DNA from: Eledone cirrhosa | Lineage: Eukaryota | Direction of reading: 5' to 3' | Assembly: GCA_964016885.1 (NCBI GenBank) | Contig: OZ024742.1 | Span: 28,830,001 to 28,894,000 of the forward strand | DNA length: 64,000 nt | Shown here: positions 1-64,000 of the stretch, piece after piece | Layout of the letters: every line of letters starts with the position of its first letter | Numbering within the stretch: the stretch's first letter is position 1 | Made by a program: the position numbers and the translations under genes | The notes under the pieces: generated by a model | What the model saw: the letters and a program-made list of their open reading frames with translations, nothing else | Database searches by the model: none | Told to the model about the DNA's origin: nothing

Positions 1-3000
1 AACAACAGAACCAACAGTGACAACAACAACAACACCAACAGCGACAACAACAACAACACCAACAGTGACAACAATAACAACACCAACAGTGACAACAACA
101 ACAACACCAACAGTGACAACAACAACAGAACCAACAGTGACAACAACAACAACACCAACAGTGACAACAACAACAACACCAACAGTGACAACAACAACAA
201 CACCAACAACGACAACAACAACAGCACCAACAGCGACAACAACAACACCAACAGTGACAACAACAACAACACCAACAGCGACAACAACAACAACACCAAC
301 AGTGACAACAACAACAACACAAACAGTGACAACAACAACAGCACCAACAGCGACAACAACAACAACACCAACAGCGACAACAACAACATCACCAACAGTG
401 ACAACAACAACAACACCAACAGTGACAACAACAACAGCACCAACATTGACAACAACAACAGCACCAACAGTGACAACAACAACAACACCAACAGTGACAA
501 CAACAACAGCACCAACAGTGACAACAACAACAACACCAACAGCGACAACAACAACAACACCAACAGCGACAACAACAACAACACCAACAGTGACAACAAC
601 AACAGCACCAACAGCGACAACAACAACAACACCAACAGCGACAACAACAACAACACCAACAGTGACAACAACAACACCAACAGCGACAACAACAACAGCA
701 CCAACAGTGACTACAACAACAACACCAACAGCGACAACAACAACAACACCAACAGTGACAACAACAACACCAACAGCGACAACAACAACAACACCAACAG
801 TGACAACAACAACAACACCAACAGTGACAACAACAACAGCACCAACAATGACAACAACAACAGCACCAACAGCGACAACAACAACAAAACCAACAGCGGC
901 AACAACAACAGCACCAACAGTGACAACAACAACAACACCAACAGTGACAACAACAACAACACCAACAGCGACAACAACAACAGCACCAACAGCGACAACA
1001 ACAACAACACCAACAGCGACAACAACAACAACACCAACAGTGACAACAACAACAACACCAACAGTGACAACAACAACAGCACCAACAATGACAACAACAA
1101 CAGCACCAACAGCGACAACAACAACAAAACCAACAGCGGCAACAACAACAGCACCAACAGTGACAACAACAACAACACCAACAGTGACAACAACAACAAC
1201 ACCAACAGCGACAACAACAACAGCACCAACAGCGACAACAACAACAAAACCAACAGCGGCAACAACAACAGCACCAACAATGACAACAACAACAACACCA
1301 ACAGCGACAACAAAAACAAAACCAACAGCGACAACAACAACAGCACCAACAGCGACAACAACAACAACACCAACAGCGACAACAACAACAACACCAACAG
1401 CGACAACAACAACAACACCAACAGTGACAACAACAACAGCAACAACAGCGACAACAACAACAACACCAACAGCGACAACAACAGCACCAACAGCGACAAC
1501 AACAACAACACTAACAGCGGCAACAACAACAGCACCAACAGCGACAACAACAACAACACCAACAGTGACAACAACAACAGCACCAACAGCGACAACAACA
1601 ACAACACTAACAGTGACAACAACAACAACACCAACAGCGACAACAACAACAACACCAACAGTGACAACAACAACAGCACCAACAGCGACAACAACAACAC
1701 CAACAGTGATAACAACAACACCAACAGTGACAACAACAACAACACCAACAGTGACAACAACAACAGCACCAACAGCGACAACAACAACACCAACAGTGAT
1801 AACAACAACACCAACAGCGACAACAGTGACAACAACAACAGCACCAACAGTGACAACAACAACAACACCAACAGTGACAACAACAACAACACTAACAGTG
1901 ACAACAACAACAGCACCAACAGCGACAACAACAACACCAACAGTGATAACAACAACACCAACAGCGACAACAGTGACAACAACAACAGCACCAACAGTGA
2001 CAACAACAACAACACCAACAGTGACAACAACAACAACACTAACAGTGACAACAACAACAGCACCAACAGCGACAACAACAACACCAACAGTGATAACAAC
2101 AACACCAACAGTGACAACAACAACAACACCAACAGTGACAACAACAACAACACTAACAGTGACAACAACAACAGCACCAACAGCGACAACAACAACACCA
2201 ACAGTGATAACAACAACACCAACAGTGACAACAACAACAACACTAACAGTGACAACAACAACAGCACCAACAGCGACAACAACAACAAAACTAACAGTGA
2301 CAACAACAACAACACCAACAGCGACAACAACAACAACACCAACAGTGACAACAACAACAGCACCAACAGCGACAACAACAACACCAACAGTGATAACAAC
2401 AACACCAACAGTGACAACAACAACAACACCAACAGTGACAACAACAACAGCACCAACAGCGACAACAACAACACCAACAGTGATAACAACAACACCAACA
2501 GCGACAACAGTGACAACAACAACAGCACCAACAGTGACAACAACAACAACACCAACAGTGACAACAACAACAACACTAACAGTGACAACAACAACAGCAC
2601 CAACAGCGACAACAACAACAACACCAACAGTGACGACAACAACAACACCAACAGTGATAACAACAACACCAACAGTGACAACAACAACAACACCAACAGT
2701 GACAACAACAACAACACTAACAGTGACAACAACAACAGCACCAACAGCGACAACAACAACACCAACAGTGATAACAACAACACCAACAGTGACAACAACA
2801 ACAACACCAACAGTGACAACAACAACAACACTAACAGTGACAACAACAACAGCACCAACAGCGACAACAACAACACCAACAGTGATAACAACAACACCAA
2901 CAGTGACAACAACAACAACACCAACAGTGACAACAACAACAACACTAACAGTGACAACAACAACAGCACCAACAGCGACAACAACAACACCAACAGTGAT

Positions 3001-6000
3001 AACAACAACACCAACAGTGACAACAACAACAACACCAACAGTGACAACAACAACAACACTAACAGTGACAACAACAACAGCACCAACAGCGACAACAACA
3101 ACACCAACAGTGATAACAACAACACCAACAGTGACAACAACAACAACACCAACAGTGACAACAACAACAACACTAACAGTGACAACAACAACAACACCAA
3201 CAGCGACAACAACAACACCAACAGTGATAACAACAACACCAACAGTGACAACAACAACAACACCAACAGTGACAACAACAACAGCACCAACAGCGACAAC
3301 AACAACACCAACAGTGATAACAACAACACCAACAGTGACAACAACAACAACACCAACAGTGACAACAACAACAACACCAACAGTGACAACAACAACAGCA
3401 CCAACAGCGACAACAACAACACCAACAGTGATAACAACAACACCAACAGCGACAACAACAACAACACCAACAGCGACAACAACAACAACACCAACAGCGA
3501 CAACAACAACAGCACCAACAGCGACAACAACAACACCAACAGCGACAACAACAACAGCACCAACAGTGACAACAACAACAACACCAACAGTGACAACAAC
3601 AACAACACTAACAGTGACAACAACAACAGCACCAACAGCGACAACAACAACACCAACAGTGATAACAACAACACCAACAGTGACAACAACAACAACACCA
3701 ACAGCGACAACAACAACAACACCAACAGTGACAACAACAACAACACCAACAGCGACAACAACAACAGCACCAACAGTGACAACAACAACAACACCAACAG
3801 CGACAACAACAACAGCACCAACAGCGACAACAACAACAACACCAACAGTGACAACAACAACGGCACCAACAGCGACAACAACAACAGCACCAACAGCGAC
3901 AACAACAACAACACCAACAGTGACAACAACAACGGCACCAACAGCGACAACAACAACACCAACAGCGACAACAACAACAGCACCAACAGCGACAACAACA
4001 ACACCAACAGTGATAACAACAACACCAACAGTGACAACAACAACAACACCAACAGCGACAACAACAACAACACCAACAGTGACAACAACAACAACACCAA
4101 CAGTGACAACAACAACAACACCAACAGCGACAACAACAACAAGACCAACAGCGACAACAACAACAGCACCAACAGCGACAACAACAACAACACCAACAGT
4201 GACAACAACAACGGCACCAACAGCGACAACAACAACAGCACCAACAGCGACAACAACAACACCAACAGTGATAACAACAACACCAACAGTGACAACAACA
4301 ACAACACCAACAGCGACAACAACAACAACACCAACAGTGACAACAACAACAACACCAACAGCGACAACAACAACAAGACCAACAGTGACAACAACAACAG
4401 CACCAACAGTGACAACAACAACAACACCAACAGTGACAACAACAACAACACCAACAGCGACAACAACAACAACACCAACAGCGACAACAACAACAAGACC
4501 AACAGTGACAACAACAACAACACCAACAGCGACAACAACAACAGCACCAACAGCGACAACAACAACACCAACAGTGATAACAACAACACCAACAGCGACA
4601 ACAACAACAACACCAACAGCGACAACAACAACAACACCAACAGTGACAACAACAACAACACCAACAGCGACAACAACAACAACACCAACAGCGACAACAA
4701 CAACAAGACCAACAGTGACAACAACAACAACACCAACAGCGACAACAACAACAGCACCAACAGCGACAACAACAACACCAACAGTGATAACAACAACACC
4801 AACAGCGACAACAACAACAACACCAACAGCGACAACAACAACAACACCAACAGTGACAACAACAACAACACCAACAGCGACAACAACAACAACACCAACA
4901 GCGACAACAACAACAGCAACAACAGCGACAACAACAACAACACCAACAGCGACAACAACAACAACACCAACAGCGACAACAACAACAACACCAACAGCGA
5001 CAACAACAACAACACCAACAGCGACAACAACAACAACACCAACAGCGACAACAACAACAGCACCAACAGCGACAACAACAACAACACTAACAGTGACAAC
5101 AACAACAGCACCAACAGCGACAACAACAACAACACTAACAGTGACAACAACAACAGCACCAACAGTGACAACAACAACAACACCAACAGTGACAACAACA
5201 ACAACACCAACAGTGACAACAACAACAACACCAACAGTGACAACAACAACAGCACCAACAGCGACAACAACAACACCAACAGTGACAACAACAACAACAC
5301 CAACAGCGACAACAACAACAGCACCAACAGCGACAACAACAACACCAACAGCGACAACAACAACAACACTAACAGTGACAACAACAACAGCACCAACAGC
5401 GACAACAACAACACCAACAGTGACAACAACAACAACACCAACAGTGACAACAACAACAACACCAACAGCGACAACAACAACACCAACAGCGACAACAACA
5501 ACAACACTAACAGTGACAACAACAACAACACCAACAGCGACAACAACAACAACACCAACAGTGACAACAACAACAGCACCAACAGCGACAACAACAACAC
5601 CAACAGTGATAACAACAACACCAACAGCGACAACAACAACAGCACCAACAGTGACAACAACAACAGCACCAACAGCGACAACAACAACACCAACAGCGAC
5701 AACAACAACAACACTAACAGTGACAACAACAACAACACCAACAGCGACAACAACAACAACACCAACAGTGACAACAACAACAGCACCAACAGCGACAACA
5801 ACAACACCAACAGTGATAACAACAACACCAACAGCGACAACAACAACAGCACCAACAGCGACAACAACAACACCAACAGTGATAACAACAACACCAACAG
5901 CGACAACAACAACAGCACCAACAGCGACAACAACAACACCAACAGTGATAACAACAACACCAACAGTGACAACAACAACAACACCAACAGCGACAACAAC

Positions 6001-9000
6001 AACAACACCAACAGTGACAACAACAGCACCAACAGCGACAACAACAACAACACCAACAGTGACAACAACAACAACACCAACAGTGATAACAACAACACCA
6101 ACAGCGACAACAACAACAACACCAACAGTGACAACAACAACAACACCAACAGTGATAACAACAACACCAACAGCGACAACAACAACAACACCAACAGCGA
6201 CAACAACAGCACCAACAGCGACAACAACAACAACACTAACAGCGGCAACAACAACAACACCAACAGTGACAACAACAACAACACCAACAGCGACAACAAC
6301 AACAACACCAACAGCGACAACAACAGCACCAACAGTGACAACAACAACAACACCAACATTGACAACAACAACAACACCAACATTGACAACAACAACAACA
6401 CCAACAGCGACAACAACAACAACACCAACAGCGACAACAACAACAACACCAACAGCGACAACAACAACACCAACAGCGACAACAACAACAACACCAACAG
6501 TGACAACAACAACACCAACAGCGACAACAACAACAGCACCAACAGCGACAACAACAACACCAACAGTGATAACAACAACAACACCAACAGTGACAACAAC
6601 AACAACACCAACAGCGACAACAACAACAACACCAACAGCGACAACAACAACACCAACATTGACAACAACAACAACACCAACAGCGACAACAACAACACCA
6701 ACAGCGACAACAACAACAACACCAACAGTGACAACAACAACACCAACAGCGACAACAACAACAGCACCAACAGCGACAACAACAACACCAACAGTGATAA
6801 CAACAACAACACCAACAGTGACAACAACAACAGCACCAACAGCGACAACAACAACACCAACATTGACAACAACAACAACACCAACAGTGACAACAACAAC
6901 ACCAACAGCGACAACAACAACAGCACCAACAGCGACAACAACAACACCAACAGTGATAACAACAACAACACCAACAGCGACAACAACAACAGCACCAACA
7001 GCGACAACAACAACACCAACAGTGATAACAACAACAACACCAACAGCGACAACAACAACAACACCAACAGCGACAACAACAACACCAACATTGACAACAA
7101 CAACAACACCAACAGCGACAACAACAACACCAACAGCGACAACAATAACAACACCAACAGTGACAACAACAACACCAACAGCGACAACAACAACAGCACC
7201 AACAGCGACAACAACAACACCAACAGTGATAACAACAACAACACCAACAGTGACAACAACAACAACACCAACAGCGACAACAACAACAACACCAACAGCG
7301 ACAACAACAACACCAACATTGACAACAACAACACCAACAGCGACAACAACAACACCAACATTGACAACAACAACAACACCAACAGCGACAACAACAACAC
7401 CAACAGCGACAACAACAACAACACCAACAGTGACAACAACAACACCAACAGCGACAACAACAACAGCACCAACAGCGACAACAACAACACCAACAGTGAT
7501 AACAACAACAACACCAACAGTGACAACAACAACAGCACCAACAGCGACAACAACAACACCAACAGTGATAACAACAACACCAACAGCGACAACAACAACA
7601 GCACCAACAGCGACAACAACAACACCAACAGCGACAACAACAACACCAACAGTGATAACAACAACACCAACAGCGACAACAACAACAGCACCAACAGCGA
7701 CAACAACAACACCAACAGCGACAACAACAACACCAACAGTGATAACAACAACACCAACAGCGACAACAACAACAGCACCAACAGCGACAACAACAACACC
7801 AACAGCGACAACAACAACAACACTAACAGTGACAACAACAACAACACCAACAGCGACAACAACAACAACACCAACAGTGACAACAACAACAACACCAACA
7901 GTGACAACAACAACAGCACCAACAGCGACAACAACAACAACACCAACAGCGACAACAACAACAACACCAACAGCGACAACAACAGCACCAACAGCGACAA
8001 CAACAACAACACTAACAGCGGCAACAACAACAGCACCAACATTGACAACAACAACAACACCAACAGCGACAACAACAACACCAACAGCGACAACAACAAC
8101 AACACCAACAGTGACAACAACAACAGCACCAACAGCGACAACAACAACAACACCAACAGTGACAACAACAACAGCACCAACAGTGATAACAACAACACCA
8201 ACAGCGACAACAACAACAACACCAACAGTGACAACAACAACAGCACCAACAGCGACAACAACAACACCAACAGTGACAACAACAACAACACCAACAGCGA
8301 CAACAACAGCACCAACAGCGACAACAACAACAACACCAACAGCGACAACAACAACACCAACAGCGACAACAACAACAACACCAACAGCGACAACAACAGC
8401 ACCAACATTGACAACAACAACAACACCAACAGTGACAACAACAACAACACCAACAGCGACAACAACAACACCAACAGCGACAACAACAACAACACTAACA
8501 GCGGCAACAACAACAGCACCAACAGTGACAACAACAACAACACCAACAGCGACAACAACAACAACACCAACAGCGACAACAACAGCACCAACAGCGACAA
8601 CAACAACAACACCAACAGCGATAACAACAACACCAACAGCGACAACAACAACAGCACCAACAGCGACAACAACAACAACACCAACAGCGACAACAACAAC
8701 AACACCAACAGCGACAACAACAGCACCAACAGCGACAACAACAACAACACCAACAGCGATAACAACAACACCAACAGTGACAACAACAACAGCACCAACA
8801 GTGACAACAACAACAACACCAACAGTGACAACAACAACAACACCAACAGTGACAACAACAACAACACCAACATTGACAACAACAACAACACCAACAGTGA
8901 CAACAACAACAGCACCAACAGTGACTACAACAACAACACCAACAGCGACAACAACAACAACACCAACAGTGACAACAACAACACCAACAGCGACAACAAC

Positions 9001-12000
9001 AACACCAACAGTGACAACAACAACAACACCAACAGCGACAACAACAACAACACCAACAGTGACAACAACAACAGCACCAACAGCGACAACAACAACAACA
9101 CTAACAGTGACAACAACAACAACACCAACAGCGACAACAACAACAACACCAACAGTGACAACAACAACAACACCAACAGTGATAACAACAACACCAACAG
9201 CGACAACAACAACAACACCAACAGCGACAACAACAGCACCAACAGCGACAACAACAACAACACTAACAGCGGCAACAACAACAGCACCAACATTGACAAC
9301 AACAACAGCACCAACAGCGACAACAACAACAACACCAACAGTGACAACAACAACAGCACCAACATTGACAACAACAACAGCACCAACAGCGACAACAACA
9401 ACAACACTAACAGCGACAACAACAGCACCAACAGCGACAACAACAACAGCACCAACAGTGACAACAACAACAACACCAACAGTGACAACAACAACAACAC
9501 CAACAGCGACAACAACAACACCAACAGTGATAACAACAACACCAACAGCGACAACAACAACACCAACAGTGACAACAACAACAACACCAACAGTGACAAC
9601 AACAACAGCACCAACAGTGACAACAACAACAACACCAACAGTGACAACAACAACAACACCAACAGCGACAACAACAACACCAACAGTGATAACAACAACA
9701 ACACCAACAGCGACAACAACAACACCAACAGTGACAACAACAACAACAACAACAGTGACAACAACAACAACACCAACAGCGACAACAACAACAGCACCAA
9801 CAGTGACAACAACAACAGCACCAACAGCGACAACAACAACAACACCAACAGCGACAACAACAACACCAACAGTGACAACAACAACAGCACCAACAGTGAC
9901 AACAACAACAACACCAACAGTGACAACAACAACAGCACCAACAGCGACAACAACAGCACCAACAGCGACAACAACAACAGCACCAACAGTGACAACAACA
10001 ACAACACCAACAGTGACAACAACAACAACACCAACAGCGACAACAACAACACCAACAGTGACAACAACAACAGCACCAACAGCGACAACAACAACAACAC
10101 CAACAGCGACAACAACAACAACACCAACAGCGACAACAACAGCACCAACAGCGACAACAACAACAGCACCAACAGTGACAACAACAACAACACCAACAGC
10201 GACAACAACAACAACACCAACAGCGACAACAACAGCACCAACAGCGACAACAACAACAGCACCAACAGTGACAACAACAACAACACCAACAGTGACAACA
10301 ACAACAGCACCAACAGCGACAACAACAACAGCACCAACAGTGACAACAACAACAACACCAACAGCGACAACAACAACAACACCAACAGCGACAACAACAG
10401 CACCAACAGTGACAACAACAACAACACCAACAGCGACAACAACAACAACACCAAAAGCGACAACAACAACACCAACAGTGACAACAACAACAACACCAAC
10501 AGCGACAACAACAACAACACCAACAGCGACAACAACAGCACCAACAGCGACAACAACAACAGCACCAACAGTGACAACAACAACAACACCAACAGCGACA
10601 ACAACAACAACACCAACAGCGACAACAACAGCACCAACAGCGACAACAACAACAACACCAACAGTGACAACAACAACAGCACCAACAGTGACAACAACAA
10701 CAACACCAACAGTGACAACAACAACAACACCAACAGCGACAACAACAACACCAACAGTGATAACAACAACACCAACAGCGACAACAACAACACCAACAGT
10801 GACAACAACAACAACACCAACAGTGACAACAACAACAGCACCAACAGTGACAACAACAACAACACCAACAGTGACAACAACAACAACACCAACAGCGACA
10901 ACAACAGCACCAACAGCGACAACAACAACAGCACCAACAGTGACAACAACAACAACACCAACAGTGACAACAACAACAGCACCAACAGCGACAACAACAA
11001 CAGCACCAACAGTGACAACAACAACAACACCAACAGCGACAACAACAACAACACCAACAGCGACAACAACAGCACCAACAGCGACAACAACAACAGCACC
11101 AACAGTGACAACAACAACAACACCAACAGCGACAACAACAACAACACCAACAGCGACAACAACAGCACCAACAGCGACAACAACAACAGCACCAACAGTG
11201 ACAACAACAACAACACCAACAGCGATAACAACAACACCAACAGCGACAACAACAACACCAACAGTGATAACAACAACACCAACAGCGACAACAACAACAA
11301 CACCAACAGTGATAACAACAACACCAACAGCGACAACAACAACACCAACGGTGATAACAACAACACCAACAGCGACAACAACAACAACACTAACAGTGAC
11401 AACAACAACAGCACCAACAGCGACAACAACAACAACACTAACAGTGACAACAACAACAACACTAACAGCGACAACAACAGCACCAACAGCGACAACAACA
11501 ACAGCACCAACAGCGACAACAACAACAACACCAACAGTGACAACAACAACAACACCAACAGTGACAACAACAACAGCACCAACAGCGACAACAACAACAA
11601 CACTAACAGTGACAACAACAACAGCACCAACAGTGACAACAACAACAGCACCAACAGCGACAACAACAACAACACTAACAGTGACAACAACAACAACACC
11701 AACAGTGATAACAACAACACCAACAGCGACAACAACAACAACACTAACAGTGACAACAACAACAGCACCAACAGTGACAACAACAACAACACCAACAGTG
11801 ACAACAACAACAGCACCAACAGCGACAACAACAACAACACCAACAGCGACAACAACAACAACACCAACAGTGACAACAACAACAGCACCAACAGCGACAA
11901 CAACAACAACACCAACAGCGACAACAACAACAACACTAACAGTGACAACAACAACAGCACCAACAGTGACAACAACAACAGCACTAACAGCGACAACAAC

Positions 12001-15000
12001 AACAACACTAACAGTGACAACAACAACAACACTAACAGCAACAACAACAACAACACTAACAGCGACAACAACAACACCAACAGTGATAACAACAACACCA
12101 ACAGCGACAACAACAACACCAACAGTGACAACAACAACAACACCAACAGCGACAACAACAACAGCACCAACAATGACAACAACAACAACACCAACAGTGA
12201 CAACAACAACAGCACCAACAGCGACAACAACAACAGCACCAACAGCGACAACAACAACAACACCAACAGTGACAACAACAACAACACCAACAGTGACAAC
12301 AACAACAGCACCAACAGCGACAACAACAACAACACTAACAGCGACAACAACAACAACACCAACAGTGACAACAACAACAACACCAACAGTGACAACAACA
12401 ACAGCACCAACAGCGACAACAACAACAGCACCAACAGTGACAACAACAACAACACCAACAGTGACAACAACAACAACACCAACAGCGACAACAACAACAC
12501 CAACAGCGGCAACAACAACAACACCAACAGCGACAACAACAGCACCAACAGCGACAACAACAACAGCACCAACAGTGACAACAACAACAACACCAACAGC
12601 GACAACAACAACAACACTAACAGTGACAACAACAACAGCACCAACAGCGACAACAACAACAACACCAACAGCGACAACAACAACAGCACCAACAGTGACA
12701 ACAACAACAACACCAACAGTGACAACAACAACAGCACCAACAGCGACAACAACAACAACACTAACAGTGACAACAACAACAGCACCAACAGCGACAACAA
12801 CAACACCAACAGCGGCAACAACAACAGCACCAACAGTGACAACAACAACAGCACCAACAGCGACAACAACAACAGCACCAACAGTGACAACAACAACAAC
12901 ACCAACAGTGACAACAACAACAGCACCAACAGCGACAACAACAACAACACCAACAGTGACAACAACAGCACCAACAGCGACAACAACAACAGCACCAACA
13001 GCGGCAACAACAACAGCACCAACAGTGACAACAACAACAACACCAACAGTGACAACAACAACAGCACCAACAGCGACAACAACAACAACACTAACAGTGA
13101 CAACAACAACAGCACCAACAGCGACAACAACAACACCAACAGCGGCAACAACAACAGCACCAACAGTGACAACAACAACAGCACCAACAGCGACAACAAC
13201 AACAGCACCAACAGTGACAACAACAACAACACCAACAGTGACAACAACAACAGCACCAACAGCGGCAACAACAACAGCACCAACAGTGACAACAACAACA
13301 GCACCAACAGCGACAACAACAACAGCACCAACAGCGGCAACAACAACAGCACCAACAGTGACAACAACAACAGCACCAACAGTGACAACAACAACAACAC
13401 CAACAGCGACAACAACAACAACACCAACAGTGACAACAACAACAGCACCAACAGTGACAACAACAACAGCACCAACAGTGACAACAACAACAACACCAAC
13501 AGCGACAACAACAACAACACCAACAGTGACAACAACAACACCAACAGCGACACCAACAGCGACAACAACAACACCAACAGAGACAACAACAACAGCACCA
13601 ACAGTGACAACAACAACAGCACCAACAGCGACAACAACAACAGCACCAACAGCGGCAACAACAACAACACCAACAGTGACAACAACAACAGCACCAACAG
13701 TGACAACAACAACAACACCAACAGCGACAACAACAACAACACCAACAGTGACAACAACAACAGCACCAACAGCGACAACAACAACTCCAACAGTGACAAC
13801 AACAACAACACCAACAGCGACAACAACAACAACACTAACAGTGACAACAACAACAGCACCAACAGCGACAACAACAACTCCAACAGTGACAACAACAACA
13901 CCAACAGCGACAACAACACCAACAGTGACAACAACAACACCAACAGCGACAACAACAACAACACCAACAGCGACAACAACAACAGCACCAACAGTGACAA
14001 CAACAACAACACCAACAGCGACAACAACAACAACACCAACAGTGACAACAACAACACCAACAGTGACAACAACAACACCAACAGCGACAACAACAACAAC
14101 ACCAACAGCGACAACAACAACAGCACCAACAGTGACAACAACAACAGCACCAACAGCGACAACAACAACACCAACAGCGACAACAACAACAACACCAACA
14201 GCGACAACAACAACACCAACAGTGACAACAACAACAACACCAACAGCGACAACAACAACAACACCAACAGCGACAACAACAACAGCACCAACAGCGACAA
14301 CAACAACACCAACAGCGACAACAACAACACCAACAGCGACAACAACAACAACACCAACAGCGACAACAACAACACCAACAGTGACAACAACAACAGCACC
14401 AACAGCGACAACAACAACAGCACCAACAGTGACAACAACAACAGCACCAACAGCGACAACAACAACAACACCAACAGCGAACACAACAACAACACCAACA
14501 GCGACAACAACAACACCAACAGCGACAACAACAACAACACCAACAGCGACAACAACAACACCAACAGTGACAACAACAACAGCACCAACAGCGACAACAA
14601 CAACAGCACCAACAGTGACAACAACAACAACACCAACAGCGACAACAACAACAACACCAACAGCGAACACAACAACAACACCAACAGCGACAACAACAAC
14701 ACCAACAGCGACAACAACAACAACACCAACAGTGACAACAACAACAACACCAACAGCGACAACAACAACAACACCAACAGTGACAACAACAACAACACCA
14801 ACAGTGACAACAACAACAACACCAACAGCGACAACAACAACACCAACAGCGACAACAACAACAACACCAACAGTGACAACAACAACAACACCAACAGCGA
14901 CAACAACAACACCAACAGCGACAACAACAACACCAACAGCGACAACAACAACACCAACAGCGACAACAACAACAACACCAACAGTGACAACAACAACAAC

Positions 15001-18000
15001 ACCAACAGCGACAACAACAACACCAACAGCGACAACAACAACACCAACAGCGACAACAACAACACCAACAGCGACAACAACAACAGCACCAACAGTGACA
15101 ACAACAACAACACCAACAGCGACAACAACAACAACACCAACAGTGACAACAACAACAACACCAACAGCGACAACAACAACACCAACAGCGACAACAACAA
15201 CACCAACAGCGACAACAACAACACCAACAGCGACAACAACAACAGCACCAACAGCGACAACAACAACAACACCAACAGCGACAACAACAACAACACCAAC
15301 AGTGACAACAACAACAACACCAACAGTGACAACAACAACAACACCAACAGCGACAACAACAACACCAACAGCGACAACAACAACAACACCAACAGCGACA
15401 ACAACAACACCAACAGCGACAACAACAACACCAACAGCGACAACAACAACACCAACAGCGACAACAACAACAACACCAACAGTGACAACAACAACAGCAC
15501 CAACAGCGACAACAACAACAGCACCAACAGCGACAACAACAACAACACTAACAGCGGCAACAACAACAGCACCAACAGCGACAACAACAACAACACCAAC
15601 AGTGACAACAACAACACCAACAGCGACAACAACAACAACACCAACAGCGACAACAACAACAACACCAACAGCGACAACAACAACAGCACCAACAGCGACA
15701 ACAACAACAACACCAACAGTGACAACAACAACAGCACCAACAGCGACAACAACAACAACACTAACAGCGGCAACAACAACAACACCAACAGCGACAACAA
15801 CAACAACACCAACAGTGACAACAACAACAGCACCAACAGCGACAACAACAACAACACCAACAGTGACAACAACAACAGCACCAACAGCGACAACAACAAC
15901 AACACTAACAGCGGCAACAACAACAGCACCAACAGCGACAACAACAACAACACCAACAGTGACAACAACAACAGCACCAACAGCGACAACAACAACAACA
16001 CCAACAGCGACAACAACAACAACACCAACAGTGACAACAACAACAACACCAACAGTGACAACAACAACACCAACAGTGACAACAACAACAGCACCAACAG
16101 TGACAACAACAACAACACCAACAGCGACAACAACAACAACACCAACAGTGACAACAACAACACCAACAGTGATAACAACAACACCAACAGTGACAACAAC
16201 AACAACACCAACAGCGACAACAACAACACCAACAGCGACAACAACAACAGCACCAACAGCGACAACAACAACAACACTAACAGCGGCAACAACAACAACA
16301 CCAACAGTGACAACAACAACAGCACCAACAGCGACAACAACAACAACACTAACAGTGACAACAACAACAACACCAACAGTGACAACAACAACACCAACAG
16401 TGACAACAACAACAGCACCAACAGTGACAACAACAACAACACCAACAGCGACAACAACAACAACACCAACAGTGACAACAACAACACCAACAGTGACAAC
16501 AACAACACCAACAGCGACAACAACAACAGCACCAACAGCGACAACAACAACAACAACAGTGACAACAACAACACCAACAGCGACAACAACAACAGCACCA
16601 ACAGTGACAACACCAACAGTGACAACAGTGACAACAACAACACCAACAGCGACAACAACAACAACACCAACAGTGACAACAACAACAACACCAACAGCGA
16701 CAACAACAACAACACCAACAGCGACAACAACAACAACACCAACAGCGACAACAACAACATCACCAACAGCGACAACAACAACAACACCAACAGTGACAAC
16801 AACAACAGCACCAACAGCGACAACAACAACAGCACCAACAGTGACAACAACAACAACACCAACAGCGACAACAACAACAGCACCAACAGCGACAACAACA
16901 ACAGCACCAACAGCGACAACAACAACAGCACCAACAGCGACAACAACAACAGCACCAACAGCGACAACAACAACACCAACAGCGACAACAACAACGGCAC
17001 CAACAGCGACAACAACAACAACACCAACAGCGACAACAACAACAGCACCAACAGCGACAACAACAACACCAACAGCGACAACAACAACGGCACCAACAGC
17101 GACAACAACAACACCAACAGTGACAACAACAACAGCACCAACAGCGACAACAACAACAGCACCAACAGTGACAACAACAACAACACCAACAGTGACAACA
17201 ACAACACCAACAGTGACAACAACAACAACACCAACAGTGACAACAACAACAACAGCAACAGCGACAACAACAACAACACCAACAGTGACAACAACAACAA
17301 CACCAACAGCGACAACAACAACAGCACCAACAGCGACAACAACAACAACACCAACAGTGACAACAACAACAGCACCAACAGCGACAACAACAACAACACC
17401 AACAGCGACAACAACAACAGCACCAACAGCGACAACAACAACAGCACCAACAGTGACAACAACAACAACACCAACAGTGACAACAACAACAGCACCAACA
17501 GCGACAACAACAACAGCACCAACAGTGACAACAACAACAGCACCAACAGCGACAACAACAACAGCACCAACAGTGACAACAACAACAACACCAACAGCGA
17601 CAACAGCGACAACAACAGCGACAACAACAACAGCACCAACAGTGACAACAACAACAACACCAACAGCGACAACAACAACAGCACCAACAGCGACAACAAC
17701 AACACCAACAGCGACAACAACAACGGCACCAACAGCGACAACAACAACACCAATAGTGACAACAACAACAACACCAACAGCGACAACAACAACAACACCA
17801 ACAGTGACAACAACAACAGCACCAACAGCGACAACAACAACAACACCAACAGTGACAACAACAACAGCACCAACAGCGACAACAACAACAGCACCAACAG
17901 TGACAACAACAACAACACCAACAGCGACAACAACAACGGCACCAACAGCGACAACAACAACACCAACAGAGACAACAACAACAGCACCAACAGCGACAAC

Positions 18001-21000
18001 AACAACAGCACCAACAGTGACAACAACAACAACACCAACAGCGACAACAACAACAACACCAACAGAGACAACAACAACAGCACCAACAGCGACAACAACA
18101 ACAGCACCAACAGTGACAACAACAACAACACCAACAGCGACAACAACAACGGCACCAACAGCGACAACAACAACACCAACAGAGACAACAACAACAGCAC
18201 CAACAGCGACAACAACAACAGCACCAACAGTGACAACAACAACAACACCAACAGCGACAACAACAACAACACCAACAGAGACAACAACAACAGCACCAAC
18301 AGCGACAACAACAACAGCACCAACAGTGACAACAACAACAACACCAACAGAGACAACAACAACAACACCAACAGAGACAACAACAACAGCACCAACAGCG
18401 ACAACAACAACAGCACCAACAGTGACAACAACAACAACACCAACAGCGACAACAACAACGGCACCAACAGCGACAACAACAACACCAACAGAGACAACAA
18501 CAACAGCACCAACAGCGACAACAACAACAGCACCAACAGAGACAACAACAACAGCACCAACAGCGACAACAACAACAGCACCAACAGTGACAACAACAAC
18601 AACACCAACAGCGACAACAGCGACAACAACAGCGACAACAACAACAGCACCAACAGTGACAACAACAACAACACCAACAGCGACAACAACAACAGCACCA
18701 ACAGCGACAACAACAACACCAACAGCGACAACAACAACGGCACCAACAGCGACAACAACAACACCAATAGTGACAACAACAACAACACCAACAGCGACAA
18801 CAACAACAACACCAACAGTGACAACAACAACAGCACCAACAGCGACAACAACAACAACACCAACAGTGACAACAACAACAGCACCAACAGCGACAACAAC
18901 AACAGCACCAACAGTGACAACAACAACAACACCAACAGCGACAACAACAACGGCACCAACAGTGACAACAACAACAGCACCAACAGCGACAACAACAACA
19001 GCACCAACAGCGACAACAACAACAGCACCAACAGTGACAACAACAACAGTGACAACAACAACAGCACCAACAGCGACAACAACAACAACACCAACAGTGA
19101 CAACAACAACAACACCAACAGCGACAACAACAACAGCACCAACAGTGACAACAACAACAGCACCAACAGTGACAACAACAACAGAACCAACAGTGACAAC
19201 AACAACAACACCAACAGCGACAACAACAACAACACCAACAGCGACAACAACAACAGCACCAACAGTGACAACAACAACAGCACCAACAGTGACAACAACA
19301 ACAGAACCAACAGTGACAACAACAACAGCACCAACAGCGACAACAACAACAACACCAACAGCGACAACAACAACAACACCAACAGCGACAACAACAACAA
19401 CACCAACAGTGACAACAACAACAACACCAACAGCGACAACAACAACAACACCAACAGTGACAACAACAACAACACCAACAGCGACAACAACAACAGCACC
19501 AACAGTGACAACAACAACAGCACCAACAGTGACAACAACAACAGAACCAACAGTGACAACAACAACAACACCAACAGCGACAACAACAACAACACCAACA
19601 GCGACAACAACAACAACACCAACAGTGACAACAACAACAACACCAACAGCGACAACAACAACAGCACCAACAGTGACAACAACAACAGCACCAACAGTGA
19701 CAACAACAACAACACCAACAGCGACAACAACAACAGCACCAACAGCGACAACAACAACAGCACCAACAGCGACAACAACAACAACACCAACAGTGACAAC
19801 AACAACAGTGACAACAACAACAACACCAACAGTGACAACAACAACAGTGACAACAACAACAGCACCAACAGTGACAACAACAACAGTGACAACAACAACA
19901 ACACCAACAGTGACAACAACAACAGCACCAACAGCGACAACAACAACAGCACCAACAGCGACAACAACAACAGCACCAACAGTGACAACAACAACAGTGA
20001 CAACAACAACAGCACCAACAGCGACAACAACAACAACACCAACAGTGACAACAACAACAACACCAACAGCGACAACAACAACAGCACCAACAGTGACAAC
20101 AACAACAGCACCAACAGTGACAACAACAACAGCACCAACAGTGACAACAACAACAGAACCAACAGTGACAACAACAACAACACCAACAGCGACAACAACA
20201 ACAACACCAACAGTGACAACAACAACAACACCAACAGCGACAACAACAACAACACCAACAGTGACAACAACAACAACACCAACAGCGACAACAACAACAA
20301 CACCAACAGCGACAACAACAACAACACCAACAGCGACAACAACAACAGCACCAACAGTGACAACAACAACAACACCAACAGCGACAACAACAACAGCACC
20401 AACAGCGACAACAACAACAGCACCAACAGTGACAACAACAACAACACCAACAGCGACAACAACAACAGCACCAACAGTGACAACAACAACAGCACCAACA
20501 GTGACAACAACAACAACACCAACAGCGACAACAACAACAGCACCAACAGCGACAACAACAACAGCACCAACAGCGACAACAACAACAGCACCAACAGTGA
20601 CAACAACAACAGTGACAACAACAACAGCACCAACAGCGACAACAACAGCACCAACAGTGACAACAACAACAGTGACAACAACAACAACACCAACAGTGAC
20701 AACAACAACAGCACCAACAGCGACAACAACAACAGCACCAACAGCGACAACAACAACAGCACCAACAGTGACAACAACAACAGTGACAACAACAACAGCA
20801 CCAACAGCGACAACAACAACAACACCAACAGTGACAACAACAACAACACCAACAGCGACAACAACAACAACACCAACAGTGACAACAACAACAACACCAA
20901 CAGCGACAACAACAACAACACCAACAGTGACAACAACAACAACACCAACAGCGACAACAACAACAACACCAACAGTGACAACAACAACAACTCCAACAGC

Positions 21001-24000
21001 GACAACAACAACACCAAAAGCGACAACAACAACACCAACAGTGACAACAACAACAGCACCAACAGCGACAACAACAACACCAAAAGCGACAACAACAACA
21101 CCAACAGCGACAACAACAACACCAACAGCGACAACAACAACAACACCAACAGTGACAACAACAACAACACCAACAGCGACAACAACAACAACACCAACAT
21201 TGACAACAACAACAGCACCAACAGCGACAACAACAACAGCACCAACAGTGACAACAACAACAACACCAACAGTGACAACAACAACAACACCAACATTGAC
21301 AACAACAACAGCACCAACAGCGACAACAACAACAGCACCAACAGTGACAACAACAACAGCACCAACAGCGACAACAACAGCACCAACAGTGACAACAACA
21401 ACAACACCAACAGTGACAACAACAACAGCACCAACAGCGACAACAACAACAAGACCAACAGTGACAACAACAACAACACCAACAGTGACAACAACAACAA
21501 CACCAACAGCGACAACAACAACAACACCAACATTGACAACAACAACAGCACCAACAGCGACAACAACAACAGCACCAACAGTGACAACAACAACAACACC
21601 AACAGTGACAACAACAACAGCACCAACAGCGACAACAACAACAGACCAACAGTGACAACAACAACAACACCAACAGTGACAACAACAACAACACCAACAG
21701 CGACAACAACAACAACACCAACAGCTGACAACAACAACAGCACCAACAGCGACAACAACAACAGCACCAACAGCGACAACAACAACAACACCAACAGTGA
21801 CAACAACAACAACACCAACAGTGACAACAACAACAGCACCAACAGCGACAACAACAACAACACCAACAGCGACAACAACAACAGCACCAACAGTGACAAC
21901 AACAACAGCACCAACAGTGACAACAACAACAACACCAACAGTGACAACAACAACAACACCAACAGCGACAACAACAACAGCACCAACAGCGACAACAACA
22001 ACAGCACCAACAGCGACAACAACAACAACACCAACAGTGACAACAACAACAACACCAACAGCGACAACAACAACAGCACCAACAGCGACAACAACAACAA
22101 CACCAACAGCGACAACACAACAGCACCAACAGCGACAACAACAACAACACCAACAGCGACAACAACAACACCAACAGTGACAACAACAACAGCACCAACA
22201 GCGACAACAACAACAACACCAACAGCGACAACAACAACAACACCAACAGCGACAACAACAACAGCACCAACAGCGACAACAACAACAGCACCAACAGCGA
22301 CAACAACAACAACACCAACAGCGACAATAACAACACCAACAGTGACAACAACAACAGCACCAACAGCGACAACAACAACAACACCAACAGCGACAATAAC
22401 AACACCAACAGTGACAACAACAACAGCACCAACAGCGACAACAACAACAACACCAACAGCGACAATAACAACACCAACAGTGACAACAACAACAGCACCA
22501 ACAGCGACAACAACAACAACACCAACAGCGACAATAACAACACCAACAGTGACAACAACAACAGCACCAACAGCGACAACAACAACAACACCACACAGCG
22601 ACAATAACAACACCAACAGTGACAACAACAACAGCACCAACAGCGACAACAACAACACACCAACAGCGACAATAACAACACCAACAGTGACAACAACAAC
22701 AGCACCAACAGCGACAACAACAACAAGCACCAACAGCGACAATAACAACACCCAACAGTGACAACAACAACAGCACCAACAGCGACAACAACAACAACAC
22801 CAACAGCGACAATAACAACACCAACAGTGACAACAACAACAGCACCAACAGCGACAACAACAACAGCACCAACAGCGACAACAACAACAACACCAACAGC
22901 GACAATAACAACACCAACAGTGACAACAACAACAACACCAACAGCGACAACAACAACAGCACCAACAGCGACAACAACAACAGCACCAACAGCGACAACA
23001 ACAACAACACCAACAGTGACAACAACAACAACACCAACAGCGACAACAACAACAGCACCAACAGCGACAACAACAACAACACCAACAGCGACAACAACAA
23101 CAGCACCAACAGCGACAACAACAACAACACCAACAGCGACAATAACAACACCAACAGTGACAACAACAACAGCACCAACAGCGACAACAACAACAGCACC
23201 AACAGCGACAACAACAACAACACCAACAGCGACAATAACAACACCAACAGTGACAACAACAACAACACCAACAGCGACAACAACAACAGCACCAACAGCG
23301 ACAACAACAACAGCACCAACAGCGACAACAACAACAACACCAACAGTGACAACAACAACAACACCAACAGCGACAACAACAACAGCACCAACAGCGACAA
23401 CAACAACAACACCAACAGCGACAACAACAACAGCACCAACAGCGACAACAACAACAACACCAACAGCGACAACAACAACAACACCAACAGCGACAACAAC
23501 AACAGCACCAACAGTGACAACAACAACAGCACCAACAGCGACAACAACAACAGCACCAACAGCGACAACAACAACAACACCAACAGCGACAATAACAACA
23601 CCAACAGTGACAACAACAACAGCACCAACAGCGACAACAACAACAGCACCAACAGTGACAACAACAACAGCACCAACAGTGACAACAACAACAACACCAA
23701 CAGCGACAACAACAACAGCACCAACAGTGACAACAACAACAACACCAACAGCGACAACAACAACAGCACCAACAGTGACAACAACAACAACACCAACAGC
23801 GACAATAACAACACCAACAGTGACAACAACAACAGCACCAACAGCGACAACAACAACAGCACCAACAGTGACAACAACAACAGCACCAACAGTGACAACA
23901 ACAACAACACCAACAGCGACAACAACAACAGCACCAACAGTGACAACAACAACAACACCAACAGCGACAACAACAACAACACCAACAGTGACAACAACAA

Positions 24001-25219
24001 CAACACCAACAGCGACAACAACAACAGCACCAACAGTGACAACAACAACAGCACCAACAGCGACAACAACAACAGCACCAACAGTGACAACAACAACAGC
24101 ACCAACAGTGACAACAACAACAGCACCAACAGCGACAACAACAACAGCACCAACAGCGACAACAACAACAGCACCAACAGTGACAACAACAACAGCACCA
24201 ACAGTGACAACAACAACAGCACCAACAGCGACAACAACAACAACACCAACAGCGACAACAACAACGCCAACAGCGACAACAACAACAGCACCAACAACGA
24301 CAACAACAACAGCACCAACAGCGACAACAACAACACCAACAGCGACAACAACAACAGCACCAACAGTGACAACAACAACAACACCAACAGTGACAACAAC
24401 AACAACAACACCAACAGCGACAACAACAACAGCACCAACAGTGACAACAACAACACCAACAGCGACAACAACAACAGCACCAACAACGACAACAACAACA
24501 GCACCAACAGCGACAACAACAACAACACCAACAGCGACAACAACAACGCCAACAGCGACAACAACAACAGCACCAACAACGACAACAACAACAGCACCAA
24601 CAGCGACAACAACAACACCAACAGCGACAACAACAACAGCACCAACAGTGACAACAACAACAACACCAACAGTGACAACAACAACAGCATCAACAGTGAC
24701 AACAACAACAGCACCAACAGTGACAACAACAACATCAACAGTGACAACAACAACAGCACCAACAGTGACAACAACAACAGCATCAACAGTGACAACAACA
24801 ACACCAACAGCGACAACAACAACAGCACCAACAACGACAACAACAACAGCACCAACAGTGACAACAACAACAACACCAACAGTGACAACAACAACAACAC
24901 CAACAGCGACAACAACAACACCAACAGTGACAACAACAACAACAACAACAACACCAACAGTGACAACAACAACAACACCAACAGCGACAACAACAACAAC
25001 ACCAACAGCGACAACAACAACAGCACCAACAGTGACAACAACAACAACACCAACAGCGACAACAACAACAACACCAACAGCGACAACAACAACAGCACCA
25101 ACAGCGACAACAACAACAGCACTAACAGTGACAACAACAACAACAACAGTGACAACAACAGCACCAACAGTGACAACAGCACCAGCAACAAAAACACCAG
25201 CAACAACAACAACAGCACT
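1..25219. repeat. Giant AAC-derived tandem array with 15/18-bp units, consensus ACC AAC AG(C/T) GAC AAC AAC AAC A(A/G)C; runs off the left edge of the window
   Basis: The unit is directly visible over 25 kb, with locally clustered variants and higher-order duplications (240-bp offset at 841/1081; 1014-bp offset at 17754/18768). It degenerates at about 25150-25220. Confidence 0.97.
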
Positions 25220-25238
25220 AGCATCTGTTAGCGGGTGA
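17..25238 (+). CDS. Possible mucin-like Thr/Pro-rich (PTS) coding exon, (TTTT[T/A]PT[A/V])n, with several 1-bp frameshifts at 21645-22755; unproven
   Basis: The frame is open for 7212 codons, then 826 codons ending ...ALASVSG*. ACA codons cannot become stops by a single substitution, so an open frame is expected even if non-coding. No signal peptide, VWD, CysD or other mucin domain is visible in the window. Confidence 0.25.
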
Positions 25239-25754
25239 TAGGCTCATATTTTCAGTGTCGTTCACTTCACTAGATATATACACACATACATGGTGGCTGC
25301 CAATTCGTTTTCGAGTACGGCCACTACTTTATATCCATGTAGGAAAACCCTTACCGAAGCGCTGAACAAGTGTGACTTTTTAGTCCAGCCAGCGACTTGA
25401 AAACTTTGGTACAAACACTACACTTGTGACAATTACTGACACACTGTGCTGGGCCCATGGTACCATGTAACGACAAGTGCAGAGAGATCTCCAGATATAA
25501 AGCAATGCCTGTGCCGTGAAGCTTTTATAGTGAGCAAAGGCACTGCACAAAGCCAGTTCCACTCTCTTAACCAAGATGATATTTACCAAAAAGAAGAACA
25601 AGTCAATATCATTGGATACCATCAGGGTTGCAGGTGTTATATCAGAGTTTTCCTTCTCCTAGAATTCTGCCTTGACAAAGGCTAAGGGTTCATCTCTCCC
25701 GGAGATGACATACATACATACATACATACATACATACATACATACATACATACA

Positions 25755-26225
25755 AGTTTACAAATCCAGTATCCAAGATACACTTTTAACTTCATACCCA
25801 TCAGTGGATTGGCAGTATCGGTAGAGGGTCGGACGCCATGCTTTCCAGCATAGTTACGTCCCTTTACGATCTGAGTTCAAATCCCGCCGAGGTTGACTTT
25901 GCCTTTCATCCTTACGGGGTCGATAAAATAAAGTACCAGTGATGCACTGGTTAATTGCTGGCCTTGTGCCTAAAGTAGAAACAATTATTGGAGCTACGGG
26001 TTATATACCAACCCGCTTGGACCAAAGTATGACTGAACTTGGATTTGCGGACAAAAAGCGCAGCTCCCTAATTCATAGTCTACAAATGGCTGCGATAGCT
26101 GGCACCTTCAAAATTTGCAAAACATTCTTGCGATTCAAGGGATGACAATTTCTTTTCTTTTACAACCTTGCCACCAGGAAAGTGGCCGGTCAAAAAAATA
26201 TACTCGAAATTAGGAGAAAGAGATA
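25755..26225 (+). mobile_element. 3' fragment of a restriction-like-endonuclease (R4/Dong-like) non-LTR retrotransposon, interrupted by a SINE
   Basis: Reads SLQIQYPRYTFNFIPI / [SINE] / IGATGYIP...LQMAAIAGTFKICKTFL*, matching the RLE C-terminal pattern P(IV)(IV)(IV)GAxG...LQxxAxxGTxKIxRxFL. Flanked by (CATA)n at 25708-25754 and a CATA/TA tract from about 26225. Confidence 0.65.
25805..25989 (+). mobile_element. tRNA-derived SINE (octopus-type)
   Basis: A-box-like TGGCAGTATCGG, B-box GAGTTCAAATCCC, central TTGCCTTTCATCCTTACGGGGTCGATAAAATAAAGTACCAG and tail GGCCTTGTGCCTAAAGTAGAAACAATTATT. A near-identical copy lies at 28682. Confidence 0.85.
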
Positions 26226-27000
<775 letters not shown>

Positions 27001-27257
27001 AGACACATCAACATATGTAGGTGACCACAGCTTTATTCACAATAGATCCCCCAAATGTGTGACATACACCAATTACAAGAAGCCCAAGAAACAATATAAA
27101 AATTGTAAGAGAGGGAGAGTATTATTGGGTGGTAAGCAGACCTGTTAAATATAGCAACAAATCAGATTTCAGTCTGTACTAAAGTGAAGGTTGATCAAGC
27201 CAGGACTCATCCCCGGTTTCTTTGGCTCTAAGCGACTGAGAATACAAGACTATGTAA

Positions 27258-27340
27258 GCAACTGAAATAATGTTTTGCTCAAGAACACAAAGTAGGAATC
27301 GAAACTACGACATTACGATCGTACGTCAAGCATCTTAAAC
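27258..27340 (-). mobile_element. Degenerate tRNA-SINE head
   Basis: GCAACTGAAATAATGTTTTGCTCAAGAACAC...GGAATCGAAACT parallels the better-preserved copy at 63401-63520. Confidence 0.5.
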
Positions 27341-28102
27341 AGTCTTTACACACTGAAGGATACATGAAATATTATAGAATAGATACATTAAATCTGGATC
27401 AAAGTAATGTCTCAAATATGACGTCATTGATCATAGATCTGTTGGATCAAAATTTAGCTGTTGGATCAAAATTGAGATAACAACGACAGCGAATCAGACT
27501 ATCGCTTTTGTCAAACCTTAACTTCACATTATGGATTAGAGCCACCGATATAACACACTAAATATCCTTAAATATCGTTAAGGGTTCACATGTCTGTGGA
27601 ATGCTTAGCCACTTAATATCACAACCAAAGCTATATGTTGATCAACTAACCGGAATTTAAACACGTTAAATGCACCTTCTATCTCACTTGGCCCCCAACA
27701 ATAGTAAAAAGGAAATCAATAGATATCAAGGCCTAACTGTTGTATGTAAATCCATTAACGCAGCATTCGGTGCTGATACATTGTTAATTGACAGATCGAT
27801 TTGATTTACATGTCGTGTAAAATATCACACACTGCTGTTTTATTCATATTCTGATATTTAAGCTGAAATAATAATCTTGATTTTTATCCACATATCGATC
27901 TCTCGACTGCAATTAAAAAAACATTTCAGAAAGGTGATAGGATTAAACAGCGAGTCCAAAAGAACAATCTTCGGGGATGCCAAGGTGTGTGCATGAATTC
28001 TTAACTTCTAACGGAGTCGCACAAGTACCGTTGGGGCCAATCCGACTCCAGTTCAAAACATTGCCGATTTCTTTCAGAGAAAGAGAAAGAAAAAAAAGAA
28101 TC

Positions 28103-28257
28103 GCCCCCAATACTGAACTGGTACTTTTACATCGACTTCGAAAGGATGAACGACAAAGTGGATTTGGTGGATTAGAACAGAGTGCAGAAAGTCAGAATTA
28201 AGTCCGCAAAACCTTCTATTCCACGTTCTAATAGCTCTGTCAATTCGCTGCCTCAAT
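28103..28257 (-). mobile_element. Diverged SINE copy (same family as 25805)
   Basis: The reverse complement reads GAGGCAGCGAATTGACAGA...TTCATCCTTTTCGAAGTCGATGTAAAAGTACCAG...TGGGGG. Confidence 0.6.
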
Positions 28258-28261
28258 GCTG

Positions 28262-28620
28262 CTACTGCTTCTTCTTCGCCCACTTATTCCTGAAAGGGTT
28301 GTGGCGGGCAGAGTCATCAAACACTCCTTCCAGCGGTTCCTGTCAAAAGCAACCGTTTCCAACTGATCAGGTTGAATCCCCAAGGGAAACCAGCCGAGCG
28401 CATGGATGTTATCTAACCATCTTGCTCAGAGTCTACCTCTGGGTCTCCTGTCAGTTAGTTTTACCCGTAAAATATGCCCAGTGATTCTTTCCTAAGACAT
28501 TCTAACCACATTTCCAGAGTACCGAAGCTGTGAACTCTCGATTCGGAGAAGTAGCTGCCTCAATACAATCTTACCAATAATAAACTATCATTAAAGCAAG
28601 GCTACAAGTTTCTGCGGCGA
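28262..28620 (-). mobile_element. 3' fragment of an RTE-clade LINE
   Basis: The minus strand reads LLLRIESSQLRYSGNVVRMS*ERI...RRPRGRL*ARWLDNI, the RTE C-terminal pattern LR(W/Y)xGHVxRM...RPRGRPxxRWxD, with stops. Confidence 0.75.
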
Positions 28621-28681
28621 AAACATTAGGGGGCTCAATATCTATACCTTCGTCCAAATGTTAGAAATCATGATTATTAAA

Positions 28682-28868
28682 TGGATTGGCAGTATCGGTA
28701 GAGGGACGGGCGCCATGCTTTGAAGCAGAGAGTTACCTCCCTTTATGATCTGAGTTCAAATCCCGCCGAGGTTAACTTTGCCTTTCATCCTTACGGGGTC
28801 GATAAAATAAAGTACTAGTAATGTACTGTCTAATTGCTGGCCTTGTGCCAAAAGTAGAAACAATTATT
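28682..28868 (+). mobile_element. tRNA-derived SINE (octopus-type)
   Basis: Near-identical to 25805-25989. ATTATTAAA occurs on both sides (28673-28681 and 28863-28871) as a possible TSD. Confidence 0.85.
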
Positions 28869-28985
28869 AAAAGAAGTCGAGTATCGGTCTGATGGCAGAG
28901 TCGTTACTTTCACGAATTAATGTGTTCTGAGTTCAAATGCTGTGTAGATTAACTTTAGACACCAAAAGGATGACAAAGTTGGAGT

Positions 28986-29650
28986 ACCAGCCCACTTCTA
29001 ATACAGCCATCTTTCTATCCAGCTCCAACATTGGATCAAACGAGAGGACACCAGCCCACTTCTAATACAGCCATCTTTCTATCCAGCTCCAACATTGGAT
29101 CAAACGAGAGGGCACCAGCCTACTGCTGATACAGCCATCTTTCTATCCAGCTCCAACATTCGATCAAACGAGAGGGCACCAGCCTACTGCTGATACAGCC
29201 ATCTTTCTATCCAGCTCCAACATTGGATGAAACTAGAGAGCACCAGCCTACTGCTGATACAGCCATCTTTCTATCCAGCTCCAACATTGGATCAAACGAG
29301 AGGACACCAGCCTACTGCTGATACAACTATCTTTCTATCCAGCTCCAACATTGGATCAAACGAGAGGACACCAGCCTACTGCTGATACAACTATCTTTCT
29401 ATCCAGCTCCAACATTGGATCAAACGAGAGGACACCAGCCTACTGCTGATACAACTATCTTTCTATCCAGCTCCAACATTGGATCAAACGAGAGGACACC
29501 AGCCTACTGCTGATACAGCCATCTTTCTATCCAGCTCCAACATTGGATCAAACGAGAGGACACCAGCCTACTGCTGATGCAACTATCTTTCTCTCTAACT
29601 CCAACATTAAATCAAAAGTGAGGGTAGCAGCTTACTGCTGATACAACCAT
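28986..29650. repeat. 64-bp minisatellite, about 10.4 copies
   Basis: ACCAGCC(C/T)ACT...CTATCCAGCTCCAACATTGGATCAAACGAGAGG(A/G)C recurs at 28986, 29050, 29114, 29178 and onward to 29562; the last copy is degenerate. Confidence 0.95.
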
Positions 29651-29865
29651 CTCTCTCTCTCTCCAGTTCCCACATCCTAGGTGGCCTTGTACGTATGTTA
29701 AATTGTTGATTATCAGAATTATTACACTGCTGGGAAAATACCTTGCGGTATTTGTTGTTCCAGTTGTTTACGTTATGAATTCAAATCCCATCAAATACAA
29801 TTATGTCTGTCAACATTTTGAGATTCATAAAATAAGTACCAGTCAAGTAGGAGAGTCGAGTACGA

Positions 29866-30602
29866 GAAGGGGTAGGGGTAGGGAGAGGGAGGGAGAGCGA
29901 GAGAGAGCGAGAGAGAGGCCACGATAGGGCACGAGAGGGCGCGAGAGGGCACGAGAGGGCGAGAGGGCACGAGAGGGCGAGAGGGCACGAGAGGGCACGA
30001 GAGGGCGAGAGGGCACGAGAGAGCACGAGAGGGCACGAGAGGGGGAGAGGGCACGAGAAGGAGAGAGAGAGGAGGAGAGGGGGAGAGAGAAGGATAGAGG
30101 GCGAGAGAGAGAGGGCGAGAAGGCGAGAGAGCGCGAGAGGACGAGAGAGAGGGCGAGAGAGCGCGAGAGGACGAGAGAGAGGGCGAGAGAGGGCGAGAGA
30201 GAGAGGGCGCGAGAGGGCGAGAGAGAGAGAGAGAGGGCCAGAGAGGGGGCCAGAGAGAGAGGGCCAGAGAGAGGGGGCGAAAGAGAGAGGGGGCGAGAGG
30301 GCGAGAGAAAGAGAGAGAGAGACAGAGAGAGGCGAGAGAAAGAGACAGAGAGAGGCGAGAGAGACAGAGAAAAAGAGACAATGAGAGGAAAGGAGAGACT
30401 GAGAGGTGAGAAAGAGGGAAAAATAGAAAGAAAAAGGTGACGCAGAAAGAGAGAGTGAGAGAGAAAGGGAGAAATAGAGAAAGGGAGAGAGAGAGAAAAG
30501 GAGAAAGAGAGAAAGGGAGAAAGAGAGGAAGGGAGAAAGGGAGAAAGAGAGAAAGGGAGAAAGAGAGAAAGAGAATGAGAGAGAAAAAGAGAAAGAGTGA
30601 GA
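29866..30602. repeat. Polypurine GA-rich low-complexity tract with GAGGGC(A)C(G)A subrepeats
   Basis: Directly visible. Confidence 0.9.
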
Positions 30603-30864
30603 ATGATTGTTATTTTTGCCAAACGTATAACTCAAACCAGCTCAAGATTTCACCAAATTTAAACTGCATGAAAGAATATTTTAAAAAAATATATTTTTAT
30701 ACAGCGAGACTTGGTACACTTTGGAACTCTGCCCATAAACTGTTAAGAGGTAAAATATATCTGTTTTTAGGGCAAATTTGATTTTCTTGTTCTATCTACA
30801 CACATGTACAATATAGTGACGTAGGGCGCCCACGAAATAAAAGGTATATATAATTCGGTCTTAT

Positions 30865-31200
30865 AACACACACATACACACATATATATATTGAAAGATA
30901 TAAACATATCCATTGAAACATAAGTACATATGTACACAAATCCATGTACACACATATAAACATACACACAGAAACATATACATATAAACATACACACATA
31001 AACATACACAAACATACACACAAACACACACATAAACATACACATAAACATACACACATAAACACACACACATAAACATACACACATAAACATACACACA
31101 TAAACATACACACATAAACATACACACATAAACATACACATAGAAACATACACAAACATACATATATAAACATACATATATAACCATACATATATACACA
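30865..31200. repeat. Compound microsatellite (CATAAACATACACA-like units)
   Basis: Directly visible. Confidence 0.85.
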
Positions 31201-31392
31201 TTTATAGATGTATAAAAAATACAAATAAAAAACGCAGAATAACATTTGGCAACAAAATATAGACTTTTGAAAAATTAGTGGTATTTCTAGTGACAGTATC
31301 GATGTACTAGCGGTATGTTTGGCAATATCAAGTAGAAACTCTAACATTCTCTCTATATGTTGTGCCTAAAGTAGAAACATATATATACATAT

Positions 31393-31710
31393 ACCAGCAA
31401 GTTTTATGAAAGGTGGGTGAAAGTGGCGAGAATGGCCCGAGTGAATGGGCCTTCTCTCTATATCAGCCTGTAGGTTGAGGAAAAAGAGGAAGAGAAGAAA
31501 GGGATACAAACTCTTCGTACTCCTGGAGATGAGGGTTGCACATTTTTTCGGGGGTATGTGTTACCTATATGAACTGTCTCCCCCTATTGGGGAAAATCGA
31601 CTAATTTTTTAAGTTGCATTTGTGATAATATTTTACACGTTTTTATTGTATGTAAACTTCCCCCTTTGTATTTGCCCCCTTCTTTTGTGCCCCTGTGGCT
31701 AATAAAGAAA
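31393..31710 (+). mobile_element. Heavily 5'-truncated L1/Tx1-family copy (ORF2 C-terminus plus 3' UTR)
   Basis: Encodes SKFYERWVKVARMARVNGPSLYISL*, matching STFSKRWVNVARMARVNGPTLTMRL* at 39163. It ends in GTGGCTAATAAA, as element B does at about 38891-38905, and abuts TA/CA tracts. Confidence 0.85.
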
Positions 31711-32053
31711 CATATATACATATACTTACATATACATACATATACGCATATATATACACAAATACACACATACACATATATATACACACACACATATATA
31801 TACACATATATACACACATACACACACACACACATATATATATATATACACACATATATACACACATATATACACACACATATATATATATACACACACA
31901 CACATATATATATACACACACACACATATATATATATACACACACACATATATATATACACACACATATATATATATATACACACACATATATATATACA
32001 CACACATATATATATATATACACACACACATATATATATATACACACACACAC

Positions 32054-32098
<45 letters not shown>

Positions 32099-32295
32099 CA
32101 CATATATATATATACACACACACAAATACACACATATATACACAAATACACATATACACACATATATACACATACATATATATACACACATACATATATA
32201 TGCACACACACACACACATATATATATATAGACACATACATATATATATATATATATACTCACATATATACACATACATATGCTTATATATAAAC

Positions 32296-32358
<63 letters not shown>
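31711..32358. repeat. Compound (CA)n/(TA)n/(GA)n microsatellite
   Basis: Directly visible. Confidence 0.92.
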
Positions 32359-32362
<4 letters not shown>

Positions 32363-32794
32363 ACATCTCTCAAGAACCTAAAATTTACCGAACGAAAATA
32401 ATTCTATTTTTTTTTCTATGCGGGGTGGTGGTGAGTAGAAATGTTTGTGGAAAACATGTCTGGGCCTTAATATGTTTTATTTGCAGCAGTCAACATTGGA
32501 TATGAAGTAATTTGTTGAACAAAAACAAGCATGGCAGCACATTATTACATGTAGTTAACACATGTGTGTGCGTTTTCCCCCTGAAGCTATTACATAAGAT
32601 TTAGAAGGAAGGTAGGTCATATATCTGTGTATTGCCAACATATACGGGGGAACCTTGCCTTGTACATTCCTAAAACATTTGATAGAAGCCCTGGCTGATA
32701 CGAGAGGTGTGATCCCTTCGACAGGAGAGATTATCTGGAACTAGATGCTTTGGAAAACTCAGGGCGGTAAAAAGGAAGCAAAACTGGAATAGAA

Positions 32795-32988
32795 CGAGGG
32801 TCGGCTGTGAAGTTCATAGGCTGACCAAGATACTCTCATGGAATGACCAAATAAGGTTTCTTTTTCAACAGTCCCTGGAAAAAAAACAATAAATTTGGTA
32901 ATAACAAGCGTTGAAATTAATATATGCAAGATTTCACGGCTCTAGCATCACTCCATAGTCAGCCTCTGAACTTTTCAGCTCAACCTCG
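32795..32988. mobile_element. Mariner/Tc1-type MITE (about 194 bp)
   Basis: Imperfect 31-bp TIRs: left CGAGGGTCGGCTGTGAAGTTCATAGGCTGAC; right (reverse complement) CGAGGTTGAGCTGAAAAGTTCAGAGGCTGAC. The right flank is TA and the left flank is AA (mutated TSD). No transposase. Confidence 0.75.
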
Positions 32989-33495
32989 TATACCTATCGA
33001 AGCCTAAACCCTCAATATATTATGGGACGAAAAATCCTCCAACGGCATTTAACAGACTGACCCCTTCGGTGTAGACAGTGTTGCTCATAGTATCAAAGGT
33101 CCATTCAGCGTGCAATACCTAGAAGACAACGATAGGCAGGTCCGTGGTAACTGCTAAGATCTTCACACAGTAGTTCCCGTTTTGGAGAGGACCCGCCTCG
33201 AGATCAACACATCTTAGTCGGGGGGGGGGGGGGGTCGTAAATATTAATTACGACCCAGAATACTTCGTGGCCTCCACCTCTGACATGTGCTGGATAATCC
33301 ACCTGTTGCCTAGGAATGAAGGCTTAACTTCCATTCACCGATCCTCCCGCCTGCGATATGATCGACCTTTTTTCTCGACAGTAACTTTTCCTAATTAGAA
33401 TTTCTATTGCTGTTATTCAAAACAAGGCATTATTTAAGGAATTCAGCCACTGCAGCAGCCATGACAAGGGAATGGCCATTCCTTCTTGCTCGTGG

Positions 33496-36400
33496 TCACT
33501 TCCTCCACGGCGGGTCAATCTTCACTATGGACTCGGCCGATAGCCGGATCCGTTCTACACGCGACAATAGCTGTTCGACATAACCCCATAAGTCAGCAAT
33601 GCACGGACACTGGACGAGTGCGTGCAGAACGGTTTCGTCGCTCTGCGCGCATCTCGGGCAGGTTCGTCTGACAGCACTTCCGTGCCTGTAGAGTTTATCC
33701 CGAACCGGCAGCGCCCCCCGGTAGCACTGCCAAGCGAGGGATTTCTGGAAGTTATCCATCGTCCCCGGCTCGAAAGTCCTCCAGAACATACTGGTCAGTT
33801 CTACTTCGTTGACGCCTAGAGCCTCTCCTAGTACGTCATCGTACTTGCCCTCCACTAATCCTCTATAGAAATCTTGAGTGGAAGTTCCACTGACCGCATT
33901 GCCCACCTTGCAGAGTGCAGTGAGCGCCTGGCAACATTCCAGATGCCAGTCGCCCAGTCTCGGTCTCTTCTTGACCCAGGACTGCAGCTCAGTCAAAGAG
34001 ATGAGCTGCGGAAAGGCCCGTCTAACAAACGGCGACCACACCTGTTCACCGTTTAGGCAAAATATCTGGAGATGTCGCAGCCTCAGCGCATGTCTGCGCA
34101 TCATTAGCCACGGCATGCCCAGCCCTCCACGAAGAGGGTGCTGGCAGCAGATGGACCGCCTCACCAACGGGACCCGTCCCCTCCACAAAAATTTGAAAAG
34201 GAGCCGTTCCAAATTGGCGAGGCGTGGACGGGGGCAAGGCACGACGGTCAGGCGGTAGTAGATGACGGACGCGATGTACGCGTTCGCCACCTCCGCCCGC
34301 CCTTTCAGTGATAGCTTTCTCTCAGCCCATTTCTGGGTGAGGTTGGCTATCCTGCTCGTCACCTCGTCCCAATTCTTATCCACCTGGAGGTCTGGTCCGA
34401 ACCAAACCTCGAGCAACTTTACCGGTCCGTCTGTCCAGCGCCCAACGACGCTGTTGGACGGCATGGGCTTGCCTCTCCAGGTGCCGAGCTGCAAGCCCAC
34501 CGACTTTTCCGGGTTAAGTTTTGCTCCCGTCAACCTTTCATATTCCTCCAAATGGGTGCGGATCACCTCGATTTCCGAGGTGTCCGACACCATCACGGTG
34601 ATGTCGTCCGCATAAGCGGACGCAGCCTTTCTACGTCCCGGTTCGAGCGGGATGCCCTGCAACAACTCCAGCTTCCGCAGTAGAGGCTCAAGAGTCAATA
34701 CGTACAGAAGTGAGGAGAGAGGGCACCCTTGACGGACCGATCGAGAGATCTGAAACGGTTCCGAGAGGTGGCCATTAATTTTGACCACCGAGCAGATGCC
34801 GCTGTACATTGCAGCGATCCAGCTTCTGAAGACGGGGCCGAAGCCAGCCGCCTCGAGGACAGCCTCCAAGTACCGATGGTCGACCCTATCGAATGCTTTC
34901 GATTGATCTAAATTGATCAGAGCCCCACCGAAGCCAGGTTTGCACCCAACCCTCTCTATGATGTATCGCATGAGGTGGAGGTTGTCGTGTATGGACCTGG
35001 TCGGGATTGCGCAAGTTTGCGCCTCCCCAACCAAATCTTTGACGACAAGCGCCAACCTTTTCGCTAACACCTTGGCCAAAATCTTAAACTCTGTGTTGAG
35101 CAGGGTTATGGGCCTGAAATTATCTAGTGTGTCCCTCTTGTTCTCGTCTTTCCTTATCAGCGTCACTACGCCACGGTTCACAGAACTGGGAATGCTCCCG
35201 TTCTGCTGCCAGTTGCAGTAGAGCGCTTCGAGGAGATCGGAGAACAAGTCTGGCATATTTACGTAAAGCTCGTAGGGCAGACCATCCAAACCGGGTGACT
35301 TGCGACTCGAGCAGCCGACAAGGGCGTCCTGAATTTCGACTGATGTTATCGGCTCTTCGCAGCGCTCAGCGTCGGCCGTCAAGAGGCGTGGCAAGCCATC
35401 GAGGTAGGGACTGAAGTCCGCCGCCGTCTCCGACTCACCCATCCTCCCGAACAATCGAGCAAAGTGCTGGCGAAAGGCCTCACACATCTGCTTGGAATCG
35501 CTCAGTTTGTGTCCATCTCGATCCGTCAAAGACCGAATTGTGGTTTTATTTCCACGCTGCGTCTCTGCAAAGCGAGCCCATCGGGCAGCTTTGGTTCCCT
35601 CGTTCCTCAGAGCACGCGCCTTAGCTCTGACAATGCAACCTTCGTGTTTCGCATTGAAGAAATGGTCTAGTGCCATTCTCGCCGCTAGCACGTCTGTTGC
35701 AATGCCACTACAAATAGCCTCGTCTAACTTAGCTATCAGCCCCTCCTCCTTTCTATTTTTCTCTATTGCTACTTCTTTGCTAAATCCTATCGAGGTTGCT
35801 CTAATCTCTCTTTTGAGAGCCCCCCACCACCTGTTGTTGACAACCCCCCTGTCAACTTTTGCTTAACTAAGTTGTTGACCCGGTCCCTGTAAGCTTTACG
35901 TGCCGGAAACGACATGTTTAGCTTCCAGTAGCTAGGTCCTAACCTACGTGTCTTATCTAGGTCGACCATACAGATCACAAGCTTGTGATCTGAATAGGCA
36001 ACCGTTTTAAAATGTGGACATCCTACACTATTTCTATCTCTTTTCCTAATGAAAATCCTATCTATGTACGATCTAGATGACCCTATGCGATTGGTCCAGG
36101 TCCATACTGGCGCATTAGGGAAATATAGTCGGTACCTGTCAGACAGTTGAAACTGGCTGATCAGGTACTTGAGGCTTTTGCACCCCCCGCTCCTATCAGA
36201 TACTCCCACACAATCCCAGCGTGCTTCTAAGATGCCATTCCAATCCCCTATTAACAGTAAAGGGCGAGACGTAAGCAGAAAGTTTTCCAGGCGCCTAAAG
36301 AAGTCCGGCCGACCGGCCCCAGTAGGGGCGTAGACGGCCACCAGTCTAAAGGCACCACCTTCGCTATTGCTCACGTCCAGGACCACCAACTTTCCGTCAG

Positions 36401-36662
36401 GATCCCGGAAGATTGACCTTACCTCGAGATCCAGACATTTCCTAAACAGCACAGCCACTCCACCTCCCATTCCCGGCCGACTAACAGATGCAAAGATCTG
36501 ATAATCGTCGAAAATCGGCGCCAGTGCGCGTGTGTCGGAAATTCTGGTCTCGCTGATGGCAATTACATCCATTCCTAGTGACCTGAGGTCGTTGAGCAAG
36601 TGACCTTGCTTCCAGGGCGACCCCAGGCCACGAACATTTAAACTTCCTACTCTTATGGCCAT
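33496..36662 (-). pseudogene. Element A ORF2 (APE endonuclease, reverse transcriptase, C-terminal zinc finger); one frameshift near 35845
   Basis: APE motifs SLNVRGL, ISETR, VYAP, GDWN, YIDRIF, SDHK. RT motifs KSPGLDGL, RPITLLN, DQSKAFDRV, RQGCPLS, YADD. C-terminal CPRC...ETVLHALVQC. Confidence 0.93.
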
Positions 36663-38810
36663 GCTGGCAGGATGAATGGGAGAGGAAAGGTTTACTTACC
36701 TTCCGGGGTCTTGTGAAGGTCGGGTGGTTCGACCTCCATGGTTTGTGGGGTTTCTTTTGGGAACCCCTTTAATAGTCTTGAAGTGGGTTTTACGTTCGGG
36801 GTTCCCACATCCCGAGGAAAGCTCTTTCGAATTTCTTTGTATGAAGCGAGCGACATTCGCATCACAAGCAAATTATCTGGTACGCGAAATGTGCTCGCTT
36901 CAAATGTTTCCCCCTCTTTTTCGATGTTTGTGCTTCGTGCTACATGGGCCATCAATTCCTTGTTGGCCCTTCTGGCAAGCACGAAGTTTTTAATGTTTTG
37001 TTGCTCGGGTTTTATTTGTTCGTGTGATTGTGGTGGTGATAGCTTTGTTAGTGTTGTTTCTATTGTGTCTGCGTTTGTTGTGGGTGGGGTGTCTGTAGTT
37101 TCTGATGTTTGTGTGTCTATTTGTTCTTGTGTCTGTTTAGCTTGTTTGCGTTTGGGGGATTTTGGTGGTTGTGTTGGTGATGCTGTGGGGAAAGTGTTTG
37201 TGTGGGTGGTGTGTGTATTTTTTTTGTGGGGGTGTTTGTGCTTTGTGGATTTCTTTTTTTTGTGTTTTGTTTTTTGTATTTTGGGGGACTTTGGTTTTCC
37301 CTCATCTTCACTGCTGGAGGATGAGGGGTCTGTGGCTGTGAGCGTGTTTGTCTGAGTGAGTGTTAATGTTCTTGTTCGTGTGTGTATTTTGGGGGGGAGG
37401 TGGAATGGGAGAGCTTTCCTCGTTTCCCCCCTGGGTGTGCAATTTTGGTGGTTCCATTGTTGACGGTGTTGCTGGTGGTCCTTGTCCCGGCGTCGCCAGC
37501 AGTGGAATCTTTCGACCCCTTGCGCTTTTCGGCAGTTGAGGGCAGAAGGCTCGCAAGTGTGTCGTTTCCCCACAAAGGAAACAATGCGGCCTTTTGCCCT
37601 CAGTCATTATATGCAACACCCTCCCGTTTTGGAGGCGGATGTGGTCCGGGATTGCTTTTACGTTTTCGGGTCTGATTTGGAGCAGTATCTCCAGATCAAC
37701 CCTGGACCAGTCGTCCCTGGCAGTTCTCGTTGCCTCTACCGGGACTGTATCCGTTCCTTCCACGATTACGCAACCCAGGAGCCACCACATATCAAGTCCT
37801 GGTGGAATCCTGGGAATGCGCACACGTGCTATTCGTTTTCCCATGTGGGAGGGGTACATTATGACCTTGCTGGTTTTGCAAGGGGTCATTGAATGCTTCA
37901 CAATGCGAGGGCTTCAGACTTGAACAGCACCGAAACGGTGCCGTATTGCCTGCCCCTCTCTATGAAGTCTGTGTCCTCTCTGATGTATTTCAGTGCGGCT
38001 TCTATATCAGCTTGGGCGATTATCGCTGCCCTCTTTGTCTCTACTGAGATGCATCTGAAATGCACCGTTCTTTTTTCCACTGCCTCAATGGCTTCTGCCG
38101 GGACAGTTAAGTTTGCCCAGGTCTGCTCTTGGTTTATGATTTTCCAGGCCTGGGCCAACTTTTCCTCTCTGTTAGTTAAGTCGATGCTGTAGCATGGTCT
38201 CCTTTTAGACGCTGCCACAGCAGCGAAGGTGTTCTTGTTGGTGTTGTCACTGTTGTTGTTCTTGTTGGTGTTGCTGCTGCTATTGCTGTTGTTGTTCTCC
38301 CCTGTGTCGTGGTTACCCTCTGTGCTGTTGGCCTTGTTGGTGCTGCTGCTGTCGCTACTATTACTCTCTGTGCTGTTCGTTTTGTTGGTGCTCTCGCTAT
38401 TACCACCTTCTGCGCTGTTCGGCTTGTTGGTGTTGGTGTTGTCGCTGTTACCACCTTCCGCGCCGCTCGGCCCGTTGGTGCTGGCACTGTCGCTGCTCAC
38501 ACTCGTGCTGGTGGCGCTCCTCGCCCCACCTCTCCTCTCAACGCTCAAGTCGCCGTTGCACGACAGCAGACCCGCCTCTAGGGGGCGTGGCTCCGCCATG
38601 TTTTTTTGAGAAAAAAATTATTATTTTTCCAAAATAAAGTTCAAATATTTGGGCCAAAAGGCCCAAATATTATGAGTTATTCCTTCACAGGATACAAATG
38701 AATGTCTCATAATGCTTCAGCGGTACAAAAAAATAAACAATTCTCCACAATTAATCCTCAAAAAAATTGCTTCCTCACGGAGCTTCAAAAAACGTACATC
38801 CACTTTCGTC
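33511..38810 (-). mobile_element. L1/Tx1-type non-LTR retrotransposon A: 5' end intact, 3' end truncated
   Basis: 5' UTR at about 38600-38810, ORF1 with zinc knuckle, and ORF2 with APE, RT and CCHC. Homology to element B stops at VKIDPP (about 33511). Confidence 0.93.
36692..38599 (-). pseudogene. Element A ORF1 (gag-like, CCHC zinc knuckle); frameshifts near 37900 and 37395
   Basis: MAEPRP... start, N/S-rich N-terminus, CFLCGETTHLRAFC (CX2CX4HX4C), K/T/P-rich linker. Ends ...HKTPEGK* 30 bp before the ORF2 ATG. Confidence 0.85.
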
Positions 38811-38841
<31 letters not shown>

Positions 38842-38890
38842 TTAACAATGACAACAATAATGATATCAATAACAATAATAATAATGATTT
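38811..38890. repeat. (AAT)n microsatellite separating Tx1 elements A and B
   Basis: Directly visible. Confidence 0.9.
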
Positions 38891-39162
38891 CATTTATTAG
38901 CCACAAGGGCCGACATGTAGGGACAATACAAAGACAGGGACAGTGGGGGTTTACAATAAGGTCGAGTAAAAGTGCACAATGGCAAGACTAATTTAACAAT
39001 GAAAATATAAAAATATAAAATAAACTATGCATAAATATAACAAAATAAATTCCCCGATAGGGGGTGGACGATCCTGGGGTGACTCGGGTACCCCACCAAT
39101 CCAAACCACCCTGCGCTTCTAGGGTACCCAGGGAGAGCAACCTTCTCCCCAAGTTAGCTAGC

Positions 39163-42100
39163 CTATAGGCGCATGGTCAGAGTAGGCCCATTCACACGAG
39201 CCATTCTCGCCACATTCACCCACCTTTTAGAAAATGTACTGGGGGGCAGCACTTCTCTCTCCACCCTCACCTTCCTTTCCAGGTGAAACTTGAAGAAGTT
39301 GATGAGGGATTGGCCGAAGAGAAAAGTGTCTGTCTTCAGTCCTTTTAACCTGGTCCACCATACAACCTCTTTTGCAACTGCCACCAGACAGAGGAAAATT
39401 TCCTGCTCTTCCTGACCTGAGAAAGGCGGTGGATCGATCTTCACTATGGACTCGGCCGATAGCCGGATTCGTTCCACACGCGAGAGTAGCTATTCGACAT
39501 AACTCCACAAGTCAGTAATGCACGGACATTGGACAAGTGCGTGCAGAACAGTTTCGTCGTGCTGTGCGCATCTTGGGCAGGTCCGTCTGACAGCACTTCC
39601 GTGCCTGTAGAGTTTATCCCGAACCGGCAGTGCCCCCCGGTAGCACTGCCAAGCGAGGGATTTCTGGAAATTGTGCATCGTCCCCGGCTCAAAAGTCCTC
39701 CGGTACAGACTGGCCAGTTCGACTTCGTCGAGGCCCAAAGCTTCTCCGAGTGCGTCATCGCACTTGCCCACCACTAATCCTCTATAGAACTCGAGAGTGG
39801 AAGTTCCATTGATCGCATTGCCGCTTGGTAGAGGGCAGTGAGTGCCTGGCAACATTCCAGGTGCCAGTCACCCAGTCTCGGTCTCTTCTTGACCCAGGAC
39901 TGCAGCTCAGTTAAAGAAATGAGCTGCGGAAAGGCCCGTCTGATAAACGGCGATCACACCTGTTCACCGTTGAGGCAGAATATCTGGAGATGGCGCAGCC
40001 TCAACGCATGTCTGCGCATCATTAGCGACGGCATGCCCAGCCCTCCGCGTAGAGGGTGCTGGCAGCAGATGGACCGCCTCACCAACGGAACTTGTCCTCT
40101 CCACAAGAATTTGAAGAGGAGCCGTTCCAACATGACGAGGCGCGGACGGGGGCAAGGCACGACGGTCAGGCGGTAGTAGATGACGGGCGCGATGTACGCA
40201 TTCGCCACCTCCGCGCGACCTTTCAGTGATAGCTTCCTCCCAGCCCATTTTTGGGTGAGACTGGCTACTCTACTCGTTACCTCATCCCAATTCTTTTCCA
40301 CCTGGATGTCTGGTCCGAACCAAACCCCAAGCAACGTTACCGGTCCATCCGTCCAGCGCCCCACGACGCTGTTGGACGGCATGGGCTTGCCTCTACAGGT
40401 TCCGAGCTGCAAGCCCACCGACTTTTCCGGGTTAAGTTTGGCTCCTGTCAACCTTTCATATTCCTTCAATAAGGTGCCGACCACCTCGATTTCTGAGGTG
40501 TTCGACACCATCACGGTGATGTCGTCCGCATAAGCCGACACCGCCTTTCCACTTCCCGGTTCGAGCGGGATGCCCTGCAACAGCTCCAGCTTCCGCAGTA
40601 AAGGCTCGAGAGTCAACACGTACAGGAGGGAAGAGCGAGAGGGCACCCTTGGCGGACCGATCGGGAGAGCCGAAATGGTTCCGAGAGGTGGCCATTAACC
40701 TTGACCACCGAGCGTGTGCGGCTGTGCATTGCAGCGATCCAGCTTCTAAAGACAGAGCCGAAGCCAGCTGCTTTGAGGACAAACTCCAGATACCGATGGT
40801 CGACCCAATCGAATGCTTTCGATTGATCTAAATTGATCAGTGCCCCACCGAAGCCAGGTTTACACCCTACCTTCTCTATGATGTATCGCATGAGGTGGAG
40901 ATTGTCGTGTATGGACCTGGCTGGGATTGCGCAAGTTTGCGCCTCCCCAACCAAATCCTCGACGACAAGCGCCAATCTCTTTGCTAACACCTTGGCCAAA
41001 ATCTTAAACTCTGTGTTGAGCAGAGTTATGGGCCTGAAGTTGTCTAATGTATCCCTCTTGTTCTCGTCTTTCCTTATCAGCGTCACCACTCCCCTGCTCA
41101 CAGAACTGGGAATACTCCCATTCTGCTGCCAGTTCCAGTAGAGTGCTTCGAGGAGTTCGGAGAACAAGTCTGGCATATTTACGTAAAGCTCGTAGGGCAG
41201 GCCATCCAAACGGGGTGACTTGTGCCTCATGCAGCCGACAAATGCGTCCTGAATTTCGGCTGAAGTAATCGGCCTTTCGCAGCGCTCAGCGTCGACCGTC
41301 GAGATGCGCGGCAAGCCGTCAAGGTAGGGACTGAAATCAGCTACTCTCTCTGACTCGCCACTCTCCCCGAACAACCGAGCAAAGTGGTGGCGAAAGGCCT
41401 CACACATCCGCTTGGAATCGCTTATCTCGTGTCCGTCTCGGTCCGCCAAAGACCGAATTGTGGTTTTATTACCACGCTGCGCACTGCCACGCGGGCGGCC
41501 CATCGACCAGCTTTGGTTCCCTCGTTTCTCAGCGCACACGCCTTAGCTCTGACAATGCAACCTTCGTGTTTCGCATTGAAGAAATTATCTAATGCCATTC
41601 TCGCCGCTAGCACGTCAGTTGCAATGCCACTACAAATAGCCTCGTCTAACTTATCTACCAGCTCCCCCTCCTTTCTATTTTTCTCTAACGCTAGTTCTTT
41701 GCTGAACACTATCGAAGTTACTCTAATCTCTCTTTTGAGAGCCCCACCATCTGTTGTTGATGATCCCCCCTGTCAACTTTTGCTTAACTAAATTGTTGAC
41801 TCGGTCCCTGTAAGCCTTACGTGCCGGAAATGACATATTCAGCTTCCAGTAACCCGGTCCTAACCTACGCGTTTTATCTAGGTCGACCGTACAGATCACA
41901 AATTTGTGATCTGAATAGGCGACCATTTTAAAAAGTGGGCAGCCCACACTATTTCTATCTATTTTCCTAATGAAGATCCTGTCTATATACGATCTAGATG
42001 ACCCCATTCGGTTGGTCCATGTCCACATTGGCACATTGGGGAAATCTAGTCGATACCTGTCAGACAGTTGGAACTGGCTGAGTAGGTGCTTGAGGCTTTT

Positions 42101-42584
42101 GCACCCCCCGCTCCTATCGGCTACTCCCACACAATCCCAGCGTGCGTCTAAGATGCCATTCCAGTCCCCCACTAACAGTAAAGGGCGAGACGTACCCAGA
42201 AAGGTCTCCAGGCGCCTAAAGAAGTCTGGTCGTCCGGCTCCTGTAGGGGCGTAGACGGCCAGCAGTCTAAAGGCACCACCTTCGCTACTGCTCACATCCA
42301 AGACCACCAACTTACCATCCGGGTCCCGGAAGATCGACCTTACTTCGAGATCCAGTCCTTTCCTAAACAGCACTGCCACCCCACCCCCCATTCCCGGTCT
42401 GCTAACATGCGAAGATCTGATAGTCGTCGAAAATGGGGGCTAGTGCGCGCGTGTCGGAAATTCTGGTCTCGCTGACGGCAATCACATCCATTTCCAGCGA
42501 CCTGAGGTCGTTGAGCAGGCGACCCTGCTTCCAGGGTGACCCCAGGCCGCGAACATTTAAACTTCCTACTCTTAATATGGCCAT
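39163..42584 (-). pseudogene. Element B ORF2 (APE-RT-zinc finger), multiply frameshifted with stops
   Basis: The same motifs as element A are spread over the ORF pieces 42402-42584, 41723-42391, 41422-41709, 40613-41539, 39954-40646, 39490-39855 and 39163-39477. Confidence 0.92.
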
Positions 42585-42613
42585 ATTGGTAAGCTAAGAG
42601 AGAGAGGGAAGGT

Positions 42614-44445
42614 TTACTTACCTCCCGGGGTCTTGTGAAGGTCGGGTTGTTAGACCTCCATGGTTGGTGGGGTTTCTTTTGGGAACCCCTTTAAAAGTCT
42701 TGATGTGGGTTTCACATTCGGGGTTCCCACGTCTTGAGGAAAGTTCTCTCGAATTTCTTTGAAGGAATTGAGTGCCATTCGGACCAGCAGCAAATCTTCT
42801 GGCACACAAAATGTGCTCATTTCAAAAATCTCCCCCTCTGTTTGAATGTCCTCGCTTCGTGCAAAGAGGGCTATCAGTTTATCGTTGGCCCTTCTGACAG
42901 GCACGAAGTTTTTAACATTTTGTTGGTGTGGTTTTATTTGCTTTCGTTTTGGTGACTGTGGTGGTGATGGTTTTGGTGGTGTTGTTTCGGGTATGTCTGT
43001 GTTTGTTGTAGGTGTGGTATCTGCAATTTCAGGTATTTGTGTGTTGATTTGTACTTGTGTTTGTTTAGGTTGTTTGCGTTTCGGGGATTGTGGAGGTGGT
43101 GTCGATGTTGCTGTTGGTGATGATGTTATTGGGGAAGTGTTTGCGTTCGTGGTGTCTGTATTTTTTGTTGTGTGTTTTTGTGTTTTGTTGGGGCTTTTTT
43201 TTTTTTGTGAGTTTTCTCTGGTTTTTTGCACTTTTGGGTTTTCCTTCATCTTCGCTGCTGTAAGACAAAGGGGCTGTGTCTGTGAGTGTCTCTGTGTCTG
43301 TGTGTGCGTTTATTGTTTTGTCTATGTGTATAATTAGAGGGGGGGAATGGGAGAGCTTTCCTTGTTTTCCCTTTGGATCGGTTTTGGTGTTGGTGGTGAT
43401 CCGGCTGTTTTTGATGTTGGTGTCCGTGTTTTTGTTGGTGTTGTTTTTGGTGGTGGTGGTGGTGGTGCAGCTTTCCGTGCTGACACTGGCGTTGGCAACA
43501 AAGGAGGTTTGCGACCCCCTGCATTTTTGCGCTGAGGGCAGAAGGCTTGCAGATGCGTTGCTTCCCCGCAGACGAAGCAGCGTGGCCTTCTTCCGTCAAT
43601 GATTAGTTGGATTGTTGTCCCGTCCTGCAGGCGGGCAAAATCCGGGATGTTGTTCATGTCCTCCGGTTTCATTTGGAGAAGAATCTCCAAATCCATTCCG
43701 GACCAGTCCTCTCTCTGTGTCCTTTTGATGTCTAGGAGGGCAGTGTCTGTCCCCTCCTCGATTACGCATCCCAACAGCCACCATATGTTCATTCCTGGTG
43801 GGATGCTGGGAATGCGTACCTTTACTGTCCTTTAACCCATGTAGGACGGATGCATAATAATGCGTTCTGTTCTGCAGGGGTCACCGAGTGCTTAATAGCG
43901 GGAGCCTCGGTTTTGAACAGTACCGAGATGGTACCGAACTGTTTGCCTCTTGCTTTGTACTCTATGTTACTTTCGATGTACTCCAAAGCAGCCTCGACCT
44001 CTGCTTGGCTGGCAAGTTCCACTTTTCGTGTCTGCACCGAAATGCATCGAAATAACACCGTCCTCCTTTGCATGGCCGCTATTGCCTCGTCCGGGATGGC
44101 CAGGATTGCCCAGGACTTCTCCCGTTTAATTAGCCTCCACGCTTGGGCCAACTGTTCTTCTTTATTGCTAATATTAATATCAATATTCAATAAACGCTTT
44201 GTTTTTGCTGTTGCTGCAGCAAATGTGGAGCTTCTGATGCTCTTATTGTTGGTGTTGTCATTCTTGCTGTTGTTATTGGTGTTGTTGTTGTTGTTGTTTT
44301 GTTTGTTGATGCTGTTGCCACCGCCATCTGTGTTTACATTGAAGCTGTCGGTGTTATTGTCGTTATTGATCTGAGTTGTTGTTGTGGTGGTGGTGGTGTT
44401 GGCGGTGGTGGTGATGTCGTTTTCAGATGATACTGCTGCTATCAC
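42614..44445 (-). pseudogene. Element B ORF1 (zinc knuckle), disrupted
   Basis: Pieces 43822-44445, 43334-43792 and 42650-43249 are homologous to element A ORF1 (EEQLAQAW, RTVLFRCISV, WWLLGCVI, DVGTPNVKPTSRLLKGFPKETP). Confidence 0.85.
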
Positions 44446-44729
44446 AGAAGGTTGTGATGGTAGCTTTTTAGTTTTGCCTCACATTCAGTAGAGTGGATGA
44501 CAGGCATGACTGTAGCCGTCGTAGTCGTGGTGAAATCTACAGTGGCTGCCTTTAAACTTTTGACAATAATACAAATATCAGAGAATGATATTTAACATCA
44601 TAATAATGATCATAATTACAACAACAACAACAATCGAATAAACGACGCCAACACAATGGTTGACCCAAATCAATGGAATCTCTTAGATTAAACATTGATT
44701 ATGGTCGTCACTAGAGTGCGTGATTGGAA

Positions 44730-45500
44730 GATGGTGGTGGTGGTGCGATGGTGGTGGTGGTGGGATGGTGGTGGTGGTGAGGTGGTGGGATGGTGGGATG
44801 GTAGTGGGACGGTGGTGGTGGGATGGTGGTGGTGAGATGGTGGTGGTGAGATGGTGGTGGTGGGATGGTGGTGGTGGGATGGTGGGATGGTGGTGGTGGG
44901 ATGGTGGTGGTGAGATGGTGGTGGTGAGATGGTGGTGGTGGGATGGTGGGATGGTGGTGGTGGGATGGTGGTGGTGAGATGGTGGTGGTGGGATGGTGGT
45001 GGTGGGATGGTGGTGGTGGGATGGTGGGATGGTGGTGGGACGGTGGTGGGATGGTGGTGGTGGGATGGTGGTGGTGAGATGGTGGGTGGTGGGATGGTGG
45101 TGGTGGGATGGTGGGATGGTGGTGGGACGGTGGTGGGATGGTGGTGGTGGGATGGTGAGATGGTGGTGGTGAGATGGTGGTGGTGATGAGGTGGTGGTGG
45201 TGGTGGGATGGTGGGATGGTGGTGGGACGGTGGTGGTGGGATGGTGGTGGTGGTATGGTGAGATCGTGGTGGTGGGATGGTGAGTGGTGGGATGGTGGTG
45301 TCTGGTGAAATAACATGTTGCTGATGGTGACGAAGATGGTTGTGATGGTCGTGATATGGTGTGGTGACGTAAGATGCTGCTGCTGCTGGTGATGATGGGG
45401 AAGTGGTAGCGATGGGGTTGAGGTGGTGATGGTGTGGTGATGATGGTAGTGGTATGGTGTGGTGATGGGGTTGAGGTGGTGATGGTGGTGTGGTATTGTG
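44730..45500. repeat. (GGT)n/GGATGGT G-rich tandem tract
   Basis: Directly visible. Confidence 0.9.
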
Positions 45501-45632
45501 AAATAAGATGTTGCTGGTGACGGAGATGAATATGCCGGTGGTTTGTTATTGTAATAATTTATTAAATATAAGAAAAAAAATGAAAAATGAAAAATGAAAG
45601 ATGAAGAAAAAAAGATAAAGTAAAAAAGAAGT

Positions 45633-48600
45633 ACCAACACCAACAACACCAAAACCATCACCACCACCACAACAACACCAACACCATCACCACCACCACC
45701 ACCACCACAACAACAACACCACTACAACAACACCACAACAACAACACCAACACCATCACCACCACCACAACAATACCAACACCATCACCACCACCACCAC
45801 AACACCAACACCACAACAACACCTACACCATCACCACCACCACAACAATACCAACACCATCACCACCACCACCACAACAACAACACCACCACAACAACAC
45901 CACAACAACAACACCAACACCATCACCACCACCACAACAACATCACCAACACCACCACAACGACAACACCATCACCAACACCACAACAACACCACCACCA
46001 TCACAACACCACAACACCAACACCATCACCACCACCACAACAACATCACCAACACCACAACAACACTAACACCAACACCACAACACCAACACCAACACCA
46101 CAACACAACAACACCACAACACAACAACAACAACACCATCACCACCACCACAACACCAACAACATCACCAACACCACCACAACAACATCACCAACACCAC
46201 AACAACAACAACACCATCACCAACACCACAACAACAACACCACCACCATCACAACACCACAACAACAACACCAACACCACAACAACACCAACACCACAAC
46301 AACAACACCATCACCACCACCACAACACCAACAACATCACCATCACCACCACAACACCAACACCATCACCACCACAACAACAACACCATCACCACCACCA
46401 CCACAACACTATCACCACCACAACACCAACAACATCACCACCACCACAACAACAACACCATCACCACTACTACAACACCAACACCACAACACCAACACCA
46501 TCACCACCACCACAACAACATCACCAACACCACAACAACACTAACACCAACACCACAACACCAACACCATCACCACCACAACACCATCAGCAACACCACA
46601 ACAACAACACCACCACCACCACAACACAACAACACCACAACACAACAACAACAACACCATCACCACCACCACAACACCAACAACATCACCAACACCACCA
46701 CAACAACAACACCATCACCACCACCACAACATCACCAACACCAAAACAACAACAACACCATCACCAACACCACAACAACAACACCACCACCATCACAACA
46801 CCACAACAACAACACCACCACAACACAACAACACCACAACACAACAACAACAACACCATCACCACCACCACAACACCAACAACATCACCAACACCACCAC
46901 AACAACAACACCATCACCACCACCACAACAACATCACCAACACCACAACAACAACAACACCATCACCAACACCACAACAACAACACCACCACCATCACAA
47001 CACCACAACAACAACACCAACACCACAACAACAACACCATCACCACCACCACAACACCAACAACATCACCATCACCACCACAACACCAACACCATCACCA
47101 CCACAACAACAACACCATCACCACCACCACCACAACACCATCACCACCACAAGACCAACAACATCACCACCACCACAACAACAACACCATCACCACTACC
47201 ACAACACCAACACCACAACAACAACAACATCACCACCACCACACCATCAACACAACTACAACACCATCACCACCACCGCAACACCATCACCAACACCACC
47301 ACAACACCATCACCACCACAACAACAACACCACCACCACAACACCAACACCATCACCAACACCACCACAAAACCATCACCAACACCACCACAACACCATC
47401 ACCACCACCACAACAACAACACCACCACCACAACACCAACACCATCACCAACACCACCACAACACCATCACCACCACCACAACACCAACACCATCACCAC
47501 CACCACAACAACAACACCAACACCACAACAACACCATCACCACCACCACAACACCATCACCACCACCACAACACCAACAACATCACCAACACCACCACAA
47601 CACCATCACCACAACACCATCACCACCACCACAACACCAACGCCATCACCAACACCACCGCAACACCATCACCACCACCACAACACCAACACCATCACCA
47701 CCACCACAACAACAACACCATCACCACCACCACAACACCATCACCACCACCACAACAACAACACCATCACCACTACCACCACAACAACATCACCACCACC
47801 ACAACACCATCACCACCACCACAACACCATCACCACCACCACAACACCATCACCACCACCACAACAACATCACCAACACCACCACCACACCAACACCATC
47901 ACCACCACAACAACATCACCACCACCACAACACCATCACCACCACCACAACACCAACAACATCACCAACACCACAACAACAACACCATCACCACCACCAC
48001 AACAACACCATCACCACCACAACACCATCACCACCACCACAACAACATCACCAACACCATCACAACACCATCAGCAACACCACAACAACAACACCATCAC
48101 CACCACCACCACAACAACATCACCAACACCACCACAACACCATCACCAACACCACAACAACAACACCATCACCACCACCACCACAACAACATCACCACCA
48201 CCACAACACCATCACCACCACCACAACAACAACACCATCACCACCACCACAACACCAACACCATCACCACCACCACAACACCAACACCATCACCACCACC
48301 ACAACACCAACACCATCACCACCACCACAACACCAACAACATCACCACCACCACAACACCAACACCATCACCACCACCACAACACCATCACCAACACCAC
48401 AACAACAACACCATCACCACCACCACCACAACAACAACATCACCACCACCACAACACCATCACCACCACCACAACACCAACAACATCACCACCACCACAA
48501 CAACAACACCATCACCACCACCACAACACCAACACCATCACCACCACCACAACACCAACAACATCACCACCACCACAACAACAACACTATCACCACCACC

Positions 48601-48685
48601 ACAACACCAACACCATCACCACCACCACAACACCAACACCATCACCACCACCACAACACCAACAACATCACCACCACCACCATAA
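45633..48685. repeat. About 3-kb CAC/CAA/CAT trinucleotide-derived satellite (ACCATCACCACCACCACAAC-type units)
   Basis: Directly visible; almost no G on the + strand. Confidence 0.95.
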
Positions 48686-48711
48686 CAATGAGAAAAGAAG
48701 ACAAAGCAAAC

Positions 48712-49456
48712 AATGGGTTACATATGAAAAAGTTTGTCCTCATCAGTGGCCTTCCAACCGTCGTAGGCATTTCGTCCACTGATGAGGACAAACTTTTTCA
48801 TATGTAACCCATTTGCAGCGCCGCAGCTCCATTATTATCATATTTACACATATATTTTTTCCTCCGCTGCCACCAGTCTGTTTCGTTCTTTGTGTCTTTA
48901 CCCTTTCTAGCAGTCTCTCTCTCTCTGTTAGCCTCTTCCTCACCTTTCACTCACTCACTCTCTGTCACTACCTCTCCTCCTCCCCTTTCTTCCTGTTTGA
49001 CCTGTCCGTAATCCTTTTCTCGCGGGCACTTGGCCAAGCCGGTATGCATTTTTTTCTCTCTCTCTCGTCTGCGACTTCACAGAACTTATGTTTACCGAAT
49101 TCGCAGACCAGACCCCTTCTTCCTCCCGTTAGACCTGTGCGAAATTCCTTCCTTGCTCACATTTCAACCAGGTTTGATGGTCTTTATTCTCTCGTTCACG
49201 ATTCCACCGAATTTATATTCATAGAAATCTGGGACTTGTTTCTTCTTCATCACTTTCTGTTGCTTAAACCATTTTGTTTGTTTACCCTAGCGTCCCCCTT
49301 ATTTACGTGTCCCAACGACTTTTTTTAGCCGTTGCTCGCACCAACCTGAGGTATATGGCCTTTAATGCGACGAAATGCCTACGACGGTTGGAAGGCCACT
49401 GATGAGGACAAACTTTTTCATATGTAACCCATTTGCAGCGCCGCAGCTCCATTATT

Positions 49457-49463
<7 letters not shown>
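48712..49463. mobile_element. Non-coding element with a 68-bp terminal direct repeat (620-bp offset) and an inverted terminal segment; Penelope pLTR-like layout
   Basis: 48776-48843 equals 49396-49463. 48712-48776 is the reverse complement of 49369-49433. The element ends in (TA)n. Confidence 0.6.
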
Positions 49464-49528
<65 letters not shown>

Positions 49529-49879
49529 CACAAATATATATATAATCGTAAATAATAGCAATGAGGATTTATAAAGAACGACAGTGAGAGAAAAATCAAG
49601 AATTCCCTGATTGACAGAATTCTTCATTGTTAGAAGAATATTTCCCGAAAGATCAAACCTCTCCTCCTCCACCGCCTTCTTTCTCGAAACTTGCGACATT
49701 TTCTTGGAGTCAAAGACAGAAAATTGGATTATTAAAACAAGGTTTCGAATTGGTCAGGTGAGAGAAATGAGGTTTGGTAAGAGATAGGTGTAGGAACTGA
49801 TTAAAGGGAAGGTCTTTCTTTTGTCTTCTTTTTTCTTCTTTCCTTCTTCTTCTCTCCCTCCCCTTTCCTTTCCTTTCTT

Positions 49880-51855
49880 TTCCTTTCTTTCTTAAGTACG
49901 TTAATTTGTTAACGACACCAACAGTTGACTGATAAAATGACAAGTCAGTCAATCATATCGGTGGCCTGCCCACAGCCCCGACGGACAGAATGGAGAAGGC
50001 GTTTACCCGGGGGACGGCAAGGGAGACGCGCTGAAAAAGCCATTCCAGCTCGCGGTGCTCACACGTGCGGCTGGCCAGCTCAGCGCCTATGGTGGTGAGT
50101 AGGGAGGTAGCCCTAGGGCCGAGGACACCAGAGGTCTCCACTGCCAAGAGCACGACCGGAAATCTGTCAGAGAGCGACCGGTATTTGAAGAGTTTGGCCT
50201 CCTCAGCCCGACATGCAGCAGGACCTGGGTTAGTCGCAGACTGCACCAGGTTGCCTCAGCCCGACATGCAGCAGAACCTGGGTTAGTCACAGACTGCACC
50301 AGGTTGCCTCAGCCCGACATGCAGCAGAACCTGGGTTAGTCGCAGACTGCACCAGGTTGCCTCAGCCCGACATGGAGCAGGACCTGGGTTAGTCACAGAC
50401 TGCACCAGGTTGCCTCAGCCCGACATGGAGCAGGACCTGGGTTAGTCGCAGACTGCACCAGGTTGCCTCAGCCCGACATGCAGCAGAACCTGGGTTAGTC
50501 ACAGAATGCACCAGGTTGCCTCAGCCCGACATGGAGCAGAACCTGGGTTAGTCGCAGACTGCACCAGGTTGCCTCAGCCCGACATGCAGCAGAACCTGGG
50601 TTAGTCACAGACTGCACCAGGTTGCCTCAGCCCGACATGCAGCAGAACCTGGGTTAGTCACAGACTGCACCAGGTTGCCTCAGCCCGACATGGAGCAGAA
50701 CCTGGGTTAGTCGCAGACTGCACCAGGTTGCCTCAGCCCGACATGCAGCAGAACCTGGGTTAGTCACAGACTGCACCAGGTTGCCTCAGCCCGACATGCA
50801 GCAGAACCTGGGTTAGTCGCAGACTGCACCAGGTTGCCTCAGCCCGACATGCAGCAGAACCTGGGTTAGTCGCAGACTGCACCAGGTTGCCTCAGCCCGA
50901 CATGCAGCAGAACCTGGGTTAGTCACAGACTGCACCAGGTTGCCTCAGCCCGACATGGAGCAGAACCTGGGTTAGTCGCAGACTGCACCAGGTTGCCTCA
51001 GCCCGACATGCAGCAGGACCTGGGTTAGTCACAGACTGCACCAGGTTGCCTCAGCCCGACATGCAGCAGAACCTGGGTTAGTCGCAGACTGCACCAGGTT
51101 GCCTCAGCCCGACATGCAGCAGGACCTGGGTTAGTCGCAGACTGCACCAGGTTGCCTCAGCCCGACATGCAGCAGAACCTGGGTTAGTCGCAGACTGCAC
51201 CAGGTTGCCTCAGCCCGACATGGAGCAGAACCTGGGTTAGTCGCAGACTGCACCAGGTTGCCTCAGCCCGACATGCAGCAGAACCTGGGTTAGTCACAGA
51301 CTGCACCAGGTTGCCTCAGCCCGACATGCAGCAGAACCTGGGTTAGTCACAGACTGCACCAGGTTGCCTCAGCCCGACATGCAGCAGAACCTGGGTTAGT
51401 CGCAGACTGCACCAGGTTGCCTCAGCCCGACATGCAGCAGAACCTGGGTTAGTCGCAGACTGCACCAGGTTGCCTCAGCCCGACATGCAGCAGAACCTGG
51501 GTTAGTCACAGACTGCACCAGGTTGCCTCAGCCCGACATGGAGCAGAACCTGGGTTAGTCGCAGACTGCACCAGGTTGCCTCAGCCCGACATGCAGCAGG
51601 ACCTGGGTTAGTCACAGACTGCACCAGGTTGCCTCAGCCCGACATGCAGCAGAACCTGGGTTAGTCACAGACTGCACCAGGTTGCCTCAGCCCGACATGC
51701 AGCAGGACCTGGGTTAGTCGCAGACTGCACCAGGTTGCCTCAGCCCGACATGCAGCAGAACCTGGGTTAGTCGCAGACTGCACCAGGTTGCCTCAGCCCG
51801 ACATGCAGCAGGACCTGGGTTAGTCGCAGACTGCACCAGGTCGCGGACGGCTAGA
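49880..51855 (-). mobile_element. 3' fragment of a CRE-clade (RLE) non-LTR retrotransposon, with an internal minisatellite expansion
   Basis: AACRAEEAKLFKY...LAVETSGVLGPRA...LFQRVSLAVPRVNAFSIL matches the CRE C-terminal pattern AExxKxxKY...ETxGxxG...QRxSxAxQRGNA. Confidence 0.75.
50201..51841. repeat. 53-bp minisatellite, about 31 copies
   Basis: CTGCACCAGGTTGCCTCAGCCCGACATG(C/G)AGCAG(A/G)ACCTGGGTTAGTC(G/A)CAGA, with CTGCACC at 50241, 50294, 50347 and onward to 51831. Confidence 0.97.
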
Positions 51856-52319
51856 ATGGTAAATAGATAAAATAAGAGAGGAGCTGAGCTGAGAGAGAAA
51901 AGTGGTGGACGGGTGGTGTGTGGGGGAATGGGGGAATGGTTTAAATTGAGGCAGGAGGGAGGCGGAAAGGTGGAGGGGGAAATATAGGGGTGTGGGGAAG
52001 GGTGGAATGGCTTACATTGAGAGCGGGGAGGAGGGAGGGAATGTAAGGTGGTTGTAGTAATAATGGTGGTGGCTGTGGTGGTAGTAGTCGTGATGGCGGC
52101 GGTAGCAGTCATGGTGGTGGTGGTAGTAGTAATGGTGGTGGTGGTGGCAGTGTTGGGAGTGGTACTGTTTGGTGTGTGTGGGGGGGGGGGGGTTAGATGT
52201 GTAAGAGAAGTGAATGAGAGAAATCCAATATCAGGAATCTGAATTACAATATTTCCAGTTACACTAGATTTTATTTATAGTTGAAATATGGTAATTGTTT
52301 TCATGTTTTGTTTTAGTGA

Positions 52320-53445
52320 GGTGGGGTGGGTTGGGGTGAGGTGGGGGTGGAGATGTAGGGGAGGCGTGAGGGGTGAGGTGTGAGGGAGGTGGGGGTGGAG
52401 ATGTAGGGGAGGCGTGAGGGGTGAGGTGTGAGGGAGGTGGGGTGCGTTGGGATGAGAGGTGTGGGGTGATATGGGGGGGGGGGGGTAAGAGGGAGAATGA
52501 GGGAATAAATATCTTAGAATCGAAGGTGAATTAAAGAATGTATTGTGAATTTGTGAAGGAAATTGAAGGGAGTGAGAGAGAGAGAAGGGAGTGAGAGAGA
52601 GAGAAGGGAGTGAGAGAGGGAGTGGGGGTGAGAAGGGAGGGAGAGTGAGAGAAGGCGGGGAGAGAGGGAGTGGGGGGCTGAGAAGGGAGGGAGAGAGGGA
52701 GAAGGGAGGGAGAAGGGAGTAAGAGAGGGAGAAGGGAGGGAGAAGGGAGGGGAGGGGAGACAGAAGGGCTGGGGGGTGAGGGGGGAGAAGTCGGGAAGAG
52801 AGAGGGGGAGAAGTCGGGGTGGGGGGGTGGGGGGTGGCGTAAAACAGTTTTGGACTCTAATGAAATCGAAAGGAAGGATTAAAAATAAGAATATATATAT
52901 GTGTGTGTATGGATAAAGAGAGAGAGAGAGAGAGAGAGAGTGAGAATATATAGAGGAGACCGAGCGAGAGATTATATATATTTATAGAATATGTAGAGAA
53001 TATATAGAAGATATATAGAGAGGATATATATAGAGAGAGGATATATATAGAGAGAGGATATATAGAGAGAGGATATATATATAGAGAGAGGATATATATA
53101 TAGAGAGAGAGAGGATATATATATATATAGAGAGAGAGAGAGGATATATATAGAGGATATATATATATAGAGAGAGAGAAGATATATATATATAGAGAGA
53201 GAGGATATTAAGCGAGAGAGAGGATATATATATAGAGAGAGAGAGAGGATATATAAAGACAGAGAGCAAATTTATAGAGAGAGAGAGAGAGGATATATAT
53301 ATATAGAGAGAGAGAGAATATATAAAGAGAGAGAGGATATATATATAGGAGAGAGGATATATATATATATATAGAGAGAGAGAGGATATATATAGAAAGG
53401 ATATATATATAGAGGATATATATAGAGAGAGAGGATATATATAGA
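52320..53445. repeat. G-rich/GA low-complexity sequence followed by a compound (GA)n-GGA-(TA)n microsatellite
   Basis: Directly visible. Confidence 0.85.
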
Positions 53446-53447
53446 AA

Positions 53448-53953
53448 ATATTGATGGAAGTTACGGAGTAGGTAAACGCAGAAAAACCTGGGACGACTTG
53501 ATAAATTCCGACCTTACACACTTACACCTCTCTAAGACAATGTCACTGGACCGAGATGTTTGGCGTTACGCAGTAATACAGAAGACCCGCCTTGCCTATG
53601 TACAAAGCGAAACCTACAGTCAGTAGGCACCTCTTAACCAACACCACCCTTTCTCTGTAAAGATATGTTGGTACCACAACATCCAGTCCAAACTAAATGT
53701 GGTTGTGTAGGTGTCACGACAAGAAAAAAAACAGTCCACGCTGTAATGTGGCCGTGTAGGTAACACGGTAAAAACCTCCCTGTCCACACTGTAAAAGTGG
53801 TTGGTGTTAGGAGGGCATCCAGACGTAGAGAACCTGCCAGATAGTCCTATACGAGCGAGACATGGTCACCCGATCAATCTTGCCTGAAGTAGGAAAATTT
53901 CCGTCTAAACCCATGCTAGCGTGGAAGATAGACGTTAAACGATGATGATGATG
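53448..53953 (+). mobile_element. 3' fragment of an RTE-X-like LINE
   Basis: IDGSYGVGKRRKTWDDLINSDL...DRDVWRYAV matches the RTE-type C-terminus GRPxKTW...DL...DRxxWR. The 3' UTR has GAGGGCATCCAG and ends GACGTTAAAC(GAT)4. Confidence 0.75.
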
Positions 53954-54020
53954 AATATATATAGAGTATATATAAAATATATATAGAGAGAGAATATATA
54001 TAGAGAATATATATATATAT

Positions 54021-54053
<33 letters not shown>

Positions 54054-54621
54054 GAATATATATATATAATATATAATATATATATATAATATATATATAG
54101 AATATATATATAATATATAATATATATATAGAATATATATATAATATATAATATATATATATAATATATATATATAATATATATAATATATATAATATAT
54201 ATATAATATATATATATATATAATATATATAATATATATAATATATATATAATATATATATATAATATATATATATATAGAATATATATATAATATATAA
54301 TATATATGTATAATATATATATATATATAGAATATATATATAATATATAATATATATATATAATATATATATAATATATTATATATATATATAATATATA
54401 TATATAATATATTATATATATATATATAATATATATATAGAATATATAGAATATATATATAATATATATATATAATATATATAATATATATATATATAAT
54501 ATATATAATATATATATAATATATATATATAATATATATATATAATATATATATAGAATATATATATATATAGAATATATATATATATATATATATATAG
54601 AATATATATATATATATATAT
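53954..54621. repeat. Interrupted (TA)n microsatellite
   Basis: Directly visible. Confidence 0.95.
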
Positions 54622-54677
54622 GTTGATTTAAAACTGCACTATCCACAAGTGTTTTTACCTTCATATCATGTCTTCCT

Positions 54678-54746
54678 GTTTTATCTGATGAAAACACAAA
54701 TATTATTGCATGGTGATATTTGTTTTTGAGATGCGCATAATAAAAT
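54678..54746 (+). ncRNA. Type I minimal hammerhead ribozyme remnant (GAAA changed to GAGA)
   Basis: Stem I TTTTAT/ATAAAA; core CTGATGA at 54685-54691; stem II ACAAATATTA/TGATATTTGT; GAGA at 54728-54731; palindromic stem III TGCGCA; AUA cleavage triplet ending at 54739. Confidence 0.65.
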
Positions 54747-54775
54747 ACATGGAACTCTTTTAGCCATCTTTTGTT

Positions 54776-54846
<71 letters not shown>

Positions 54847-54848
<2 letters not shown>

Positions 54849-56075
54849 AACCCAGAGAACCCATTCGATGTCTCAATGGGCTCTTATGACAGTGCCGAGG
54901 TTTGTGATCTGGTCGGCCTATTCCTCTTACATACACTTAAAGAAAAATTTCCTAACCATATTTTTGGGCTTTATCGCGATGATGGTCTAATACTTTCCCA
55001 TACCACCATAGGCCATAACTTAGATAGATTAAGGAAAGACTTAATAAAAACCTTCGCTAGTTTTAATCTTAAAATTACTATTGACACTAACCTTTCCAAC
55101 GTAGATTTCCTAGATATAAACCTAGATTTGCCTACTGCTTCTTATAAACCATACCATAAACCTAATGAAAACTTAAAATATATAAATAAAGGATCTTGCC
55201 ATCCACCTATAGATTTTAAAAACCTTATCCCTAATATTAGCCGTAGGATCTCCACCCTCTCTTCCTCAGAAGCTATTTTTAATAAGGCACCCCCCTACTA
55301 TAATAAAGCCCTCCAAAATAGCGGCTTTAGCGAACCGATTAAATACATACCTAACTACACTAACTCTATTAAACATAAAAATAGGAAAAGAAAAATAATC
55401 TGGTTCACACCCCCCTACTCTCTAGCAGTTAAAACTAATGTAGGCAAAAAATTCCTAGAACTCCTAGATAAACATTTCCCTAGGACACATAGATACTATA
55501 AGATCTTTAACAGAAACTGTGTTAAAATTAGCTATTCCTGCGGTCCCCCTATTAAGTCCTATATCCTCAACAAAATATCACCTAGAGAAAATCAAACTTA
55601 CTCCTGTAGAATCAAAAGTGAATGCCCATTACAAGGTAAATGCAACACCAAAGCCATTGTATATGCGGCTAAAGTGACAACCATCAGCAACAACCATCCA
55701 GCCACCAGTGAACGATATGTGGGTATGACGCAAGACAGATTCAAAACGCGTTATTACTCACATGTCGCATCCTTTCGACATCCAGAAAAAAGATTTACAA
55801 CAGCTCTGGCTAGCAGAATTTGGGATTTGAAAGACCAAAGCATCCAATATAAACTAGATTGGTCAATTTTGAACCAATCTAAAAAATATGCTAGAGGAAC
55901 AAGAAAATGCACGCTCTGCATAAATGAAAAATTTTGAATATTGCAAAATCTTAAATCACCAAAGACCTGCCTGAACACAAAGACGGAAATTTTCACCAGT
56001 TGCCCACACATGAAATCACACCTGCTTTCCAGCTCATATAAACTTAACACACTTTCAGATACTTATCCTCCATAA
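54847..56075 (+). pseudogene. PLE1 RT-GIY-YIG ORF fragment; in-frame TGA at 55935-55937, frame continues to TAA at 56073-56075
   Basis: After CTLCINEKF* the frame continues ILQNLKSPKTCLNTKTEIFTSCPH..., matching the LNxRxExxxxCxH C-terminus. Confidence 0.85.
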
Positions 56076-56485
56076 ACTCTTATTATTCTCTTTTTAATTA
56101 CCCTTTCTGACTTACTTTCATTTTTATCCTTGTCAATAATTTCATTTATTTTCACTTTTATTTTTACTTCACATCCACCCCCCCCACCTTTATTCTCCAA
56201 TCCACTTTCTATTTTCTATTTTTTACTTCCCCTTCTTTTACTTCCCTTTTTCCTCCACTAACTGATTATACTTGTCTTTTGTGTTTTTCAATCCAGATAT
56301 ATTTTTCATTTTTATTTTTATTTTATTTTTGCGCAGCCTATCTTACAATTTTATATTTGTACTTATTTATCCACAAGTTTTTTACACCCTGTATCAATAT
56401 GGCTGAACGCCTTAATGTGTGTATACTTTTTATATATGTACATGAGTGACTACGTGTGTGCGCGCGCGTGCGTGTATGTATATGT

Positions 56486-56533
<48 letters not shown>

Positions 56534-57309
56534 GTGTGTGTACAGGTGTTTGTGTGTGTGTGTATGTATATATTATGCGTATGTGTACGTGTCTTTATAT
56601 CCGTGTTTTTGACATCTCGGTTTTATGTTTTGTTCCTTTTTTTCTTCTTCTCCCCCCCCCCCCTCCCTTTTTTTTACTTACTCAGTTTCATGCGTGGGCA
56701 TGCAAACAGGTTTATATGCGTGAGTATAAGTATGTGTGTGTGTGTGTGTGTGTGTACGTATCGAACGTATGGATGTGTAAGTGCGCGTGTGTTGATAAGC
56801 ATAATTATCTTTACATTTCTTTTGTGAGACACGCGTGTCTGTGTATGTATGTACCCCCTTTTTTGTTTTCTTTAATTTTTTCTTTCTAATATCTTTCCTT
56901 TCTAATTTATCGTTATTATATTTTTATAAATATATCGAGACTGATACTTTTCTTTTAATTATTACACTCCCTTACCTCCTTTCTTTCCGCATCTAAGTGT
57001 ACGAGTGTGCAGGCGTTTTATGCGCGCGCCTTCATATTCATATATTTACGATGTAACCATTTCTGTCTGTATAATACAGACATATAGATACATTTGCCCT
57101 AAATTTTAGAATTATGCACACTTTCTCACTATACATATACATGTGCGCATATACATATATGCACATCTGTGAGCGTATATACATACATATACACACACCT
57201 AACTATATTTCTTGATAGATTTTTATATATTTCAATTTCTATTTCATTTATCTATATCTTTTTTTGATTTTCTTGATGTGTTTTTCTAAGTATTTGCCCA
57301 TGTTTTATA

Positions 57310-57385
57310 TTGCCTCGTCTGACGAACGAATGAAGTCGTTTATTTCGTATTTGCCTCATTCGGGAAACCTCTGGTAATGAGGTAA
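57310..57385 (+). ncRNA. Type I hammerhead ribozyme (PLE1 3' end)
   Basis: Stem I TTGCCTCGT/ATGAGGTAA (9 bp with G-U pairs); CTGACGA at 57319-57325; stem II CGAATGA/TCATTCG; GAAA at 57364-57367; stem III CC-TCT-GG; GUA cleavage after 57376. Confidence 0.85.
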
Positions 57386-57483
57386 TTATATTGTATTGAT
57401 TTTTATACATTAAATTTTGCTCTGATACTTACATAGAGCACTCTTCATTTCTATGACCTTTTCTGTTTCCAACGGAAATTTCA

Positions 57484-57487
<4 letters not shown>

Positions 57488-57559
<72 letters not shown>

Positions 57560-57777
57560 TATATAATATATATATATAATATATATATATAATATATATA
57601 TATAATATATATATATAATATATATATATAATATATATATATAATATATATATATAATATATATATATAATATATATATATATATAATATATATATATAA
57701 TATATATATAGAATATATATAATATATATATAGAATATATATAATATATATATAGAATATATATATATATATATAGA

Positions 57778-57811
<34 letters not shown>

Positions 57812-58044
57812 TATATATATATAGAATATATATATATAGAATATATATATATATATATAGAATATATATATATATATAATATATATATATATATATAGAA
57901 TATATATATATATAGAATATATATATATAGTATATATATAGAATATATATATATAATATATATATAGAATATATATATATATATATATAGAATATATATA
58001 TAGAATATATATATATATATATATAATATATATATAGAATATAT
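57488..58044. repeat. Interrupted (TA)n microsatellite with about 13-bp periodic AA interruptions
   Basis: Directly visible. Confidence 0.95.
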
Positions 58045-58045
58045 T

Positions 58046-60293
58046 GAAAAACCGAAAATAATTAACATTTCAAATACAAACCTCTCAGCCCAACAAGTAA
58101 AAATTCTCTCCAAAGGTCTGAAATTCACACCAACACCACAATATCCTAACCCCAACGAGATAAATGACGATATCTCACACTTCTGTAGAAAATTACGTCT
58201 CACAGAGGAATTCTTTGACAAGGAGAATAACGACGAATCAATTGTACGGAATAAAAGCAGCTACAACCCAACAAAAGGTAGAAACAGAGTTCTGGACAAA
58301 TTTTGTGACCACATAGCTACCTTCCCATACCATGAACTACCGCAACCTAAACCCAAACCAAGTCGAAGGGAATGGTAGATTATCCATGAACTAAAAAACA
58401 ATACGGACATTGAAATTAAGGAAGCGGACAAGGGAAGTACTGTTGTCATTATGGAGGCTGAAAAATATAAAAATTCTATGTTCTCTCTCTTACAAAATAC
58501 TAATTACTATGAAAGAGTAAAAAACTACCAGCAATCAAAAATAATGACCAAATTAAACACACTGATTTATCGATACCAGGAAGACCTAACTAAAAAGGAA
58601 CGCGATTATTTAACAAATTTTGAATACAAAACCAGCAACCTTTACGGACTTCCGAAGATCCACAAATGTAAAATAATCAACGATGCCTGTAAACAATCCA
58701 CCTCAGCCTGCGTGAACACACAATACCCCACAGACCTTAAATTAAGACCAATTGTAGCGGGCCCACAATGTGAAACACACAGATTGAGCAACTTTATAGA
58801 CATACTACTGAAACCAATACTGAAACACATACCAAGCCTTGTAAGAGACGATCTGGACCTCTTAAACCACCTCCCCAAACATGTCAACAACGACACTATT
58901 ATTGTGTCTTTCGATGTAGTGAATCTCTACACAACGATCCCACACCAATACGGACTAGAAGCAATAGGATTCTGGCTAGAGAAATATCCCAATGAGATAC
59001 CTGACAGAATAGAAAAAAGCTTCATCACCGAGGGATTAAAATTCATCCTACAGAACAACTTTTTTGATTTCGATGGCAATACTTACAAGCAAATATCGGG
59101 GACTGCGATGGGCACAAAAGCCGCTCCAACTTATGCCAACTTAGTCATGGCATACTTAGAAGTCCAGATATATGAACAGTCCAAATCAAAATACGGATTG
59201 AACTTCCACAAATATTTATCAGAGAATTGGAAACGCTACTTGGATGATTGCCTCATTCTTTGGTCCCACGCACTCGACCAACTGAAGGATTTCAAAAACT
59301 TAATAAACGGCATCAATAACCACATCCAATTCACAATGGAATACAGCCAAGATCAACTCCCATTTCTGGACATCTTAATCACACAAAAAGACACAAATAT
59401 CGAAACTGACATACACTACAAACCAACAGATTCCAAACAATATCTGCTATTCACCTCCAACCATCCAAAGCACACGAAGACAAACATTCCTTTTAACCTA
59501 GCAAGAAGAATTTGCACAATTGTCTCCAATTATGAAACGCGAAATAAAAGACTTCAAGAATTAAAGGAAATTCTACTTGAGAGAGAGTACCCACTATTAC
59601 TAATAAATAATGGAATAGAAAGGGCTAAAGCAATAGGCATTGATGAATTACGGAAACAGAAACAAATTCAAGGTACGTCCAATATTCTATCATATATCTC
59701 AACACACAACCCAAGAAATGCGGAAGCTTACAACACTATTCACAATAACATCCCACTACTAAAATAAAACCCAAGAATGAAAAAAGCCCTTGAAACACAC
59801 AAAATAATCAAAAGCAAAAGACAACCAAAATCACTGAAAACATTACTCACCAATGCCAAATTACCTACCACAAACCCACAACCAAGTATCAAAAAATGTG
59901 GTCGCTCTAATTGTGGAACCTGCACTCACCTCATTGAAGGCAATACGTATACATTTAAATCAGGACAAAATTTTACTGTAAAAAAATTACTTCACTTGCT
60001 CATCAAAAAATCTAATTTATGCCATTAAATGTAAAGGATGCAATGAAGATTATATAGGACAAACTAAACTCACACTCAGAAACAGAATGACAGTTCATCG
60101 CCAACAATTACGAGATCCAACCACGAGACAGATACCACTAAGTGCATATCTAGACATTTGCGCAAGTAATAAGACACACAAATTCCAAGTCTTCCCATTT
60201 TACCTTTGCGCTAACAATACAACAGAACAAATGCGAATAAATAAGGAAAATATGTTTATTCAAAAATATAGACCAACATTAAATAAGGTTTAA
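58046..60293 (+). pseudogene. PLE2 RT-GIY-YIG ORF; stops near 58376 and 59765, frameshift in the A-run at about 59980-59986
   Basis: ORF track pieces 58451-59767, 59777-60028 and 60087-60293, plus upstream in-frame sequence. Confidence 0.88.
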
Positions 60294-60454
60294 TATACAT
60301 TATGTCAACACCACAATATGACATACACACACACACATAACACCTTCTACTTTAGAAAATAAAAACCCGAACTAAATAAACCTTAACATACGTTTGCACT
60401 GGCAATACAACAGCAAACACGAAAAAGTCAGGAAAATATGTTCATTCAAAAATA

Positions 60455-61095
60455 TTCCTACTAAAGGAATCACTTTCCTATACACACACATACACACACA
60501 CACACAATATATATATATATATATATATATTCTCTTCATCTTAACATGCTAACCATACTCCCACACACATAACACCCATACACAAACATAACAACCCCCA
60601 CACCTACAACTCCCTCCCCATTTCTACTAATAGAACCACTTTCCTACACACATATATATATACACACACACAAAATATATATTCTCTCCATCTTAACATA
60701 CTCGCACACACACACATAACACCCATATACACACACACACTACTCCCTCCCCCATCTCTACTAATAGAATCATCTTCCTACTAAAGGAATCACTTTCCTA
60801 CACACACACATACACACACACACAATATATATATATATATATTCTCTTCATCTTAACATGCTAACCATACTCCCACACACATAACACCCATACACACACA
60901 TAACAACCCCCACACCTACAACTCCCTCCCCATTTCTACTAATAGAAACACTTTCCTACACACATATATATATACACACACACAAAATATATATTCTCTC
61001 CGTCTTAACATACTCGCACACACACACATAACACCCATATACACACACACACACCTCCCTCCCCCATATCTACTAATAGAATCATCTTCCAATAC
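60455..61095. repeat. About 320-bp tandem duplication in the PLE2 3' UTR, with internal subrepeats
   Basis: TTCCTACTAAAGGAATCACTTTCCTA occurs at 60455 and 60775, and the downstream sequence is collinear. Confidence 0.85.
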
Positions 61096-61636
61096 ACACA
61101 TACACACACACATATACACACACACAAGCACACAAATAAACACATATCTTCAGTCTCAATAGAAAATCTGAACTCTGACACATGAACTCCGACAGCTGGC
61201 CATATTCACTGAACCAGAACATTTCTCCCAATCCCTTTTCCCTTGACCACTATCTCTCCATTGTCATAACATTCACTATAAAGACTACAGAATAGTTTTC
61301 CAAATAAGGGCGCAAAAATGTAATGAAAACTTGTTCACGTGACAGCCAAATTTCATTTATAACCAACCAAAAAAAAGCCTTCGTGAGCCTCCTTTTTTCA
61401 AGTAAAAAGAAATTCAAACACTCATATATGAAAAAACAACCTGTGACCCCCCCCCCTCTCTTATTTGAAGAACTATTGTAACGCGAACTGGCGCGAAATT
61501 TATTATAATTATTGACAAACCAATCAAATTACTTCTCGAAAAACCTGGCTTTCGAGCCACTTTTTCCATATAAAACAAGTAACATTTATAGACCAACAAG
61601 ATGTGAGAAAAACCACAGACCCTCCATCTCAACTCA

Positions 61637-61674
61637 CCTTTTGAAAAGCAGAAGAACTGCGAAACCGGTAAAGG
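61637..61674 (+). ncRNA. Minimal type I hammerhead ribozyme with U3:A8 core variant (PLE2 3' end)
   Basis: Stem I CCTT/AAGG; core TTGAAAA at 61641-61647; stem II GCAG-AAGAA-CTGC; GAAA at 61661-61664; palindromic stem III CCGG; GUA cleavage after 61670. Confidence 0.8.
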
Positions 61675-61992
61675 AACCAAATAAATATATATATTTTTAA
61701 AAAAAATAAGACTTCAGTTGCATTTTCGATTTCATCTCTTTTTCTTTATACTTCCACTCGTGTAGGACACCTCGGTTATTTTTCATCTTGTAAAAAAAAA
61801 CCTCATTTTCTAATATATATAATATATATATATAATATATATATATAATATATATATATAATATATATATATAATATATATATATAATATATATATATAA
61901 TATATATATATAATATATATATATAATATATATATAGAATATATATATAGAATATATATATATATATAATATATATATAGAATATATATATA

Positions 61993-62045
<53 letters not shown>

Positions 62046-62503
62046 TTAGAAACACACAGATACATGCGGACGGTTCAGTCTGGTTCAGTCTGGTTCAGTC
62101 TGGTTCAAACTGAATTGGTCTGTCCCAGTCATTCATTGAGCAACATCGGTGAAGTTGGCACCCTTAACTCACAGTTGGGTGCGGATGCATTCATGTATAT
62201 ATGTGTGTGTCCGCATGTATCTGTGTGTTTCTAAATATATTAATAACTCCCTCTGGTCGAGCAATCTTTGAAGTGTGGGGACAACTGGAAAGCTTCCATT
62301 ACTCATACTTCTCGCCTTCTTCACTACCTCTTCTACGGCCTCGATATGAATACCCCCTCCGCCTCCGTGGTATTTTCTTCGTGGTTATAAGAGGCTTAGC
62401 TCTGTTTCTCGACCGTTATATCGCGTGACTGTCTCCCCCTCCGCCTTTTGGGATTCTTTCTCACGTCGTGTAGACGCGTTCTTGAGACTAGTAAAATGAG
62501 GTA

Positions 62504-62591
62504 TCCTCTTGATAAGTCGGCAGACCTCGCAAGGACTCTATATCTTTGATATATTGTTTTTGTTTATGCCACGAAACTACGTAGTCGAGGA
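62504..62591 (+). ncRNA. Type I hammerhead ribozyme, U3:A8 core variant (unit 1)
   Basis: Stem I TCCTC/GAGGA; core TTGATAA at 62509-62515; stem II GT(C)GGCA/TGCCAC; GAAA at 62573-62576; palindromic stem III CTACGTAG; GUC cleavage after 62586. Confidence 0.8.
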
Positions 62592-63094
62592 ATTTAGGAA
62601 CAGTTTAGGTATGATACATTTTATTACTAATTATATCTAAATGTTTCTTCTCTCTTCATAATGTATTTTTAACTCTGATACTGGTTCAGTCTGGTTCAAA
62701 CTGAATTGGTCTGTCCCAGTCATTCATTGAGCAACATCGGTGAAGTTGGCACCCTTAACTCACAGTTGGGTGCGGATGCATTCATGTATATATGTGTGTG
62801 TCCGCATGTATCTGTGTGTTTCTAAATATATTAATAACTCCCTCTGGTCGAGCAATCTTTGAAGTGTGGGGACAACTGGAAAGCTTCCATTACTCATACT
62901 TCTCGCCTTCTTCACTACCTCTTCTACGGCCTCGATATGAATACCCCCTCCGCCTCCGTGGTATTTTCTTCGTGGTTATAAGAGGCTTAGCTCTGTTTCT
63001 CGACCGTTATATCGCGTGACTGTCTCCCCCTCCGCCTTTTGGGATTCTTTCTCACGTCGTGTAGACGCGTTCTTGAGACTAGTAAAATGAGGTA

Positions 63095-63182
63095 TCCTCT
63101 TGATAAGTCGGCAGACCTCGCAAGGACTCTATATCTTTGATATATTGTTTTTGTTTATGCCACGAAACTACGTAGTCGAGGA
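63095..63182 (+). ncRNA. Type I hammerhead ribozyme, U3:A8 core variant (unit 2)
   Basis: Same sequence as 62504-62591 at +591; cleavage after 63177. Confidence 0.8.
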
Positions 63183-63400
63183 ATTTAGGAACAGCTTAGG
63201 TATGATACATTTTATTACTAATTATATCTAAATGTTTCTTCTCTCTTCATAATGTATATATATAATATATATATATAATATATATATATATAATATATAT
63301 ATAGGAACGATCGACTTTCGTCAAATCGGACCGAGGGAACAATGATTCGTTGGTCTTTCCAATTGCTAATACTATCTATCGGTCGCAACTCCAGGTAGAA

Positions 63401-63520
63401 GGAGCAACGTGAAATAAAGTGTCTTGCTCAAGGACATAACGCGTCGCCTGGTCCAGGAATCGAACTCACAACCTTACGATTGCGAATCCAATTCTCTAAC
63501 CACTCAGCCACACGCCTTCA
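63401..63520 (-). mobile_element. tRNA-derived SINE head with a CORE-like segment
   Basis: The reverse complement reads TGAAGGCGTGTGGCTGAGTGGTTAGAG (A box)...GAGTTCGATTCC (B box)...GTCCTTGAGCAAGACACTTTATTTCAC. Confidence 0.8.
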
Positions 63521-63598
63521 TATGATATATATATATAATATATATATATAATATATATATATAATATATATATATATATATAATATATATATATATAA

Positions 63599-64000
63599 TC
63601 TATATATATAAAACTGTGGTTGTCTGTCTGTCTATCGAAGTTTGGCACACATCTCCTCTTAGAATCTCTCACGGAATTGCACCGAAATTGCTATACTTGT
63701 ACATTGAGCCCTAGCGAAGACATCGGAAAAAAAATATTTCAAATTGACCCACCCTATGTGACGAAATCGAATATAATGTATCGATTTTTGAGCGTAAGTT
63801 ATCAGTTATTTCCCTTTGTTCTGTTTACTTTGAGCGTCTTACGTAAAAAATTACGCTGTCTTTAACAGTTGTCGAGCCAGCAAAATATTGACCTGCAAAA
63901 TTCATCTGTTCGAACACTAAGCATCCGTTTTGCTTCATTTCCATTTAAAAGCATTTTAAAACAATATTTTTACTTGAAAACAAGTCTATTTAAAGACTAC
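63599..64000 (+). mobile_element. Probable non-autonomous Helitron 5' end, running off the window
   Basis: A|TCTATATATATAAAACTG...GTCTGTCTGTCT...GCACCGAAATT resembles invertebrate non-autonomous Helitron 5' termini. The 3' CTRR end is not visible. Confidence 0.45.

What the first reader, a model, noticed from the sequence alone, without database searches (positions are those of the whole stretch)
61637..63182. The same compensatory hammerhead core change (C3:G8 to U3:A8) in two unrelated elements
Seen: the PLE2 hammerhead has core UUGAAAA and the dimer hammerheads have UUGAUAA, while their stems share no sequence. Established: positions 3 and 8 form a Watson-Crick pair in the hammerhead catalytic core, and U3:A8 is a rare natural variant that retains activity. 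Inference: a paired double change in two families looks like selection for function rather than decay. It may mark a lineage-specific hammerhead class, or a partnership between PLE2-like autonomous elements and the non-coding dimer that lies about 230 bp downstream.
Basis: partly seen in the sequence, partly recalled or inferred. Interest (0 to 1): 0.75.

Follow-up and report, generated by a model that had tools for sequence, protein, structure and literature searches.

The report
Recurrent hammerhead core swap in retroelements
Two neighbouring jumping elements share the same base-pair swap in their predicted self-cutting RNA, but the swap is already in print, sits in tens of thousands of copies from many families of this genome and likely arose several times, so it does not mark these two as partners; the non-coding one is likely copied by a different element group.

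Summary
A broken Neptune-type Penelope-like element (PLE2) and a 591-bp tandem non-coding retrozyme both carry type I hammerhead folds with U3:A8. The pair is fixed in both families. Genome-wide, positions 3 and 8 covary: C3:G8 and U3:A8 motifs far exceed controls, while U3:G8 and C3:A8 sit at background. That supports selection on the pair. U3:A8 is not lineage-specific: about 1,300 Schistosoma PLE hits are published (PMC4209133). It is not a PLE2 partner mark: it occurs in Neptune-type and Hydra-type PLEs and several retrozymes, often beside C3:G8 sister families, so it likely arose at least four times here. PLE2 flanks only 3 of 40 retrozyme loci, no more than other (TA)n-targeting families. 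The retrozyme's two fixed 3' ends are each followed by a hairpin seen in Hydra-type PLE tails and not in PLE2, so a Hydra-clade enzyme likely mobilises it. Cleavage and expression are untested. The scan already noted this retrozyme and the hairpin on other DNA. The repeated switching is the new part.

The parts
58045..61812 (+). PLE2: broken Neptune-type Penelope-like element (RT, CX4CxxC linker, GIY-YIG, long 3' region); stops at 58376-58378 and 59765-59767 and a frameshift near 59981; copies end at about 61750 or 61812
   Evidence: about 98% identical copies genome-wide; two ends
61637..61674 (+). PLE2 minimal type I hammerhead, U3:A8 (61641, 61646), palindromic stem III, predicted to need a dimer; predicted cut after 61670
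   Evidence: monomer hammerhead fold -0.4 against -7.5 kcal/mol, stem III duplex -8.3
61813..62045 (.). (TA)n microsatellite, the shared insertion target that separates the two elements
62038..62089 (-). 5' inverted piece of the retrozyme ending at end B (62038-62071), followed by extra copies of a 10-bp unit at the inversion joint
   Evidence: L008
62090..63257 (+). 591-bp non-LTR retrozyme, 5'-truncated dimer (62090-62666, 62667-63257), ending at end A next to (TA)n
   Evidence: the two units differ at 1 of 577 shared positions; longest stop-free frame 86 codons, GC 41.8%
62504..62591 (+). Retrozyme hammerhead 1, U3:A8 (62509, 62514), long stem II, 10-nt palindromic stem III; predicted cut after 62586
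   Evidence: constrained hammerhead fold -21.5 against -22.9 kcal/mol, stem III duplex -12.9
63095..63182 (+). Retrozyme hammerhead 2, identical; predicted cut after 63177
62672..62732 (+). Hydra-type tail stem just after end A (eroded in the young subfamily, intact in the older one)
62837..62854 (+). Hydra-type tail hairpin just after end B (also at 62246-62263)
54847..57484 (+). PLE1: 5'-truncated Hydra-type Penelope-like element with a canonical C3:G8 hammerhead (57313-57382, core 57319-57325) and the tail hairpin (57419-57440); the kind of element that likely mobilises the retrozyme
   Evidence: ORF-to-hammerhead contiguity seen in other copies (L398, L130, L159)

Best explanation
Both motifs are type I hammerhead folds in which the 3:8 pair is kept paired across families, and U3:A8 is a common alternative state that likely arose separately in several Penelope-like elements and retrozymes of this genome, so its presence in these two neighbours is likely coincidence rather than partnership. 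Shown: fixation in both families, genome-wide covariation, C3:G8 and U3:A8 sister families, and shared (TA)n targets. Inferred: a master copy switches by two transitions (C to U, G to A), probably through a short-lived U3-G8 wobble, and then amplifies. The hammerheads would cut tandem transcripts as dimers through their palindromic stem III, and the 591-nt monomer would circularise. A Hydra-clade PLE protein would bind the tail hairpins, nick (TA)n, and start reverse transcription at ends A and B. That would give the tandem, 5'-truncated and inverted insertions seen. PLE2 and the retrozyme landed independently in one (TA)n field.
For: Covariation with one shared pattern: C3:G8 21,149 (control 1,127), U3:G8 1,302 (1,449), C3:A8 1,516 (1,527), U3:A8 with position 7 not A 6,729 (3,954); plus 23,536 (71) and 6,874 (0). 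U3:A8 lies downstream of Neptune-type ORFs (PLE2, L163, L250) and Hydra-type ORFs (L214, L231, L233), and C3:G8 downstream of both kinds too (L152, L155; PLE1, L245, L298). PLE1 and PLE2 proteins align only over 109 residues at 30%. In the 310-316-bp retrozyme group the 7 U3:A8 rows form one branch (100/99) among 5 C3:G8 rows, 60-73% alike for the closer C3:G8 family. Two more mixed groups align at 45-55%. Older 587-bp subfamily: 33 of 34 motifs U3:A8; hammerhead frame 42 of 44 identical against 418 of 547 elsewhere. Ends: 58 of 62 outer 3' ends in 40 loci fall at A or B, 54 of those 58 abut (TA)n, and 17 of 22 inverted insertions have one A and one B. This is the PLE tail signature of two RT start sites (PMC11167929). 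The tail stem is found in PLE1 and the other ORF-linked Hydra-type tails examined and in 0 of 4 Neptune-type tails. It pairs in 39 of 40 cells with a G-C/A-U compensation in 4 of 10 rows and follows both retrozyme ends. PLE2 lies within 2 kb in 3 of 40 retrozyme loci, against 6, 5, 5, 5, 4 and 3 for six other families.
Against: No cleavage or RNA data for these elements. The cut-to-first-end distance is about 80 nt in both PLE2 and the retrozyme, and the last bases before retrozyme end B resemble PLE2's distal end. PLE2's tail starts with the 5' half of the hairpin. The PLE1-retrozyme tail similarity is modest alone (z 2.3, 6 of 300 shuffles, best of 17 non-self tails). The motif was defined after looking, the rows are related, and the shuffle control gives 11 of 500. 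The outer pair is broken at both hairpins of the young, most active subfamily. PLE1 itself flanks only 1 of 40 loci. The Hydra protein tree does not resolve one or two U3:A8 origins. The direction of change rests on midpoint roots and on C3:G8 being the general state. No currently intact Hydra-type copy was identified.
Confidence: 0.63

Rival explanations
1. One reading: the retrozyme is mobilised by PLE2-like Neptune elements and U3:A8 reflects shared ancestry or co-adaptation to the PLE2 protein.
For: Same core state; about 80 nt from cut to first end in both; similar last bases at the distal ends; both families young. PLE2 adjacent in 2 of 22 loci (one is this window) and 3 of 40, above the roughly 1 of 40 that motif density alone gives (my arithmetic).
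Against: No sequence similarity. Other (TA)n families are neighbours as often or more often. The retrozyme's twin hairpins are of the Hydra type, whose carriers were 20 C3:G8, 2 U3:A8 and 20 unreadable of 42. Long stem II and long palindromic stem III resemble Hydra-type hammerheads here.
Confidence: 0.15
2. U3:A8 is an adaptive, tuned state (slower, dimer-gated or protein-assisted cleavage) that PLE-dependent RNAs reach again and again.
For: At least four apparent switches with no intermediate family. Two very abundant families carry it. One construct lost activity with this swap (PMC9901934). A PLE hammerhead was protein-assisted in vitro (PMC11167929).
Against: C3:G8 families are just as successful. 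Both changes are ordinary AT-ward transitions. No kinetic data.
Confidence: 0.2
3. One old origin: the retrozyme descends from a U3:A8 Hydra-type family (such as those of L231 or L239), or cores moved between RNAs by template switching, so there are fewer independent switches than it seems.
For: The L239 family has U3:A8, a GUC cut site and the same tail hairpin. The Hydra tree does not exclude one origin among Hydra-type rows.
Against: Neither family aligns with the retrozyme (z 0.3 and -0.4). It cannot explain the nested switch in the 310-316-bp group. The ORF link of the L239 family rests on one copy and was not confirmed.
Confidence: 0.15
4. The U3:A8 motifs no longer cleave and are kept for a structural or protein-binding role.
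For: U3:A8 was low in one deep scan. Hammerhead cleavage was not needed for insertion by a PLE in vitro. Eight of nine Xenopus retrozyme dimers did not cleave.
Against: The whole catalytic frame, cut site included, is conserved between subfamilies. Natural U3:A8 was reported as active in vitro (PMC3088659 passage).
Confidence: 0.08

Closest known systems
U3-A8 minimal hammerheads of Cercyon PLEs in Schistosoma mansoni (Cervera and de la Pena 2014, PMC4209133; parts 1-2 of 4 read)
   Same: Same core covariation in a PLE terminal hammerhead, about 1,300 hits; small palindromic helix III; dimer model
   Different: Here more than 30,000 motifs in both Neptune-type and Hydra-type PLEs and in several retrozymes, with C3:G8 sister families; the passages read do not trace repeated origins
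Metazoan non-LTR retrozymes (Cervera and de la Pena 2020, PMC7229834, passages; Li, Clavereau, Pollet, bioRxiv 10.64898/2026.07.22.740005, parts 1-3 of 5)
   Same: Tandem, non-coding, low-GC units with one type I hammerhead each; proposed dependence on PLEs
   Different: 591 bp, above the 170-400 nt of the 2020 paper though inside the 51-972 bp of the preprint; U3:A8 core and 57-nt stem II domain; two fixed ends with Hydra-type hairpins point to a specific PLE clade
PLE tail and internal initiation (Frangieh et al. 2024, PMC11167929, parts 1-2 of 4; Craig et al. 2021, PMC8557442, passages and section 11)
   Same: Two fixed 3' ends, inverted 5' copies, (TA)n targets for Neptune and Hydra elements
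   Different: Tails of 165 nt (retrozyme) and about 62 nt (PLE2) rather than 30-40; the signature is seen on a non-coding passenger
Natural U3-A8 hammerheads (Perreault et al. 2011, PMC3088659, passages)
   Same: U3-A8 covariation seen in nature, described as already shown active in vitro
   Different: Several examples there; family-wide fixation in mobile elements here

Membership tests
Type I hammerhead ribozyme (U3:A8 variant) | Core U4-G5-A6, A9, G12-A13-A14, A15.1-U16.1, H17 with a Watson-Crick 3:8 pair | tested here: met
   genome-wide covariation
Type I hammerhead ribozyme (U3:A8 variant) | Helices I, II and III can form (III as monomer or through a palindromic dimer) | tested here: met
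   retrozyme monomer within 1.4 kcal/mol of the minimum; PLE2 only as a dimer
Type I hammerhead ribozyme (U3:A8 variant) | Match to an Rfam hammerhead model | tested here: not met
   the canonical PLE1 motif is also missed, so the test has little power here
Type I hammerhead ribozyme (U3:A8 variant) | Site-specific self-cleavage | not testable with these tools
   no raw RNA reads listed
Neptune-clade PLE (PLE2) | RT followed by a C-terminal GIY-YIG endonuclease | tested here: met
   GIY-YIG above cut-off; RVT_1 29.3 bits, just under the 29.6 cut-off
Neptune-clade PLE (PLE2) | CX2-5CxxC linker, DKG motif, (TA)n target, terminal hammerhead | tested here: met
   features as in PMC8557442
Neptune-clade PLE (PLE2) | Placement in a reference PLE phylogeny | not tested
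   no reference set on hand; the linker is shared with Nematis, so 'Neptune-type' is used
Hydra-clade PLE (PLE1) | CxCX5C linker, CxxC and CxH around the endonuclease end, no CCHH | tested here: inconclusive
   first linker cysteine missing in PLE1 but present in its relatives; CxxC and CxH present; CCHH absent
Hydra-clade PLE (PLE1) | N-terminal RWK and DKT motifs; reference phylogeny | not tested
   the window copy is 5'-truncated
Non-LTR retrozyme (591-bp unit) | Dispersed tandem units, each with a type I hammerhead, non-coding, GC under 45% | tested here: met
Non-LTR retrozyme (591-bp unit) | Highly self-paired monomer | tested here: met
   circular fold -173.0 kcal/mol, z -7.3, 0 of 40 shuffles as low (prediction only)
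Non-LTR retrozyme (591-bp unit) | Expressed as circular RNA | not testable with these tools
   contigs of unknown type only

The most novel reading that the evidence does not exclude
The hammerhead 3:8 pair is a toggle that selfish RNAs flip repeatedly to tune self-cleavage: at least four lineages in one genome fixed U3:A8 with no surviving intermediate family. The C3:G8 and U3:A8 sister families are then a natural experiment on whether and how fast Penelope-dependent RNAs must cut themselves, and searches limited to the canonical core miss about half of the hammerheads in such genomes.
Probability: 0.22. Interest if true: 0.7.

Novelty: new variant of a known kind. Interest (0 to 1): 0.43.

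Why it matters
The role of hammerheads in Penelope-like elements is still open (PMC8557442, PMC11167929). Sister families that differ at the catalytic pair, and a young retrozyme whose ends and tail hairpins point to a PLE clade, give ready constructs to test cleavage need and trans-mobilisation. It also shows that a shared core variant cannot be used to pair autonomous and non-autonomous elements, and that canonical descriptors undercount animal hammerheads.

Tried and rejected
Rfam scans gave only microRNA-like hits on simple repeats. No RNA holder was listed. Contigs of 5 of the 6 runs were laid and say nothing on expression; the single 620-621-nt self-overlapping contigs in X1 and X3 fit either tandem DNA or a circle. 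A low-stringency search for retrozyme relatives printed only simple-repeat matches in the first 61 rows shown. Apparent similarity of the retrozyme to the 466- and 420-bp canonical retrozymes (z 3-4) lies partly in simple repeats and is not counted as ancestry. A search for short-stem relatives gave 19 hits and no parent family, but led to the older subfamily. A canonical family with PLE2's stem III was rejected: 132 hits against 168 controls, and in the main listed family the matched stretch is part of stem II. The ORF link of the L239 family was not confirmed. Przybilski and Hammann 2007 was not held, so it is not used as evidence. The clade of Cercyon could not be found. A shuffle test for the hairpin following both ends was not run, so that point rests. 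Supplements were not read; those of PMC4209133 and of the 2026 preprint may list further U3-A8 families.

Full report
Observation. PLE2's hammerhead spans 61637-61674 with U3 at 61641 and A8 at 61646, a 4-bp stem II and a 6-nt palindromic stem III. The retrozyme's spans 62504-62591 and again 63095-63182, with U3 at 62509, A8 at 62514, a 57-nt stem II domain and a 10-nt palindromic stem III. They share no stem sequence (z -0.4). The state is fixed: 35 of 35 PLE2 motifs and 108 of 108 retrozyme motifs in fetched loci (best-scoring and partly overlapping loci), and 99 of the first 100 listed retrozyme motifs have A8. Rfam misses these motifs and also the canonical one in PLE1.

What the elements are. 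PLE2 (58045-61812) is a broken Penelope-like element with RT, a CX4CxxC linker and GIY-YIG, which I call Neptune-type by the features in PMC8557442. About four fifths of the first 100 hits belong to it, out of 23,536 in a 3.0-Gb genome. The dimer is a 591-bp non-coding unit with 6,874 hammerhead copies, many over 99% identical across contigs.

Do positions 3 and 8 covary? With one shared pattern, C3:G8 gave 21,149 hits (control 1,127), U3:G8 1,302 (1,449), C3:A8 1,516 (1,527), and U3:A8 with position 7 not A 6,729 (3,954). The A7 class was not counted with this pattern; one search covers most of it. The listed single-change hits are scattered copies of known families or chance. A structural descriptor on fetched loci gave 338 U:A, 215 C:G and 15 other of 568 hits (redundant and selected loci). 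An older 587-bp subfamily of the retrozyme has U3:A8 in 33 of 34 motifs, and one copy matches the young one at 42 of 44 hammerhead positions against 418 of 547 elsewhere.

Is it a lineage-specific class? No. PMC4209133 reports U3-A8 in Schistosoma Cercyon elements with about 1,300 hits, and PMC3088659 reports it in other natural hammerheads. In this genome canonical motifs are about as numerous. U3:A8 follows Neptune-type ORFs (PLE2, L163, L250) and Hydra-type ORFs (L214, L231, L233), while C3:G8 follows other members of both kinds. The three U3:A8 Neptune-type families group apart from the C3:G8 ones (99/98, long branches). In the 310-316-bp retrozyme group the 7 U3:A8 rows form one branch (100/99) among 5 C3:G8 rows. 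Two further groups mix both states at 45-55% identity. If C3:G8 is ancestral, this needs at least four switches; the Hydra tree cannot tell one from two. My searches found no paper on such repeated switching or on octopus hammerheads of this kind; the library lacks most subscription papers.

Is PLE2 the partner? Probably not. In 40 retrozyme loci (the first on contig C1, leaving out 9 already held with short flanks, one of which has PLE2 adjacent), PLE2 lay within 2 kb in 3, against 6, 5, 5, 5, 4 and 3 for six other families and 1 for PLE1. In the window PLE1, PLE2, the retrozyme and a SINE-like element sit in successive (TA)n tracts. The retrozyme does carry PLE-type scars: 58 of 62 outer 3' ends fall at two fixed sites 165 nt apart, 54 of these abut (TA)n, and 17 of 22 inverted insertions use one of each. 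This matches the two RT start sites that make the PLE tail (PMC11167929).

Which PLE? A short stem begins 4-14 nt after the proximal end in PLE1 and the other ORF-linked Hydra-type tails examined, and is absent from 4 of 4 Neptune-type tails, though PLE2 has its 5' half. One form has 13,145 copies against 17 controls, mostly on C3:G8 families (20 C3:G8, 2 U3:A8, 20 unreadable of 42). The older retrozyme subfamily has it intact after end A, sharing 10 and 9 bases with PLE1's two arms. Across 10 rows the 4-bp stem pairs in 39 of 40 cells with one compensated pair. Against this: the motif was defined after looking, the control is weak (11 of 500 shuffles), the young subfamily breaks the outer pair, and PLE2 and the retrozyme share an 80-nt cut-to-end distance.

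Likely mechanism. Inferred: tandem transcripts fold as double hammerheads. PLE2's motif cannot close stem III alone (-0.4 against -7.5 kcal/mol), while the retrozyme's can nearly do so (-21.5 against -22.9) and gains a -12.9 duplex as a dimer. The released 591-nt monomer is predicted to be strongly self-paired as a circle (z -7.3). A Hydra-type protein would then copy it into (TA)n from ends A and B. Activity of U3:A8 is not assured: described as active in PMC3088659, low in the one construct of PMC9901934 (passages), and cleavage was dispensable for insertion in vitro in PMC11167929.

Verdict. The parts are known kinds, and this scan noted the retrozyme, the 316-bp family and the hairpin on other DNA. 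What is added is repeated fixation of U3:A8 in sister families without intermediates, and evidence that the core state does not track the mobilising clade. Interest 0.43.

Noticed in passing
window 54622-54778: Short 3' fragment of another Hydra-type family between (TA)n tracts, with a C3:G8 hammerhead whose G12-A13-A14 box carries a substitution.
   Followed up: partly
window 60455-61090: 312-bp tandem duplication in PLE2's 3' region; this copy has 1,350 nt from endonuclease to hammerhead against about 1,035 in most others.
   Followed up: partly
window 63304-63520: SINE-like element in (TA)n with a tRNA-type B-box-like stretch (label recalled, not tested); a related copy lies in L011.
   Followed up: no
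window 33496-44478: Two broken non-LTR retrotransposon copies in tandem on the minus strand (endonuclease and RT frames).
   Followed up: no
window 1-25214: 25-kb array of a 24-bp unit with long open frames (Thr/Pro-rich in one frame); a similar array at 45635-48688.
   Followed up: no
window 50201-51841 and 28986-29656: Homogeneous tandem arrays of 53 bp (31 copies, 97%) and 64 bp (10.5 copies).
   Followed up: no
L152 (minus strand): An 863-residue stop-free Neptune-type frame followed by a canonical C3:G8 hammerhead; its 3' end was the commonest neighbour of the retrozyme (6 of 40 loci).
   Followed up: partly
L187-L200, L206-L211, L144, L241: Four more tandem hammerhead repeats: 466 bp and 420 bp (C3:G8), 316 bp (U3:A8) and 310 bp (C3:G8); one 466-bp array has about 30 units.
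   Followed up: partly
L155 and L152 tails: A hammerhead family in L155 shares its distal tail with the L152 Neptune-type family although their hammerheads differ: a possible second autonomous and passenger pair, or a chimera.
   Followed up: no
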